Shown: positions 1 through 64,000 of the stretch, piece after piece
Position numbering within the stretch: position 1 is the stretch's first letter
Layout of the letters: the number at the start of each line of letters is the position of its first letter
NCBI GenBank assembly: GCA_051294905.1
Contig: CM119372.1
Location: forward strand, 22,632,001-22,696,000
DNA: 64,000 bases
Direction of reading: 5' to 3'
Origin: Botryllus schlosseri
Lineage: Eukaryota
The notes under the pieces: model-generated
The model's input: only the letters and a program-made list of their open reading frames with translations
Databases searched by the model: none
What the model was told of the DNA's origin: nothing
Position numbers and translations under genes: made by a program

Positions 1-280
1 CGTTACGCAATGAAGAGCCAAGCTAATACTTGTGACGCAATAATGAACAGAGGCGTTTGAAAATCCGACATTTTTGCTATCCAAAGCCTGTTTTAAATTG
101 CACAAATGAAAAGTAATCGTTCTTTCACAAAGAAATCGATAAGATATGTGAAATAGTCGATTACGATTACGATTACTTCGGATTTTTTTTGGTATGTAAT
201 CGATTGCGATTACGATTACTTGGAAATGCTGTAATCGTCGTAATCGATTACGATTACTAATCACGATTACCCTATTTCTG
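1..280 (+). repeat. Right end of a MITE with CGATTA subterminal repeats (second copy about 1630-1953)
   Basis: Near-identical GTAATCGATTACGATTAC blocks at 113-280 and 1788-1953. Confidence 0.7.
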
Positions 281-2042
281 GTTGGAACCCCTCAAAATGG
301 TCGGTTCAACAGTTATAGTACAGATATTTCGTTAAAGGAGCTATATTGACCCTATATTTTCAATTGTCAATGTCAATCCACATTGGTAACGTCAAGGCTT
401 GAAAAAAATAAAAAACATGTTTTAAACAAGGGCATGTTGTAAACATGCTCGCTTTAAATTTACTTTTGTTTTAAATGCAACCCTAATTTAAAGCAATAGG
501 CATTTAGGTTTCAGTCAATACCGTGCCACGACACACCAAAAGACATATGCAATTTCGACCAACACGCGACTTCACGAAGTGTGCCACTAAAGAAAGATCT
601 TGGCAGAAACTTAGGGTATGTGTCCATTGTCAATAGCCGCGCTGGGTGGGCGTGACTATTAGTCCATTCCTTCCAATCCGAGCCCACAATGCAAATGCCA
701 CCTGGACACCCACAGAGCATTAAAGACATGACAATTTGTGTGTGCGTCTCACGAAAGTTTTTCTTTTAGTCTGCTACGTTAGGGATGCAACAATATCTTT
801 TGATTATATAACATACCGGAAATCACGAATTAACAACATACACTAAAGTAATTATAACAAGATAACAGACATTATAACTATGAATTACGTGCCCCCAGCT
901 CTACAGGTAAATCTGACCATCGGGGGCAGAGAGAGAGAGAGAGGAATAAAAATGAATAATAATGTAATGCGATTACCAATGTTATTGACGAAATTCAGTC
1001 TTCAACTTGAAATTATCACCCTATGGGGCCAAAGACTAACGTTTGGACTGGGGGACGAATGGCTGTTTTGGTCCTGATTTTAGCTACAACCCACGCTAAC
1101 ATGATATATAAACCCATGGCTATGGCGGCAGGTCCCAATGTTGGGTGAAGAATTATGAAATAACGATTAGCGCATGCAAGTAGAGTCATATGAGAATAAG
1201 AATAACATGAAGAGAACCTAAAATTCTGCCTTCAACTTAATACAGATAATGTACTGCAAGCTACCGCTACGAGAAACGGCAAAAACGGCTCGGTTGTGAT
1301 ATACATCAGCAACTGTTGATTTTTATTGCTTCGTTGTGGAAACCGTAATGTTACATTTAACGAGTACGAAATTTCAAATCTCTGCCCGGTGTACGTACGT
1401 ACTACATAGGCCTACTGCTCGCCAAGCAGCAACGGTCAAACTACGTTTGCATAACCAAACATCAATACACAAGTTACCTGGTAGAGTGGTGATTAATTAT
1501 CCTGCTCCGGGGTACTGGCGTGTGGAACGGGTTGGTAACCTGATATACAGCACGGCAGGTGTTCTTCCAATCACACGAATGTACGTGACGTAGGCTACAT
1601 CGAATATCTATTTACTGTGGATACTTCTTTTACGCAATGACCAGCAAAGCTAATAGGCTACTTCTGACGTAATAATGAGCAATGGCATTTAAAAATCAGC
1701 CGTTTGTGTTATCATGAACCTGGTATATTACATCTTCCTTGTTCACGAATGGTCGGTTTATGTCATAGTCCTTGTACAAATTTAAAAGTAATCGTTCTTT
1801 CACAAAGAAATCGATTAGATATGGCAAGTAGTCAATTACGATTACGATTATTTCGGAATTTTTTCGAATGTAATCGATTGCGATTACGATTATTTGAAAA
1901 TGCTGTAATCGTCGTAATCGATTACGATTACTAATCGCGATTACCCCATGTCTGGTCATGGAACCCATGGTGTTCCGTAGAACACCGGTTAAGAACCACT
2001 ACGTTTGACTATATGCTTGAATGAGCAGCGTCATTTGTACAG

Positions 2043-5000
2043 GCATTGGGTTAACGAAAGTAGAAGAAGGATCCGAGCAACGGAAGCACTTTGAGCAATT
2101 TGAGAGACAAGAGAGCAACAGTGGGGACAGTTGCCAGACAAAGGTGAGCATAGGCGTTACTGCTTTGCCAGCTGTTAATCTGGTGTTAGGATCAGCAGTC
2201 ACTTTACTCTCATAACGCTTGTGTCAAGTCAGACGCCTTTACAACGACAGAGTTCATTTCTTTTAGAATTCCTCGATGTGTGCTCTTCCGTCTGTGAATA
2301 CCCTGTCACCGATCGTAAATTCTCAGCAAATTCACCATCGAGGACTGCAAGGTAGGACACAGTCCTGGTGCTCATTTCGCGTATGGAAACGTGCGTAATC
2401 CCAATTTTAATTCGATTGGAACTATTCCTAACCTAGCTATAACCCAACTATAAATTTCGACACTAAACAAGTTTTCGAATTCATTCCTGTTAAATAAAAA
2501 ACTTGATGATATTGAACGTAAAGGTGCATGCTGTTACTAAATATTATCATCGAATATTAGGGAACTTTTTTCATTCCAATTCGAGGGACTTGGTTAAAAT
2601 TGTTGCGCAAGAGTAGAGATCAGTAATTCAGTGTACGGGGATTCCCGAAATTCTGCCGGCAAGGAAGACATGACATTTTCCAACTTCTAGCTATAACAAA
2701 AATATTGCCATTTAAGCTGAATGAATACTAGTCAGCCGGACGACGGCCTTACATATCGATCTCGACTTCCGTCACTTGCCATACCTGATTTTATCGCTTG
2801 TCACTTTATAACATCTTCTTTTACTTTCATTGAGTGTGCATTAGGGCTCTTCAAAAATGACTAGGAGTAGCAATACAATGAATGATGGGAAGATGCCGAA
2901 ACGACTAGGAGTAGTCTTAAGATCAGACACCCACCTGGGCCTAGGCGAGGTAAAGAGGAGGCATGCACACTAGGGCTCTTCAAAAATGACTTTTTTTTCT
3001 CAAATCGTACTGGCTACTTGATAAAATTGTTAGGTTACCTAATTGAAGCCTACACACAAAATTTGGTTCAATTCCAGCCAGTAACCGCTTTGCTACAGGA
3101 GAATAAAGTTTCTATTTATTATATAAAAATAAATAATGAAAAATTTGAAAATGTTCTGTTCACCACATGAAAGTGTTAGGCTGTCTATAGAAACGATTCT
3201 CACCCAATTTGGTTCAATTCCAACCAGTGGAAGCGGAGTTATTGCCGTCAAAAAATTTGGATTTGAATAAAATAGTATTTACGGTGAGCACAACTATAAT
3301 AAATAAACAAAGATTCGGTCACCGTAAATACTATTTTATTCAAATCCAAATTTTTCGACGGCCATAACTCCGCTTCCACTGGTTGGAATTGAACCAAATT
3401 TGGTGAGCATCGTTTCTATAGACAGTCTAACACCTTCATGGGGTGAACAGAAAATTTTCAAATTTTTTATTATTTATTATTATATAATAAATAGAAACTT
3501 TATTCTCCTGTAGCAAAGCGGTTACTGGCTGGAATCGAACCAAATTTTGTGTGTAGGCTTAAATTAGGTAACCTAACAATTTTATCAAGTAGCCAGTACG
3601 ATTTGAGAAAAAAAGTCATTTTTGAAGAGCCCTAGTGTGCACTGTGCATGCCTCCTCTTTACCTCGCCTAGGCCCAGGTGGGTGTCTGATCTTAAGACTA
3701 CTCCTAGTCGTTTCGGCATCTTCCCATCATTCATTGTATTGCAGTCTTGTGATGTTTAGAAGTGATGAAATTTTATGAATAAACTTGAACTTGAACTTGA
3801 ATGTGTCCGTTGTATTCAAGGTATACCACAGCAAGCATACAATCATTTTCATTCCGACATGATCAATGGTGGATTCCATCACGGTAAGAATATATTACAT
3901 GGCTATCGACAAAACGTATATACGCAGATGCGGACGTCTGGTCGGGTTCTGGCTTGACTTGGAAAATATTTTCGGCTTATATCGACACAATGACCACTTG
4001 ATTGATCATCGATATAGAATTTTTATGGTAGTAAATTTTTCCCACTTCGTGGTCGGTTGACTAAAAAATAAGGCCAACTTTCCGGCTCAAAACCCGGATT
4101 ACAGGTTTTCTTTCACATTATTCGTTGGTTGATTAAAAAAAGGCCAACTTTCCGGTTCAGGTCCCGAAAGCCCCGGACCGTTACTTCAGTGCTGATTTGC
4201 TGTGTCTCAGTCGAATTTTGCCCAATATTTAACCAAATTTTTTAAAAAAGGACTGTTGGGCGTCCTCCGAGGACACTTTCAAAACAGTAAAAAAAAGAGG
4301 ACAAATCCTCCTAAAAGAGGACGTATGGTAACCCTTATATATAATATAGCCTAATAATTACAGTTAGGCCTATCATTATTTTTGTAGGATCTAGATAGGA
4401 TTTAGATTCACTCAGAGGTGGTCAGTAACGAAGTACTTCTACTTTTTCGAAGTACTCAAGTAGTTTTCCGCTTTTAGAGGTAGTATTTATAATTCAATTT
4501 CAATTCCCAGCATCATATACTTTGAGTTCTGATTAATATCAGTTCTTTTGTCTGGATAACATACATGTAATGTAATGTTGAAGTATAAAAGCAAGTATGG
4601 TAATGCCTTTAATTTCCGGAAATAAAGTTGCACAGTATGGCATTTTTACGATCCACCATATTTTTTATTCACGTTTACTAATCGCGCAAAGTGTTTTCAC
4701 CGCATCCTATACTTCTCCGTATTGCTCTTCGACTAAACTACGCGCCTTATAATATGGGGGAGTGCGCCATACCGTGATATTTTCTAAAATGTGCTGTTCG
4801 ATTAAGCAGAGAATTAGTATCGCATTTCCATATCAATACTATAATTTTCATCCCATGATTCGGACGAATGCTTATATGCTGTCGAAAATTGAATACCTCC
4901 TGGTATGCATCAAGTGAATCAAGCTCGGTACATTTCGCGTAGCTCAATTCGCACCTTTTGACAATCCATGCGAATGGATTACGATCGCTTTCACAACTAC

Positions 5001-8000
5001 TTACTTACTTGAGTAGATTTAAAGTCAGTCAATTCTACTTCTACTTCAAGTAGTTTAGGTAGCGTATGGAAGAAGTACTTCTACTCGTACTTGAGTGGGT
5101 TTTTTCGTCACTACTTCTACTTCCACTTGAATAGCTTTCTTGACTACTTTGACCGCCTCTGGATTTACTATTATCGCGTTGCTCGATTTGAACACTTCAT
5201 TTCGAATAATTGAGGATAATAAATCGATTTTGTACGAATTGGTCAGTGAATGCTTCGTATAAATGCACTTTTCATATAGGCATACCAACCTCAGCTATAG
5301 GTAAGTAAGGCTAATGACGACCACGTAAACCCTAACTTGTGGTAACGTGAGCTATTCACGTGATAAAGTTTCGACAACGTTTCGACTAAAGGCACCGTCG
5401 TAAAATCTTTTTACAGTCAAGAGTCAACATGATGCAATAGCGGCCAACATTACTCACATGACGTCGGCACCGTCCGTTGTGCAAGTGGACAATCCTCAAC
5501 AGCTAACCGGTTAGTATTATAGTTACGTTTGTATACTCACCCGATCACTATGCATTGACGGACATACCGAGTGTAGCACATATCGGCTCTTACTTCATGT
5601 TCTTCATGCGTTCATTCAGCAATCTTAGTTTACTTTTTATGTTTAATTTGCAAAGAACGTGTCAAGCATGATTCAGTGGAACATATCCTTCGCTTTAAAT
5701 ACGCGTGGTCTATGCCGAAGCGATGAAAGCGACTATATACTGTAGATCAGCAGTGTTTTGTTTTATCAGTCAACCAACTCCAGTTACTACGCTCAAACGG
5801 CAACTTTAAAGTGGATGCGAATCATCCCGGTACTATTGTATCATACGTTTGTACACCAGGGTCCCTGCCAGTGATTGAGCAAAATACATTACTCGAACAG
5901 GTATGAAGGATTCGACGCGATGTGATGACATCATTTCCAAATACTTTCTGCGTCACAGCATTATGGGCAATGTGTGGTTAATTGTTTTCAATTTTTCATA
6001 ATTACAAAGCGAGCAAGCATGTAGAAATGTAGAGTGATGGGAATGCGTAATCAATTGTCAGCGCTCAAAGATAAACCTTCCTATGTGACCAAGTTCAATC
6101 GAGCGATCAACGAATTCTGCTAACCATAATTCTATGATTTCGCTGTTGATTTCACCACTATCACATTCGTTACAGTTGGTAGTTGGCAATATCTTGCATC
6201 TCGAAAATCAAAAAGTGATTGCTGATAGATATGACTGGGAAACAGAGGTGGTCGACGTGGTCAGCATTTCTACTCAAGTAGAAGTAGAAATAATGTCGTT
6301 CAGTTCTACTCAATTACTAGTAGAAGTAGAGATTTCCTAGCTAAACCGAACATACTTCAAGTAGAATTATAAATGAAAAAGTATAAAAAGTATATGATGG
6401 TCTGACAAGTAACCTACTCAAACAAGAAGTTTCAAAAGTAGATATGGTCAAGTCGTCATATAGCCTACTTACGCAACGTAAAAGTATGGTAAGCATTACA
6501 AGTAGGAATAAACTAATTTATTAGTACTCCGAAGAGTACACTGAAGTATTGCTCGTTGCTGACCATCTCTGCTAGGAATCCCCAGACTGTATCAGTTACT
6601 CGACGTGGTTAATAGGCAGGGCATGGTGAGGTGCTATAGTGGAATTCTTATTTATATGTATTGCACAGGGATATCCAGATATCCATGGTATTGCAGTCGT
6701 CTACTGATAGGCATATTGTAAGTGACTCGTAATATCTCTATATTTTAGAGCAGGGGTCTCAAATGCGCGACCCGCGTATAAAACAAGTACAACAACAATT
6801 TTATTCATATATTGTGATTTTTTCGTGCCAGTCGTGAATTGCTACACAGTAAATCACATTTTCACGATGGGCGTGAAATTTCATGTTGCAAGGTCCCGTC
6901 AAATAAGGCCTTCTTGCCTGATTGGAAAGACATTGAATGGCCCTATTTATCGATGCTGTGGCCTGCGATGTCATCAAAAACTAAGAATTTGACTCGCGAG
7001 AAAATTTGAGTTTGATGCCCCTCTTCTAGAGTCACTGCAGTCAGCAGTCTATCGAATTTGAAATTTCCAAATTCTAATCAGAGTTCCCGATGGCAATGTG
7101 ATAATAAAGTCGCCATCATGTTACATTCCAAGATCTGAGTTCGGGATAGGGTGTGGGGAGTGACAATACGTGTTCTTAGTCGTTATCAATCGGAACCAGG
7201 TTACTAACAGACCGGACAAGTGCGTATCTGAACGTCGTATCACCCGAGTTTGTAATGTTTAGGAAAAATCGTAGCGCCCAGGCTACCAATGATGGATCAT
7301 AATGCCTGCGGCTTCCATCCGAATATTGGTAGTGATACTACCAAGTTTCGTCAGGAATCTGCTGTACAGGATTGAGATGTGCGTCTCTTGCCTTAATTTT
7401 GTTAAAATCTAAAAACGACAGAGTAGTACGACTATTACCTTGCTCTTTTAAACTCAGCAGCGGAATCGAAATTACCGCGAATTAACGAAGATTTCGGGCG
7501 TCAACCATCATAAATGAGAATAATCAATCTTAGATGAGTTCTTCAGAAATGATGGAAAATCGGGTAATGTGACGCATTTCTTCAGGCATTCCGATATGAA
7601 GGTTGATGAGATTAAAGACAGCAGCAACACTGCTCAACTATATGACACCAACCTGGGATATCGTGTTATACCACCTCATCGATACTGGTGAACCATCGTG
7701 CTGGGATGGATATTGTGTTCGAACGGTCTCCTGCTATTTAGTTCCTGAATTCATCGAACATTAGATGACTTTGATTCCATACTGAGCTTTTCCGTGACGT
7801 TTTTGATACACCAGAACTGTGACATTTTTATAATTCTGGGTGAACTTTGTAAAGATTATGCAACAATTGTTAATTCAAATTGTTATGTGGTATTAGAGGG
7901 CTTATTTTATGTTTACAATCGCCGATTGGTCAAGCCCGATGTATCCGGCTAACCACGAGGCATTTGTGGAAATACATACCACTCAAACATTACGCTTGTC

Positions 8001-11000
8001 GTTGTCGGTCATGAATGGAAAAAAGTCATCACTATATTGCTCGTATGCATCGCATTCCGCATTGTCCCTATTCATCGGGTGGGCCTATTCAAAAGATATC
8101 CACTCCTTAATTTAATACAGTCCAGCCAAAAAATCTGATCACAAAGTGTGTCGAGTAACTCGTATTCATTGTTGAAATATTTTGGTGACAAAGATTCGTC
8201 CAGTGGAATTCCCATGATTTTGTTCAATAGGGATAGTCTGTGAACGTGAGGTTCACGTTCGCGTTCTGTGTGTGAACCTCAGAAATTTAGAGGTTCACGT
8301 TCACAAACGAACCTCGGTAAGTTTATATAGATAACTAACCTACGGATAGATACGAAACACCCGTCGTCACGCTTGCTTGCCCAGAGGAAAGTTACTGTTC
8401 AGCAATCTGAACGCAACGTAACTGCTAACGTGCTAATCCCGATGTTATGAAGGAAATATGTCTAAAGTTCGTTCTCTGCGTGACTGCCTTATCGCGTCCA
8501 TCAAGTGCGACGACGAAGACATCGTGCCATGTAATAACGGGTGAAGCAGCCGCGGCAGCTGGAGCGTGAAGGTCATGTAGAAATTTCAATAAATTGCAGC
8601 TCCATTACGGTGGAGTCTGAAGAAAATGGCTGCGACCGAAACTTTTTTCGTTTTGGCCTTCAATTTGAGACCAATTCATTTTTTGAGCGTGTGTGGGACG
8701 GGAATTGGCAATATGACGTCACGTGATGTCATAGGTTCACGTTCACACGAACCTTTCATTGGTCCGCATTCGCTCAGGGTTACCGTACGTCCAGGGCTGT
8801 AACTGCCGCACCCCAAACCCTCCAATTGGGGGGGGGGCGAGCTCGAAGGGGCCCTAAATTTTTGGGTGAATTAGCATAAATTATGGAGTATATTTTTGAA
8901 ACTCTATGCAACTTTTTCAAAACATTTTCGCCCTGCGCGCAATTTTAAGTTGCCAGATGTTATGATTATTGGGTACTCTTCCCCCAAGGAAAAATACGCA
9001 AGATTTATAGAAATGGGCATATCGGCGTTGGCCAATGCCGCGCCACGACGCCCCAAGACATATACAGTTTTAGGCCATGTAACACGCGACTCCAAGAAGT
9101 GTGCCAGAACGATCGGCAGCAAGAAACCTTGGCCGAAAAGGACTGCACTTATGGTGACCAAAAACTTCGTTATACATACGAAATACATGTAGGTTTATTT
9201 GTCCATAGGCGTCTAAATGACTGGCGACGAATGTTCCTGTCACAGTAATCTGAACCTCACAAGACAAATACCATCCCGCAGGGAAAAATTAGATGCCAGT
9301 GAAGAAATACCAATTTGAAATCATGTGATCTTTTAGTTTAGTACGTTTGAGCGATTCCATATTTTTTGATATAGCAGGCAGGAGATCACGAAATAACATC
9401 ATGTAACGAAGTCATAACAACGAACCCGCCCGTCAGAAGATGTTTAATTCTTTACGGGCTCTACAGTTTCAAAGGCACCTCAGTCAGCTCTACCGGTAAA
9501 TCTGATTACGTGAGTAGAGAGGACAAGAAATTGATAGGAATATAGGCTATATGCAATTCCCGATCTTATTGGCCGATTTTATCATGCATTATCAGAAATT
9601 TTCGCGCTTAGCGCTGGCTAACTGAACAGTACAACTGTAATTTTGTGGCAAAAGCGAACAACGTGATTGGGGAGGGGGGTCGCTTTATCACCCTATATGA
9701 GCCCACGACTCAAGTTTTTTTGGGGGCCTGACGAAGTGCTGTTTCGTTCCTGCCAACGGGTATACACCCGGAGATGTTCAATTATTATTGAGGGGTCCTA
9801 CCTTTTCAAGCACACCTTACTCAGCTCTACCGGTAAATCAGATTACGGAAGCAGAGAGGATAAGAATTGATAGCAATAGAGCAATAGGCCTACCTATCAT
9901 ATTGACCGATTCAGTCATGAATTGTAGAAATTTCTCGCCCTTCGCGCGATTAAGCAAGGAAAGCTGACTCACTAAACGGACACCCAATGTATAAACAGCG
10001 TCCTATTGACCGATTCAGTCATGAAATATACAAATTTCTCGCGCTCCACGTGATTAGGCAATCAAAGCAGACTCACTAAACGGAGAGCCAATAAAGAAAC
10101 AGCGTATACCCAATGTAAACTGCGTATAGTCGGAGGGGGGTCTGGAGAGCGAAGCCCCCCAGAAGCTCCATTTACCATCCTATGGGAGTCCCAAGACTAA
10201 GGGTGGATTGCACAGATGCCGATTGAAAAGTAATCACCGATTACCTTAGTGGCTAATCGTTATCTGTACCACGGAAGGCAGCCGATTACTGACGTTTAAT
10301 CGACGATTACGACTTAATCGACATCTGTGCAATCCACCCTAAGGTTTTTTTGTGGGGGGGGGGGGGGGCTGACGAAGTGCTGTTACGGCCCTGCGTATGT
10401 CCTCTCTTGAAAGGATTAGTCCTCTTTTTTGAAAATGTCATCGGAGGCCTTGACTGACCTCTTTTTTGAAAATTTTGGTTAAAAGCACGTGAAATTTAAA
10501 CTGAGATATAGGAAATTAGAACTCAAGTAACGCGGCCAGGTGGGAGTTGAGTTTATTTTTAGTCAACCAACTACAAACTAGGAGAAAATTTACAAATTTT
10601 ACCCCGGTATTGTAAGTCTGAGCAAGTGTCCTCGTTCCGGATTCCCAAAATATGGCAACCCTGGCACTCGCACCCAGCACCGTAACTGCCGCACCCCAAA
10701 CCCCCCAATTGGGGGGGCGAGCTCGAAGGGGGCCCAAAATTATTTCGTGAATTAGCATAAATCATATAGTATTTTTTGAAAATGTATGCAATTTTTTCAA
10801 AATTTTTTCGCGCTGCCCGCGAATTCCAGTAGCCATTTCTCTTTATTATTGGGTATTGGGCCATTACCGCGCCACGACCCACCAAAACATACAATCATGC
10901 GACTCCAAGAAGTGTGCCAGAACGATCGGCAGCGAGAAAACCTCGGCCGCAAAGGTCTATTCCCTTATGCTGACCGAAGACTTGGTTATATATACAAAAT

Positions 11001-12326
11001 ACATATAGGTTTAATTGTCCTTATAGGCGCCTAAATGACTGGCGGCGAATGTTCCTGTCTTTGCAATCTGAAGCTCACAATAACAGCCCCGCTGAGAAAA
11101 AATTTATGCCAGTGAAGAAATACCAATTTGAAATCGTGTGCGTCTCTTAGTTTAGAAGCCTACGTTTGGGCGATTCTATATTTTTTCAATATAGCAGACT
11201 GGAAGTCACGAAATAACATCATGTACGAATTCGTCACTTAAGTCATATCAACGGGTCCGCCCGCCCGAAGATGTTTAATCATTATTTACGGGCCCTCCCG
11301 TTTTCAAGACACTTCACTCAGCTCTACCGGTAAATTTAATTACGTGAGTAGAGAGGACAATAAATTGATAGCATAAAATATATGCAATCGCCGATCTGAT
11401 TGACCGATTTTATCATAAATTAACGAATTTTTTCGCGCTGGCTCACAATACAGTACAGATGATTTCGTGACAGACGCGAACAACGTGATGGAGGGGTCGT
11501 TTCATCACCCTATGGGAGCCCAAGATCCACGTTTTGGGGGGCCTGACGAGGTGCTGTTTCGTTCAGGGCCAACGGGTATACGCCCGAAGATGTTTAATTA
11601 TTATTGAGTGGTCCTACCTTTTCAAACACACCTCACTCAGCTCTACCGGCAAATCTGATTACGTGAGCAGAGAGAAGATAAAAATTGATAACATTATATA
11701 TACAATTCCCAATCATACTGACCGATTCAATAATGAATTTTACAAATTTCGCGCGCTTAGGCGACAAAAGCTGGTTCACTGAACAAACTCACAACGAATA
11801 TGATAAATAGCGGTAAACAGGGTATCGCCGGAGGGAGGCGAAGCCCCCCAGAAGTTCGATCTATAACCCTAAGGGGAGCCCAAGACCAAAGTTTTTTGGG
11901 GGGCCTGACGAAGTGCTGTTACCGCCCTGCTCGCACCGTCCCAGCGTTCAACACTCTCAATCAATACTAGGATATATTCTCTAATTGTAACAACCCCCAG
12001 ACTGCATCCAGAGACAATGTCCGCAGTGCAGCTGTAAATTCTCAGGATGCCTACAGATCCACGAATGCTCTTCAGCTGCCACAAAAACAAACTGAGTTAC
12101 CCAGACGAATGGGGCTGTGCAGTTTCAAAAACGGCAGCAGTGTTTTGGTTGGTACCAGGTATCGGAAAGTATTGTGAATTCGCGCCTGAAGAATACGAAA
12201 TTGATAAACTTAGTATAAGTAGGCTATAAAATTTGACACGATCGCTAATTTCTTAGCAATTTCATGGGAAATCAATTCGGGGCTAGGAAATCTCACGAAT
12301 TTCCAACGAACACAAACCCGAATTGA
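2043..12326 (+). CDS. Putative multi-exon protein-coding gene of unknown function (S/N/Q-rich; 5' exons not resolved)
   Basis: Six stop-free segments with AG/GT boundaries and compatible phases: 2043-2143 (IGLTKVEEGSEQRKHF...QTK), 2267-2351 (NSSMCALPSVN...RGLQ), 5417-5509 (KSQHDAIAAN...QQLT), 5746-5900 (QQCFVLSVNQ...LLEQ), 11971-12158 (DIFSNCNNPQ...VLVGT), 12257-12326 (NFMGNQ...PN*). Extra exons may lie between 5900 and 11971. No recognisable domain. Confidence 0.5.
2724..3801 (+). mobile_element. LINE 3' UTR fragment interrupted by the foldback MITE
   Basis: Homologous to the copies at 44266, 52058 and 55715; ends AATAAA(CTTGAA)n. Confidence 0.7.
2973..3632. mobile_element. Foldback-type MITE (near-complete palindrome, TA-flanked)
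   Basis: GGGCTCTTCAAAAATGACT...AGTCATTTTTGAAGAGCCC with arms of about 315 bp at high identity. A related partial copy starts near 32902. Confidence 0.88.
4413..5161 (+). mobile_element. Non-autonomous hAT-like element, CAGAGGTGGTC family (CTACTT/AAGTAG subterminal repeats)
   Basis: TIR CAGAGG(T/C)GGTCA; TSD GATTCACT/GATTTACT. Confidence 0.82.
6243..6571 (-). mobile_element. Short CAGAGGTGGTC-family copy
   Basis: Same TIRs and subterminal motifs; degenerate TSD CTGGGAAA/CTAGGAAT. Confidence 0.7.
6751..7023. mobile_element. hAT-like MITE
   Basis: CAGGGGTCTCAAA...TTTGATGCCCCTC; TSD TTTTAGAG/TTCTAGAG. Confidence 0.7.
8792..10393 (+). mobile_element. Non-autonomous hAT-like element, CAGGGCCGTAAC family, nested in an AGGGTTACC MITE (8775-10663)
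   Basis: TIR CAGGGC(T/C)GTAAC / GTTACGGCCCTG; TSD CGTACGTC/CGTATGTC; internal duplication of the right-end segment. Confidence 0.85.
10201..10339. mobile_element. PIF/Harbinger-type MITE nested in the 8792 element
   Basis: TIR GGGTGGATTGCACAGATG; TAA on both sides. Confidence 0.8.
10675..11929 (+). mobile_element. CAGGGCCGTAAC-family hAT-like element
   Basis: TIRs; perfect TSD CTCGCACC; homologous to the 8792 and 46006 copies. Confidence 0.88.
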
Positions 12327-12785
12327 TCCGATTAACGCTGCATTGGCGCAAGTATTGGAAGTCCGATGAAGCAGCTAGTCAGTAGTCACAGACCGTATTC
12401 TTTCGAGGTCTTACAAACGAGGGACATCGATGCCTGCATTCGATCGAGAACTAGTCAAGCTCTCTGAATGTCGATAAATGACCTGCCGATTACTATTATG
12501 CCAAGGCCAGCACAATAAACATCTATAAAGAAACCACTCTGTAGCTATAGTTTCAGTTGACCTATCCTGTGAAGACATACATCCTGACTCAGTCGCGACG
12601 AAAAGTATGCGCGTCAACCGAAAGCGGGCACGTCAGACAAAAAAAATTACCCACGCAGCATTGCGAGTGATTAAATAGAATTAGCAATATCTTTGTCGTA
12701 AAAAAGGAATTGTATGAAAACAATTGCATATTAGTAAATAACGGCGACACACAAACGTGGAAGAACAAATGGAAAAATAAAAATC

Positions 12786-15700
12786 TCAATGCTTTTTCTT
12801 GGAGTAGCCGTTGGCCGCGGGAACTTTCTGCGCGCGCCGCCGGTCCTTGCCGAGGAAGTCCTTGATGAACAGCCGATAAAAGAGAATGACGTTCATCACA
12901 AGCATGACGAACATCCCACTAACTCCGGCGCAGAGAAACGGAAAAGGCACAGGTGCGATTCTCAGCCAATAGGCCATGTACAGCAGAACGCAAAGCCGAA
13001 AGACCAAGAATCTAAAAGCACAATAGAATTTAGACAGATGAAACAGCTAACAGACCCGTGCACGAAAAGGCGCTACCATTGCGTTTCGACTAAGTGCACT
13101 AGTGCAGTTACATTTATAACCAGGCGTCGGGGACTTGGTTCACCGCAGACTGGGTATAATTTTTGCGCGTTGCCGGATATCATTGGACGAAGCAACACAA
13201 CACGGCCTCTTGATTTAGTTCAGTGTTAAGCCGGTAAACCAATTTCTGAGTGAGATCGCAGCTACATCGGTGGAGCGTTACACGTAACAGCCCATGACAG
13301 ATTAGGATCAAAGATCAAACGCTCAAATCAAAACATATTTCTTACCAGTATTTTAACTGTTGGCCGGATAAGATTCGCACGAGTTAGCGCAACCACGGTC
13401 GAGAATCGCGAATATTCAATTATCCAATAGGTCGGGAAAATCGAGTAACCGAGTGATTCGATTGGGAACGGAGCGTTTGGCCTCGAGAGTCGAGTCGAGC
13501 AGAGTATTCGCGCGTCAACTCATTGTGACATCATAAGATAATGAACGATGAGGGAAGTTCAAATATGTAGCTTTTACGCGGCCATAAAGAAAATCGTGCC
13601 AGTACTATATCATCAAAGATAATTCGGTACGTTTCGGCCATATCTATTAAATTGTACTTCGTGACAATGCTGTCGGCAGACCACAACTTCACAGAAACGC
13701 CCACATAGCATTGACTATGTTACTACGTGTTTCGTATGCTTCAAAATTATAACCGATCAAACTCATTACAAGGATACGAATTACGTCGCAAATTTAAGCT
13801 GTTAACGAAATGGGCGGTTCTTCCGTTGCTTCGAATGGAATGTTACTGTGTTGAGCGAGGTGCACTGGCACAGTACACGAGGATGTGGTTATTTCTAGCT
13901 TGTCGAAATGAGAGCGAGCTCTGTATAAATATGGATTCCCAGTCCCGGGACAGGCGCAAATATGAAAATTGATATCATGCCTCAAACGGCAAAGGCACAG
14001 TTATTCATTACACTCGAATTACACGGATCTCAAATCAAGCGCGCAGTGTGCGGCCGGCAATCGCAGTCGCGGAAGCAATCTGACGCCGAGATTGTACTTT
14101 ATAGAGCTATTCGGCGTAATAAATCTGCCATCAGGGCCATATATTCCACCGCCATCAACGCTGTTTGGAACTCGAGAGCCTGAGGATGTGGACTGGTGTT
14201 GATACAGAATCAGGAAAAAAATCGACGATACTTATCGTACATTAACCTGTCATTTGCTGATCGATGGAATAATCAATCACGAGTAGGATTCACTGCTAAC
14301 CCGAGAGTTGAAGATTAGACGGATTTGGTGGCTGTTAAATATGAAGTTACAACCTCCCTATGACAGTGACTGCCATAGTTATTACGCAGAGGTTACGTTT
14401 TAATAGTGTGCTCGGTGGCAATCAACACTCTCTGTAATACCAACTGAGGTGAACGCCAAGTTCTGGACATATTCACATAAGTTATAGTAGTTCTAGTCGG
14501 ACAGAAAACCCGATAGCCTAACCGTTGTCCCCGTTTGCAGTTGCCTTGGTACAATGAATATCTCTATATTTTCAATGTTGAAATTGAATAAACACAATCT
14601 CGCTAAATTTTCTTGCATCAACGGACATAACCTTCAATTTCAAGACCGGCCAATTACAGCAATGCAGCATAACATAGCGAAACAAACAGAATCTCATGAG
14701 GTTTCGCGCTAAGTCATCAGAATCAATTACATGCGAATTCGCCGTAAATAGTAACAAGTGCCGGTCGCATTAACAGCATGCAAAAGAGCAAAACAGCTAA
14801 AAAGGACAACCGGAAGTAGTAATACTACTTAGACTGGCGGTAACAAACATGCGATACAAATTCTCCCCACCCCAACGTATTTGGTAAAAATGAGTGTAAC
14901 TAACAAAATGCGCGAGACTTACGTCGATATGTTGGCTACGGAAATTGCGAAGTATTTGCCAGACGTGGGCGAGATATTCGCCAGCCTCATGAGTTGACGG
15001 CAATGCAGGAAAGCGGAGTTGACTTCAACGAGTAACGACACGACTGCATATCCGACGAATTGGTCGGTTAACAATGATATACCGAAGCAGGAGATGACCT
15101 AGAAACAGCGAAAGAACGTTAAACGAGAAAGCTTGTTGTACACGACTTTTGCTTGATTGCCAAAAACGACTAAGATGAGTGCTAACTCCGGCTGCAAAAA
15201 CGCATTTGAAATTTTGCAATGTTTGTGTTTGGACGCGCGCGAATTCGTATTCTGTGTCTGTACGTGTACTCTTCGTTACAAAAATACGAAGTCTTCAGTC
15301 TAGGATTGATGGCGTCAAGTGAGTCCCGTTGGTGTCGGAATTTTCAAATTGTGTTTGCCAGAATACGATGTCATGCGTGATGATTCGACGCAATTACGTC
15401 CTTCCAAGTTCTTTTTTCACACACGCACACTTGTAGATGTGTTTCAAACTCAAGAATTCCGCAAATTCGCGAATGGACAATTGGAAACGATCCCGAGCTC
15501 AATGGCGCAAAATGTTTATTCGTCTGTCGAAATCGAGTTCACGAGTATTGCGTTTGGTGCCAAAGTGCGAATTCTGAAGTCGTCGAGAGCTGAGCCTATG
15601 AACAATTGAACATTGAGCTGTGCCGCGATAAACTAGGTTGATATACCGATATTCAACACGTACTCTCGTACCGTAAGCTCAGTAATATAGCACACAGCAG

Positions 15701-17165
15701 GTGTCACATGCATTATTTCCTGAAACAATGCGTAATCGGAGAAGGCACAAAGGTTCTATACATAGAGAATGATTACAAGAGTCAATTGATTCCATTCGCT
15801 TATCACTATCACAAAAACGCCCATCCCACACGATGGCAGAGTCGGACATCTCATGAAGGACATACAAGTCTCTTCGAAATGAGCAACACTTGGCTAAACA
15901 CAGGTCACACCAATGATATGCATAATAGATATATTATAAACATGCAACATAAATTCTGGCAGTGTTCATAGTGGTGATCTGAAAACGAACCGTACTTAGC
16001 TAACAACACATTACATAATTGTGTATTTAACCCTGGTATGACAATCAAAACAAAAGCAGCATTCAAAAGCCAGCTTACCACAACATGGTGCAATAGAATT
16101 TCCCACACTCTGGAGACAGCGAAGAAAAGCAAATTGTCCACAAAATCATAAATAAAATATCCTGCAAAAATGTGAGAGGTTGAGTGCTGGAAACAAATGC
16201 ATTATTCAACTGTGAGCAGGTAATGAATAATATTGCAGACATGGTGAAACTGATCGAATGCTACTTGCAAAATGGGACCGGAAACAATCCGAGCAGGATC
16301 ATGAAATTTCATACACCATTGACAGACTATAACCAAATAACACATACTTGGACACCCCATAGCATTATTATTTTTATGTTAGTATCGTGGCTAGCTGTCT
16401 TTGTGATTCAAACCCTAGTCACGCACAGTCTGTACAATGTACATGATACAGCTAAAAAGCACAGCAATGCTGTTTGACATTTCATGAAAAACTAGATACA
16501 ATCTCCATAGATATAGATTGATAAAATTATAGCTACAAAGCTTTTGCAAGACAACACAGGTCATTCACATTATCACAACCCATTACTGCCAGTTCAGCAA
16601 CAAAACTTAGCCAAAGAAACTTAGATTACATGTAGTTCCAAAAAAATGGCTTAATTCGATGCATCACATTGACTACGATTTGTGCACCAGCTGGATTCCA
16701 ATTCCCACTCTAAATGACACAGAATTTACCTTCAGGGTAAAACAAACCTGTAGAGGCAGCAACAAGGGCATATGAGAAGTGATTGTGTCCATTGACGAGA
16801 TCAAAAGCCATCTTCCAATCATAGTAGAAGCTGCAAAATGAAGTGACAAGTCCAAATAAACACAAGATAAACAGGTGTTACTTTATTCTAAACAAAATTA
16901 AGTTCCATCCCAATCATGGTCATCTTTTCATCGCACTATAAGCTTACCAAAGGAGACACCATGTCCCTGAGACAATTGAGTGGATTAAGGATCCCAGTAC
17001 ATTGTACCAATAATACTTTTCTTGCGACGATTTGAATTGCGATTTTGGTGCGATTGAAAAGAGTTGAAGGAAGAATCTCACAGTGAAAAATGCAGCTGCA
17101 GAGATAGTAACAAAGCCTAGTTTCGTATGCGAGAGGTAATCAGTAACGGCACTTACAACATCCAT
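12786..17165 (-). CDS. TLC (TRAM/LAG1/CLN8) domain membrane protein, TLCD1/2-like
   Basis: Five coding exons with canonical splice sites and matching phases: 17165-16948, 16830-16748, 16161-16079, 15098-14923, 13011-12786. The translation has TLC-family motifs SLIHSIVSG, GYFIYDFVD, ILLHHVV, LLVEVNSAFLH, FLVFRL and MNVILFYRL. Confidence 0.88.
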
Positions 17166-17516
17166 AGGGAAGAAAATAATATAAAACCTGAATGAAATGA
17201 AGCAAACGTTAAATTTATCCACTAAACTAGAGATTTAGACATTTCCAATCGTTGAACAGAAAACATAATTGTACAACTGTCTGACAAGAGCAATATCGAG
17301 GAATAACCTAATGGAACTGGAACAGGTCCTGTCATAATATGTTTTACACTGTATTTTGTAATATTATCAAACTCTATTATATTGTCCCGGAGCAAGTAGG
17401 CCTCTATTATTAATGCTTGAGGCAATTGCGCTAAGTAAGTAGAGTAAGCTGTAGACTGTAGAATGGCATTAATGAGTAAGCAATATCCATGAATATCTAT
17501 GAAATCGAATCACAAT

Positions 17517-17702
17517 CAATGTTCCATCTAATTTTCGACTAGTCTGCGCACACCCACCAACTCACTGCGCAGACCCTTGGACAACAGTGCATAACGACTA
17601 AAAACAAGGTCATCACTTTGCATTTTTTGTGCGCAACATGGCTTTTCTGTTCGCAGAGGCCGTGTCAGCACTGCGCATTGGCGCAGCTTAGAGGTAACAT
17701 TG
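17517..17702. mobile_element. Small hAT-like MITE
   Basis: CAATGTT...AACATTG termini; perfect TSD ATCACAAT. Confidence 0.78.
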
Positions 17703-17714
17703 ATCACAATATAA

Positions 17715-18096
17715 TAGGGTTACCATACGTCCTCTTTTAAGAGGATTTGTCCTCTTTTTTGACTTTTTTGAAAGTGTCCTCGGAGGACGCCCTTTTGTCC
17801 TCTTTTTTGAGATTTTGTCCTCTTTTTTGAAAATTTAGGTCACATTTAGAGCAAATTGCGAGTGATATGCCGTAAATTAGCACAGAAGTGATGCTCCGGC
17901 GGGTATTTCGGAGTGAAAAACGGTGATTTCACTGATTTGAGCTTTAAGCGAAAAGTTGACCTTTTTTTTTTTCTTTAGTCAACCGATCACAAAGTGGGAA
18001 AAATTCACCGATTTTTGAGAATTCTTCTCTGGTTTTGCAAGTCTCAAATTTCTGAAAAAGTGTCCTCTTTTTAGATTAGAAAATATGGTAAGCCTA
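17715..18096 (+). mobile_element. TAGGGTTACCATA-family MITE (GTCCTC repeats)
   Basis: TIRs; TSD CAATATAA/CAAAATAA; related ends near 4335, 44158, 45181, 46710, 50138 and 50880. Confidence 0.82.
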
Positions 18097-18673
18097 CAAA
18101 ATAACCATCGAAAAACTAGATTCAAGAGATCTGTACCATACCGTAGCTCATACCAGTAGGCATAGCGATAGACTCTAAAATATTCATAGAACTTTAAGTG
18201 TTCAGAGAACTAGATGAACCAATAATTACATAATTGACCTCAACAAAATACCAGCGAACAAAAGATATTTATCGATTTCCACCGGTAGGCCTACGTTTTG
18301 AAAGGCAGAATACAGCAGCTTGGAAAAACATTCAGTATAAAGTGTTCAAACTGCCACAAAGAACATTACCAAAGACAAGGATTTGCATCAATAAACTGCT
18401 TACATAATAGTTCTATCGGTTAGATTGTGACTACTAGTAACTCAACTACATGCGAAAATGAAGGATCTCCTCAGCCACAGCTTTTTATTTCACCAATATA
18501 AAGGCTAATTCCCGTAAATGGAATGTCATTACGAAAAGTTGAGGCACTTCTTCGATGGCAGTCAGACATCGAAAAGTGTTCACCATGATCACCGATGAAT
18601 GTTTTCCATGAACACGAAAAAAAAATTATAAACGTCAAAATATATTTTTTTTTGTGCCTTTCGAAAGACGAAT

Positions 18674-19212
18674 GTTAGGGTTGGGGTGGGGGGTATTAGA
18701 GTGGGGGGAAAGGGGGATATTAGGGTTGTCGGAGGCGATATTAGTGTTAGGATTGGTGGATGGGGATATTAGGGTTGGCGGAGGGGATATTAGTGTTAGG
18801 ATTGGTGGATATTAGTGTTAGGATTGGTGGATATAGGGATATTAGGGTTGGGGTGAGGGGTATTAGGGTGGGGGAAAGGGCGATATTAGGGTTGGCGGAG
18901 GGGATATTAGTGTTAGGATTGGTGGATATTAGTGTTAGGATTGGTGGATAGTAATATTAGGGTTGGGGTGGGGGGTATTAGGGTGGGGGAAAGGGGGATA
19001 TTAGGGTTGGCGGAGGGGATATTAGTGTTAGAATTGGTGGATGGGGATATTAGGGTTGGCGGAGGGGATATTAGTGTTAGGATTGGTGGATGGGGATATT
19101 AGGGTTGGCGGAGGGGACATTAGTGTTAGGATTGGTGGATGGGGATATTAGGGTTGGCGGAGGGGACATTAGTGTTAGGATTGGTGGATAGTAATATTAG
19201 GGTTGGGGGAGG
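18674..19212 (+). repeat. G-rich minisatellite with TTAGGG-like cores in the left Merlin TIR
   Basis: Irregular tandem units of about 49 bp such as GGGGATATTAGGGTTGGCGGAGGGGATATTAGTGTTAGGATTGGTGGAT. Confidence 0.9.
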
Positions 19213-19290
19213 GGGAGATAGCGTAGTCGTAACGATAAGCGCCCACCAATCTGGCGGACCCGGTTCGATTCCCGTCGGAGGTTTATGTGG
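19211..19290 (+). other. tRNA-derived Pol III cassette (SINE-head-like) in left TIR
   Basis: A-box-like TAGCGTAGTCG (19219-19229), CGCC...GGCG stem and B-box GGTTCGATTCC (19262-19272) at tRNA-like spacing. No convincing acceptor stem or 7-nt anticodon loop. Confidence 0.6.
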
Positions 19291-21175
19291 GCTCCTTTTC
19301 CCTCGCCGTTGCCGCTCTTACGGAGACAAAAAAGACCAACGAAAGAAAGCACTCACAAGGAATGGAAAGAACTAGTAGAAAGGACCGCGGCTTCAATAAG
19401 ATCAACATCGAAATGAACTGCGACATCGGGCACGGCTTCGATAAGATCAACATAGAAAAGAACTGCGACATCGGGCACTCTAGACCGAGGTGGAAATTAG
19501 ATTAAAAGGATCGCAACTGCATGCGTGTCGTTCGACATCCTCCTATCTGCTCATTACATCGCATTTTGTCTTATCGCATGTACATTGTGTGTGACTTGTT
19601 CAGATGAAACATGTAACCCAACGATTAATAATATGATATTATTACTATTAGGGTTGAGGTGGGGAATGTTAGGGTCCATTCATTACATTCAGCACCCATT
19701 ACCACCCGTTCAAAAGATACATATTTTCCAATTGCCAAGACAGAAAGTATCGAATCTTTCATTCGAGCACGGGGTTAGATCGTTCTAGTTCATTACAAAA
19801 CTGATTCAAATATAAGCGAGTGATTAATATGATGCCTATTGAATCAATAGGTTACGTCAATTCACGCGGAGTCATCATTACAAACGATGGAAAAACATAA
19901 GCGGGTGAATTCAAGCCTGCAGGCTCGTGCCGCTAGGACATACTTTGCGATAGGTGATGCTGGAGCAAACTGATGATAATCAGTATGTTGATATTTCATC
20001 CTTTCGAATACACGAAAAGATTGCGATTGAACGAAAAAATTGGAAGGTATTGAAACGATATTTAGTAGTCGTTGAAACCGGACATTCGGACACCACACTT
20101 CCTGTAGCCATAAGACAGTGTAAAGAGGCACTTACGTCGTTGTAGCCTTGTAGGATGGGCAGTTGGACACTGAATATAAAGTAACAGAAGTGATGGGATG
20201 ATAGCCTAATGAAGTGGCATGTTTCGGAATGATGGGCCGATATATCAAATTGAGATTTGAATGTGGACGTTCTTGACGACTGTCGGGATGGCCTTCGAGG
20301 CTTTTAGCGATGTCTTTCCCAAACTTATTTCCACGGCGTATTTCAATATCGAATATATTCCACATATCGATAGGGAGTCTTGAATCGACAGGTGAAGTCA
20401 ATGCACGCATTCATGGAAGAACACGAGCATATGGAATTATAGATAACAATGTCTTGGCGAACGGGACTTAATAATTTCGATTTTCTCGACGGCAAATTGA
20501 AAGTTGAAAAGTATCGGGATAGACGTCGTTGAATGACCAGTAGCCAAAACTATTCTTTCAAACTATTGGTAAATATACTCCTACACAACTTGTGAAGCAG
20601 ACGCAGTACAAATACAGTTGATGCCATGCAGCATTCACAATCAATCCTAATGAGTATTGTATGATACACGATAAATAGCCTATGCGGTATGTATTTTCAT
20701 GACAAGTTGATTCTGCGTGTGTACTAAGTTGTTTCTGCTTGTGTGTACTAACTTTTTGACTTCTTAGGGTGAAGCAGAACGCACTAACACCGTACTGATG
20801 CATCATTAGTGGTGTGTTTCACTCATTTCCGCCCGTAGGAAGGGTGTGGAGAAACTATTTGGTACCCGAGTGATGCTGTACCGTAGAACCTTAGCTAACC
20901 TATTCCTTGAAATTGACATGATGCTGCCGGCGGCGATTGCCAAGTTGAAAAAGTGGCTCTTTACTCTTTTCGAGTTGGTAGCCCCTGCTCTGATATCAAT
21001 ATACCACTATATGTCACTGCATGCACATTGCACCATGCACAATGCACATGTCTGTCTGAGGAGCACTGGAGACGGTACAATTCACGCATTGTTTTGTTAA
21101 CGAATGAAATATAATAAATGTAGCAAAGCCAACGAAAAAATACAGTGTAAATCATGGATGTAAATAAGTATAAAT

Positions 21176-22087
21176 TCAAACAGGATAGCGAGTGCGAATC
21201 TGATTTATCAAATTCTGAAATGGATCGTCGCCGAATTTGAGGCGCCACATGAATTCAAATAAGTACGTATCCAGGAGAGTACGATGAGTCCCGCACTCCC
21301 GCTTATTTCTCTGTTTCGCTCGGGCCCACATTGATTCAACGTGATTTGTCGTTGCGTGGGAGATCGGGTCCACAAAGTTTAATCTGTGGTTTACTGTGAG
21401 ATGCTGGTAGCCCAAATTGCTCACCGTATTGTACGCTGCCAAAGATCTGATATCACAGTCGTTCCGGGCAGGATATAATGTTGTATGATGGGCAAAAGAG
21501 TACCAGCATCTCGTCTCTCGACTTCCACCAGGAATCCCTCTTTCGATTCAACGTCGATGCCCACGAACACCCACTGCGTCTTGACCGTTCTTCCAACATT
21601 ATGTTTTCTGCGGACAAAGGCCGACTCGTCGATTTCAACGACTCTTCCAGGGCCGCCCAATTGAAGTGGATTGTCCACGAAATACTCGGCATATATGTCT
21701 CGGACGTAGTTGCGATAGTTACAGATGGTCTCATCGCTAGCGATCCCGTCTAACATTTTTGTACGACGCCATTTCATACGAGTATAAATACAGCAATTCG
21801 ATGGTGGTTTGAAGTTGAAATCTGGTCCCCTCGAAAAAACTATTTTTCACAATTTGCAATGTCGTTTTGCAGTCGCGGTCTCGACATTGCCAACGGAATC
21901 CGATTTTTGTGCTCCGCTCGTATTCCGCCATATCGCCATTGCATTCGGGGCATCGCATTTGTTTCGCAAGCAGTCCGTGCTGTCGGCACCAAGCAATTGC
22001 GCTTGCCTTGTCGATTGTCGCCAAAGTCAGCTCCCTCCAATTTACTTTAGAAAGACTCGGATATACATTCGCCCCCGCCATCATCAA
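21176..22087 (-). pseudogene. Merlin/IS1595-family DDE transposase, disrupted by two frameshifts
   Basis: Three overlapping ORFs join into one protein: N-terminal Cys cluster (CPEC...WQC...C), then GGPGRVVEIDES, QWVFVGID, RDAGTLLPII, LPGTTVISDLW, then HLTVNH..NFVDP, TNHVESMW. Frameshifts near 21750 and 21440. Confidence 0.9.
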
Positions 22088-23986
22088 CTCAATGTTACTC
22101 GGTCAGGGCGGCATGGTATTTAAATACGTACGGTGAACATTGTGACGTGTTTTGTTTTCGATCGCTGGATGAAGCCGAATACAGAGTCAACTAGGGGGCA
22201 ACGCGGCAGTGAAGACTTTAGTGACTGAAAAACACATCGATGAACTCTCGTCGGTGTCCTTTCAATGACAGCTCTAACCCGTAGTAATAGAGGGTCAAAG
22301 GACGAAGCAAATTCTTCCACTTCAAGTTCGAGTACATTTTATCGACACACACTATAGCCTACTGGTTGCATTTTCTGCATACTTCTACTTCTACTTGAAC
22401 AGTTTTCGATTCAAAACAGGCCTATAATACTGACTTTCTACCAAGTTTGAAGTCGCTACTTGTACTACTTGAGTAGCAACGTTGATTACTCTTATCACCG
22501 CTACCCATAGTTGAATGTCTTCTCTGTCACAACTCAAACATATAGGTCGCTAAGGGAATAAATTCTGGTTGCGATCGCATTAGCGCGATCGTTAAACATT
22601 TATGTGATATTTGTTACATATCATCCAACAATGTCCTATGTAGCCTACATTTTGTATATTTTCAACGTCACTGTGTTGGGTACCACAGGTCCACAGCCAA
22701 TGATCCAGAAACGCTGAAAAGTGGTTACGGCAATACGGATTATTAATTATGAAGACGCTCGACTAATGCACGGACAAGCCTATATAATCTTGATTCCATT
22801 ATAGATAATTAACTAACATACGGTAGGTCAGTTATCTCTAATTCCATATGGTCGTGTTAACCATGAATGCGTGTATTGACTTCACCTCTCGATTCGAGAC
22901 TTTCTATCTATATGTAAAATATATTCGATATTGAAATACGCCGTGGAAATAAGTTTGGGAAAGACATCGCTAAAAGCCTCGAAGGCCATCCCGACAGTCG
23001 TCAAGAACGTCCACATTCAAATCTCAATTTGATATATCGGCCCATCATTCCGAAACATGCCACTTCATTAGGCTATCATCCCATCACTTCTGTTACTTTA
23101 TATTCAGTGTCCAACTGCCCATCCTACAAGGCTACAACGACGTAAGTGCCTCTTTACACTGTCTTATGGCTACAGGAAGTGTGGTGTCCGAATGTCCGCT
23201 TTCAACGACTACTACATATCGTTTCAATACCTTCCAATTTTTTCGTTCAATCGCAATCTTTTCGTGTATTCGAAAGGATGAAATATCAACATACTGATTA
23301 TCATCAGTTTGCTCCAGCATCACCTATCGCAAAGTATGTCCTAGCGGCACGAGCCTGCAGGCTTGAATTCACCCGCTTATGTTTTTCCATCGTTTGTAAT
23401 GATGACTCCGCGTGAATTGACGTAACCTATTGATTCAATAGGCATCATATTAATCACTCGCTTATATTTGAATCAGTTTTGTAATGAACTAGAACGATCT
23501 AACCCCGTGCTCGAATGAAAGATTCGATACTTTCTGTCTTGGCAATTGGAAAATATGTATCTTTTGAACGGATGGTAATGGGTGCTGAATGTAATGAATG
23601 GACCCTAACATTCCCCACCTCAACCCTAATAGTAATAATATCATATTATTAATCGTTGGGTTACATGTTTCATCTGAACAAGTCACACACAATGTACATG
23701 CGATAAGACAAAATGCGATGTAATGAGCAGATAGGAGGATGTCGAACGACACGCATGCAGTTGCGATCCTTTTAATCTAATTTCCACCTCGGTCTAGAGT
23801 GCCCGATGTCGCAGTTCTTTTCTATGTTGATCTTATCGAAGCCGTGCCCGATGTCGCAGCTCATTTCGATGTTGATCTTATTGAAGCCGCGGTCCTTTCT
23901 ACTAGTTCTTTCCATTCCTTGTGAGTGCTTTCTTTCGTTGGTCTTTTTTGTCTCCGTAAGAGCGGCAACGGCGAGGGAAGAGGAGC

Positions 23987-24066
23987 CCACATAAACCTCC
24001 GACGGGAATCGAACCGGGTCCGCCAGATTGGTGGGCGCTTATCGTTACGACTACGCTATCTCCCCC
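23987..24066 (-). other. tRNA-derived Pol III cassette in right TIR
   Basis: Reverse-complement copy of 19211-19290; B-box at 24005-24015, A-box-like at 24048-24058. Confidence 0.6.
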
Positions 24067-24523
24067 TCCCCCAACCCTAATATTACTATCCACCAATCCT
24101 AACACTAATGTCCCCTCCGCCAACCCTAATATCCCCATCCACCAATCCTAACACTAATGTCCCCTCCGCCAACCCTAATATCCCCCTTTCCCCCACCCCA
24201 ACCCTAATATCCCTATCCACCAATCCTAACACTAATATCCACCACTCCTAACACTAATATCCCCTCCGCCAACCCTAATATCCCCATCCACCAATCCTAA
24301 CACTAATATCCCCTCCACCAACCCTAATATCCCCCTTTCCCCCACCCTAATACCCCCCACCCCAACCCTAATATTACTATCCACCAATCCTAACACTAAT
24401 ATCCACCAATCCTAACACTAATATCCCCTCCGCCAACCCTAATATCCTCATCCACCAATCCTAACACTAATATCGCCTCCGACAACCCTAATATCCCCCT
24501 TTCCCCCCACCCCAACCCTAACA
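24062..24523 (-). repeat. Inverted, shorter copy of the minisatellite in the right Merlin TIR
   Basis: CCAACCCTAATATCCCC and CCAATCCTAACACTAAT units; reverse complement of the left array with a different unit arrangement. Confidence 0.9.
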
Positions 24524-25125
24524 TTCGTCTTTCGAAAGGCACAAAAAAAAATATATTTTGACGTTTATAATTTTTTTTCGTGTTCATGGAAAACATTCAT
24601 CGGTGATCATGGTGAACACTTTTCGATGTCTGACTGCCATCGAAGAAGTGCCAAAGTTGATAGCTCCCAATGTATCATCCACGTTCACAGGCACAGGTTA
24701 CAAAACTCGCACTGTTTGGCGCACGCACATATACTGTATAAATAACTAGAGTAAATACAGTACCGGTGCCGCGGTAACTACCGGTACGGCGTGAAACTTA
24801 CGTAATTAAAAAATATATTTACGTAACAGATTATAGGCAAGCGTGCCGTATAATGTCTAACGCAGTACCTCGATCAGCTCGCGGTTGTGCAAACTGCAAA
24901 GCCTGTATGGAATCCGTCTCCTGCGCTCACACTACGTTTTATCTTTTTATTATTTTTTATTAAATTACTTCAACTTGGAGAATCATCGCAGTCGCAGGCA
25001 AAACGTACCGAGATTCTAGTAGGGGTGCAAAGCACAACATCTTGCTGCAAGCCTGCATATGCAACTGCACCAACAAACTTGACTAAGACCAACTAATCAG
25101 CTGCTCTCACGAATCACTCGAGTAC

Positions 25126-25586
25126 CTGAGATGAGCGGATTTGGAATTTCTATGTCCTAATCCAATCCAAATCCTAAACTACAAAATCGAATCCAAATCC
25201 TAATCCATAACTTTTGTATATTCAAATCCGTGTCCAATCCTAATCCGATTCCAACTTGAAATTTAGAAGAAATGTAAGAAAGGAAGTCCAAGCACGATGA
25301 GGAATTTTCTTGTACAACAAACAATCCTCTTGATTTAAGATAACTTAGCATAGGGCTGCACCTCTCATGTTAATTGGCACCGAATGTACCACCATAAGTA
25401 CATTAATAAATGATCTGAAAAAAATTTGACGCCACTCGCGGAACGACATATCAATCTCCCATAAAATCGATCAATCCAATCCAAATCCTAATCCATTCTG
25501 AATTTTTTTAAATCCTAATCCAATCCAAATCCGACAAAATTTCACAAATCCGTTTTTTTCAAATCCATTTTTTCAAATCATCTCTG
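25126..25586 (+). mobile_element. hAT-like MITE, CAGAGATGAGC family (AATCC/GGATT subterminal repeats)
   Basis: TIRs; TSD TCGAGTAC/TCGAGTTC. Confidence 0.8.
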
Positions 25587-25750
25587 TCGAGTTCGAGTAT
25601 AGATAACTAACCTCCGTAGGTTAGTTATCTATAGTTCGAGTATGCGCCGTATGCGGTAACCGAACCGCCGATCATTGCGATAGGGCTGGTGTCCTTATGT
25701 TGCAAATGACCGAGAAATGTTGTAAATGACCAAGGAATGTTGCAAAGGAC

Positions 25751-26171
25751 CAGAGATGAGCATGGATTAGGATTAGGTTTTGAAAAAACAGGATTTGTGA
25801 AATTTTGTCGGATTTGGATTGGATTTGGATTAGACATTTTTTTCGGAACGGATTAGGATTTGGATTGGATTTACCTATTTTCTGGGAGATTGAAATGTCG
25901 TGTGGCGAAATGCGACAAACTTTATTCAGACCAGTTATTAATGTAGTTATGGTTACGAAGTTATCTTGAAACAAGTGAATCGTTGGTTGTGAAAGAAAAT
26001 TTTCGAATCCCTCCATTGCATAAATTATTATTTTTTCCGAATTTCCAGTTAGAATCGGATTAGGACTGGACATGGACTTGAATATGAAAAAGTTATGGAT
26101 TTGGATTTGGATTTGAAGGTTCGGATTTGGATTGGATTAGGACATAGAAATTTCAAATCCGCTCATCTCTG
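25751..26171 (-). mobile_element. CAGAGATGAGC-family MITE
   Basis: TIRs; perfect TSD CAAAGGAC. Confidence 0.88.
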
Positions 26172-26496
26172 CAAAGGACCGAGGATTGAGGTTGCAAATG
26201 ACCAAGGATTGAGGTTGCAAATGTACCACCATCACTGCCGTTTGTTATGTATTTTGGTTCGATGAAAATATAGACTCTCTCTCTCTCTGACCAAGGATTG
26301 AAGTTGCAAATGACCAAGACCAGTGCTTTTCAACCCGTGTAACGGTTCGCACTTGTGCGAATGAAAAAAATTGCAGTGCGAATGACGAAGGTGGTGCGAA
26401 TGGTGCGAATGAAAATCCGGACTGAGTGCGAATGAAAGTCGTGAATAATAATTTGTTAATTTGTCTGACGTGGAATAATTCCAATGAACCTAATAG

Positions 26497-26975
26497 CAGA
26501 GATGAGCGGATTTGAAATTTTTTATGTCCTAATCCAATCCAAATCCTAACTTCAAATGCTAATCCAAATCCTAATCCAGGACTTTTTCATATTCAAGTCC
26601 ATGTCCAATCCTAATCCGATTCCAACTTGAAATTCAGAAAAAATGCTAATTTATGCAAGGGAGAGATTGGAAATTTTTCTTTCACAACCAACGATTCTCT
26701 TTATTCAAGATCACTTAGCAGAGGGCAGCACCTCTCATGTTCATTTGCACCGAGTTTACCATAGTATAGTGTACGATAAGTGCATAAATAACTGATCTGA
26801 ATAAAGTTTGTCGCCATTTGCCACACGACATATCAATCTCCCAGAAAATCGGCAAATCCAATCCGAATCCACCCAGAAAAAATTTTCTAATCCTAATCCA
26901 ATCCAAATCCGACAAAATTTCTCAAATTCTGTTTTTTCAAATCCAAATTTTAATCCATGCTCAAGCTCATCTCTG
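26497..26975 (+). mobile_element. CAGAGATGAGC-family MITE
   Basis: TIRs; perfect TSD CCTAATAG. Confidence 0.88.
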
Positions 26976-27628
26976 CCTAATAGGAAATTCAAGGGCAGTG
27001 TCACTTTTGTAGTTGCGACTAAATTGTAAAAACTTGTTTAACTTACCACGCTCCACTAATCGTAGCTCTCAGAAGCCGTAGTGAATTAATATTTTCGCAC
27101 TATAAGAGAGAAGAAATTGATCCATATTATAATTAATACTGCCAATATGCTTGGGTGACTCCGGCCTAGAAGACTTCGGTCATATCGGGTCTCCCAGTCT
27201 ATACCGTGTAAATTATAGTTAGGAAAATTAAAAAAATGTATACTATTGGACGTGAATGTTTGTGGACATTGCCTTTACTATATTTCATGGTTGACGAATA
27301 AAAGAACTCTCTCTCTCTCTCTCTATAATTATGACGTAATCAAAAGCCTGGTTTGGAAGCTGGTGTAGCGGTAGACAAAGAATCTTCTACATTCTTTGGC
27401 GGTAGACATAGGCTACAGAATACAAGCCCGTGTGAGTCTGCGACAGGCTGAAAAAATGACGTCAAATTGACCTTCTGCTTTCTTTCGCTAAACAATCATC
27501 ATACATTCGTAATACCTGTTCGATTAGCGCGAGGCACGAGGATAGTATTAAATACCATCATTACAGACTCACATTTGCAAGTTATCGTAACGCAAATTTT
27601 TACCCCTTCAAGGGTCATTAAAGCATGT

Positions 27629-28189
27629 CAGGGTGGTAACCAAGTCACAAAGCTCCGAGTCACAAGTCATTCTCACTTTTATGGTTTTGACTCAAGTCAA
27701 GTCGAGTCATTTTCAATTCAACACCGAGTCAAGTCCGAGTCCAAGTCATCGAGCAGAGGTTCTAGTCCGAGTCATGCTATTATGACTCGAGTCCGAGTCC
27801 AAGTCTTTGTGTTGACTGCTCAGTTTCCAGTTAAAGCCAGGTTAAGCCCACTTTAACAACTCTATTTGGTGATATCGGTTGGTTCGCATTTATAATATAC
27901 TCATTTTCAACAGTTTCTGGTCGCATTTTAAAATGCCAGTACCAATGGACGTAATCCCAATAGGGTGGTTACTTTACTGTTCTTTGAAATTACAATGAAA
28001 TATCGGTCTTGGCCGTCTGAGTCTCGACTCTCGAGTCATATGACTTGGTTCGAGTCATGCGCAATGACTCGAGTCCAAGTCGAATCAATACACAGATTGA
28101 CTGGAGTCAAGTCATTTCCGTAATTTGAGAAAATGATTCGAGTCAAGTCGAGTCATCAAAAAATCGTGACTCGAGTCATTACAACCCTG
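27629..28189 (+). mobile_element. hAT-like MITE with GACTCGAGTC subterminal repeats
   Basis: CAGGGTGGTAA...TTACAACCCTG; degenerate TSD; homologous to 51241-51719. Confidence 0.8.
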
Positions 28190-30187
28190 AAGTATATGGA
28201 CCGCAAAAGGTATAATTTTGGGTCATCACCGTGCCAGTCAGTCTGTTAATATATATGTAATATTTGTTGATTTATTGCGAAAAATTCTGCGATAGTTTTT
28301 ACATATCCAAAGTCATTGCGTTGGGTAATGTAGCTAATATGCGAGGCCCGCAGAAAATATGGCTTATCATGAGCTGGATTAATGACAAGATTTGTTTGAC
28401 TGTGTTTTTCTGGAAAACTAGGCCGAAGACCGTTGGGATGGCCTAGTGTGGGGATATGCAACGAGCGAGTTCAGGCCTATGAGATTCATTCATTCCGACG
28501 TCAACCCCTTCTGCGTCGGGGCACAGGAAGGCGAAAAGTTTTGGCCAACAAATCACTGATAACATGCGGTGCCAAAACATAAGCGGCGACAAAACCTTTG
28601 CAAGAAAGTGATTGATGCTGCATGGCCAAACCTCTTGATATGGATGTGGTTCGTTGTCAGCACGGAATAGTCACGTTCTTGCAATCTGAGCAGACAGTAT
28701 ATAGTAGGCCAACAACTGCGACATGCAGAGGAATTTAATTCACCCTAATTTGAAATCGCGGGCGGCAGACATATTTTATAGAGCTGTGTCGGGAAGAATT
28801 GTGGTGTGCGCGTTCTGTATGACACACATGTACGTAAAATCGTAGCATACTACTGTAATATTAAAAATGAATTACATTTCATGGGTGAACCTTGGGTCGC
28901 GAGATGCCACAAAAAATCGGATTTTGGATAGCTGTGCACTGCAGGTTTGCAGAACAGATTTTCAAACCTGGCCATCCAAGCACTAGTAGCGCCGAGAAGG
29001 GTTTTAGTGAAATAGTTTAAATCAAAACGAGCGAAAAAAGTTGCCTTTTTAATGAGACACTCGATAGTTTAAGCTACATAGTAGCCAATTTGTAGCACAT
29101 CTGAACAAAATGTTGTTAAGTATCTTCCTTTTCTTTTATGTATAACAATTTTCGGTTAGTTTGTGCGAATGAAATTTATTTTCCAAAAAAAAGTGCGAAA
29201 GGAGCTCAAAAAGGTTGAAAAGCACTGACCAAGACTATTGCAAATGACCAAGAAGTAGGCCTACTTCCACGTTGCAAATGACCAAGAACGGTCAAAACTC
29301 TCAACAGGGTGGGGTCCTCCCACCAAACGTTTGGCCTAATAGGGTGGGTCCCCCACTAATTTAACTAAATACAAATACTTAAAATCCAGGATTTTTGCGA
29401 GGACTGGGGTAGGTCAGCTGGTGTGGCCAGTCGGGGCCTCCCAACCAATTTGGCTAAATCCAAATAAAAAAAAAATCCATATTTTGGCAAAGACTGAAGA
29501 TCACCAGCTGGCATGACCATTGACCATGTCGAGTTAAACCTTCGCCAATTTCGCCAGATCCCGATCCAAATATCCAGAGTATTTCCCAAGACTGACGACT
29601 GCTCGACGTCCCTAGATTATAGTACCCAAGCGATATTAATCAATTAATTTCCGTAGGTCATGCTTTCCAGAGAAACCATAATGCCATATAAGTCTTACCA
29701 TGATATCAAACCAGTGTATGTAATACAGGGGCCGGCAACCTTTCCTCTGCAGGCAAAACATGTCTAATTTTGTCACATTTAGCGTTCCAAGCAAGGATTT
29801 CCTACCAACTTCTTATCTGCTGCTGGCAACAGCATCGGTTAAACACCGGTGATTCCTAAAGTATTGGTCGAGGAGGTTATACAGTTTTGTCGCTACCTTA
29901 GTAGACCTGCACTGTGCTAGACTCCTGGACTAAAGCAGTCAAACGGTTGCCGTTCCTTTATAATTGCTAATGCGGTTGGATCCATTTCTGTAGCTTTATA
30001 CATATTTGTTAAAAAAATTATCTCTATCTCTCTCTAGTATAGAGCCTTTCGGGGCTGATTTTAATGATATTGAAGAAATATTCCGCGCGAGGCGCGATTT
30101 CCTGGCTCCTGGTTTCTATATTATAATGTGGCCACGGGCGGAATATTTTTTCAATATCATTAAAATCAACCCCGAAAGGCCCTATTT

Positions 30188-30835
30188 CAGTGGTTCCCAA
30201 CCTGTGGTAGTGGTACGCAAAGGTCTTCCAGGTGGTACGCGAGTAGATTCTGTTGTTTTTTGACCGAAGGATGTTATTAGTTCAAGTGGGGTTGACTCTA
30301 AGTTTTTTGAAGCCTTTGTCGTCGTGCAAACGTCGTCATCGTGGGTATCTCATCAACAGAGGTGGTAAAAGTAGTCACCGTCGCTACTAAAGTAGAAGTA
30401 GAAGTAACGCCGGAATTTCTACTCAAGTAGAAGTAGGATAGCGGTTCACAAGTAAACAAGTAAGTAAGTAAGTAGGTTTTTATGCCTATTTTTTCCTAAA
30501 AAACTGAAAACTGTCAAGTAGAAGTAGAAGTAGTCTAAAATCATAACTACTTGATAAGTAGTGCAAGTATAGGCAAAATCTACTTCAAAAACTAGATGAA
30601 GTACTTCGTTACTGACCACCTCTGCCCACCAATGACGGCTTACGGGAAAGAGCCGTGAAGCATTGTGATTTGTTACCTAACCAAATTCCGTTTTAATATA
30701 TTTGACCACAAGAATTCCAAGGACCCTCTACAGAAATCTCTGTGGTGCGCCTTCGGCAGCTAAACACGGTGGAAACATTTTTGACCGCCTTCGGCACGCG
30801 TAGTGGTACGTGAGGAAAAAGGTTAGGAACCACTG
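30188..30835. mobile_element. hAT-like MITE (CAGTGGTTCC TIR) containing a nested CAGAGGTGG-family copy at 30357-30624
   Basis: CAGTGGTTCCCAACC...GGTTAGGAACCACTG; degenerate 8-bp TSDs on both elements. Confidence 0.75.
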
Positions 30836-31114
30836 CTCTATTAGCCTATACGAAAATAATTTTGGGTCGCCTACGAGATTTGTCCATTTTAAAAACTGCT
30901 GTTTAACTTTTTGGCCATATCAATACTGTAGGTTTTGGCCAACCAGCGACTGTCAATTTTGGCCAAGCTTTTATCGCCGTCGATCTTTTTGGCGCCTCAT
31001 CTCACTTTGCCCAGCCGTAGGTTGGCCGAAACTTAATGCTGTAGAACAGTGGTTCCCAACCTTTTTGTCTTCATTCCCCACTTCAGATTTATTCCGAGCC
31101 TTCATTCCCCACCA

Positions 31115-32890
31115 GGACCGTAAACGCGCGAAGCGCGAAAAATTTATATAATCCATGTTTGAATCGGTCAATATGATCGGGAATTGCATATATTTTGCTA
31201 TAAATTTTTTATCCCCTCTCCGCTCACGTAATGAGATTTACCGGTAGAGCTGAGTGAGGTGTGCTGGAAAAGGTAGGACCCCTAAATATGAATTGAACAT
31301 CTTCGGGCAGACCCGTTGAGATATTGACTTCGTTATATGATGCTATTCCATGACTTCCTATATCTGATATATCAAAAGATATGGAAATCGCCAAAACCAA
31401 AAGGCACACACGATTTCAAATTGGTATTCGCAAATAATTTTTCCCTGCGGGATGGCATTTGTCCTGTGGGGCTCAGATCGCCATCAGGGTAGGAACATTC
31501 AGCGCCAGCCATTTAGCCGCCTATGGACAATTAAACATATATGTAGGCTACATTGTATATGTATATATATATCGAAGTTTTCGGTCACCACAAGGGCATT
31601 CCTTCTCGACCAAGGTCTTCTCGCTGCTGCTCGTTCTGGCACACTTCTTGCAGTCGCATGTTACATGGCCTATAACTTCATATGTCTTGGTGCGTGGTGG
31701 CGCAGTAATGATCGACGCCGAAGTCTCCATTTCTATAAATTCTACGTATTGTCGTGGGGGAAGAGTACCCAATAATCAAGATATTTTGCAATATTAAATC
31801 GCGCGCCCAGCGCAAATAAAATTAAAAACGTGTCATAGGGGGGATGTGGTATCGATGGATCACTGGGACCGAAAATACTTTGAAAATTCTCTATGATAAT
31901 TCCATGATTACACTCCGTGAACTTTTCTACAATTGCACGCTGGCAACATCTTTCCTCACATACAAAAAAATTCGACGTGCGCGAACTATGGGGTCTCTCA
32001 CAGATGTTTTTTGTTTTGGGGGGTGTAAACTAAACTTAGATCGACATATACATTCTTCTTTGTAACCTTCAACACGAACAAACCAGCAATCATTTTTATT
32101 GTGAAGTCTAGGGCTTGTATCAGGCTATATAATGGAACCTATTATTTTTTTCAGTTCTTTCCTTGAATGGAATTTTTTTCGATTCATGTACAAAATTAGT
32201 AGGGTGGGGACCGATGATACAATAGCCAAATCAAGCAAAATAATCAAGCATTCTAATCGTGAAACAAATGAAACATGACTACGTACAGAAAATCTTTATG
32301 TAGTAATTGAATATGATGTTTTATCGCTATAACGAGGTCTTTGGAAGTCACACTGTCGATTTTCGGTCAATATGTATGTACCCTCAAATTTATAAGTCCG
32401 AGCCTAAATCGAAACGTGATTTTATGACAACATTTGAGTCAATATTTAATCCATTTTTTGACGGTTGCGACCGAAAATTCTTCTTTGGCTTGCTGTAGCT
32501 TAGATTATAATACTGAGCAAGAAAAGTTGTCACATCTGAGTTTTTTAGGGTATATGTGTCATAGGTCCCCGGGTCGTGTGCCATTGGACCCACCGGGGGG
32601 ACCGATGACACGTTCGAGCAACAAATTTTAAACGTCCATAAATATTTTTTGACAAGACGGATATTCACGTATATGTGCGCGATAGGTAGAGCTTGTATCA
32701 AAGTGCTGAACCAGCAAAAGATCTGCTGTTTTCGGCTAAACATTTTGGGGCCAGCGAACTTTTTCCAATTTTTGATCCATCGGTACCACATCTCCCCTAC
32801 ATTTGCAATAAATACTCTATAATTTATGTTAATCAACGAAATCATTTTGGGCTACTTTGAGCTCGATTTGGGGTGCGGCAGTTATGGTTC
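31115..32890 (-). mobile_element. Degraded CAGGGCCGTAAC-family copy interrupted by a TA-flanked element at 31838-32797
   Basis: Family homology on both sides of the insert; insert has 25-bp TIR GGGG(G/A)GATGTGGTA(T/C)CGATGGATCA. Outer boundaries approximate. Confidence 0.72.
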
Positions 32891-33300
32891 TGTTCCCCAA
32901 AGGGCTGTTCAAAAATAACCTTTTTTCGTGAATCTTGCTGGCTAAGTGATTAAATCGTTAGGTTGCCTTAAAAAACGACGCACACCAAATTTGAATTCTA
33001 TCCAACAAATATTCACGGGTTTCGTACAGTTCGAAAATTTTGAATTTGCCCAAAAATGCAAAAAAAAAAATTATTCAAATTTATCTGCCAACCCCATGAA
33101 ATTGTTGCGCTGTCTTCAAAAACTATGCAAAACAAGCCGTAGAAGTGGAGTTATTTCAGTTTTTCGTTGACAATTCTGGGATTATCCTTGATCGGTGGAT
33201 CGACCCATTCTGTACTTCAATCATCTCACGAAATGCAACTATAGGATCATGCCTCGTAGTTCCAAAATTCGATCTGACTTGACTCGAATGTAGTTACTCG

Positions 33301-34491
33301 CAGAGGTGGTCAGTAACGAAGTACTTCTACTTTTTGGAAGTACTCATGTAGTTTTCCTCTACTTCTGGTGCTTACTCAGGTAGATCTGATTTTTTTTCTA
33401 CTTCGTAATATTTTGTGATTTACTTACTTACTTTTCGTTATTTTCAGTCTGTCAAGTAGAAATAGTTTAATCCCTCAATACGGAAGATAGCCTGAGGAAT
33501 TTTGGGGCTGTTTTCACGGAGTACCATTATTTAATACTCATAGAAGTCAAGTAAAACCCAGAAATTTTGTTGCGCTTCGCGCACAGTAGTTCTGGATTGA
33601 CAAATTTGTTTTCACGAAAGTATCAGTGAAGATAATTTAGGTACCGGATTGCTTGGTTCCACTCACACTGCATTGTCGCCCATATCAAATATTCCATCAC
33701 AGTAAATATGGACACCATAACGTTTGAAACTACCGTCTCGTAATCTAGCAATTACCTATCATACCGTAATCTAGCAGCGCATGGCGTGTCCTGCCAATCA
33801 GGAAAATCCGGCTTTTTTGATCGTTACACCTGTCTTAGCAGATCACCTATGAAGCTTCATGGACAAAAGACATGAAATAAATTTTCTGCTTTTTAGAAGT
33901 GGTATCGTATTTCACTTTCAATTTCGAGTATCATACTTCTAATTACTTTCAGTTCTTTTCTCTGCAGAGCATACATGTTGAAGCATAAAAGCAAGTGTAG
34001 TAATGCCTCTATTTTCCGAAAATAAAGCTACGCTAAATATATTTACGATCCACTATATTTGTTATTTACGTACACTAATCACGCGAAGTGTTGAAACCAT
34101 GTCCGATACAACTTCTCCGTATTGCTCATCGCTCAAACTTGAGGCCTTATAATATGGGGTAGGGCGCCATGCCATGATGTTCTCTAAAACAAGGTCCTCC
34201 AGTAAACTAAGGGTTAGTATCGCATTTTCATATCAATACTATAATTTGCATCTCATGATGCGGAAGAATGCTTATTCAGTCGAAAATTGATACCTCCTGG
34301 GATGCATCAATACGAATCAAGCTCTCTGCATCTTTGGACAGTCCATGCCAACGAATTGAGACTGTTTTCAAAACTACTCACTTACTCGAGTAGAATTAAA
34401 GTCAGTCAATTCTACTTCAAGTAGTTTTCGGTCACTTACGGAAGAGGTACTTCTACTTAAGTAGCTTTCTAGACTACTTTGACCACCTCTG
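33301..34491 (+). mobile_element. CAGAGGTGGTC-family hAT-like element
   Basis: TIRs; TSD GTTACTCG/GTTACTAG; internal homology to the 4413 and 53657 copies. Confidence 0.85.
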
Positions 34492-34956
34492 GTTACTAGA
34501 TCTATCACCACGCTAATATCTCGTCGAGAGATACCAGGTTGAAACTTGTTCAATTTCTCCGAGGAAACCATATCTGCTAACGTAATCTTCAGAAGCCATA
34601 TTGGTAGCTCATTGGCAAAAGACGTGCTCTCACTCATAATATCACCTGTCAGCTCGGTCAACAAGAAATTCTTCAGATAGCAAGTAGAAGTTTGTTGTAA
34701 ATTACAATCGAAAGATGGACAAATCCTTCAAGTAAAAAGCAGCTGGATTCATGCAGTAATCAAACAGCGTTGGACTATTGCTAATTCTAATACAAGTCTC
34801 AACTTGCAAATACAAGCCCACTCTTTCAGTGCATGTGGACAAGCCAACGACGTGACGAAGTCTATCCGATGCGCGGGTCGCTCAAATTCGTCACCCATAA
34901 GAATCCAGTGGATCTGCTACCCGGTCTGCAGTCCCCTTAGTCAGCGCCTGCAATCG

Positions 34957-37900
34957 TTATTGCAGTTCTCCAACATAGATCTGTTTATCGCTTGAGCAAG
35001 ATACAACTGTGGAAAAAATTTGGATGACAATTTAATGATTGCGTTGATGAAAAGCTGTCTTTCATGCTAGCACTACTTACTGATTCTTTCTTTCGGGTGA
35101 AAAGACACTTCGTTAACGCAACCTGCATGTCCGGGAAGCTTGTACATCAACTGGGTCGACTGCATGTCCCACACATACACAAATCTATCTCAAGAGACCA
35201 GTTTTAACGGGCGATTCGTCGAATGTAAGCGCTTGCCACTCACCTATCTGCTGATCCGGCAGCCACTCTTTTGCCATCGGGTGACCAACTGCATCTCAGC
35301 AAATTCTGGAAAATGTGAAATATCACTACCTCCTCATATCTCACTCCTACACTTCATTATGGGCAATTGAGGTTTCAAGGGTCCCATAGTGAAAAATAGT
35401 ATCAAAAATTGCCGTTGATAAATTAACATTGTGGCGGGAAACGTATAATTTCAGTAAAAAAATCATCTTGCTACTCGACTCGAAGGGGATTTGACTACAA
35501 ATCAAGTATGTGCCAACAACTGAGGCCATTTCCAAGTGCACCTCCACAAAATACTCCACTTTGACATTGTGATATTATTTTAATTATCTTCATCACGTCA
35601 TATGAATCTTTGACGTACAGTAATGTTTTGATATTATGCTAAACACAAGAAATTGTTGATTTCCACAAACACAAGTTTGATTGTGACGAAGTACTTACCA
35701 AGGCGAGACATTAACTCTGTTACTAAGTTATACCACATGTCAACACAAGTGAGCTTAGAACATTAGGGAATGTGTGGTAACATGATTGGCACTACCACAG
35801 CTGAAGACACAGGCGGACATTCATACCATTTCGAAATTCCGTTGGTGGCCGACGAAAACCCTTGTACACCGCTCCTGTGGTGCATACGGCCGGACGTCCC
35901 ACGCCCTCAATGTGCTATCCATCGAGTTTGATAATAAGAAATTACCGTCTGCACTCAACATTAATCCAGTGATGGTGTCGGTATGACCGCGAAGTGACAT
36001 AGTGGTGCGATCATTACGTATATCCCAAACCTACAAAATACAAATGACTTGAGGATTCATTAATGATGACATTTTTCAGCAATCAGCATATATACATAGG
36101 CCCATTACAAATTTCGGTTATCATGCAATAATCTAATGCATAATGAGATGAGCTAGGGACATCCAAAGTTTCCTGCTATGCAACTTCCAATAAGTTGACC
36201 CTCAACATGAAAACTTTTTTGCAATTTTGCAAGTTTACACGGGAACCGAATCTCCAATTTTTGCCCTATCCAAATAAGGTGGAGAAACGAAGCTAAATCG
36301 CAACAAAACGATATCTGGGGAGAGTACATCAGTGATTGAAAAATTACATCCACTCAATGTGCCAGTATAAACAGTGACTTGCCAATAAATACAGTGGGAC
36401 ATCTAGGATCGTAGAGGGAATATCAGAGCATTTCAGGATTCTGAATCTGGCACTGGCCAACCCAGCTAATTATACATAGTTTTATCAAAAAAGCACATAG
36501 CCTGTATCTTTATACCGAAATTACCTTGATGTCATTGTCGATACCTCCTGAGAATACCTGCTGCGCTGTATCATCAAAAGCCACGGCAGTGACTTGATAT
36601 GTGGACTGCAATGACTTGACAGGGGCCTTCCTCCGGACGTCCCACACCTGAAAACATCTTAGGTTAGCTACTGCATCAATAACCCTGGCTAAGAAAAATC
36701 GTTCACGAGTATCAATCCGACCTGTGCTCACCAGTCTTCTTGATGCCATGACCTATTTTTGAACACCGATTCAGACAAGGTAAACCTTCTGGCGTATACT
36801 ATTGAATTTAGCTCTAAACATCTAATGGGTAGCCAACATTCGGATAAACCACTCACCTTTGCTGAAATATCAATAATTACACAAAGGGATACATTAGTCA
36901 TACAGATAGCCATAATGATAGCCTATTTATAAGTGTCCTTCCTATTATCTCGAAATTTTAAATATCACGTTTATTAAAAAAATAGTGCATTTTCACTGTT
37001 CAATCTGCGACACAAATACAATCAGTCATGCTGCCATAGTTTTCAGCAGCTGATGACAATTGTACAATATCTTCGTCACCAAAATAACAGTCAATATATA
37101 ATCATTATCTAATGTTATTCAATCACATGGTCAATTAGGATACCATCTAGTATTGCATCAAATCTAAAGTATATGGGTAAATGCTATAGACCGTAACATA
37201 CTCAGGTATACCTTCACCATGCAGTCGTCACTGCCTGAAACAACAAGTTGGTCCCCCCTTCGCGATGACGCACACGTGTTTACCACGGCTTCATGGCCCT
37301 TCATGCGTTTCACCCTTTCCCCAGTCTCGCTATCGAACATCCCGACTGTTTTATCAGAGCTGGCGGTGAAAATGTTGCTGGAAATGGGGCGATATCATCA
37401 AGTCGAAAGTAAATGCAAAGTAAAGATTCGTAAGTTACCTCCCGTCCGTGTTGAAATTCATCTCTAAAATCGCCCCTTTGTGACCACTTTTGATCGCGTA
37501 ATAGTTTTCGCATTCTCCGTACACTGTCCACAAAACTAAAGCAAAGACACGAGTTTAGATAGAGAATTTCAGCTTCAACCAACTATCATAGGTTAGAAGT
37601 TATATTTGGCACTCATCGAATCACATTTTTATGATTGACACTAACCAATGCAACTTGAAACTTCAAATACGCTATATTACGAATAACAGATATGTAAAAT
37701 CACCATATCAATAAAAAAATGATAGGTCAACTGGAGATTATATCTTACAGATCGATCTATCATATCCCGCAGACGCCAGAACTTCTCCTTCAGGATGAAA
37801 CTTTGCACAACAGATCTCCGCTTCGTGACCGGTGAGCAGCATGATCGGTGCGAATAAGCTCGATGTCCGTGGAGGGCCCTGGTGAATAATGGAATGGTTC

Positions 37901-38412
37901 GATCCATTGGGAAAATTTCCGTGACCTTGCCACCAGTGAAAGGCAAGATGCAACTAATTTTGATATATTATAATAACAATTGGTTATCACAAATTCAATT
38001 ACCAGCTCTACTTAGCTGGAAAGCAAGTTTTAAATGAATATTTACAATAGTGGGATGAAAGGCCCCGCTCCATCATATAGAAAGGCGTGCGACACTGCAT
38101 GGCGCCCCACACATCTCAAATATATTACTTGCATCATTGTGTCTAGATTAGTTAATCCCCCCCCCAAATTATAACAACTATGCTCATACTACGAATCAGT
38201 AGATGGAAATGCATATTATTATCGATAGAGTTTGTTTTATAGCTCCGTAACGTAGCTTCTTTATATTATCAGAGGGTAAGGCATATGAATACCTTTTGAA
38301 CCAGCGCATTATTGGCCTGGCCTCCACTACTCGGCATCAACTCATTTCTAGGTTTTTTGGCAGGCACAAGTGCGGATGATTGCAGTCTTCGCTTCTCAGC
38401 AAGCACCGACAT
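34957..38412 (-). CDS. SNRNP40: U5 small nuclear ribonucleoprotein 40 kDa protein (WD40 repeat)
   Basis: Nine exons with GT-AG sites and consistent phases: 38412-38293, 37878-37749, 37535-37439, 37377-37212, 36647-36525, 36030-35827, 35305-35244, 35184-35081, 35006-34957. Diagnostic peptides: PPRTSSLFAPIMLLTGHE, YQVTAVAF, FSGGIDNDIKVWD, WDVRPYAPQERC, NLLRCSWSPDG, YKLPGHAG, SSDKQIYVGEL. Confidence 0.95.
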
Positions 38413-39254
38413 AGTATATCAATTGATGTAGGCTACTTTTCTGCAAGAATATAGATTGATGTTTCGATTAACATTATTATCACAATACTCCAGTGGTTCC
38501 CCCCAGCGTGGGCGATATCGCCTCCCAGTGGGCGATTCTGAGAAACAAGGGGGCGACAGTGGACGTAAATGTTAGAACGTCAAGTGAGACAAATTCAATT
38601 GCCACGGTCAAAAATGCACGTGAGGATGCCATATTCCTCATATGACGCAAAGAAAACGTCAACTCAACAGAAAGTATATAGACACGGAAACCGGGGGCAT
38701 CCCTAAAAGACGGAGAAGCGGAGACAGCGGAGGAAGCAGAGAACGGACCCTAAAACGCGGAAACAGCGGAGAGAGCCAAAAATGCCGATTCCTAAAAGAC
38801 AGAGATAGCGGAGGAAGCGGAGAGCGGAGCTTTCGGTCATTGACCTTTATAGACATGCGCATACGCAACACTCTAAAACGTGTAGACGGCGGAACATATA
38901 AACTTTCGAGCTAAATAACAATTAAAGGCAACATATGAAGCTGAGATCAGAATCTATGTGAGCGAATAGAATAACGGAAAGTCAGCCATTCGAGTTCAAG
39001 GGATGACGTAGCGGACGGTTATAATATACTGAAAGCGGAGTTCGGGGAGTAGTGAAATATATTTCGAAACAGCGGAGAATAACGGAAAAGTCAGCCATGC
39101 GAGTTTCAGGCCAATTCGGTGACTGATTGCCTCTCGATTAGATGACATAGCGGTCGGTACGGACCGATGACATAGCGGTCGCTACGTACCGATGTGCACC
39201 GCACCCGGGCAGAGACTGGAAAACGCCTGCCGAGATTTTACATGGTCGACAGCC

Positions 39255-39875
39255 GATTTGTTAAGTTTGTGCTCGCCCTTCGACAAATCGAAATCCGTTA
39301 CGCCTGGACAACCAGTCACTCATTTCGAGATTGGTTCCTCGGTTTACGCTCGCAGTTACCGAAGCGGACCAAAGTGGGTTGCTGGCGTGGTGACGGAAAT
39401 ACTGGGGCGTGTTGTGTACATCATAAAAACAGATCATGGGTATTGGAGGAGGCACAAAAATCAACTCCAACCACGCTTGATTTCCACTGGTCATGATACA
39501 GCCACACAGGAAGTTGCTCAGCCGCAACAGCCACAAGCTGAGCAACCATTGGTCAGACATAGGGCACAACGTCCTGTAGATAATCCTGCTCGAACGTCGG
39601 GCAGACGTTATCCGGTTAGAATAAGGAAGCAAACTGATTTCTATCGGCCAACGTAAAGTACCTTGTACCTTTTAACTTACAGGGGGGGACTGTTATGTTC
39701 GTGCATTTTACGTTGGTATCATTTGTCTCTTATTCGTCTAGGATTAGTAATTACCACCAATCATTATTTCCTTGTGTGTCTGCTGCCGTAAAGTTATACT
39801 GCTGATAATATACTGATTTCTTATTGCAACCTCGTCACATTGAGTTATTGTTCAAACAAGATCTAGAACACAACA
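39255..39875 (+). mobile_element. Gypsy 3' end: integrase C-terminal fragment, PPT and 3' LTR (opposite orientation to the 5' half)
   Basis: FEIGSSVYARSY..GPKWVAGVV..LGRVVYIIKT..GYWRRHKNQL resembles a Gypsy integrase C-terminus (stop 39656). PPT AGGGGGGGAC at 39681-39690. LTR 39691-39875 (TG...CA) is homologous to 42680-42295. Left boundary approximate. Confidence 0.85.
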
Positions 39876-42250
39876 AGGTACTCGATACTACTTTTGAAAA
39901 ATTCACATTTCGCGAAGTTGACGGTGAAACCGTACTCGGTGAGGCGCTCAAAGAGTAGCGATAAGTTGCGAAAATGATCGCGTTCATCAATGCCAGTAAC
40001 GATTATGTCATCAATAAAACTAGCAACACCGGGTAAGCCGGCGATCATGGCATCAATACAGCGTTGAAAATTTGCGGGACTAGATGCGACTCCGAAACAC
40101 ATGCGTCGATAACGGAATAGACCAAATTGCGTGTTGATGACACACAAATTCTTCGCATCATCATCTAGTTCTAGCTGAAAATAAGCATCGGCAAGATCAA
40201 TTTTCGTGAATATACAACCACCCTGTAACTTGTAAAGAATTTCATCCAAGGAGGGCAGGGGATGTTGATCCATCTGAATTTGTTGATTCAATCCTTTGAA
40301 GTCACCGCAAATGCGTACTGATCCATTTGATTTAGTGACGGCAACAATTGGTGCTGCCCAATCACTGTAATTGATTGGTTCGAGGATACCTTGATTGACT
40401 AATCTATCCAATTCGGTTTGAACAGCGATTTGCCTTGCGAAAGGCAAAGGGCGTGGCTTGTTGAATACGGGCTTGGCATTAGGTTTCAAGTGAATTGTCA
40501 CCTTCGTCTTGGTGCATCGTCCTAACACATTAGAGAAAACGGAGGGAAATTTGGACTGAAAAGATACCAATTTGTCGTTCGAATCAGAAATGTCAATAGT
40601 ATTACATGATTTCGATTTGACCATCTGCGAGGAAATTGCATCCAAAGCAGACGTCCCCTTAGCGGTCATGGAGAAAGCATTGCTCCAATCGAGACCAAAA
40701 ATGTTTTGCCCACGGTGTTCGTCGAGAACTACCCATTTTAAGCCAACTCGAACTTCAGAACCCACCTGCAGTTACAGTGCAAATACCTTTCACTTTCACT
40801 TTCAAAGGCTTGTCGCAGTACGCTACGAAAGAGCAATGGTATGCTGAGAGTTTCGGAGAGCCCAAAGTTTTGTACCCAGTCAATCCCACCATGGCGGAGG
40901 GTGCACCAGTGTCCCACTGTGTCGGCAACGGAATGCCGTTGATGCTGGAGTTGATCCAGAGCTGGTTTCCTACGTGTCGATATAGTTGATCGATGTCGAA
41001 GGAGAGGAGCGGAACTGAGCAGAAATTGACGGATGTGACCTGTTGCGTGATACTAGGTTTGGTAGACATGCACACAGGTTTGATATGACCTTTACGACCA
41101 CATTTCTGACATACTGAATGTCGATATTGACAGTCTTTTCTCTGGTGATCGATGAAACAGCGGCTGCAGGATTTCAGTCTTTCTGGGAAGTTGCCTTGGT
41201 TGGATTTGGAAGGTTTTTTCCCCTTCTGATAACTTCCCGTCATTTTGTTGACGACTGAAGTGGCTTTACCGCTACTCTCGCCTTGGATAACCCTATCAGT
41301 TTCCAGCGTTCTCACGTATGTTGCGGCTACTTTGAGAACGTCGTCAAGGGATGGATTGGTTTGTGTTAGACAATGCCGTCTCACATCCGCGTGCGGCGTT
41401 TCTTTAATGATGAGATCGCGCATTAGCTCATCAACGTAGCTCTGATCACAGCCATCTCTTGAGCATATGAAGTTGCAATCTTTGGAGATTCCGCGTAGAG
41501 TAGCGATCCAATCGGCGTACGATTGTCCCGGTTGCATTTTACAGTTGTAAAATTCGTACCTGGCTGCTTGCACATGAATGGAGTCCTTGAAGTGTGTAGA
41601 CAACTTCTCAGTCAACGCGTCGAAGGTTTGCGCACTGACATCAGCAGCACCAAACAGATTACGTAGGAGCGAGTACGTTTCAGGTCCGACCCATGAGAAT
41701 AGACACGCTCTTTTTTCCTCCATGTTGGAAATACCGTAAATTGCTAGGTGATGGTTGAATCGTTGCAGATACTGGTCCCATTTCTCCTTTGATTTTACGA
41801 ATGAATCAAACTTGGGAGCGGTAGCTTCAGATGTTGACGCACCGGGGCTCAACCTCTGCACTAATTGCGATATGGCCTCCTCATGCTGCAGCTTTTGCTG
41901 TGCCATATCGTCACAGTGGAATCAAAGTGACTTATGTCCAGTTTTCAAATTTTGAAGGTATATTTTTAAAACTTGAAAAAAGTCAAGTTTTTGGAAAATT
42001 TTTAATTTTTTTCGGCCATATCGTGGCCATGGTTATGTCTGTTTCATTAATTCAAAGTTAATCAGCGCCAATATATCGCTGAAAGAAGATGAAAACTTTA
42101 CGTAAAGTCAATTTTCTCAAAATGCGTAAAATGGACATAAGTCACTTTGATTCCACTGCGACGATATCTTCTTTGTGCTGTGCGCGTTGTTCCGCCATCA
42201 TCTCCTGCTGCTTCTCGAGCAGCTTCAGTATACCTTGAATCCATGCTGTA
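39876..42250 (-). pseudogene. Gypsy gag-pol (gag, protease, RT), frameshifted and interrupted
   Basis: ORFs 40755-41906 and 39863-40765 are offset by a frameshift in the protease region. The gag N-terminus (QGILKLLEKQQEMMAEQRAQHKED|MAQQK) is split by a MITE at 41909-42163. Confidence 0.85.
41909..42163. mobile_element. MITE inserted in Gypsy gag
   Basis: 32-bp TIR CGTC(A/G)CAGTGGAATCAAAGTGACTTATGTCCA flanked by ATAT on both sides. Removing it restores the gag frame GAA GAT ATG GCA. Confidence 0.9.
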
Positions 42251-43543
42251 TCTTCGTCGCAGAAATAACTATGAATCCGACTTCTGACACCAATTGTTAT
42301 GCTCTTGATGTTGTTCGAACAATAACTCAATACCCGGAGTGGAATTGGTGGCAACGGCACGCAGGATTTTCTGTTCAATTGCTTAATTATTCTATACAGA
42401 AAAGCTCTCATCACGCAGGATTTATTTCAAAAAATGGACCGAGATTCCATATAGGCTCAATACGACGAGGTTGCAATAAGAAATCAGTATATTATCAGCA
42501 GAATAACTTTACGGCAGCGACACCATCCAGAGTGCAGTTAAACGAAAGACCACGAGACAACAGAATACAAAGGGTATAAATACGAAGCACGACACACGAG
42601 GAAATAATGATTGGCGGTAATTACTAATCCTAGACAAATAAGAGACAAACGATACCAACGTATAATGCACGAACATAACAGGATCTATATTCTATCTTCA
42701 AGTTTGCTAGAAATACGGCCGATACGTCCCGCATGACACATCTAGTCCAGGATGGACTCCGATGGAGTGCGAAGTAAGCAAAAAACTTCCGCGACTCGCA
42801 TGGTTTGACAACCCTGCTGTATAGAGTTTGTAGTGTATGTAACTGTCAACTCACATAGGGAAATTTGTTACCAAAAGTCTAACGATATACATCATTTCTT
42901 TGTAGACACCGCGATTTTGTCGGATCCCAATAACTTATTTTCTTTGTGATATAGTTAAACCAAGCTCACTGAAGCTGAAAGTGAGTACGTGGCCCCTGTA
43001 GCTGTATGGAATCGGTGTGCTGTGCTCACACTATGTTTTACTCTAATTTTTTATTTTTCATTAATTCACTCCAACTTGGAAAGTCGTCGCTGCTCAACCT
43101 GATATATCAGCCAGGTAAAACGTATACCGAGATTCCAGCAGTCGTGGCCAACTTATACGATTACGGTGCCAAACAGCATGAAATAGCGCTAAAATTTCGA
43201 AATTTCGTAACCGTATGTGTCAATTGGCGACACTGTCCCCAAGCCTCTTCCCGTTTCCAGTAAACTGCACACACAGAATAAACGTTGATATAAACCAGAA
43301 CCACAACTCCAAAACACAGTTTCTTCTTCACAGCCCCTCTGGACAATCGGCGGTATTCGCTATAACGAATCTAATAAGTAGTGCTATTGCCGGAGATGAG
43401 CATTATCTACATCCGAATCCGATGAGAACACAAGGAACGATTGTTGATTTGTACTTTGCAGATACTATAGAGATTGTACAACCTACAACCTCTATACAGA
43501 TACTACGAATGTTGATTTGCACTTTGCAGATACTAGATAGTAG

Positions 43544-43946
43544 TAGGCTTACCTAACTTACCATATTTCGGAAATCTAAAAAGAGGACACTTTTTAAGAA
43601 ATTCGAGACTTGCTAAACCGGAGAAGAATTCTCAAAAATCGGTGAATTTTTCCCACTTTGTGATCGGTTGATAAAAAAAAATGGTCAACTTTCCCGCTCA
43701 GAGCCCAAAATACCGTTTCCGGGTGGCTGACTAAAAAAAAGGTCATATTTTCGCTCAGAGCTCAAAATACCGTTTGCTGTGCTAATTTACGGCATCGCAC
43801 TCGCATTTTGCTCCAAATATGACCTAGATTTTCAAAAAAGAGGACAAAATCTTAAAAAAGAGGACAAAGTGCGTCCTCCGAGGACACTTTCAAAAAAGTC
43901 AAAAAAGAGGACAAATCCTCTTAAAAGAGGACGTATGGTAACCCTA
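43544..43946 (-). mobile_element. TAGGGTTACCATA-family MITE
   Basis: Reverse copy of the 17715 element; perfect TSD GATAGTAG. Confidence 0.85.
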
Positions 43947-44265
43947 GATAGTAGATATTATATCAGAAATGATGAAGATTTTGAAAGGATTGTTATTCCG
44001 AAATACGTTATTTTGCACGGTGAATTTGGATAACTTTTGATGCGACTTATAAATAAATCGGAACCAACATTATTTATCTCAAAATCTGCATTCCATGCTA
44101 AAAATCCAGTGGTTTTCAACCTGCAGCCCCCAGGAAACATTTTCCCGTAAATAAACGTAGGGTTACCATACGTCCAGGTTTAGGAAAATTTGTAAACCTT
44201 TTTCAGGAAATGGGGGATGTTCCCTGATGACGCCTAAATGTCTTATTTTGGGGCAATTTGCCCCG

Positions 44266-44662
44266 GCCCCTCAAATATGTCGGACCTGATGTGTGGAACA
44301 GCATCCCGCCGGCCATCGGACAGTCGACGAGCATGTTCACATTCAAGTCGAAATACAAGCAAATACTACAAAATAAATACTAGTCCACCCTCAAGATTAC
44401 CGGACCAAGACCTGACCTATCGATCTCACCTTCCATGACATGCCACCCTGTTTTTGTCGCTTGCTTTTTTCTATACCATCTTCTTTTACTTTTCATTCAG
44501 TGTAGATGCCTCCTCTTTACATCGCCTATGCCAAAGCGGGTGTCTGATTCCATAGACTACTCCAAGTCGCCTCGACAGCTTCCTATATTTTCATTGTATC
44601 GCATTTTTGTGGTGCATTGAACTGATAAAATTGCTAATATAAGCCAATGATGATGATGATGG
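44266..44662 (+). mobile_element. 5'-truncated LINE (CR1/L2-like): ORF2 C-terminus, 3' UTR and (TGA)n tail
   Basis: Translates as PLKYVGPDVWNSIPPAIGQSTSMFTFKSKYKQILQNKY*, matching the typical WNxLP...FK LINE ORF2 end, followed by the shared 3' UTR and a microsatellite tail. Confidence 0.75.
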
Positions 44663-45429
44663 TGGACAGGGTCAACTGAAAATCGGAATAAATGACGCGG
44701 AATAGGTCCTGCGACCGATCGAGCGGGCCATCGGGCCATTCGGGAGTCGAATCATAGTGATAATCTTTTTTTTAGTCAACACCACAGAAATAACGTAAAA
44801 AAGTGGGCAATGCGGGGGTCGAGTTAAACTATATATTACTATAACCTACAGGTAGGTTAGTAATCGGTAGCTAAAGTGATGACCTTTTTCTAGTCAACAC
44901 AACAAGATTTCCAGTAGGCCTAACTATTTCAAAATCAGCTGTAGGCAGTTTCGGTATTCCAACTTTCAGTATTTTAAAAAAGTGTCCTCCGGATATTAGC
45001 TATGCATATAGCCTATATCGTCTCTTTGTCTAATCTTTATTTTATATTGTGATACATTTGTGTTCATCTCAAGTGGACTAGAGAACGGACCAAACACACT
45101 GGAATAACTTAAATATTCATATGCTATCAATATAATCCCTTTTTGTGCGGTTTAGGGGTTGTAGTCCTGCCTATATAGTCTAGGGTTACCATATTTTTGT
45201 TAGGTGAATTCTGGACACTCTTTAGCGCCTACTAGCGGATTTAAAAATGAGCTATAACTCAATGATTGTCAATATGACGTCACACTAGCAAATTATTGCC
45301 CACCGACTGTGGGAATGGACTGGAACATAGGTCGCGAATTTGACCATCTGTGATGTGAGCTCTGGTGATTGCTACTTGCTAGGGTCTGCAATGGATTTCT
45401 TCACGGGCCGGATGAAATCGTTTGGCGAG

Positions 45430-45954
45430 TAGGGCTGGGCACAATGATTCGAGTACTCGAATCTGAATCGAGTATTAATTTTAATGATTCGAGTCGAGTA
45501 GTAAAAGACGATTTTTTCGAGTACTGAAATTATACGCTCCTCACCACTGAAAGTTGATTTACCAACGAGGAGTTTATCAACGATCAACGAGTTTATGCTA
45601 ATTTCACTGTTGAAGCCTTGAAACCTTGATTGGCCGTATCGCAGCATACGAAACATGAAGTACAAAGTTACGTTACTGGAAATAGCACATTTCCGAAGTC
45701 ATGATCATCCCACAATATTGTCACCAAGTGCAATGAAATCGGTATGGTCGAAAAAAATAACAAAGTATCCCTGATATGATGGATAACAGGCATTATATTC
45801 TTTGTGGTCACTTAAAAGGTACATATTTGAACTTTGACAAATAATATTCTGCTATGACGTCATAATGAGTGATACTCGATTACTCGACTCGACTCGAAGC
45901 ATTTTACGTGATTCAGAATCGAATCACTCAGGTACTCGATTTTGCCCAGCCCTA
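45430..45954. mobile_element. hAT-like MITE (TAGGGCTGGGCA TIR, ACTCGA repeats)
   Basis: TIRs; TSD TTGGCGAG/CTGGCGAG. Confidence 0.82.
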
Positions 45955-46005
45955 CTGGCGAGCCGTGTCTAGCCTGTCGGGATTGTGTTTGACAATCCTG
46001 ATATA

Positions 46006-49000
46006 CAGGGCCGTAACAGCACTTCGTCAGGCCCCCTCCAAAACTTTGGTCCTGGGCCCCCCATAGGGTTATAGACCGAACTTCTGGGGGCTTCGCCCCC
46101 CAGACCCCCCCCCCGCGATTGACTGTTTACAGCAGTGATTCCCAAGTGCGGCCCCCAGAGAGCCTTCTTGCGGCCCCCAAAATATATTAGGAAATCGATT
46201 ATTGACAAAAATAAAATATATATTTATAAAATACTCTTGCTTGACTTGACCTCTGTGGTTTTTAATTATAGAATTGCAGGAAAGTTGTGAGTATAGACTG
46301 CTAGCGTTATGTCACTGCTGTTTCAATGCAATGTGCCCTACCTTTCCAGTTGAACGAGCAGTAGCTATAGATATAAATAGGTATTGATAACTTACAAAAC
46401 CGGAGGAAAATCTCTCCCTCGTGGTCGCTTGAGTAAAAAAGAAAAAGAGGCTCAACTCCCGGAAAATACAGTTTTTCTTTAACATTGAAAAAAAAAACCT
46501 TCCCGGTCCAGCTACGAAATAGCCGCCGTAGCGTTCCTACAGTGCTGACTTGATGTATATCAGTCGAATTTGGCCCTATATGTAACCAAAATCCTCAAAA
46601 GAGAAGACAAAATCTCAAAAAATAAGACATTTGGGCGTCCTCCGAGGACACTTTAAAAACAATCAAAAAAGAGGACAAATCATCTTAAAAGAGGACGTAT
46701 GGTAACCCTATGACAACTATTGATGTGCATCACGTGACTCACGGTTGAATACGCCGAGATGCATACTGCTTAGTCGGCTAAAAGCAGCATAATTGGTAGT
46801 CCTATATTCAGGGCCGTAACTGCCGCACCCCGAACCCCCCAATTTAGGGGGCCGAGCTCGAAGGGGGCCCAAAATTATTTCGTGAATTGGCATAAATTAT
46901 AGACTATTTTTTGAAAATTTATGCATCTTCTTTAAAAATTTTTCGCGCCGGGCGCGATTTTAATTCACCGCATATCTTGATTATTATGGGTACTCTCCCC
47001 AAGAAAAAACACGCTAGATTTATAGAAATGCGCATATCAGCGTTGGCCATGACCGCACCACAACGCACCCAGACATATAAAGTTTTAGGCCATGTAACAT
47101 GTGACTCCAAGAAGTGTGAACGATCGCCAGCGAGAATGCCTTGGCCGTAAAGGACTGCTTTTATGCTGACCAAAAACTTCGAAATACCAAAAGCTTCGTT
47201 ATATATACAAAATACATATAGGTTTATTTGTCCATATAGGTGCCTAAATGACTGGCCCCGAATGTTCTTGTCTTGGCAATCTGAACCCCACAAAACAAAT
47301 ACCATCCTGCAGGAAAGAAAATTATATGCCAGTGAAGAAATACCAATCTGAAATCGTGTGATCTTCCAGTTTAGTAGGTTTGGGCAATTCTACATTTTTT
47401 GATATAGCAGACATCAGGATGTCACGAAATAACATCATGTGAATAAGTCATACCTAGGGGTCTTCCCGCCCGAAGATGTTTAATTTTACGGGGTCTGCAG
47501 TTTCAAGACACCTCTCACTCAGCTCTACCGGTAAATCGGATTACGTGGGCATAAAGACGAGAACCACGCGATTCCCGATCTTATTCACCGATTTTATCAT
47601 GAATTATCGAAATATTCGGGCGTCGCGCTGTCTCAATAAACAGTACAACTTAATTTCGTGGCAAAAGCGAACAACGTCATGCGGGGTCAGTTTATCACCC
47701 TATGGGAGCCCGGGGTCCTGACGAAGTGCCGTTACGTTCCTGCCAACGGGTATACCCCCGGATATGTTTAATTCCTATTGAGGGGGACTATACCTTTACA
47801 AACACACCTCACTCAGCTCTACCGGTAAATCAGATTACGTGAACAGAGACAAGATGAAAATTGATAGCAATACATGCAATTCCCGATCATATTGACCGAT
47901 TCAGTCATGAAACTGAAGAAATTTCTCGCGCTTCGCGCGTTTAGACGAGAAAAGCTGATTCACTCAACGGACACCCAAAGCAGCAGATAACTAGCGGTAA
48001 ACCGTGTGCAGTTTTGAAATCTCGCCAGGGCAATAAAACTACTCCGAAATACCCATGATTACTGTTTGGGTCCGTTTCATAGCCGTAGTATTCGTGCGGC
48101 CCCGACCGTACTCTGAAATTCTAAATTTGGCCCTCACACCCAAAAAGTTTGGGAACCACTGGTTTACAGCCATTCATCATATTCATTGGAAGTTTGTTTA
48201 GTGAATCAGCTTTTGTCGCCTAAGCGCGCTAGGCGCGGAAAATTTCTAGAATTCATTATGTCATCGGTCAGTATGATCAAGAATTGCATATATTGTTATC
48301 AATTTTTATCTTCTCTCTGCTCACGTAATCAGATTTGCCGGCAAAGCTGAGTGAGGTGTGTTTGAAAATGTAGGACCACTCAATAATAATTAAACATCTT
48401 CAGGCGTATACCCGTTGTCACGAACGAAGCAGCACCTCGTCAGTCCCCCAAAAACGTGGGTCTTGGGCTCTCATAGGGTGATGAAACAACCACCCACATC
48501 ACGTTGTTCGCGTTTGTCACGAAATTATCTGTACTGAATCGTGAGCCGGAGCGAGGCGCGAAAATTTTCGATAATTTATGATAAAATTGGTCAATCAGAT
48601 CGGCGATTGCATATATATTATGCGATCAATTTATTGTCCTCTCTACTCACGTCATTAGATTTACCGGTAGAGCTGAGTGAAGTGTCTTGACAGCGGGATG
48701 GCCCGTAAATAATAATTAAACATCTTCGGGCGGGCGGACCCGTTGATATGACTTCGTTACATGATGTTATTTCGTGACGTCCAGTCTGCTACATTAAAAA
48801 ATATAGAATCGCCCAAACGTAGGCTTCTAAACTAAGAGACGCACACGATTTCAAATTGGAATTTCTTCACTGGCATAAAATTTTTCCCAGCCGGATGGTA
48901 TTTGTCTTGTGAGGTTCAGATTGCAAAGACAGGAACATTCGGCGCCAGTCATTTAGGCGCCTATGGACAATTAAACCTATGTATATTTTGTATAGCCTGT

Positions 49001-49329
49001 ATAACGAAGTCTTCTGCATAAGGGCATAGACCTTTTCGGCCAAGCTTTTCTCGCTGCCGATCGTTCTGACACACTTCTTGGAGTCGCATGTTATATGGCC
49101 TAAAACTTGATTGCATGTCTTGGTGGGTCGTGGCGCGGTAATGGCCCAATACCCAATAACATAGAGAAATGGCTACTTGAATTCGCGCGCAGCGCGAAGA
49201 AATTTTGAAAAAATTGCATAAATTTTCAAAAAATACTCTATGATTTATGCTAATTCAAGAAATAATTTTGGGCCCCCTTCGAGCTCGCCCCCCCAATTGG
49301 GGGGTTTGGGTGCGGCAGTTACGGTGCTG
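46006..49329 (-). mobile_element. CAGGGCCGTAAC-family element carrying nested insertions
   Basis: Perfect TSD CTGATATA. Contains element 46133-48161 (CAGTG TIR, perfect TSD GTTTACAG), which contains a MITE end near 46710 and a second family copy at 46809 to about 48003 in opposite orientation. Confidence 0.88.
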
Positions 49330-50475
49330 CTGATATAGTGTTAGGTCGGTGCGGCTATCTGGTTGTGTGTTTTAACCAGGTCCGAAACAACAATTTTCAG
49401 CTCCCTTCCGTCCATAAAAAGCACTGATCTTAGGTCCACCATAGGGTGATCGATGTAACATCTGGTTGTTAAATTTTATAAATGAATTCTGTCAGTAATA
49501 CTTATATTCTTCCAAATAGTAGCCTACTATAAATACACCAGCAGGTTGCACATCAGGTGATTTCCAACCTTTTATGGTCGCGACCTCATTTCGAAGTCAT
49601 TTCGAAATGTTCCGTTGCCCAGCTCAAAGGTGATTACTAAAATATTTCAGCTTGCACAAACTTACTCACGGCCTATTTTGGAAGCTGATTACGTCCAACA
49701 TCTTCGTGATCCCCAGATAAAGGCAAACGACCCTAAAATTTGGAACCACTGGCTATGACGAAAGCATCCAATCGACCTTAACCAGCTCTAGGAGTATACC
49801 GTTAGCTTATAATTGCGATTACAATTAGACTTATTTCAGTAAATGATGGTTATTTATATTTATTTTTGATTGCATTTTTGCGAGGGCGGTGCCTGGTGCC
49901 CATACTAATATCAAAATACGTTGTATTAGCTCGCGTCCGGCGCGAAGAAAAATATCGAATAGCGTAAATCTGATTGAGAATAATATTGTTTATGTTCATT
50001 TGCGAAAAACTTTTGAGCCTACTGCAAGCCTTAAAAATTCCGGACATTTAGGCATATTTTAGAATTTCCTCACGGACGCATTTTTTTTCAGTGAAATTCC
50101 GGACATGTCCGGGAAATTCCGGACGTATGGTAACCCTAATATAGTCTCGCCATCGCCGTTATCAATCCTTACTTGGATAATATTTGTAGGGTTACGCCTA
50201 CGGTGTCCTCATCTAGGGGGAATTTTCTTCCTTTTTCAGGAAATAGGAAATTTCCTTCGGGGACGCCTAAATCTCCTCCTTTTTGAAAATTCGTCCTCCT
50301 TTATAGCTTCGACAGCCAGACTATTGGACAGGCACAACTATAAGTGCCATAAATGACGCGAAATCTGTGTGGCAGTCCTAGTGCTGCTGTTAACCTTGTT
50401 GTTATTGTATCTGTATCTGTATTGTATCCATACCAATTTACATGTTGTGTTTGTTGGTGAGATGAATAAAAGCAT

Positions 50476-50507
50476 ACTGACTGACTGACTGACTGACTGA
50501 CTGACTG
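50476..50507 (+). repeat. (ACTG)n microsatellite after AATAAA, probably a retroelement tail
   Basis: AATAAAAGCAT followed by about 8 ACTG units. Confidence 0.7.
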
Positions 50508-51240
50508 TGGTCATGAACTATGCACATGGTTTCTTGTAATCATGATATTCTCTCTTTCTGTTCTGGCCGTCGTGCAGGACGGTCGTGGGACCGTCGGGCG
50601 TCGGCTTAATGACGTATTATGTAGTTGTGTCGATGGATGTTGCAGTTCGCTTTTGAAGCTCCGTATAAAGCATTTCCAAGCTGAAGACCGGGCCGTTACA
50701 TCTGTATCTGAATGATCGAGCGGATCATTTGGTCTTTAGACTGGGAAAATGATCTAGTTTTTTGTCTACACATAGATTTCCAGTTCAAATTTAAGACTTC
50801 GGCAATTTTCTAGTCCAGTACTTTTATGATTTGTGAAAAGTGTACCTACTCCTTCCCGGATTCTATAACATGGTAACCCTAGATAATAATCGGTCTTACA
50901 GCTACCAAAACTTCAGTGTTTGTCAGATAACAACTGCTGTTGTTGAACGTTCTTACTCCATTCATGGCAAGCCCCTTAGTAAGGACAGACACTTACTACC
51001 CGTGAATGTAGGAAAGTATCTTTCGTTGTCCTACAACAAATTTTAATTATTTCTGCCATAATATGTTAAGCAACTACTGGAATACTTCATAGGGCCAGAT
51101 TAGCCTTCGTTAAAATATTAGTTTTTTCATGTGAAAATTTGTCAGTTTTTAAGCCTAAAACGATTTTTCAGGCCAATCTACTTCGTAGGGACAGGCAGTT
51201 CTATCCAGAAATGAAAATTAGTACAATTTTAACATTATGT

Positions 51241-51719
51241 CAGGGTTGTAACCAAGTCACAAGGCTCCGAGTCACAAGTCAGTCTCACATTTATAGTTTT
51301 GACTCGAGTCAAGTCAAGTCATTTTCAATTCACCACCGAGTCAAGTCCGAGTCCAAGTCAGCGCGCAGAGGGTCGAGTCCGAGTCATGGTATTATGACTC
51401 GAGTCCAAGTCATTGTGTTGACTGCTCAGTATCCAGGTAAAGTCTTGTTAAACCCACTTTTTATACCTCTGTTTGGTGATATCGAATGGTTCGATTTTAT
51501 AATATACTAATTTTCCTCACTTTTAGCAGTTTCTGGTCGCATTTTCAGGTAAAAAAGTCGGCCTTTGTCTCGAGTCATATGACTTGGTTCGAGTCATGCG
51601 CAATGACTCGAGTCCAAGTCGAGTCAATACACAAATTGGCGCGAGTCGAGTCATTTCCGTATTTAGAGAAAATGACTCGAGTCATCAGAAAATCGTCATT
51701 ACAAGTCATTACAACCCTG
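51241..51719 (+). mobile_element. GACTCGAGTC-family MITE
   Basis: TIR CAGGGTTGTAA; TSD CATTATGT/CATTATAT. Confidence 0.83.
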
Positions 51720-52057
51720 CATTATATGCGAAAACACTTAATTTGCTTACGTGAGGTCAAAATTTGATCAAAATCAAGTTTTTTCAAGTTAAAAATGTCA
51801 GAATTTTGATGTTTTAAGCCAAAATCTTCCATTTTTAGGTAACAAATGCATCGCCCTACTGATGTGACACTTCAATGCCAGCACTGATGCACTCGCTATC
51901 AAGTCATAAAGTCGAATTTAATCCGGAGCTATTATTCAACTGTAACTGCAGCAATAGCGATATGAGCTCTCTACCAAATGCCCAACGGTTTGAAATTTGA
52001 TGTTGGTGCTCTCGTTGCCATTAGTGCCACTGAAAATCTGGTGCTGCATCGCTCGTC

Positions 52058-52452
52058 GCTCTATCAAATATGCCTGACCTGATTTGTGGAACAGTATCTC
52101 GCCAGCTATCCCTCAGTCATCGAACATGTCCATGTCCGCATTCAAATACGAAATACACACAATTCCTACTGAATCAATACTAGTTAGCCCTCTAGTTTAC
52201 CGGACCACGATCTGACATATCGATCTCGCCTTCAGACACATGCCACCTTTTTGCCACCTGTCTTTTATATTATCTTTTTTTACTTTTCATTCAGTGTGCA
52301 AGTGCATGCCTCCGTTTTTACATTGCTTAGGCCAGGTGGGTGTCAGATTCCGAAGACTTCTCCAAGTCGTTTCGACACCTTCCTATCTTTCATTATATCG
52401 CAGTCTTATGGTGTATTGAAATGATGGAATTTTTAGCAATATATTGAATTGC
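52058..52452 (+). mobile_element. Degenerate LINE 3' end, same family as 44266
   Basis: Shared TGTGGAACAG...AATACTAG...ACCGGACCA...TATCGATCTC...CAGTGTGCA...GGTGGGTGTC blocks. Confidence 0.7.
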
Positions 52453-53249
52453 AAAACTATTTGACAACTTACCGTAATTAAACCTTCAACGCATTGCACT
52501 TTACAAGAACACAATGCACCGTGTCAGTAACAAATTGAAGTACATGCTCAAAAGTGACTTTGCGCGACAATTCAATATTACGAGTGTATCAAGCAGACAG
52601 CATAATGAATACACAAAACTGATGATTACTAACTGGAATGCGCTTATCCAACCACTAATTGTAATTATATATCCAACAGAAGACATCCGGACATCGCATT
52701 GACTAGCTTGCTGTATACTGGCAATAGTGGCGTTGTGGCCACTATCCATACACAATAACACACTGTCCACTTTCGTGCTACGATTAAAAAACTATCACCA
52801 AAGAACGTTCATTTGATCGTCTAATTCAGAGAGGAGATGGTGTTTCGCGGCTTGTGCGCCTCCAAATGTGCTGTGCAGAAAGCTCACGCTTTCATTCTCT
52901 GACGTCGCTTATATATTCGTCTGATTACTAATTAGTTGAATTGCTCAGCTCTCATAAGCATCAGTCCCATTTTGTGAAATGCACAGTGATCACTTATCAT
53001 TCATTTTCGAACCGCACAATTGGCCTTCGGCGTTGTGCTGAAGACGAAATTGCGGGCGTGACGAACGCATGCAGGCCATAATACAGTGATTGCGAAGTAA
53101 GCCGCGGTATATATAGCCTACCCAGGTTTGGCGCCTATATGTATCAAGCTATGAACTGAACAATAAACTCGGTTAGAAAAAGTGGCGACAACGAGGCAAC
53201 AATTCATAATATTGTGAACGATTGCGGGATGACCGTCAAATTATGTGAA

Positions 53250-53361
53250 TTCAGCCCATAGTAGGAGCATAGCATATCTTATATGGCACGGGAGCTACAA
53301 TACTACAGTATTGTAGCTCCCGTGCCATATAAGATATGCTATGCTCCTACTATGGACTGAA
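53250..53361. repeat. Near-perfect palindrome (arms about 55 bp, 2-nt centre)
   Basis: TTCAGCCCATAGTAGGAGC...AATACT AC AGTATT...GCTCCTACTATGGACTGAA, one mismatch. Confidence 0.92.
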
Positions 53362-53656
53362 ATGTACATTTCAAAAACTACTATGGGCTGAAATGTACAT
53401 TTCAAAAAACCGGCTCCAGCTCCGGCTCCGGCTGCAGTTGAATTTTAAGCCGAGCTCCGGCTCTAGCTCCGCTGAAAATGCATGGCTCCTGGGCTCCGGC
53501 TCCGGTTCCAAAAGACCGGGCACAGATGACAAGCGATTATCCAGCGCCGGTCATATCTGTAGGCGCCTATAGACAATAAACATTCAGAGCATTGAGACTC
53601 ATGAGCATTGAGACCCAGTTCTCGGAATGCAGACAACGAAAAGACTACATGGCCAC

Positions 53657-54598
53657 CAGAGGTGGTCAGTAACGAAGTACCTCTACTTTTTCGAAGTACG
53701 CAAGTAGTTTTCCTCTACTTCTGGTACTTACTCAAGTAGATCTTTTTTTAGCTACGTGTACTTCTACTTCGCAATATTTTGTGAACTGCTTACTTACTTT
53801 TAGCTATTATCAGTTTGTCAAGTAGAAGTAGTTTAATCCCCCAATAGATAGGCTAAGAAATTTCGGGGCTGTTTTCACGCAGTATCAACATTTAATGTTC
53901 ATGAAAGTTAGCCTACTACCCAGAATTCTCGTTGCGCTTCGCGCACAATAGATATATATGGACTGACAAATATGGTTGAACGAAAGTATCGCTGAATAGA
54001 ATTTAGATATCGGGTTGCGCGGTTCCGTTCACACCGACCGCATTGTCGCCTAGATCAAATATTTCATCACAGTAAGTATGGCCCCGCATAACGTTTGAAA
54101 CTACCGTTTCGCAATCTAGCAATCACCTATTATACCTAGCAGCCCATGACGTGTCTTGATCTGTAAATGAGGACTTTGACTGTGGCCTTATAATATGAGG
54201 GAGGGCGCCATGTCATGATATTCTCTAAAACGGGGTGTTCGAGTATAAACAAAGGATTATAGTATAACATTTCCATATCATTTACATCCCATGATGAGGA
54301 AGACTGCTTATTCTGTCAAAAATTGACAATTCCTGTGATGCATCAATATGAATCAAGCTCTCTACACCTTCCGCATAGCTCCATTTGCAGCTTTTGACAG
54401 TCAATGCGAACGAATTACGAACGTTTTCGCAACTAATTACTTACTTGAGTAGATTTAAAGTCGGTCAATTCTACTTCTAATTCAAGTAGTTTTAGGTGAC
54501 TTATGAAATAAGTACTTCTACTCGTACTTAAGTAGATTTTTTCGTCGCTACAGCTACTTCTACTTGAGTAGCTTACTTGACTACTTTGACCACCTCTG
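53657..54598 (+). mobile_element. CAGAGGTGGTC-family hAT-like element
   Basis: TIRs; TSD ATGGCCAC/ATGGGCAC. Confidence 0.85.
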
Positions 54599-55714
54599 AT
54601 GGGCACATATCCACCGTCGCTGGATATATCAATCCAAAGATTCGCCGTAAATTCAGATTTCAATACTCGACCTTTCGGTTTCGACCCCAGGATTTTCATT
54701 TGCCTTTCATGGACCCCTTGGAAAGGTAGTCCGCAACCCCTCCCCCACCGAAAGGGTTCATGGACCTAAATTTAGGAATTTTCCGTTGTACACTTGTTTT
54801 GAACAACTTCTTGGAGGTACAGAACCTCAGTATACAATTGAATCGAATAACAAAATATGACGTCACCAACATGAAATGTCGAATACGAGAGCGTTCACAA
54901 ACTCCGTTTATTGACACAGTCTTGGCTGGTGTATTTTGATAAAAGTCGACTCCAAGGCACACAAATGAAAGTGTGAACGGCCCCGTTCGATGACGCGAAA
55001 TCTGCCGTCTCCATAATTTTTCGCACAGGCGGGACACTTCATACCTTCATACCTTTATATAGCTCAGTGCTTCATACCAACTCTTGTTGACATTTCATCA
55101 AACATTTTCATAAAAATCTATATTTTCAAAAAGCCTTATTTTTGTAATTTTCAAAATTTTAGTTTGACAGTTTTGGCAATTTGGTTCCGGAAATGCCAAA
55201 AATAGCCTGCAGCCTGCTGTGAAGTGTGAGCCTGTCAGCCTGGTGAGGTCTCTTATAATGTTTACCACAAGGTTTTTGATGTTCTATGCCTGGATGACGG
55301 TAACGCTCCAATGATTTTCGACCCGGAGGGGAAGCAAGCAAGGCGTCTACGAACAGGGCGGAGCTGTGGGTGGTTTGCGTACTTGAGCGTATTATGCTGG
55401 CGTGCCGACTACTTATGTTGTTTATTGCAGCATTTAGTGTATATTCGATGAATTCTTCACTCAGCAACTGACTTTGCATGTTTTTATTGTTTTTTTTTCA
55501 CTTGAAAGGAACAATTTACCGTCTGTTTAGTATATAGATATTATAGTATAATATACCTACGAATGTACGATCATATACGGTACCCGTACCGTTTGTCTGT
55601 TATGGTTGATATAGTGAGTTGAGTATCATTTTTATAATATTGCTGTTTTGTTGTGAAGCATGTCATGAGAACCTATGTAACAATAACCCATGACATAGAA
55701 TTCTATTGTAAATT

Positions 55715-56034
55715 CAAATGAACAACAAGCAATTACTACTAAATAAATACAGTCCATCCTCAAGATTACCGGACCACGACTGACCTATCGATCTCGCTTC
55801 CCATGACATGCCGCCCTATTTCTTGTCGCTTGAACCTTTTCTATACTATCTTCTTCACTTTCATTCAGTGTGCATGCCTAGTCTTTACATCGCCTAGGCC
55901 AAGGTGGGTGTCCGATTCCATAGACAACTCCTGGTCGCTTCGACATCTTCCTTTCTTTTCATTGTATCGCATTTTTTGTGGTGTATTGAACTGATAAAAT
56001 TGCTAATAAACCAATGATGAATGATGATGATGAT
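55715..56034 (+). mobile_element. LINE 3' end, same family, with AATAAA and (TGA)n tail
   Basis: High similarity to 44340-44662. Confidence 0.75.
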
Positions 56035-57801
56035 GTATATGCAGCTGCGTCATTCGGTCATTGTGGATTACTGTATTCAGTGTATTGGAGAGAGGAAGAT
56101 TCATGTTGAACAATATTCATCTTGCGCACTGCTGGATATTATTTAAGCTGTTTAACAATTCACTATGATGAAAAATGCTGAGTATAACATGAAATTTGTA
56201 AATCGTAATTGTAGCATAGCATGCACTTGTTTTTTTTACCAAACCTAGAATATAACAATGATCTGGTATTCAGTCGTGGCTATCCTTCTTACCGTGGCTA
56301 ATAAAAATATTTGTAGCCTATTTTGGAAATACTTTATTACTGAACAAAGCAATAATCTTTTTTCCTTTTATAATGAGAATTTATCTGGAGTTTTGCTTGC
56401 GAGACTCTAATGAAACCGTTGCAGGTGATTGCATAAAGTTGTTATACCCACCCTAAAGTAGGGAAGTTGCAATTGCATTCTCTATAGTAGTAGCTCAGGA
56501 AATAGAGTGGTGTTGAGCCGAGTTTATGACATAGTTACTAGTTCGGCAGTTGTGTATCTCTTTCAGAATTGTTTTACCAAACTTCTCATAATGAGATATG
56601 TAAACGTCATATACATGCAGCAACTTGAATTTAGTTTTGCAGTACAACATTGATTCCGTTATAGTCACAATGTGGAAGCAGGTGGAGTCAAAACTACTTG
56701 AACAGATAATATAATTTGATGAGTTTGAAAAGAAATTCGATTCGAAATTAAAATTTTATATATTTACGACTTCGAAACAGATTTCAACATTAAAATATGC
56801 TAGTCATCGATAACCGTTATAAGCTATAGAATTCCTAATATGGTGCCAAAAACTTGCGCTATTTCAAACAATGAGCCTATCCTGTGATTGCAATGAAAAC
56901 TTTTGTAATAATGACACTAATAAAAAATTATGAATATTGGTAGTCAAATTTGATAATGAATCATGCTGCTTGTCCATTGTTATGCCATCGATGATTCAAC
57001 ATAAAGCCTATCATGCGTCTATTGGAATGAAATAATTTCATGTCAGCCATCTTTTAGATCTTGTGTATGCTTCTTGCCTTTTTGTGTGATTTTGGCCCCT
57101 CGAATATATACTTGCACAGTGACCTGTTTGATGTCCTCTACTTGATCACTCTGGTAGATGGGTCACCTGTTATATTCTGTAAAATGATAAACTGATACAG
57201 TATTGACAAGTCTACCAACGACATCCGCTACATGACATTTGATAGGCCTTGGAAAATTTGTTGTGGACTGATAATTGTCGTTGCACACTCGGTCTAGTAT
57301 GTCTTATAAAAGTGAAAGTTTAGCACTGCTGTGTCATATTTTTATCCATGACGTAATTTCCTGTCAAAACAGTACCGGTATGCTCTTTTGCCGTTATTTG
57401 ATGATAAAGGTACTGGTATCATCCTTTGGACTGTCCAAAAGATACAATAAGAGAATTGACAGCAATTTCCAAATATCCCTGTATTCTTTTCACATGTAAA
57501 TCGTGTCCATTTCATTTTTAGACTACGCTTGTATACTAAAACTTTTACAATTGAAGAGTATAGATGGATTTCCACATTTCAAGTGAGGAAATACAGGGTT
57601 TTTGATGTCTTGAACTCAAAATGGGCTTGTCCTTTGTGCTTGGCACTCGTATTCTGCACACTGACATTCGGAAATTACCATTTTACACAAGGAATACTAG
57701 AATATATATGCTATTTAATCTATTTTGTAGAAATCCAAGGCTACCGAGATAACTGATTAGATTTAGTTAAAGGAGTTCATACTTTTTTTATTGGCAAATG
57801 G

Positions 57802-58119
57802 CAGTGATTCCCAAACTGTGTGCCGCGGCTCATTAGTGTGCCTTTGCCACTACGGATTCTCAGGTGTGATACAAATATTTTGTTATGAATATTTTGAAAA
57901 AGGCCTGGAGACTAGCATAAACTTCTTCAGCAGATCAAAAATAAGTGCATGTGACAATGAAACCAAATATGTCACCGTAATGAATCAAGCAATCTTTACG
58001 CAGAAGAACGGCAAAATTGTGTTAAAATATGCGTTCCCTTGACTACGTGAACACTGAACATGAGTTCCATAGTATTTTTTTTTAGTGGGCCACGAGATGA
58101 GAAAGTTTGAGAACCGCTG
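57802..58119. mobile_element. hAT-like MITE
   Basis: CAGTGATTCCCAAACT...AGTTTGAGAACCGCTG; degenerate TSD GCAAATGG/GTCAATGG. Confidence 0.7.
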
Positions 58120-59149
58120 GTCAATGGTAATGGTTTACAATTCCTGTACATTTTAAAATGTTGCTTATAATATCATTCTTACAGGGTTTAAAATAATACT
58201 CTCTGCCTTCTCTCTATTTAAAAATATAGCCAGTGGTTTGGAATGTAGCTGAGCAATCAGTTTGTGTAATTATCTGTTTATTAGGGAAAAATGAGGATTT
58301 AGTCAATGATTTTATATGCTATTATAGTCAAGATTCAGATAATACAGTTTGGAAATTTTTCTAGTACGGTTCTCTCAAGCACCAAGGCGATGCTCTGCTT
58401 TTGTACCTTTCATATATAGTAGGCTACTTTCTGGCTTTGAAGTCATAATACAATTGATTTTGTCATACCGCTCAGGATATGAACCCTCTTCAATATATCA
58501 TGTTGTTAGTCACTCGTCAAGTTTCCTGAAGTGGTATATTGCCGATATGGAGAGTGCGGCCGAAGAATTAACACTTGCGTAGGCCTATAGCTCACTTTTA
58601 TTCGTATTTAAAGTCATACCAGTATGCCACCTGCAAGACAATAAGTAATTTGCCATTCAAGCTAGGAAATGCATTATGAATGTCTTTTTCACAAGAAGTA
58701 AACCAGTCAGGTGCAGTAGTTTACAACATTTCTTCGATAATATAGCAATGCTCTGTTTTCTAAAACGTGAAATGTGATAGGCTTACGAAATTGTGACACT
58801 TGTTTTAGTGAAAATTCCTCATTCTTGCAAATTTTTAAATTGGAAACCCATGATTTCAGATATAACTGTATTTTAAAGCTAGATGACTGTACCATACCTC
58901 ATATAAATAATGTTGAACGGCTGATCCCTACAGTGTTCGCGGGTAGATATAATTCAATAATGAAGGCTAGCCTTATAATGATGGATATAATTATAGGCGT
59001 GGATGAATTTGGAAAGGATAATGCTGTTGTACTTCCATCAGTTACGATACTTAAACCGTGATGTAGGCCGATTATTTATTTTTTTCAGGAATGGCACCTC
59101 CGTTTTGCACTTAACAGATGTCCTAGCTTGTAAGTGACTAGTCTATGAT

Positions 59150-62100
59150 ATGGCTCCCGATAAATCGCATTCCTCCAAAGCAGGGAGCTTGAAGGATCCG
59201 CAAGTAGCACGCTTGTTCTTTTCGGTGGATCCTGAAAAGCTTTATGACGATTTACGAGAGATTGGTCACGGAAGTTTTGGTGCTGTATATTATGTAAGTA
59301 GCGATTTCGAGCCTCTGATTGACTCAATTCACCCATTATATTTCTTTTTATAATTTCAGGCAAGAAATGTAGAAAACAATGAAGTCGTGGCAATTAAAAA
59401 GATGTCCTATTCCGGAAAACAATCCACTGAGGTAACGGAAGTTTCTAATATGTTGAAGTTAAATGTTGATATGGTAGGTATGAACTTGCCTCGCTTAAAG
59501 GTAGTTCGCCGCCGAAATTTTGTGTGAAGAAATATATATATAGTTACCAGTTTTGTGTGCATTTACATTGTTCTGCTGCACGGCTCGCAATTCCTTGTCT
59601 GTTTGAAAGTGGCACATTTTGCAATGGGGTTAGGACGCCTGCAGATTAGCTTTTCACTGTGAAGACCTTGGCAATGAGCATAAGTTGTACCCAATGTAGT
59701 CTACTTAAGTCGTAGCGTCCTTGATCTGGTATCTAGAAAAATTACCAAGTTGGTCAATAATCTGATCAATCCAATCAGAGATATAGGTAGGCGGGATTTT
59801 CCTGTTTGAACTAAATTAAAAGAGTACATCTAAAATATGTTTAGAGGTAATATGAAAACACACGATTCCGTATTGAATCAGGCATCCGAAGGACAAACGT
59901 TTGGAGGTCAATTTGTTTTGGTCATATCTTCGACGTAAATAAATATCTAGCTAAGACATGTGAACGCAATTACTATTTGCTAAATAACTATTCTGGGAAC
60001 GGTGCATGATAAGCTGCTTGATCTGTTGAGTGTGCTAACTGTTGTTGCTAACTTGCGGACGTAACAAATGTTATGCAACATGTTGGTCACTTCACTCTGT
60101 TTCTGTTATTGGTTACGATTTCGACAATTTGTAATCAACCCTTTGGTCTATGAGGTGATGAAAGTTTGAGTGAGCAGCAGCAGGAATATTTCCAGCAATC
60201 AATGATACCCAATGTCATCCCTTCGTTCAAGTTATTGGTCATTCACAAGTAACTGCACCTCACATTTGATTTTGGTAAAAATTTTGGTAGGAATTGGCCT
60301 GTCCGTAAAACGAAAGCCTAGAAAGCAGGATGCTTGCATTGCATAGGGACTAGTGTAATGTTATACTTGAAGTGATTTCAACTGATTTTTGCGTTTGGCC
60401 TGAGTCTCGTAATTTTTCCCAAATTCTCATATATCAAGTGTGATTAAGACAACCATGTTGATTGTTCCTTATTATATCCCTGCAGAGTCCCGATCTGTAC
60501 CAATGGATTAGTCACTTCATTCATAACACATCCTGTATTCGTCGTATTGAAATTGAGTCATTTCTGCATCATATTCCCAGTCCCATTTATTTAAGAGCAC
60601 CTTGGGTTTTGAAAGACAGTCGAATGAGATTCTAGCAGTAATGCCAATGCCAACTCATCAACCATGACTATTTTGCAACCTTGCAGAAATGGCAAGATAT
60701 TGTCAAAGAAGTAAAGTTTTTAACTCGGATTCAACATCCTAACATAGTAGACTACAAAGGCTGCTATTTAAAAGAACACACTGCATGGGTATGTATATCT
60801 TTGTGGCATTATGTGTTTGTATTGCACAAATTAGCGGACCTGTATTTTGTTTTACAGCTTGTTATGGAGTATTGCATCGGATCTGCCTCTGATTTAGTAG
60901 AAGTTCACAAAACCTCCTTGAAGGAGCCAGAGATCGCGAGCATTATACATGATTCTATGCAGGTGATTGCATCCTGATAACTTAGTGAAATTCGATTTGC
61001 ACGAATTGATATCAGACTAAAAACTTGCTATCAGCTGCCTGTTGTCAATATTACCAACCATACAATAATACATCTCATCCCACCACACACACATCTGTCA
61101 GTTGTTTTGACACTGTACTGTGTCATAGTCTTTCAGCGGTCGTGATATAAAAAACCAGAAGATCAGCACTCTGTAATATGTGAAGGTTCGGGGACTTGGA
61201 TGTAAATACAGCTGGGGGACTGCTCAGCTTAATATGATATTTACTCAGGAAAGGTTATTTTTCGCAGCTAGATGTTTAACTGCTGTATAGCTCTGGAACG
61301 ACATTTTTATCGTTGCGGACCCATTTTGAACCGCCACGGGCCCTACGGACCCCCTCAAGTTTTCTTTCAAAATTGACTCAATTATCGTGCAACCGTCATC
61401 TGTCTCGTGCAAACATTGATTGTAGGCCAGTGATAAACAGCCACAAAATGACTTTTCTTGAAAATAGCATCACGATCACGCTATTGTAAAAATTGGGTAG
61501 AGACTTGTATTATTTCGACAAGAAATTTGCAGCTGTATTTATTGTCTTGAAAATCTGTGACTTCGATTGGATATGAACGAGTGCCAAAATCCAATTTCAC
61601 AAAGATATATTGATGGCGAATGTAATATTACCGCTTTCGACGACAGCTTTTCGTGAGTGTTTTTTAATGAACATATCACGTCCGGCCCAGTCATTTCTAT
61701 CTAACATCTCATCTTGGAGTTATTCAGTGGTTATATCACAGGAGAAAATAGATTTCATGGTGGGGTTTCAATTCCTCCCTTGGGACAGACTAGGGAAAAA
61801 ATTCAGGAATTTATTTTTCAAACGACCGTTTGCTAATTTGCATATACTGACAACTCCAGGTCCAAAATGATATCTCTAACATTTCATTTTCCGCAAACCC
61901 CATCGAAACATCTCTAAGCAGCAATACGTTTGCATCGGAAGGCTATTGGTAATTTGACAGTTAAAATGAGTTTGCGTAGTCGGATTGTTTCATCTCGGAC
62001 GACCATTTTAATGATGTGAGTCCTAAAGTATTAGCAATTATGAAGCGAAACTGTGTCATGTTTTTCCTAATAAAAAAATTAGATGATCAATCACTTTACA

Positions 62101-63846
62101 AATTTTGCGGACCCCCTGAAAATGCTTCGCGGACCCCCCGGTTGAGAACCACTGCTCTAGAAACTAGCAGTTTTCTGCAGTTTTCCTTTCTGGAAGGTTT
62201 TGATGCGACTCGCTGTCTGTTTATGGATTAGAAAATATTGTGAAAGTGATAAAAACTATTTTTGACATTATAATAACTACCGAGTTATGTAGCTCATATG
62301 TCCAAAAAACTATATTATTGGGACCGTGCCTTCTCTCCTTTTTAGCGCTTCAATTGACAGTTGAGGATATTTTCGAAATCGTGTGAAATTTCTACGTTGG
62401 TTATGCCGGCTCATATGCGCTATATCGTCACCCGCTAAACACATTGGTGTATGTTAGACTTGAAAGAGACTGCTTAACTCTCCCCATTCTTTTTAGTCTA
62501 GAATCTAGGTCAGTGATTCCCAACCTCGGCTGCAATCTAACCTTCTTGTGGCTCTGATTGACCTCTGAATATGCAACAAAAATCTCATAGTCCGTTGTTT
62601 GTTTCTATGAATAGTCAATTTCTGTATATGAATGCTAAGATAGGGGATATTAATTAGGACTAGAGCCGCCCAATGCCGCTTCTGAAAATGGGGAGAGCAT
62701 TCTAGCATACTGGCGTCAAACGTATGGATGAATACCCGTCAGACAATGAAATATCTTGAGTTCTGGTGGTCATATACCTTTATAGATCGTCTCTGTCAAG
62801 AGTAAATTTCGACACAATTTTACTGGCATCAAAGCAACGGCTCATAGTCCAGTATATATTGCAATATTACCAATATTACTCAGCATATAATCCCCCTCAA
62901 ACTTGTGCATTAAGTGTTGGAATTGGAATGTATAAAGAGCTTTCATATAACGACACATACATAGTATGCTATTGTAATGATATGCATTTTCAGTTTATTT
63001 CAATGTATAGCACTCGCCAATCTGCGTCTATCAATGCTAAAACAACCGATACATAATATATATATAAGTCTATGCGTATAGTGCATGCTTTTGAATTAGC
63101 TGGATGGTGAGATCCAGCGGTAGTTTAGCTACCTTTAAATTTTCGTTCTACGTAGCCTACTAGAGTGTTTTCATGCGGCTCCGTCATCCAAAAAGGTTGA
63201 GAATCACTGAACTAGTTCATACTTTACGTGCCTCAACTCGATAATTGTGTTCTCTGTAGTTGAGGATTTGTGATGTAATTGCATGCGAACTTTTCACACA
63301 AATTGATTAATGCCCAGTACAATATCTCTCTGCAGGGCCTTCATTATCTACACCAGCACGATAAGATTCATCGCGACATCAAAGCCGGCAACATTTTATT
63401 GACCGATTCCGGTTACGTGAAGCTTGCCGACTTTGGATCCGCGTCGGTATGCTCGCCCGCCAATTCGTTCGTCGGCACTCCATATTGGTGAGATCTCGAT
63501 GGCGTGCTCGTTAGCTTTCGTTGCGCTGATGCTCAACATCTGTTCCAGGATGGCCCCCGAAGTTATACTTGCCATGGACGAGGGACAGTACGACGGCAAA
63601 GCCGATATTTGGTCGATGGGCATTGTATGTATTGAACTTGCCGAACGGAAACCGCCGTTATTTAATATGAACGCCATGTCGGCGTTGTATCATATCGCGC
63701 AAAACGACCCACCCACATTATCCGAAAACTTGTCCGACGGCGATAAGAAGATACCGACGAATTGGACACAAGCCTTTAAAGATTTTGTCGCACTGTTGCT
63801 TCATAAGGTCCCGGAGGACCGGCCAAACTCCAAGACTGTTTTAGAG
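59150..63846 (+). CDS. TAOK: TAO-family STE20 serine/threonine kinase, N-terminal kinase domain (gene continues beyond window)
   Basis: Exons 59150-59293, 59360-59431, 60687-60788, 60858-60962, 63336-63487, 63549-63846. Motifs [109 protein letters not shown]. Confidence 0.95.
62511..63209. mobile_element. hAT-like element in TAO intron
   Basis: CAGTGATTCCCAACCT...AGGTTGAGAATCACTG termini. Confidence 0.68.
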
Positions 63847-64000
63847 GTGAGTCTTGCACAAACTACTGAATTTACAAAACGCAGAACTAGAACTGCTCAG
63901 TTTTCAAAATCCGCAACTGGAACTAGGTCTACTCCATTTTCAAAATACGTAACTAGCACTTGAACTACACACACACTATACTACTATACTACTATACACA

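What the first reader, a model, noticed from the sequence alone, without database searches (positions are those of the whole stretch)
18543..24652. Merlin transposon with kilobase-scale, modular terminal inverted repeats
Seen: GG...CC termini, perfect 8-bp TSD, an IS1595-type transposase and arms of about 1905 and 1822 bp, so about 60% of the element is inverted repeat. Each arm is modular: unique tip, TTAGGG-like minisatellite, tRNA-like cassette, 45-bp tandem pair, then about 0.9 kb of unique sequence. Established: Merlin elements make 8-9 bp TSDs, and the TIRs I know of are tens to a few hundred bp. Inference: this may be an undescribed Foldback-like Merlin architecture able to form a very large stem-loop around the transposase gene. 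It is the best candidate for a novel system in this window.
Basis: partly seen in the sequence, partly recalled or inferred. Interest (0 to 1): 0.75.

Follow-up and report, generated by a model that had tools for sequence, protein, structure and literature searches.

The report
Merlin transposon with SINE-carrying long arms
This is a real cut-and-paste jumping gene whose two ends are nearly 2-kb mirror images, each carrying the same copy of a small retro-element, which shows that one arm was copied onto the other; similarly long-armed members of this family are already catalogued in zebrafish.

Summary
Confirmed: a 6,110-bp Merlin DNA transposon (18543-24652) with GG...CC ends, exact 8-bp target duplication, arms of 1,905 and 1,822 bp and a DDE_Tnp_IS1595 transposase. 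Public contigs from four studies carry the arm at about 2-5 times the depth of the transposase in three runs, and one contig joins the right inner edge to the arm. This is a family trait, not an assembly artefact. The common form has an open 305-codon frame and about 1.05 kb more inside, so the window copy is a young, broken derivative. The 'tRNA cassette' and '45-bp pair' are one ~420-bp high-copy tRNA-headed repeat, most likely a SINE. Both arms share eight minority letters of it: one insertion, later copied arm to arm. The arms have two strata (0.4% versus about 14% mismatch), suggesting repeated copying, as proposed for Galileo. The minisatellite is not telomeric. Novelty is limited: Repbase zebrafish Merlins have 1-kb repeats with mirrored tandem arrays (one probably 1.6-1.8 kb), and this scan noted another long-armed Merlin elsewhere in this genome. 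Verdict: new variant of a known kind.

The parts
18535..18542 (.). left target-site duplication, 8 bp
   Evidence: identical to 24653-24660
18543..20447 (+). left inverted arm, 1,905 bp, starts 5'-GG
   Evidence: alignment to the right arm
18543..18674 (+). unique tip; the presumed transposase cut and binding end (inferred)
   Evidence: 0 mismatches to the right tip over 18543-18685 apart from one A-run indel; found only at the two ends
18675..19204 (+). G-rich minisatellite of 6-30-bp units beginning TTAG; 32 units here, 27 in the right arm
   Evidence: most of the arm-to-arm indels and many mismatches lie here
19205..19640 (+). nested high-copy tRNA-headed repeat, probably a SINE (A box 19219, B box 19262, AT-rich tail); contains the 45-bp tandem pair 19388-19478; limits approximate
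   Evidence: summed contig depth 14-550 times that of the rest of the arm in 4 of 4 runs; box spacing 43 nt
19641..20359 (+). unique, nearly identical arm core; begins with two more minisatellite-type units (19648, 19669), so the SINE sits inside the array's inner edge
   Evidence: 3 mismatches in 719 bp to the right arm; units found
20360..20447 (+). diverged inner edge of the left arm (older stratum)
   Evidence: 12 mismatches and 1 indel in 88 bp; versus 5 of 1,268 outside, Fisher p = 1e-11
20469..20557 (+). further stretch with an inverted partner in the common form; the partner is missing from the window copy (end approximate)
   Evidence: joint 20469/22775 on opposite strands, side 89 nt, in runs X1 and X8
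21176..22084 (-). Merlin transposase gene; 305 codons when the two breaks are read as X; N-terminal four-cysteine motif and D, D, E
   Evidence: 60.7% identical to intact protein P0003 over 303 columns
21743..21744 (.). break 1: 8 bases missing relative to the common form, between two copies of a 5-bp microhomology
   Evidence: contigs of X1, X10 and X8 carry 8 more bases; X5's contig leaves the window here; context
21438..21439 (.). break 2: 1 base missing relative to the common form
   Evidence: 4 of 4 runs
22775..22776 (.). site where the common form holds about 1.05 kb more sequence
   Evidence: X8 record 28 has 1,046 unlaid letters here; X1 record 8 and X10 records 15 and 16 leave the window at the same place
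22831..24652 (-). right inverted arm, 1,822 bp: inner edge 22831-22917, core 22918-23636, SINE 23637-24072, minisatellite 24073-24521, tip 24522-24652
24653..24660 (.). right target-site duplication, 8 bp

Best explanation
A recently inserted, now defective copy of a Merlin cut-and-paste transposon family of about 7.2 kb whose terminal inverted repeats have grown to about 1.9-2.0 kb. SHOWN: the ends, the 8-bp duplication, the DDE transposase, the long arm in other copies, an open frame in the common form, and one SINE-like insertion present identically in both arms. INFERRED: the transposase binds the unique tips, excises the element and inserts it with an 8-bp staggered cut. The arms are by-products of repair: after a break at one end, most likely an excision gap, the end is rebuilt on the opposite arm of the same or another copy, and the copied tract runs inward. 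This recruits internal sequence into the repeat and overwrites differences. At least two rounds are recorded: an old one that left the diverged inner 0.1-0.2 kb, and a recent one ending at 20359/22918 that made the outer 1.8 kb, SINE included, nearly identical. The minisatellite then drifts on its own by slippage. The SINE and most of the arm are passengers.
For: Arm anatomy and two strata: 5 mismatches in 1,268 bp versus 12 in 87. SINE copied, not inserted twice: of 14 SINE-region sites listed, 9 have the left-arm letter in under 20% of the depth in both X1 and X5; at 8 of these 9 the right arm has the same minority letter. SINE-to-core junction is bridged at arm depth (X1 record 1, 483 versus 510; X10 record 12, depth 10). 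In X10 both inner-edge contigs overlap the end of the one arm contig by 30 nt, with depths 5.41 + 4.7 against 10; X8 record 28 runs from the interior 143 nt through the right edge and 196 nt into the arm. The two breaks total 9 bases and filling them with N gives no internal stop. Arm mismatches (0.20% per arm site) match the interior's distance from the common form (6 in 2,383, 0.25%), as expected if the arms were identical at insertion. No inner copy of the tip. The same repair model is proposed for Galileo (PMC3573991, Discussion).
Against: The left arm-to-interior link rests on 30-nt overlaps, one short of the tool's bridging rule. Contigs drop minor variants, so identity of the arms in the common form is not proven; depth is not copy number. 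In X8 the arm is shallower than the transposase (ratio 0.5; the run may be RNA). No clean target duplication could be resolved around the SINE because the array's own unit flanks it. The direction and trigger of copying were not tested. Only the best-supported rows are shown (86 difference rows, 61 joints and 6,261 pieces hidden).
Confidence: 0.75

Rival explanations
1. The arms are reset at every transposition or gap-repair cycle, so that arm identity is a by-product of the mechanism (as LTR identity is for retroelements) and long arms are actively maintained on the coding form.
For: Arm mismatch rate equals this copy's distance from the common form. One arm difference (20375) is directly shown to be private: the left-edge contigs of X1, X5 and X10 read the right-arm letter. 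The coding form carries the long arms, whereas the longest Galileo repeats were on non-coding copies (PMC3573991).
Against: A single recent conversion in the family's founder explains the same data. The boundary at 20359/20360 is the same in the window and in the contigs of the runs laid, as one event predicts. The minisatellites differ strongly between arms (32 versus 27 units).
Confidence: 0.12
2. The long arms are functional: the G-rich minisatellite holds extra transposase-binding sites or G-quadruplexes that help pair the two ends, and is selected for.
For: Arrays lie just inside both tips, with 5 and 4 non-overlapping G-quadruplex motifs. Secondary binding sites in Galileo repeats are cited in PMC3573991. 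Mirrored arrays recur in zebrafish Merlins.
Against: The unit is unlike the tip sequence by eye. Related elements in metagenome contigs have inverted matches of only 22-133 bp (22 of 63 loci with flanks; short contigs bias this toward short repeats). No binding data. This is compatible with the best explanation and would add to it.
Confidence: 0.15
3. A one-off local inverted duplication or an assembly artefact at this locus.
For: No genome was available to count copies; no contig spans the whole stretch.
Against: The arms differ at 39 sites and in unit number. Contigs of four studies show the arm, the same branch point and, in X8, the right junction. The common form differs from the window copy by two indels and about 1.05 kb, so it is not this sequence.
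Confidence: 0.04
4. A composite transposon: two inverted copies of a complete small element flank a captured transposase, as in bacterial composite transposons (recalled).
For: Two long, near-identical inverted units around a gene.
Against: No tip copy at the inner edges (best 14 of 20 matches anywhere inside). The inner edge fades into diverged similarity instead of ending sharply.
Confidence: 0.03

Closest known systems
Merlin superfamily (IS1016/IS1595-related), as summarised in PMC8101967 (passages read; Feschotte 2004 itself not read)
   Same: 5'-GG ends, 8-bp duplication, single ~300-aa DDE_Tnp_IS1595 transposase; internal tandem repeats are common in the family
   Different: The main text gives terminal repeats of 24-462 bp; here 1.8-1.9 kb
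Repbase Merlin-1_DR, Merlin-N5_DR and Merlin-2_DR of Danio rerio (S1 Table of PMC8101967, part 1 of 2 read; the Repbase entries were not seen)
   Same: Kilobase arms with mirrored tandem arrays: 1,000 bp stated for the first two; for Merlin-2_DR three arrays mirror at 64-1832 and 12117-13661 (my arithmetic; its repeat size is listed as NA)
   Different: Longer elements (10.5 and 13.7 kb) or non-coding (N5); different units; the table says nothing about a SINE in both arms; here a compact ~7.2-kb coding form is over half arm
Galileo (P-element superfamily, foldback-like; PMC3573991, passages and whole Discussion read)
   Same: Long internally repetitive arms that grow by tandem expansion and by recruiting internal sequence through repair on the opposite arm; arm-only derivatives
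   Different: Different transposase superfamily; longest repeats 1,260 bp and never on near-complete copies; no nested SINE in the parts read
Foldback and Tetris elements (mostly Mutator superfamily; PMC4079207, passages read)
   Same: Modular arms up to 1,735 bp with an outer flanking domain, tandem repeats and an inner domain; the paper notes the layout may arise independently in several lineages
   Different: Tetris is non-coding and assigned to Mutator by duplication size; here a Merlin transposase is present

Membership tests
Merlin | terminal inverted repeats beginning 5'-GG | tested here: met
Merlin | 8- or 9-bp target-site duplication | tested here: met
   8 of 8 identical at one site; other sites not seen
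Merlin | DDE_Tnp_IS1595 domain | tested here: met
   31.3 bits versus cut-off 27 for the C-terminal piece; relative P0003 scores 59.7
Merlin | conserved D, D, E triad | tested here: met
   the three motifs align with those of 12 relatives; D154 and D215 invariant and E252 nearly invariant in a 13-protein alignment of relatives
Merlin | usual repeat length 24-462 bp (descriptive, not defining) | tested here: not met
   1,905 and 1,822 bp; catalogued members already reach 1,000 bp, so length does not define the family
Merlin | demonstrated transposition by its own enzyme | not testable with these tools
   open frame in the common form and low divergence are indirect
Foldback architecture (structural class) | long arms with internal tandem repeats, variable in unit number between arms | tested here: met
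Foldback elements of the Mutator or P superfamily | Mutator- or P-type transposase | tested here: not met
   only the IS1595-type domain was hit; it is built like a foldback but is not a member of these
tRNA-derived SINE (nested repeat) | A and B boxes at tRNA spacing at the 5' end | tested here: met
   offset 43 nt; consensus boxes are recalled, not from a call
tRNA-derived SINE (nested repeat) | high copy number, short length, simple AT-rich tail | tested here: met
   depth 14-550 times the arm core; falls between 19613 and 19628; diverse variants; depth is a rough proxy only
tRNA-derived SINE (nested repeat) | own target duplication | tested here: inconclusive
   flanked by the minisatellite unit on both sides
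tRNA-derived SINE (nested repeat) | 3' tail shared with a partner LINE; Pol III transcript | not tested
   no genome or verified RNA run available

The most novel reading that the evidence does not exclude
An active Merlin family whose ~2-kb arms are recopied from one another as part of its transposition or gap-repair cycle, so that anything landing in one arm (here a SINE with its Pol III promoter) is doubled and spread by the DNA transposon, and arm-to-arm divergence dates each insertion as LTR divergence does.
Probability: 0.12. Interest if true: 0.7.

Novelty: new variant of a known kind. Interest (0 to 1): 0.36.

Why it matters
It is a clean natural record of how foldback arms form. A SINE-like insertion acts as a tracer showing that one arm was copied to the other, and two divergence strata mark separate copying tracts. 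It extends the Galileo-type explanation to the Merlin superfamily, on a form that still has an open transposase frame. With the genome or long reads, the question of when arms are homogenised (once in a founder, or at each move) becomes directly testable. Such elements are also likely substrates for inversions and for long double-stranded RNA (inference, not shown). It is not a new class of system.

Tried and rejected
Own genome: none held, so copies could not be counted or aligned. Exact 34-nt tip in metagenome contigs: 0 matches. Viral contigs with a 13-protein alignment: 78 pattern matches, none confirmed. Metagenome contigs: 227 relatives, 80 kept; 63 had at least 100 nt on both sides and 22 of these had an inverted match, all 22-133 bp; four of the 22 matches run to a contig end and could be longer. 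Short contigs cannot span long identical arms, so this does not give a true length distribution. tRNA gene: rejected (the two Rfam matches are far below their cut-offs). Telomere-like capping: rejected. Composite transposon: rejected. Two independent SINE insertions: rejected. Expression: no RNA holder listed; X8 is only guessed to be RNA and was not used as evidence. Run X10 is labelled as another organism but holds the element at low depth in a very large contig set; a mixed sample explains this as well as horizontal transfer, so no claim is made. Sequence look-ups in earlier findings for the arm core, the SINE, the transposase DNA and the whole locus, and one word search across all windows, returned nothing. 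Residual inverted similarity inside the window beyond 20447/22831 scored at shuffle level. Literature searches listed no paper on a foldback-type Merlin or a SINE in both arms; for all but three papers I saw the listing only, and Repbase Reports and subscription journals are not in the library.
Full report
OBSERVATION. The element runs from 18543 to 24652 (6,110 bp), starts GG and ends CC, and is flanked by an exact 8-bp direct repeat whose next base out differs (chance about 2e-5). The left arm 18543-20447 (1,905 bp) aligns to the reverse complement of 22831-24652 (1,822 bp) with 1,782 matches and 39 mismatches, 61% of the element. It is the longest and most identical long inverted pair in the window. 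The window is a repeat-rich, intron-containing eukaryotic sequence of about 40% G+C; no genome is held for it.

TRANSPOSASE. Three minus-strand pieces between 22084 and 21176 encode a Merlin-type enzyme. The last piece passes the Pfam cut-off for DDE_Tnp_IS1595 (31.3 bits against 27) and the middle one scores below it. A search of 1.84 billion representatives with the middle piece gave 4,747 hits at E up to 0.001. Among the ten looked up, named ones are from a sea slug, a scorpion and a nematode. Contigs of four public runs from four studies, laid on 19216-22925, show one more base at 21438 in 4 of 4 runs and eight more at 21743 in 3 of 4; the fourth run's contig leaves the window there. With N at both breaks the frame is open for 305 codons and is 60.7% identical to the intact protein P0003 over 303 columns, with the D, D and E motifs and an N-terminal four-cysteine motif in register. 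The 8-bp loss lies between two copies of a 5-bp microhomology, which suggests a real deletion, not a sequencing error (inference). So the majority form has an open frame and this copy is broken.

ARE THE ARMS A FAMILY TRAIT? Median summed depth of the arm core over the transposase is 3.5 (X1), 4.6 (X5), 2.1 (X10) and 0.5 (X8, possibly RNA). The tool warns that this is not copy number, so it is a hint only. Better evidence is structural. In X10 one 780-nt arm contig (depth 10) ends at 20359, where the window's arms begin to differ densely, and the left-edge and right-edge contigs each overlap it by 30 nt at depths 5.41 and 4.7. Arm contigs of X5 and X8 also end at 20359 and the left-edge contig of X1 begins at 20330. 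X8 record 28 runs from the interior through 22775-22917 and 196 nt on into the arm. The same record holds 1,046 letters at 22776 that the window lacks, and contigs of X1 and X10 leave the window at that place. A joint in X1 and X8 shows that this extra piece ends in an inverted match of 89 nt to the stretch starting at 20469. The common form is therefore about 7.2 kb, with arms reaching about 2.0 kb if the diverged inner part is counted. Ratios above 2 would fit extra arm-bearing deletion derivatives; this is not shown.

WHAT THE MODULES ARE. The tip (132 bp) is unique and identical between arms but for one A-run indel. The array has 32 and 27 units of 6-30 bp starting TTAG, with no tandem telomere hexamers, and its G-rich strand reads inward, opposite to a telomere (telomere polarity recalled). 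From about 19205 to about 19630 the depth is 14-550 times that of the arm core in all four runs, with hundreds of variant contigs, some lacking one 45-bp unit. This stretch begins with A- and B-box matches 43 nt apart (consensus recalled) and ends in an AT-rich tail. It is not a tRNA gene. Two more array units follow it, so it sits inside the array's inner edge. Its own target duplication could not be resolved, and a LINE partner was not tested.

HOW THE ARMS WERE MADE. The two SINE copies differ at only 2 of 436 sites. Of 14 SINE-region sites listed, nine have the left-arm letter in under a fifth of the depth in both X1 and X5, and at eight of the nine the right arm has the same minority letter. 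Two independent insertions would not share these; one insertion was copied from arm to arm. The SINE-to-core junction is bridged at arm depth in X1 and X10, so nearly all arms in those runs carry it. The arms have two strata: 5 mismatches in 1,268 bp (19092-20359) and 12 in 87 bp (20360-20447), p = 1e-11. Of the twelve, one (20375) is private to this copy, since the left-edge contigs of three runs read the right-arm letter; the others are in the contigs too. The outer-stratum rate (0.20% per arm site) matches the interior's distance from the common form (6 in 2,383; 0.25%), as expected if the outer arms were identical when this copy inserted. The simplest reading is repair of one end on the opposite arm, at least twice, the last tract ending at 20359/22918. 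This is the model proposed for Galileo (PMC3573991, Discussion read). The trigger, the direction and the frequency of copying are inferred. There is no inner copy of the tip, so it is not a composite of two small elements.

COMPARISON WITH WHAT IS KNOWN. It meets the Merlin features given in PMC8101967 (passages): GG ends, 8-bp duplication, DDE_Tnp_IS1595 domain. Its S1 Table (part 1 of 2), however, lists Merlin-1_DR and Merlin-N5_DR with 1,000-bp repeats and mirrored tandem arrays, and three arrays of Merlin-2_DR whose outer coordinates sum to 13,725-13,727, implying arms of about 1.6-1.8 kb (my inference from coordinates, the entries were not seen). Foldback layouts with arms to 1,735 bp are described for Tetris (PMC4079207, passages) and to 1,260 bp for Galileo, there only on non-coding copies. 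Other notes describe giant retrovirus-like elements with Merlin transposases and a Mutator-like foldback in this genome (not checked). This element has no such genes, and its transposase DNA matched no noted window. Nine literature searches listed no paper on a foldback-type Merlin or on a SINE present in both arms, but Repbase Reports and subscription journals are outside the library. Metagenome relatives with detectable repeats have 22-133 bp (22 of 63; biased to short), some starting GGCAC like this tip, so kilobase arms look like the upper tail of the family.

VERDICT. A true Merlin, built like a foldback, from a young family with an apparently intact transposase. Kilobase modular arms in Merlin are catalogued, so it is not a new system. 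What I did not find described is the compact coding form that is over half arm and the SINE tracer with two strata, which make arm-to-arm copying visible and testable. New variant of a known kind; interest 0.36.

Noticed in passing
window 46814-49329; related pieces at 8799-11818 and 31126-31827: Another repeat family with diverged inverted arms of about 1.2 kb (46814-48003 against 48161-49324, 74% identical): an older foldback- or MITE-type element.
   Followed up: no
window 2870-3742: Near-perfect palindromic element, 296-nt arms 96% complementary with 31 nt between.
   Followed up: no
window 39866-41921, minus strand: Gag and reverse-transcriptase fragment of an LTR retrotransposon (RVT_1 above cut-off, gag below).
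   Followed up: partly
window 60642-63960, plus strand: Protein-kinase exons (Pkinase), TAO-like by eye (recalled).
   Followed up: no
window about 15700-17165, minus strand: Spliced exons of a membrane-protein gene, TLC-like by eye (no Pfam hit for the first exon). Its apparent start codon is about 1.4 kb from the element's left end, so the insertion lies upstream of a host gene.
   Followed up: partly
window 22371-22563: Short piece inside the element shared with other repeats (matches at 5102-5139 and 30506-30532; depth bump), possibly a MITE remnant.
   Followed up: no
window 25128-26990: Nested small inverted-repeat elements with hexamer-like internal repeats.
   Followed up: no
P0001, P0002: Proteins of 1,611 and 1,750 aa with 10-11 stretches each matching the Merlin catalytic piece: possible tandem multi-domain or mis-joined products.
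   Followed up: no
window 18543-18580: The tip itself holds an imperfect internal palindrome that folds into a hairpin; could be a two-half binding site.
   Followed up: partly
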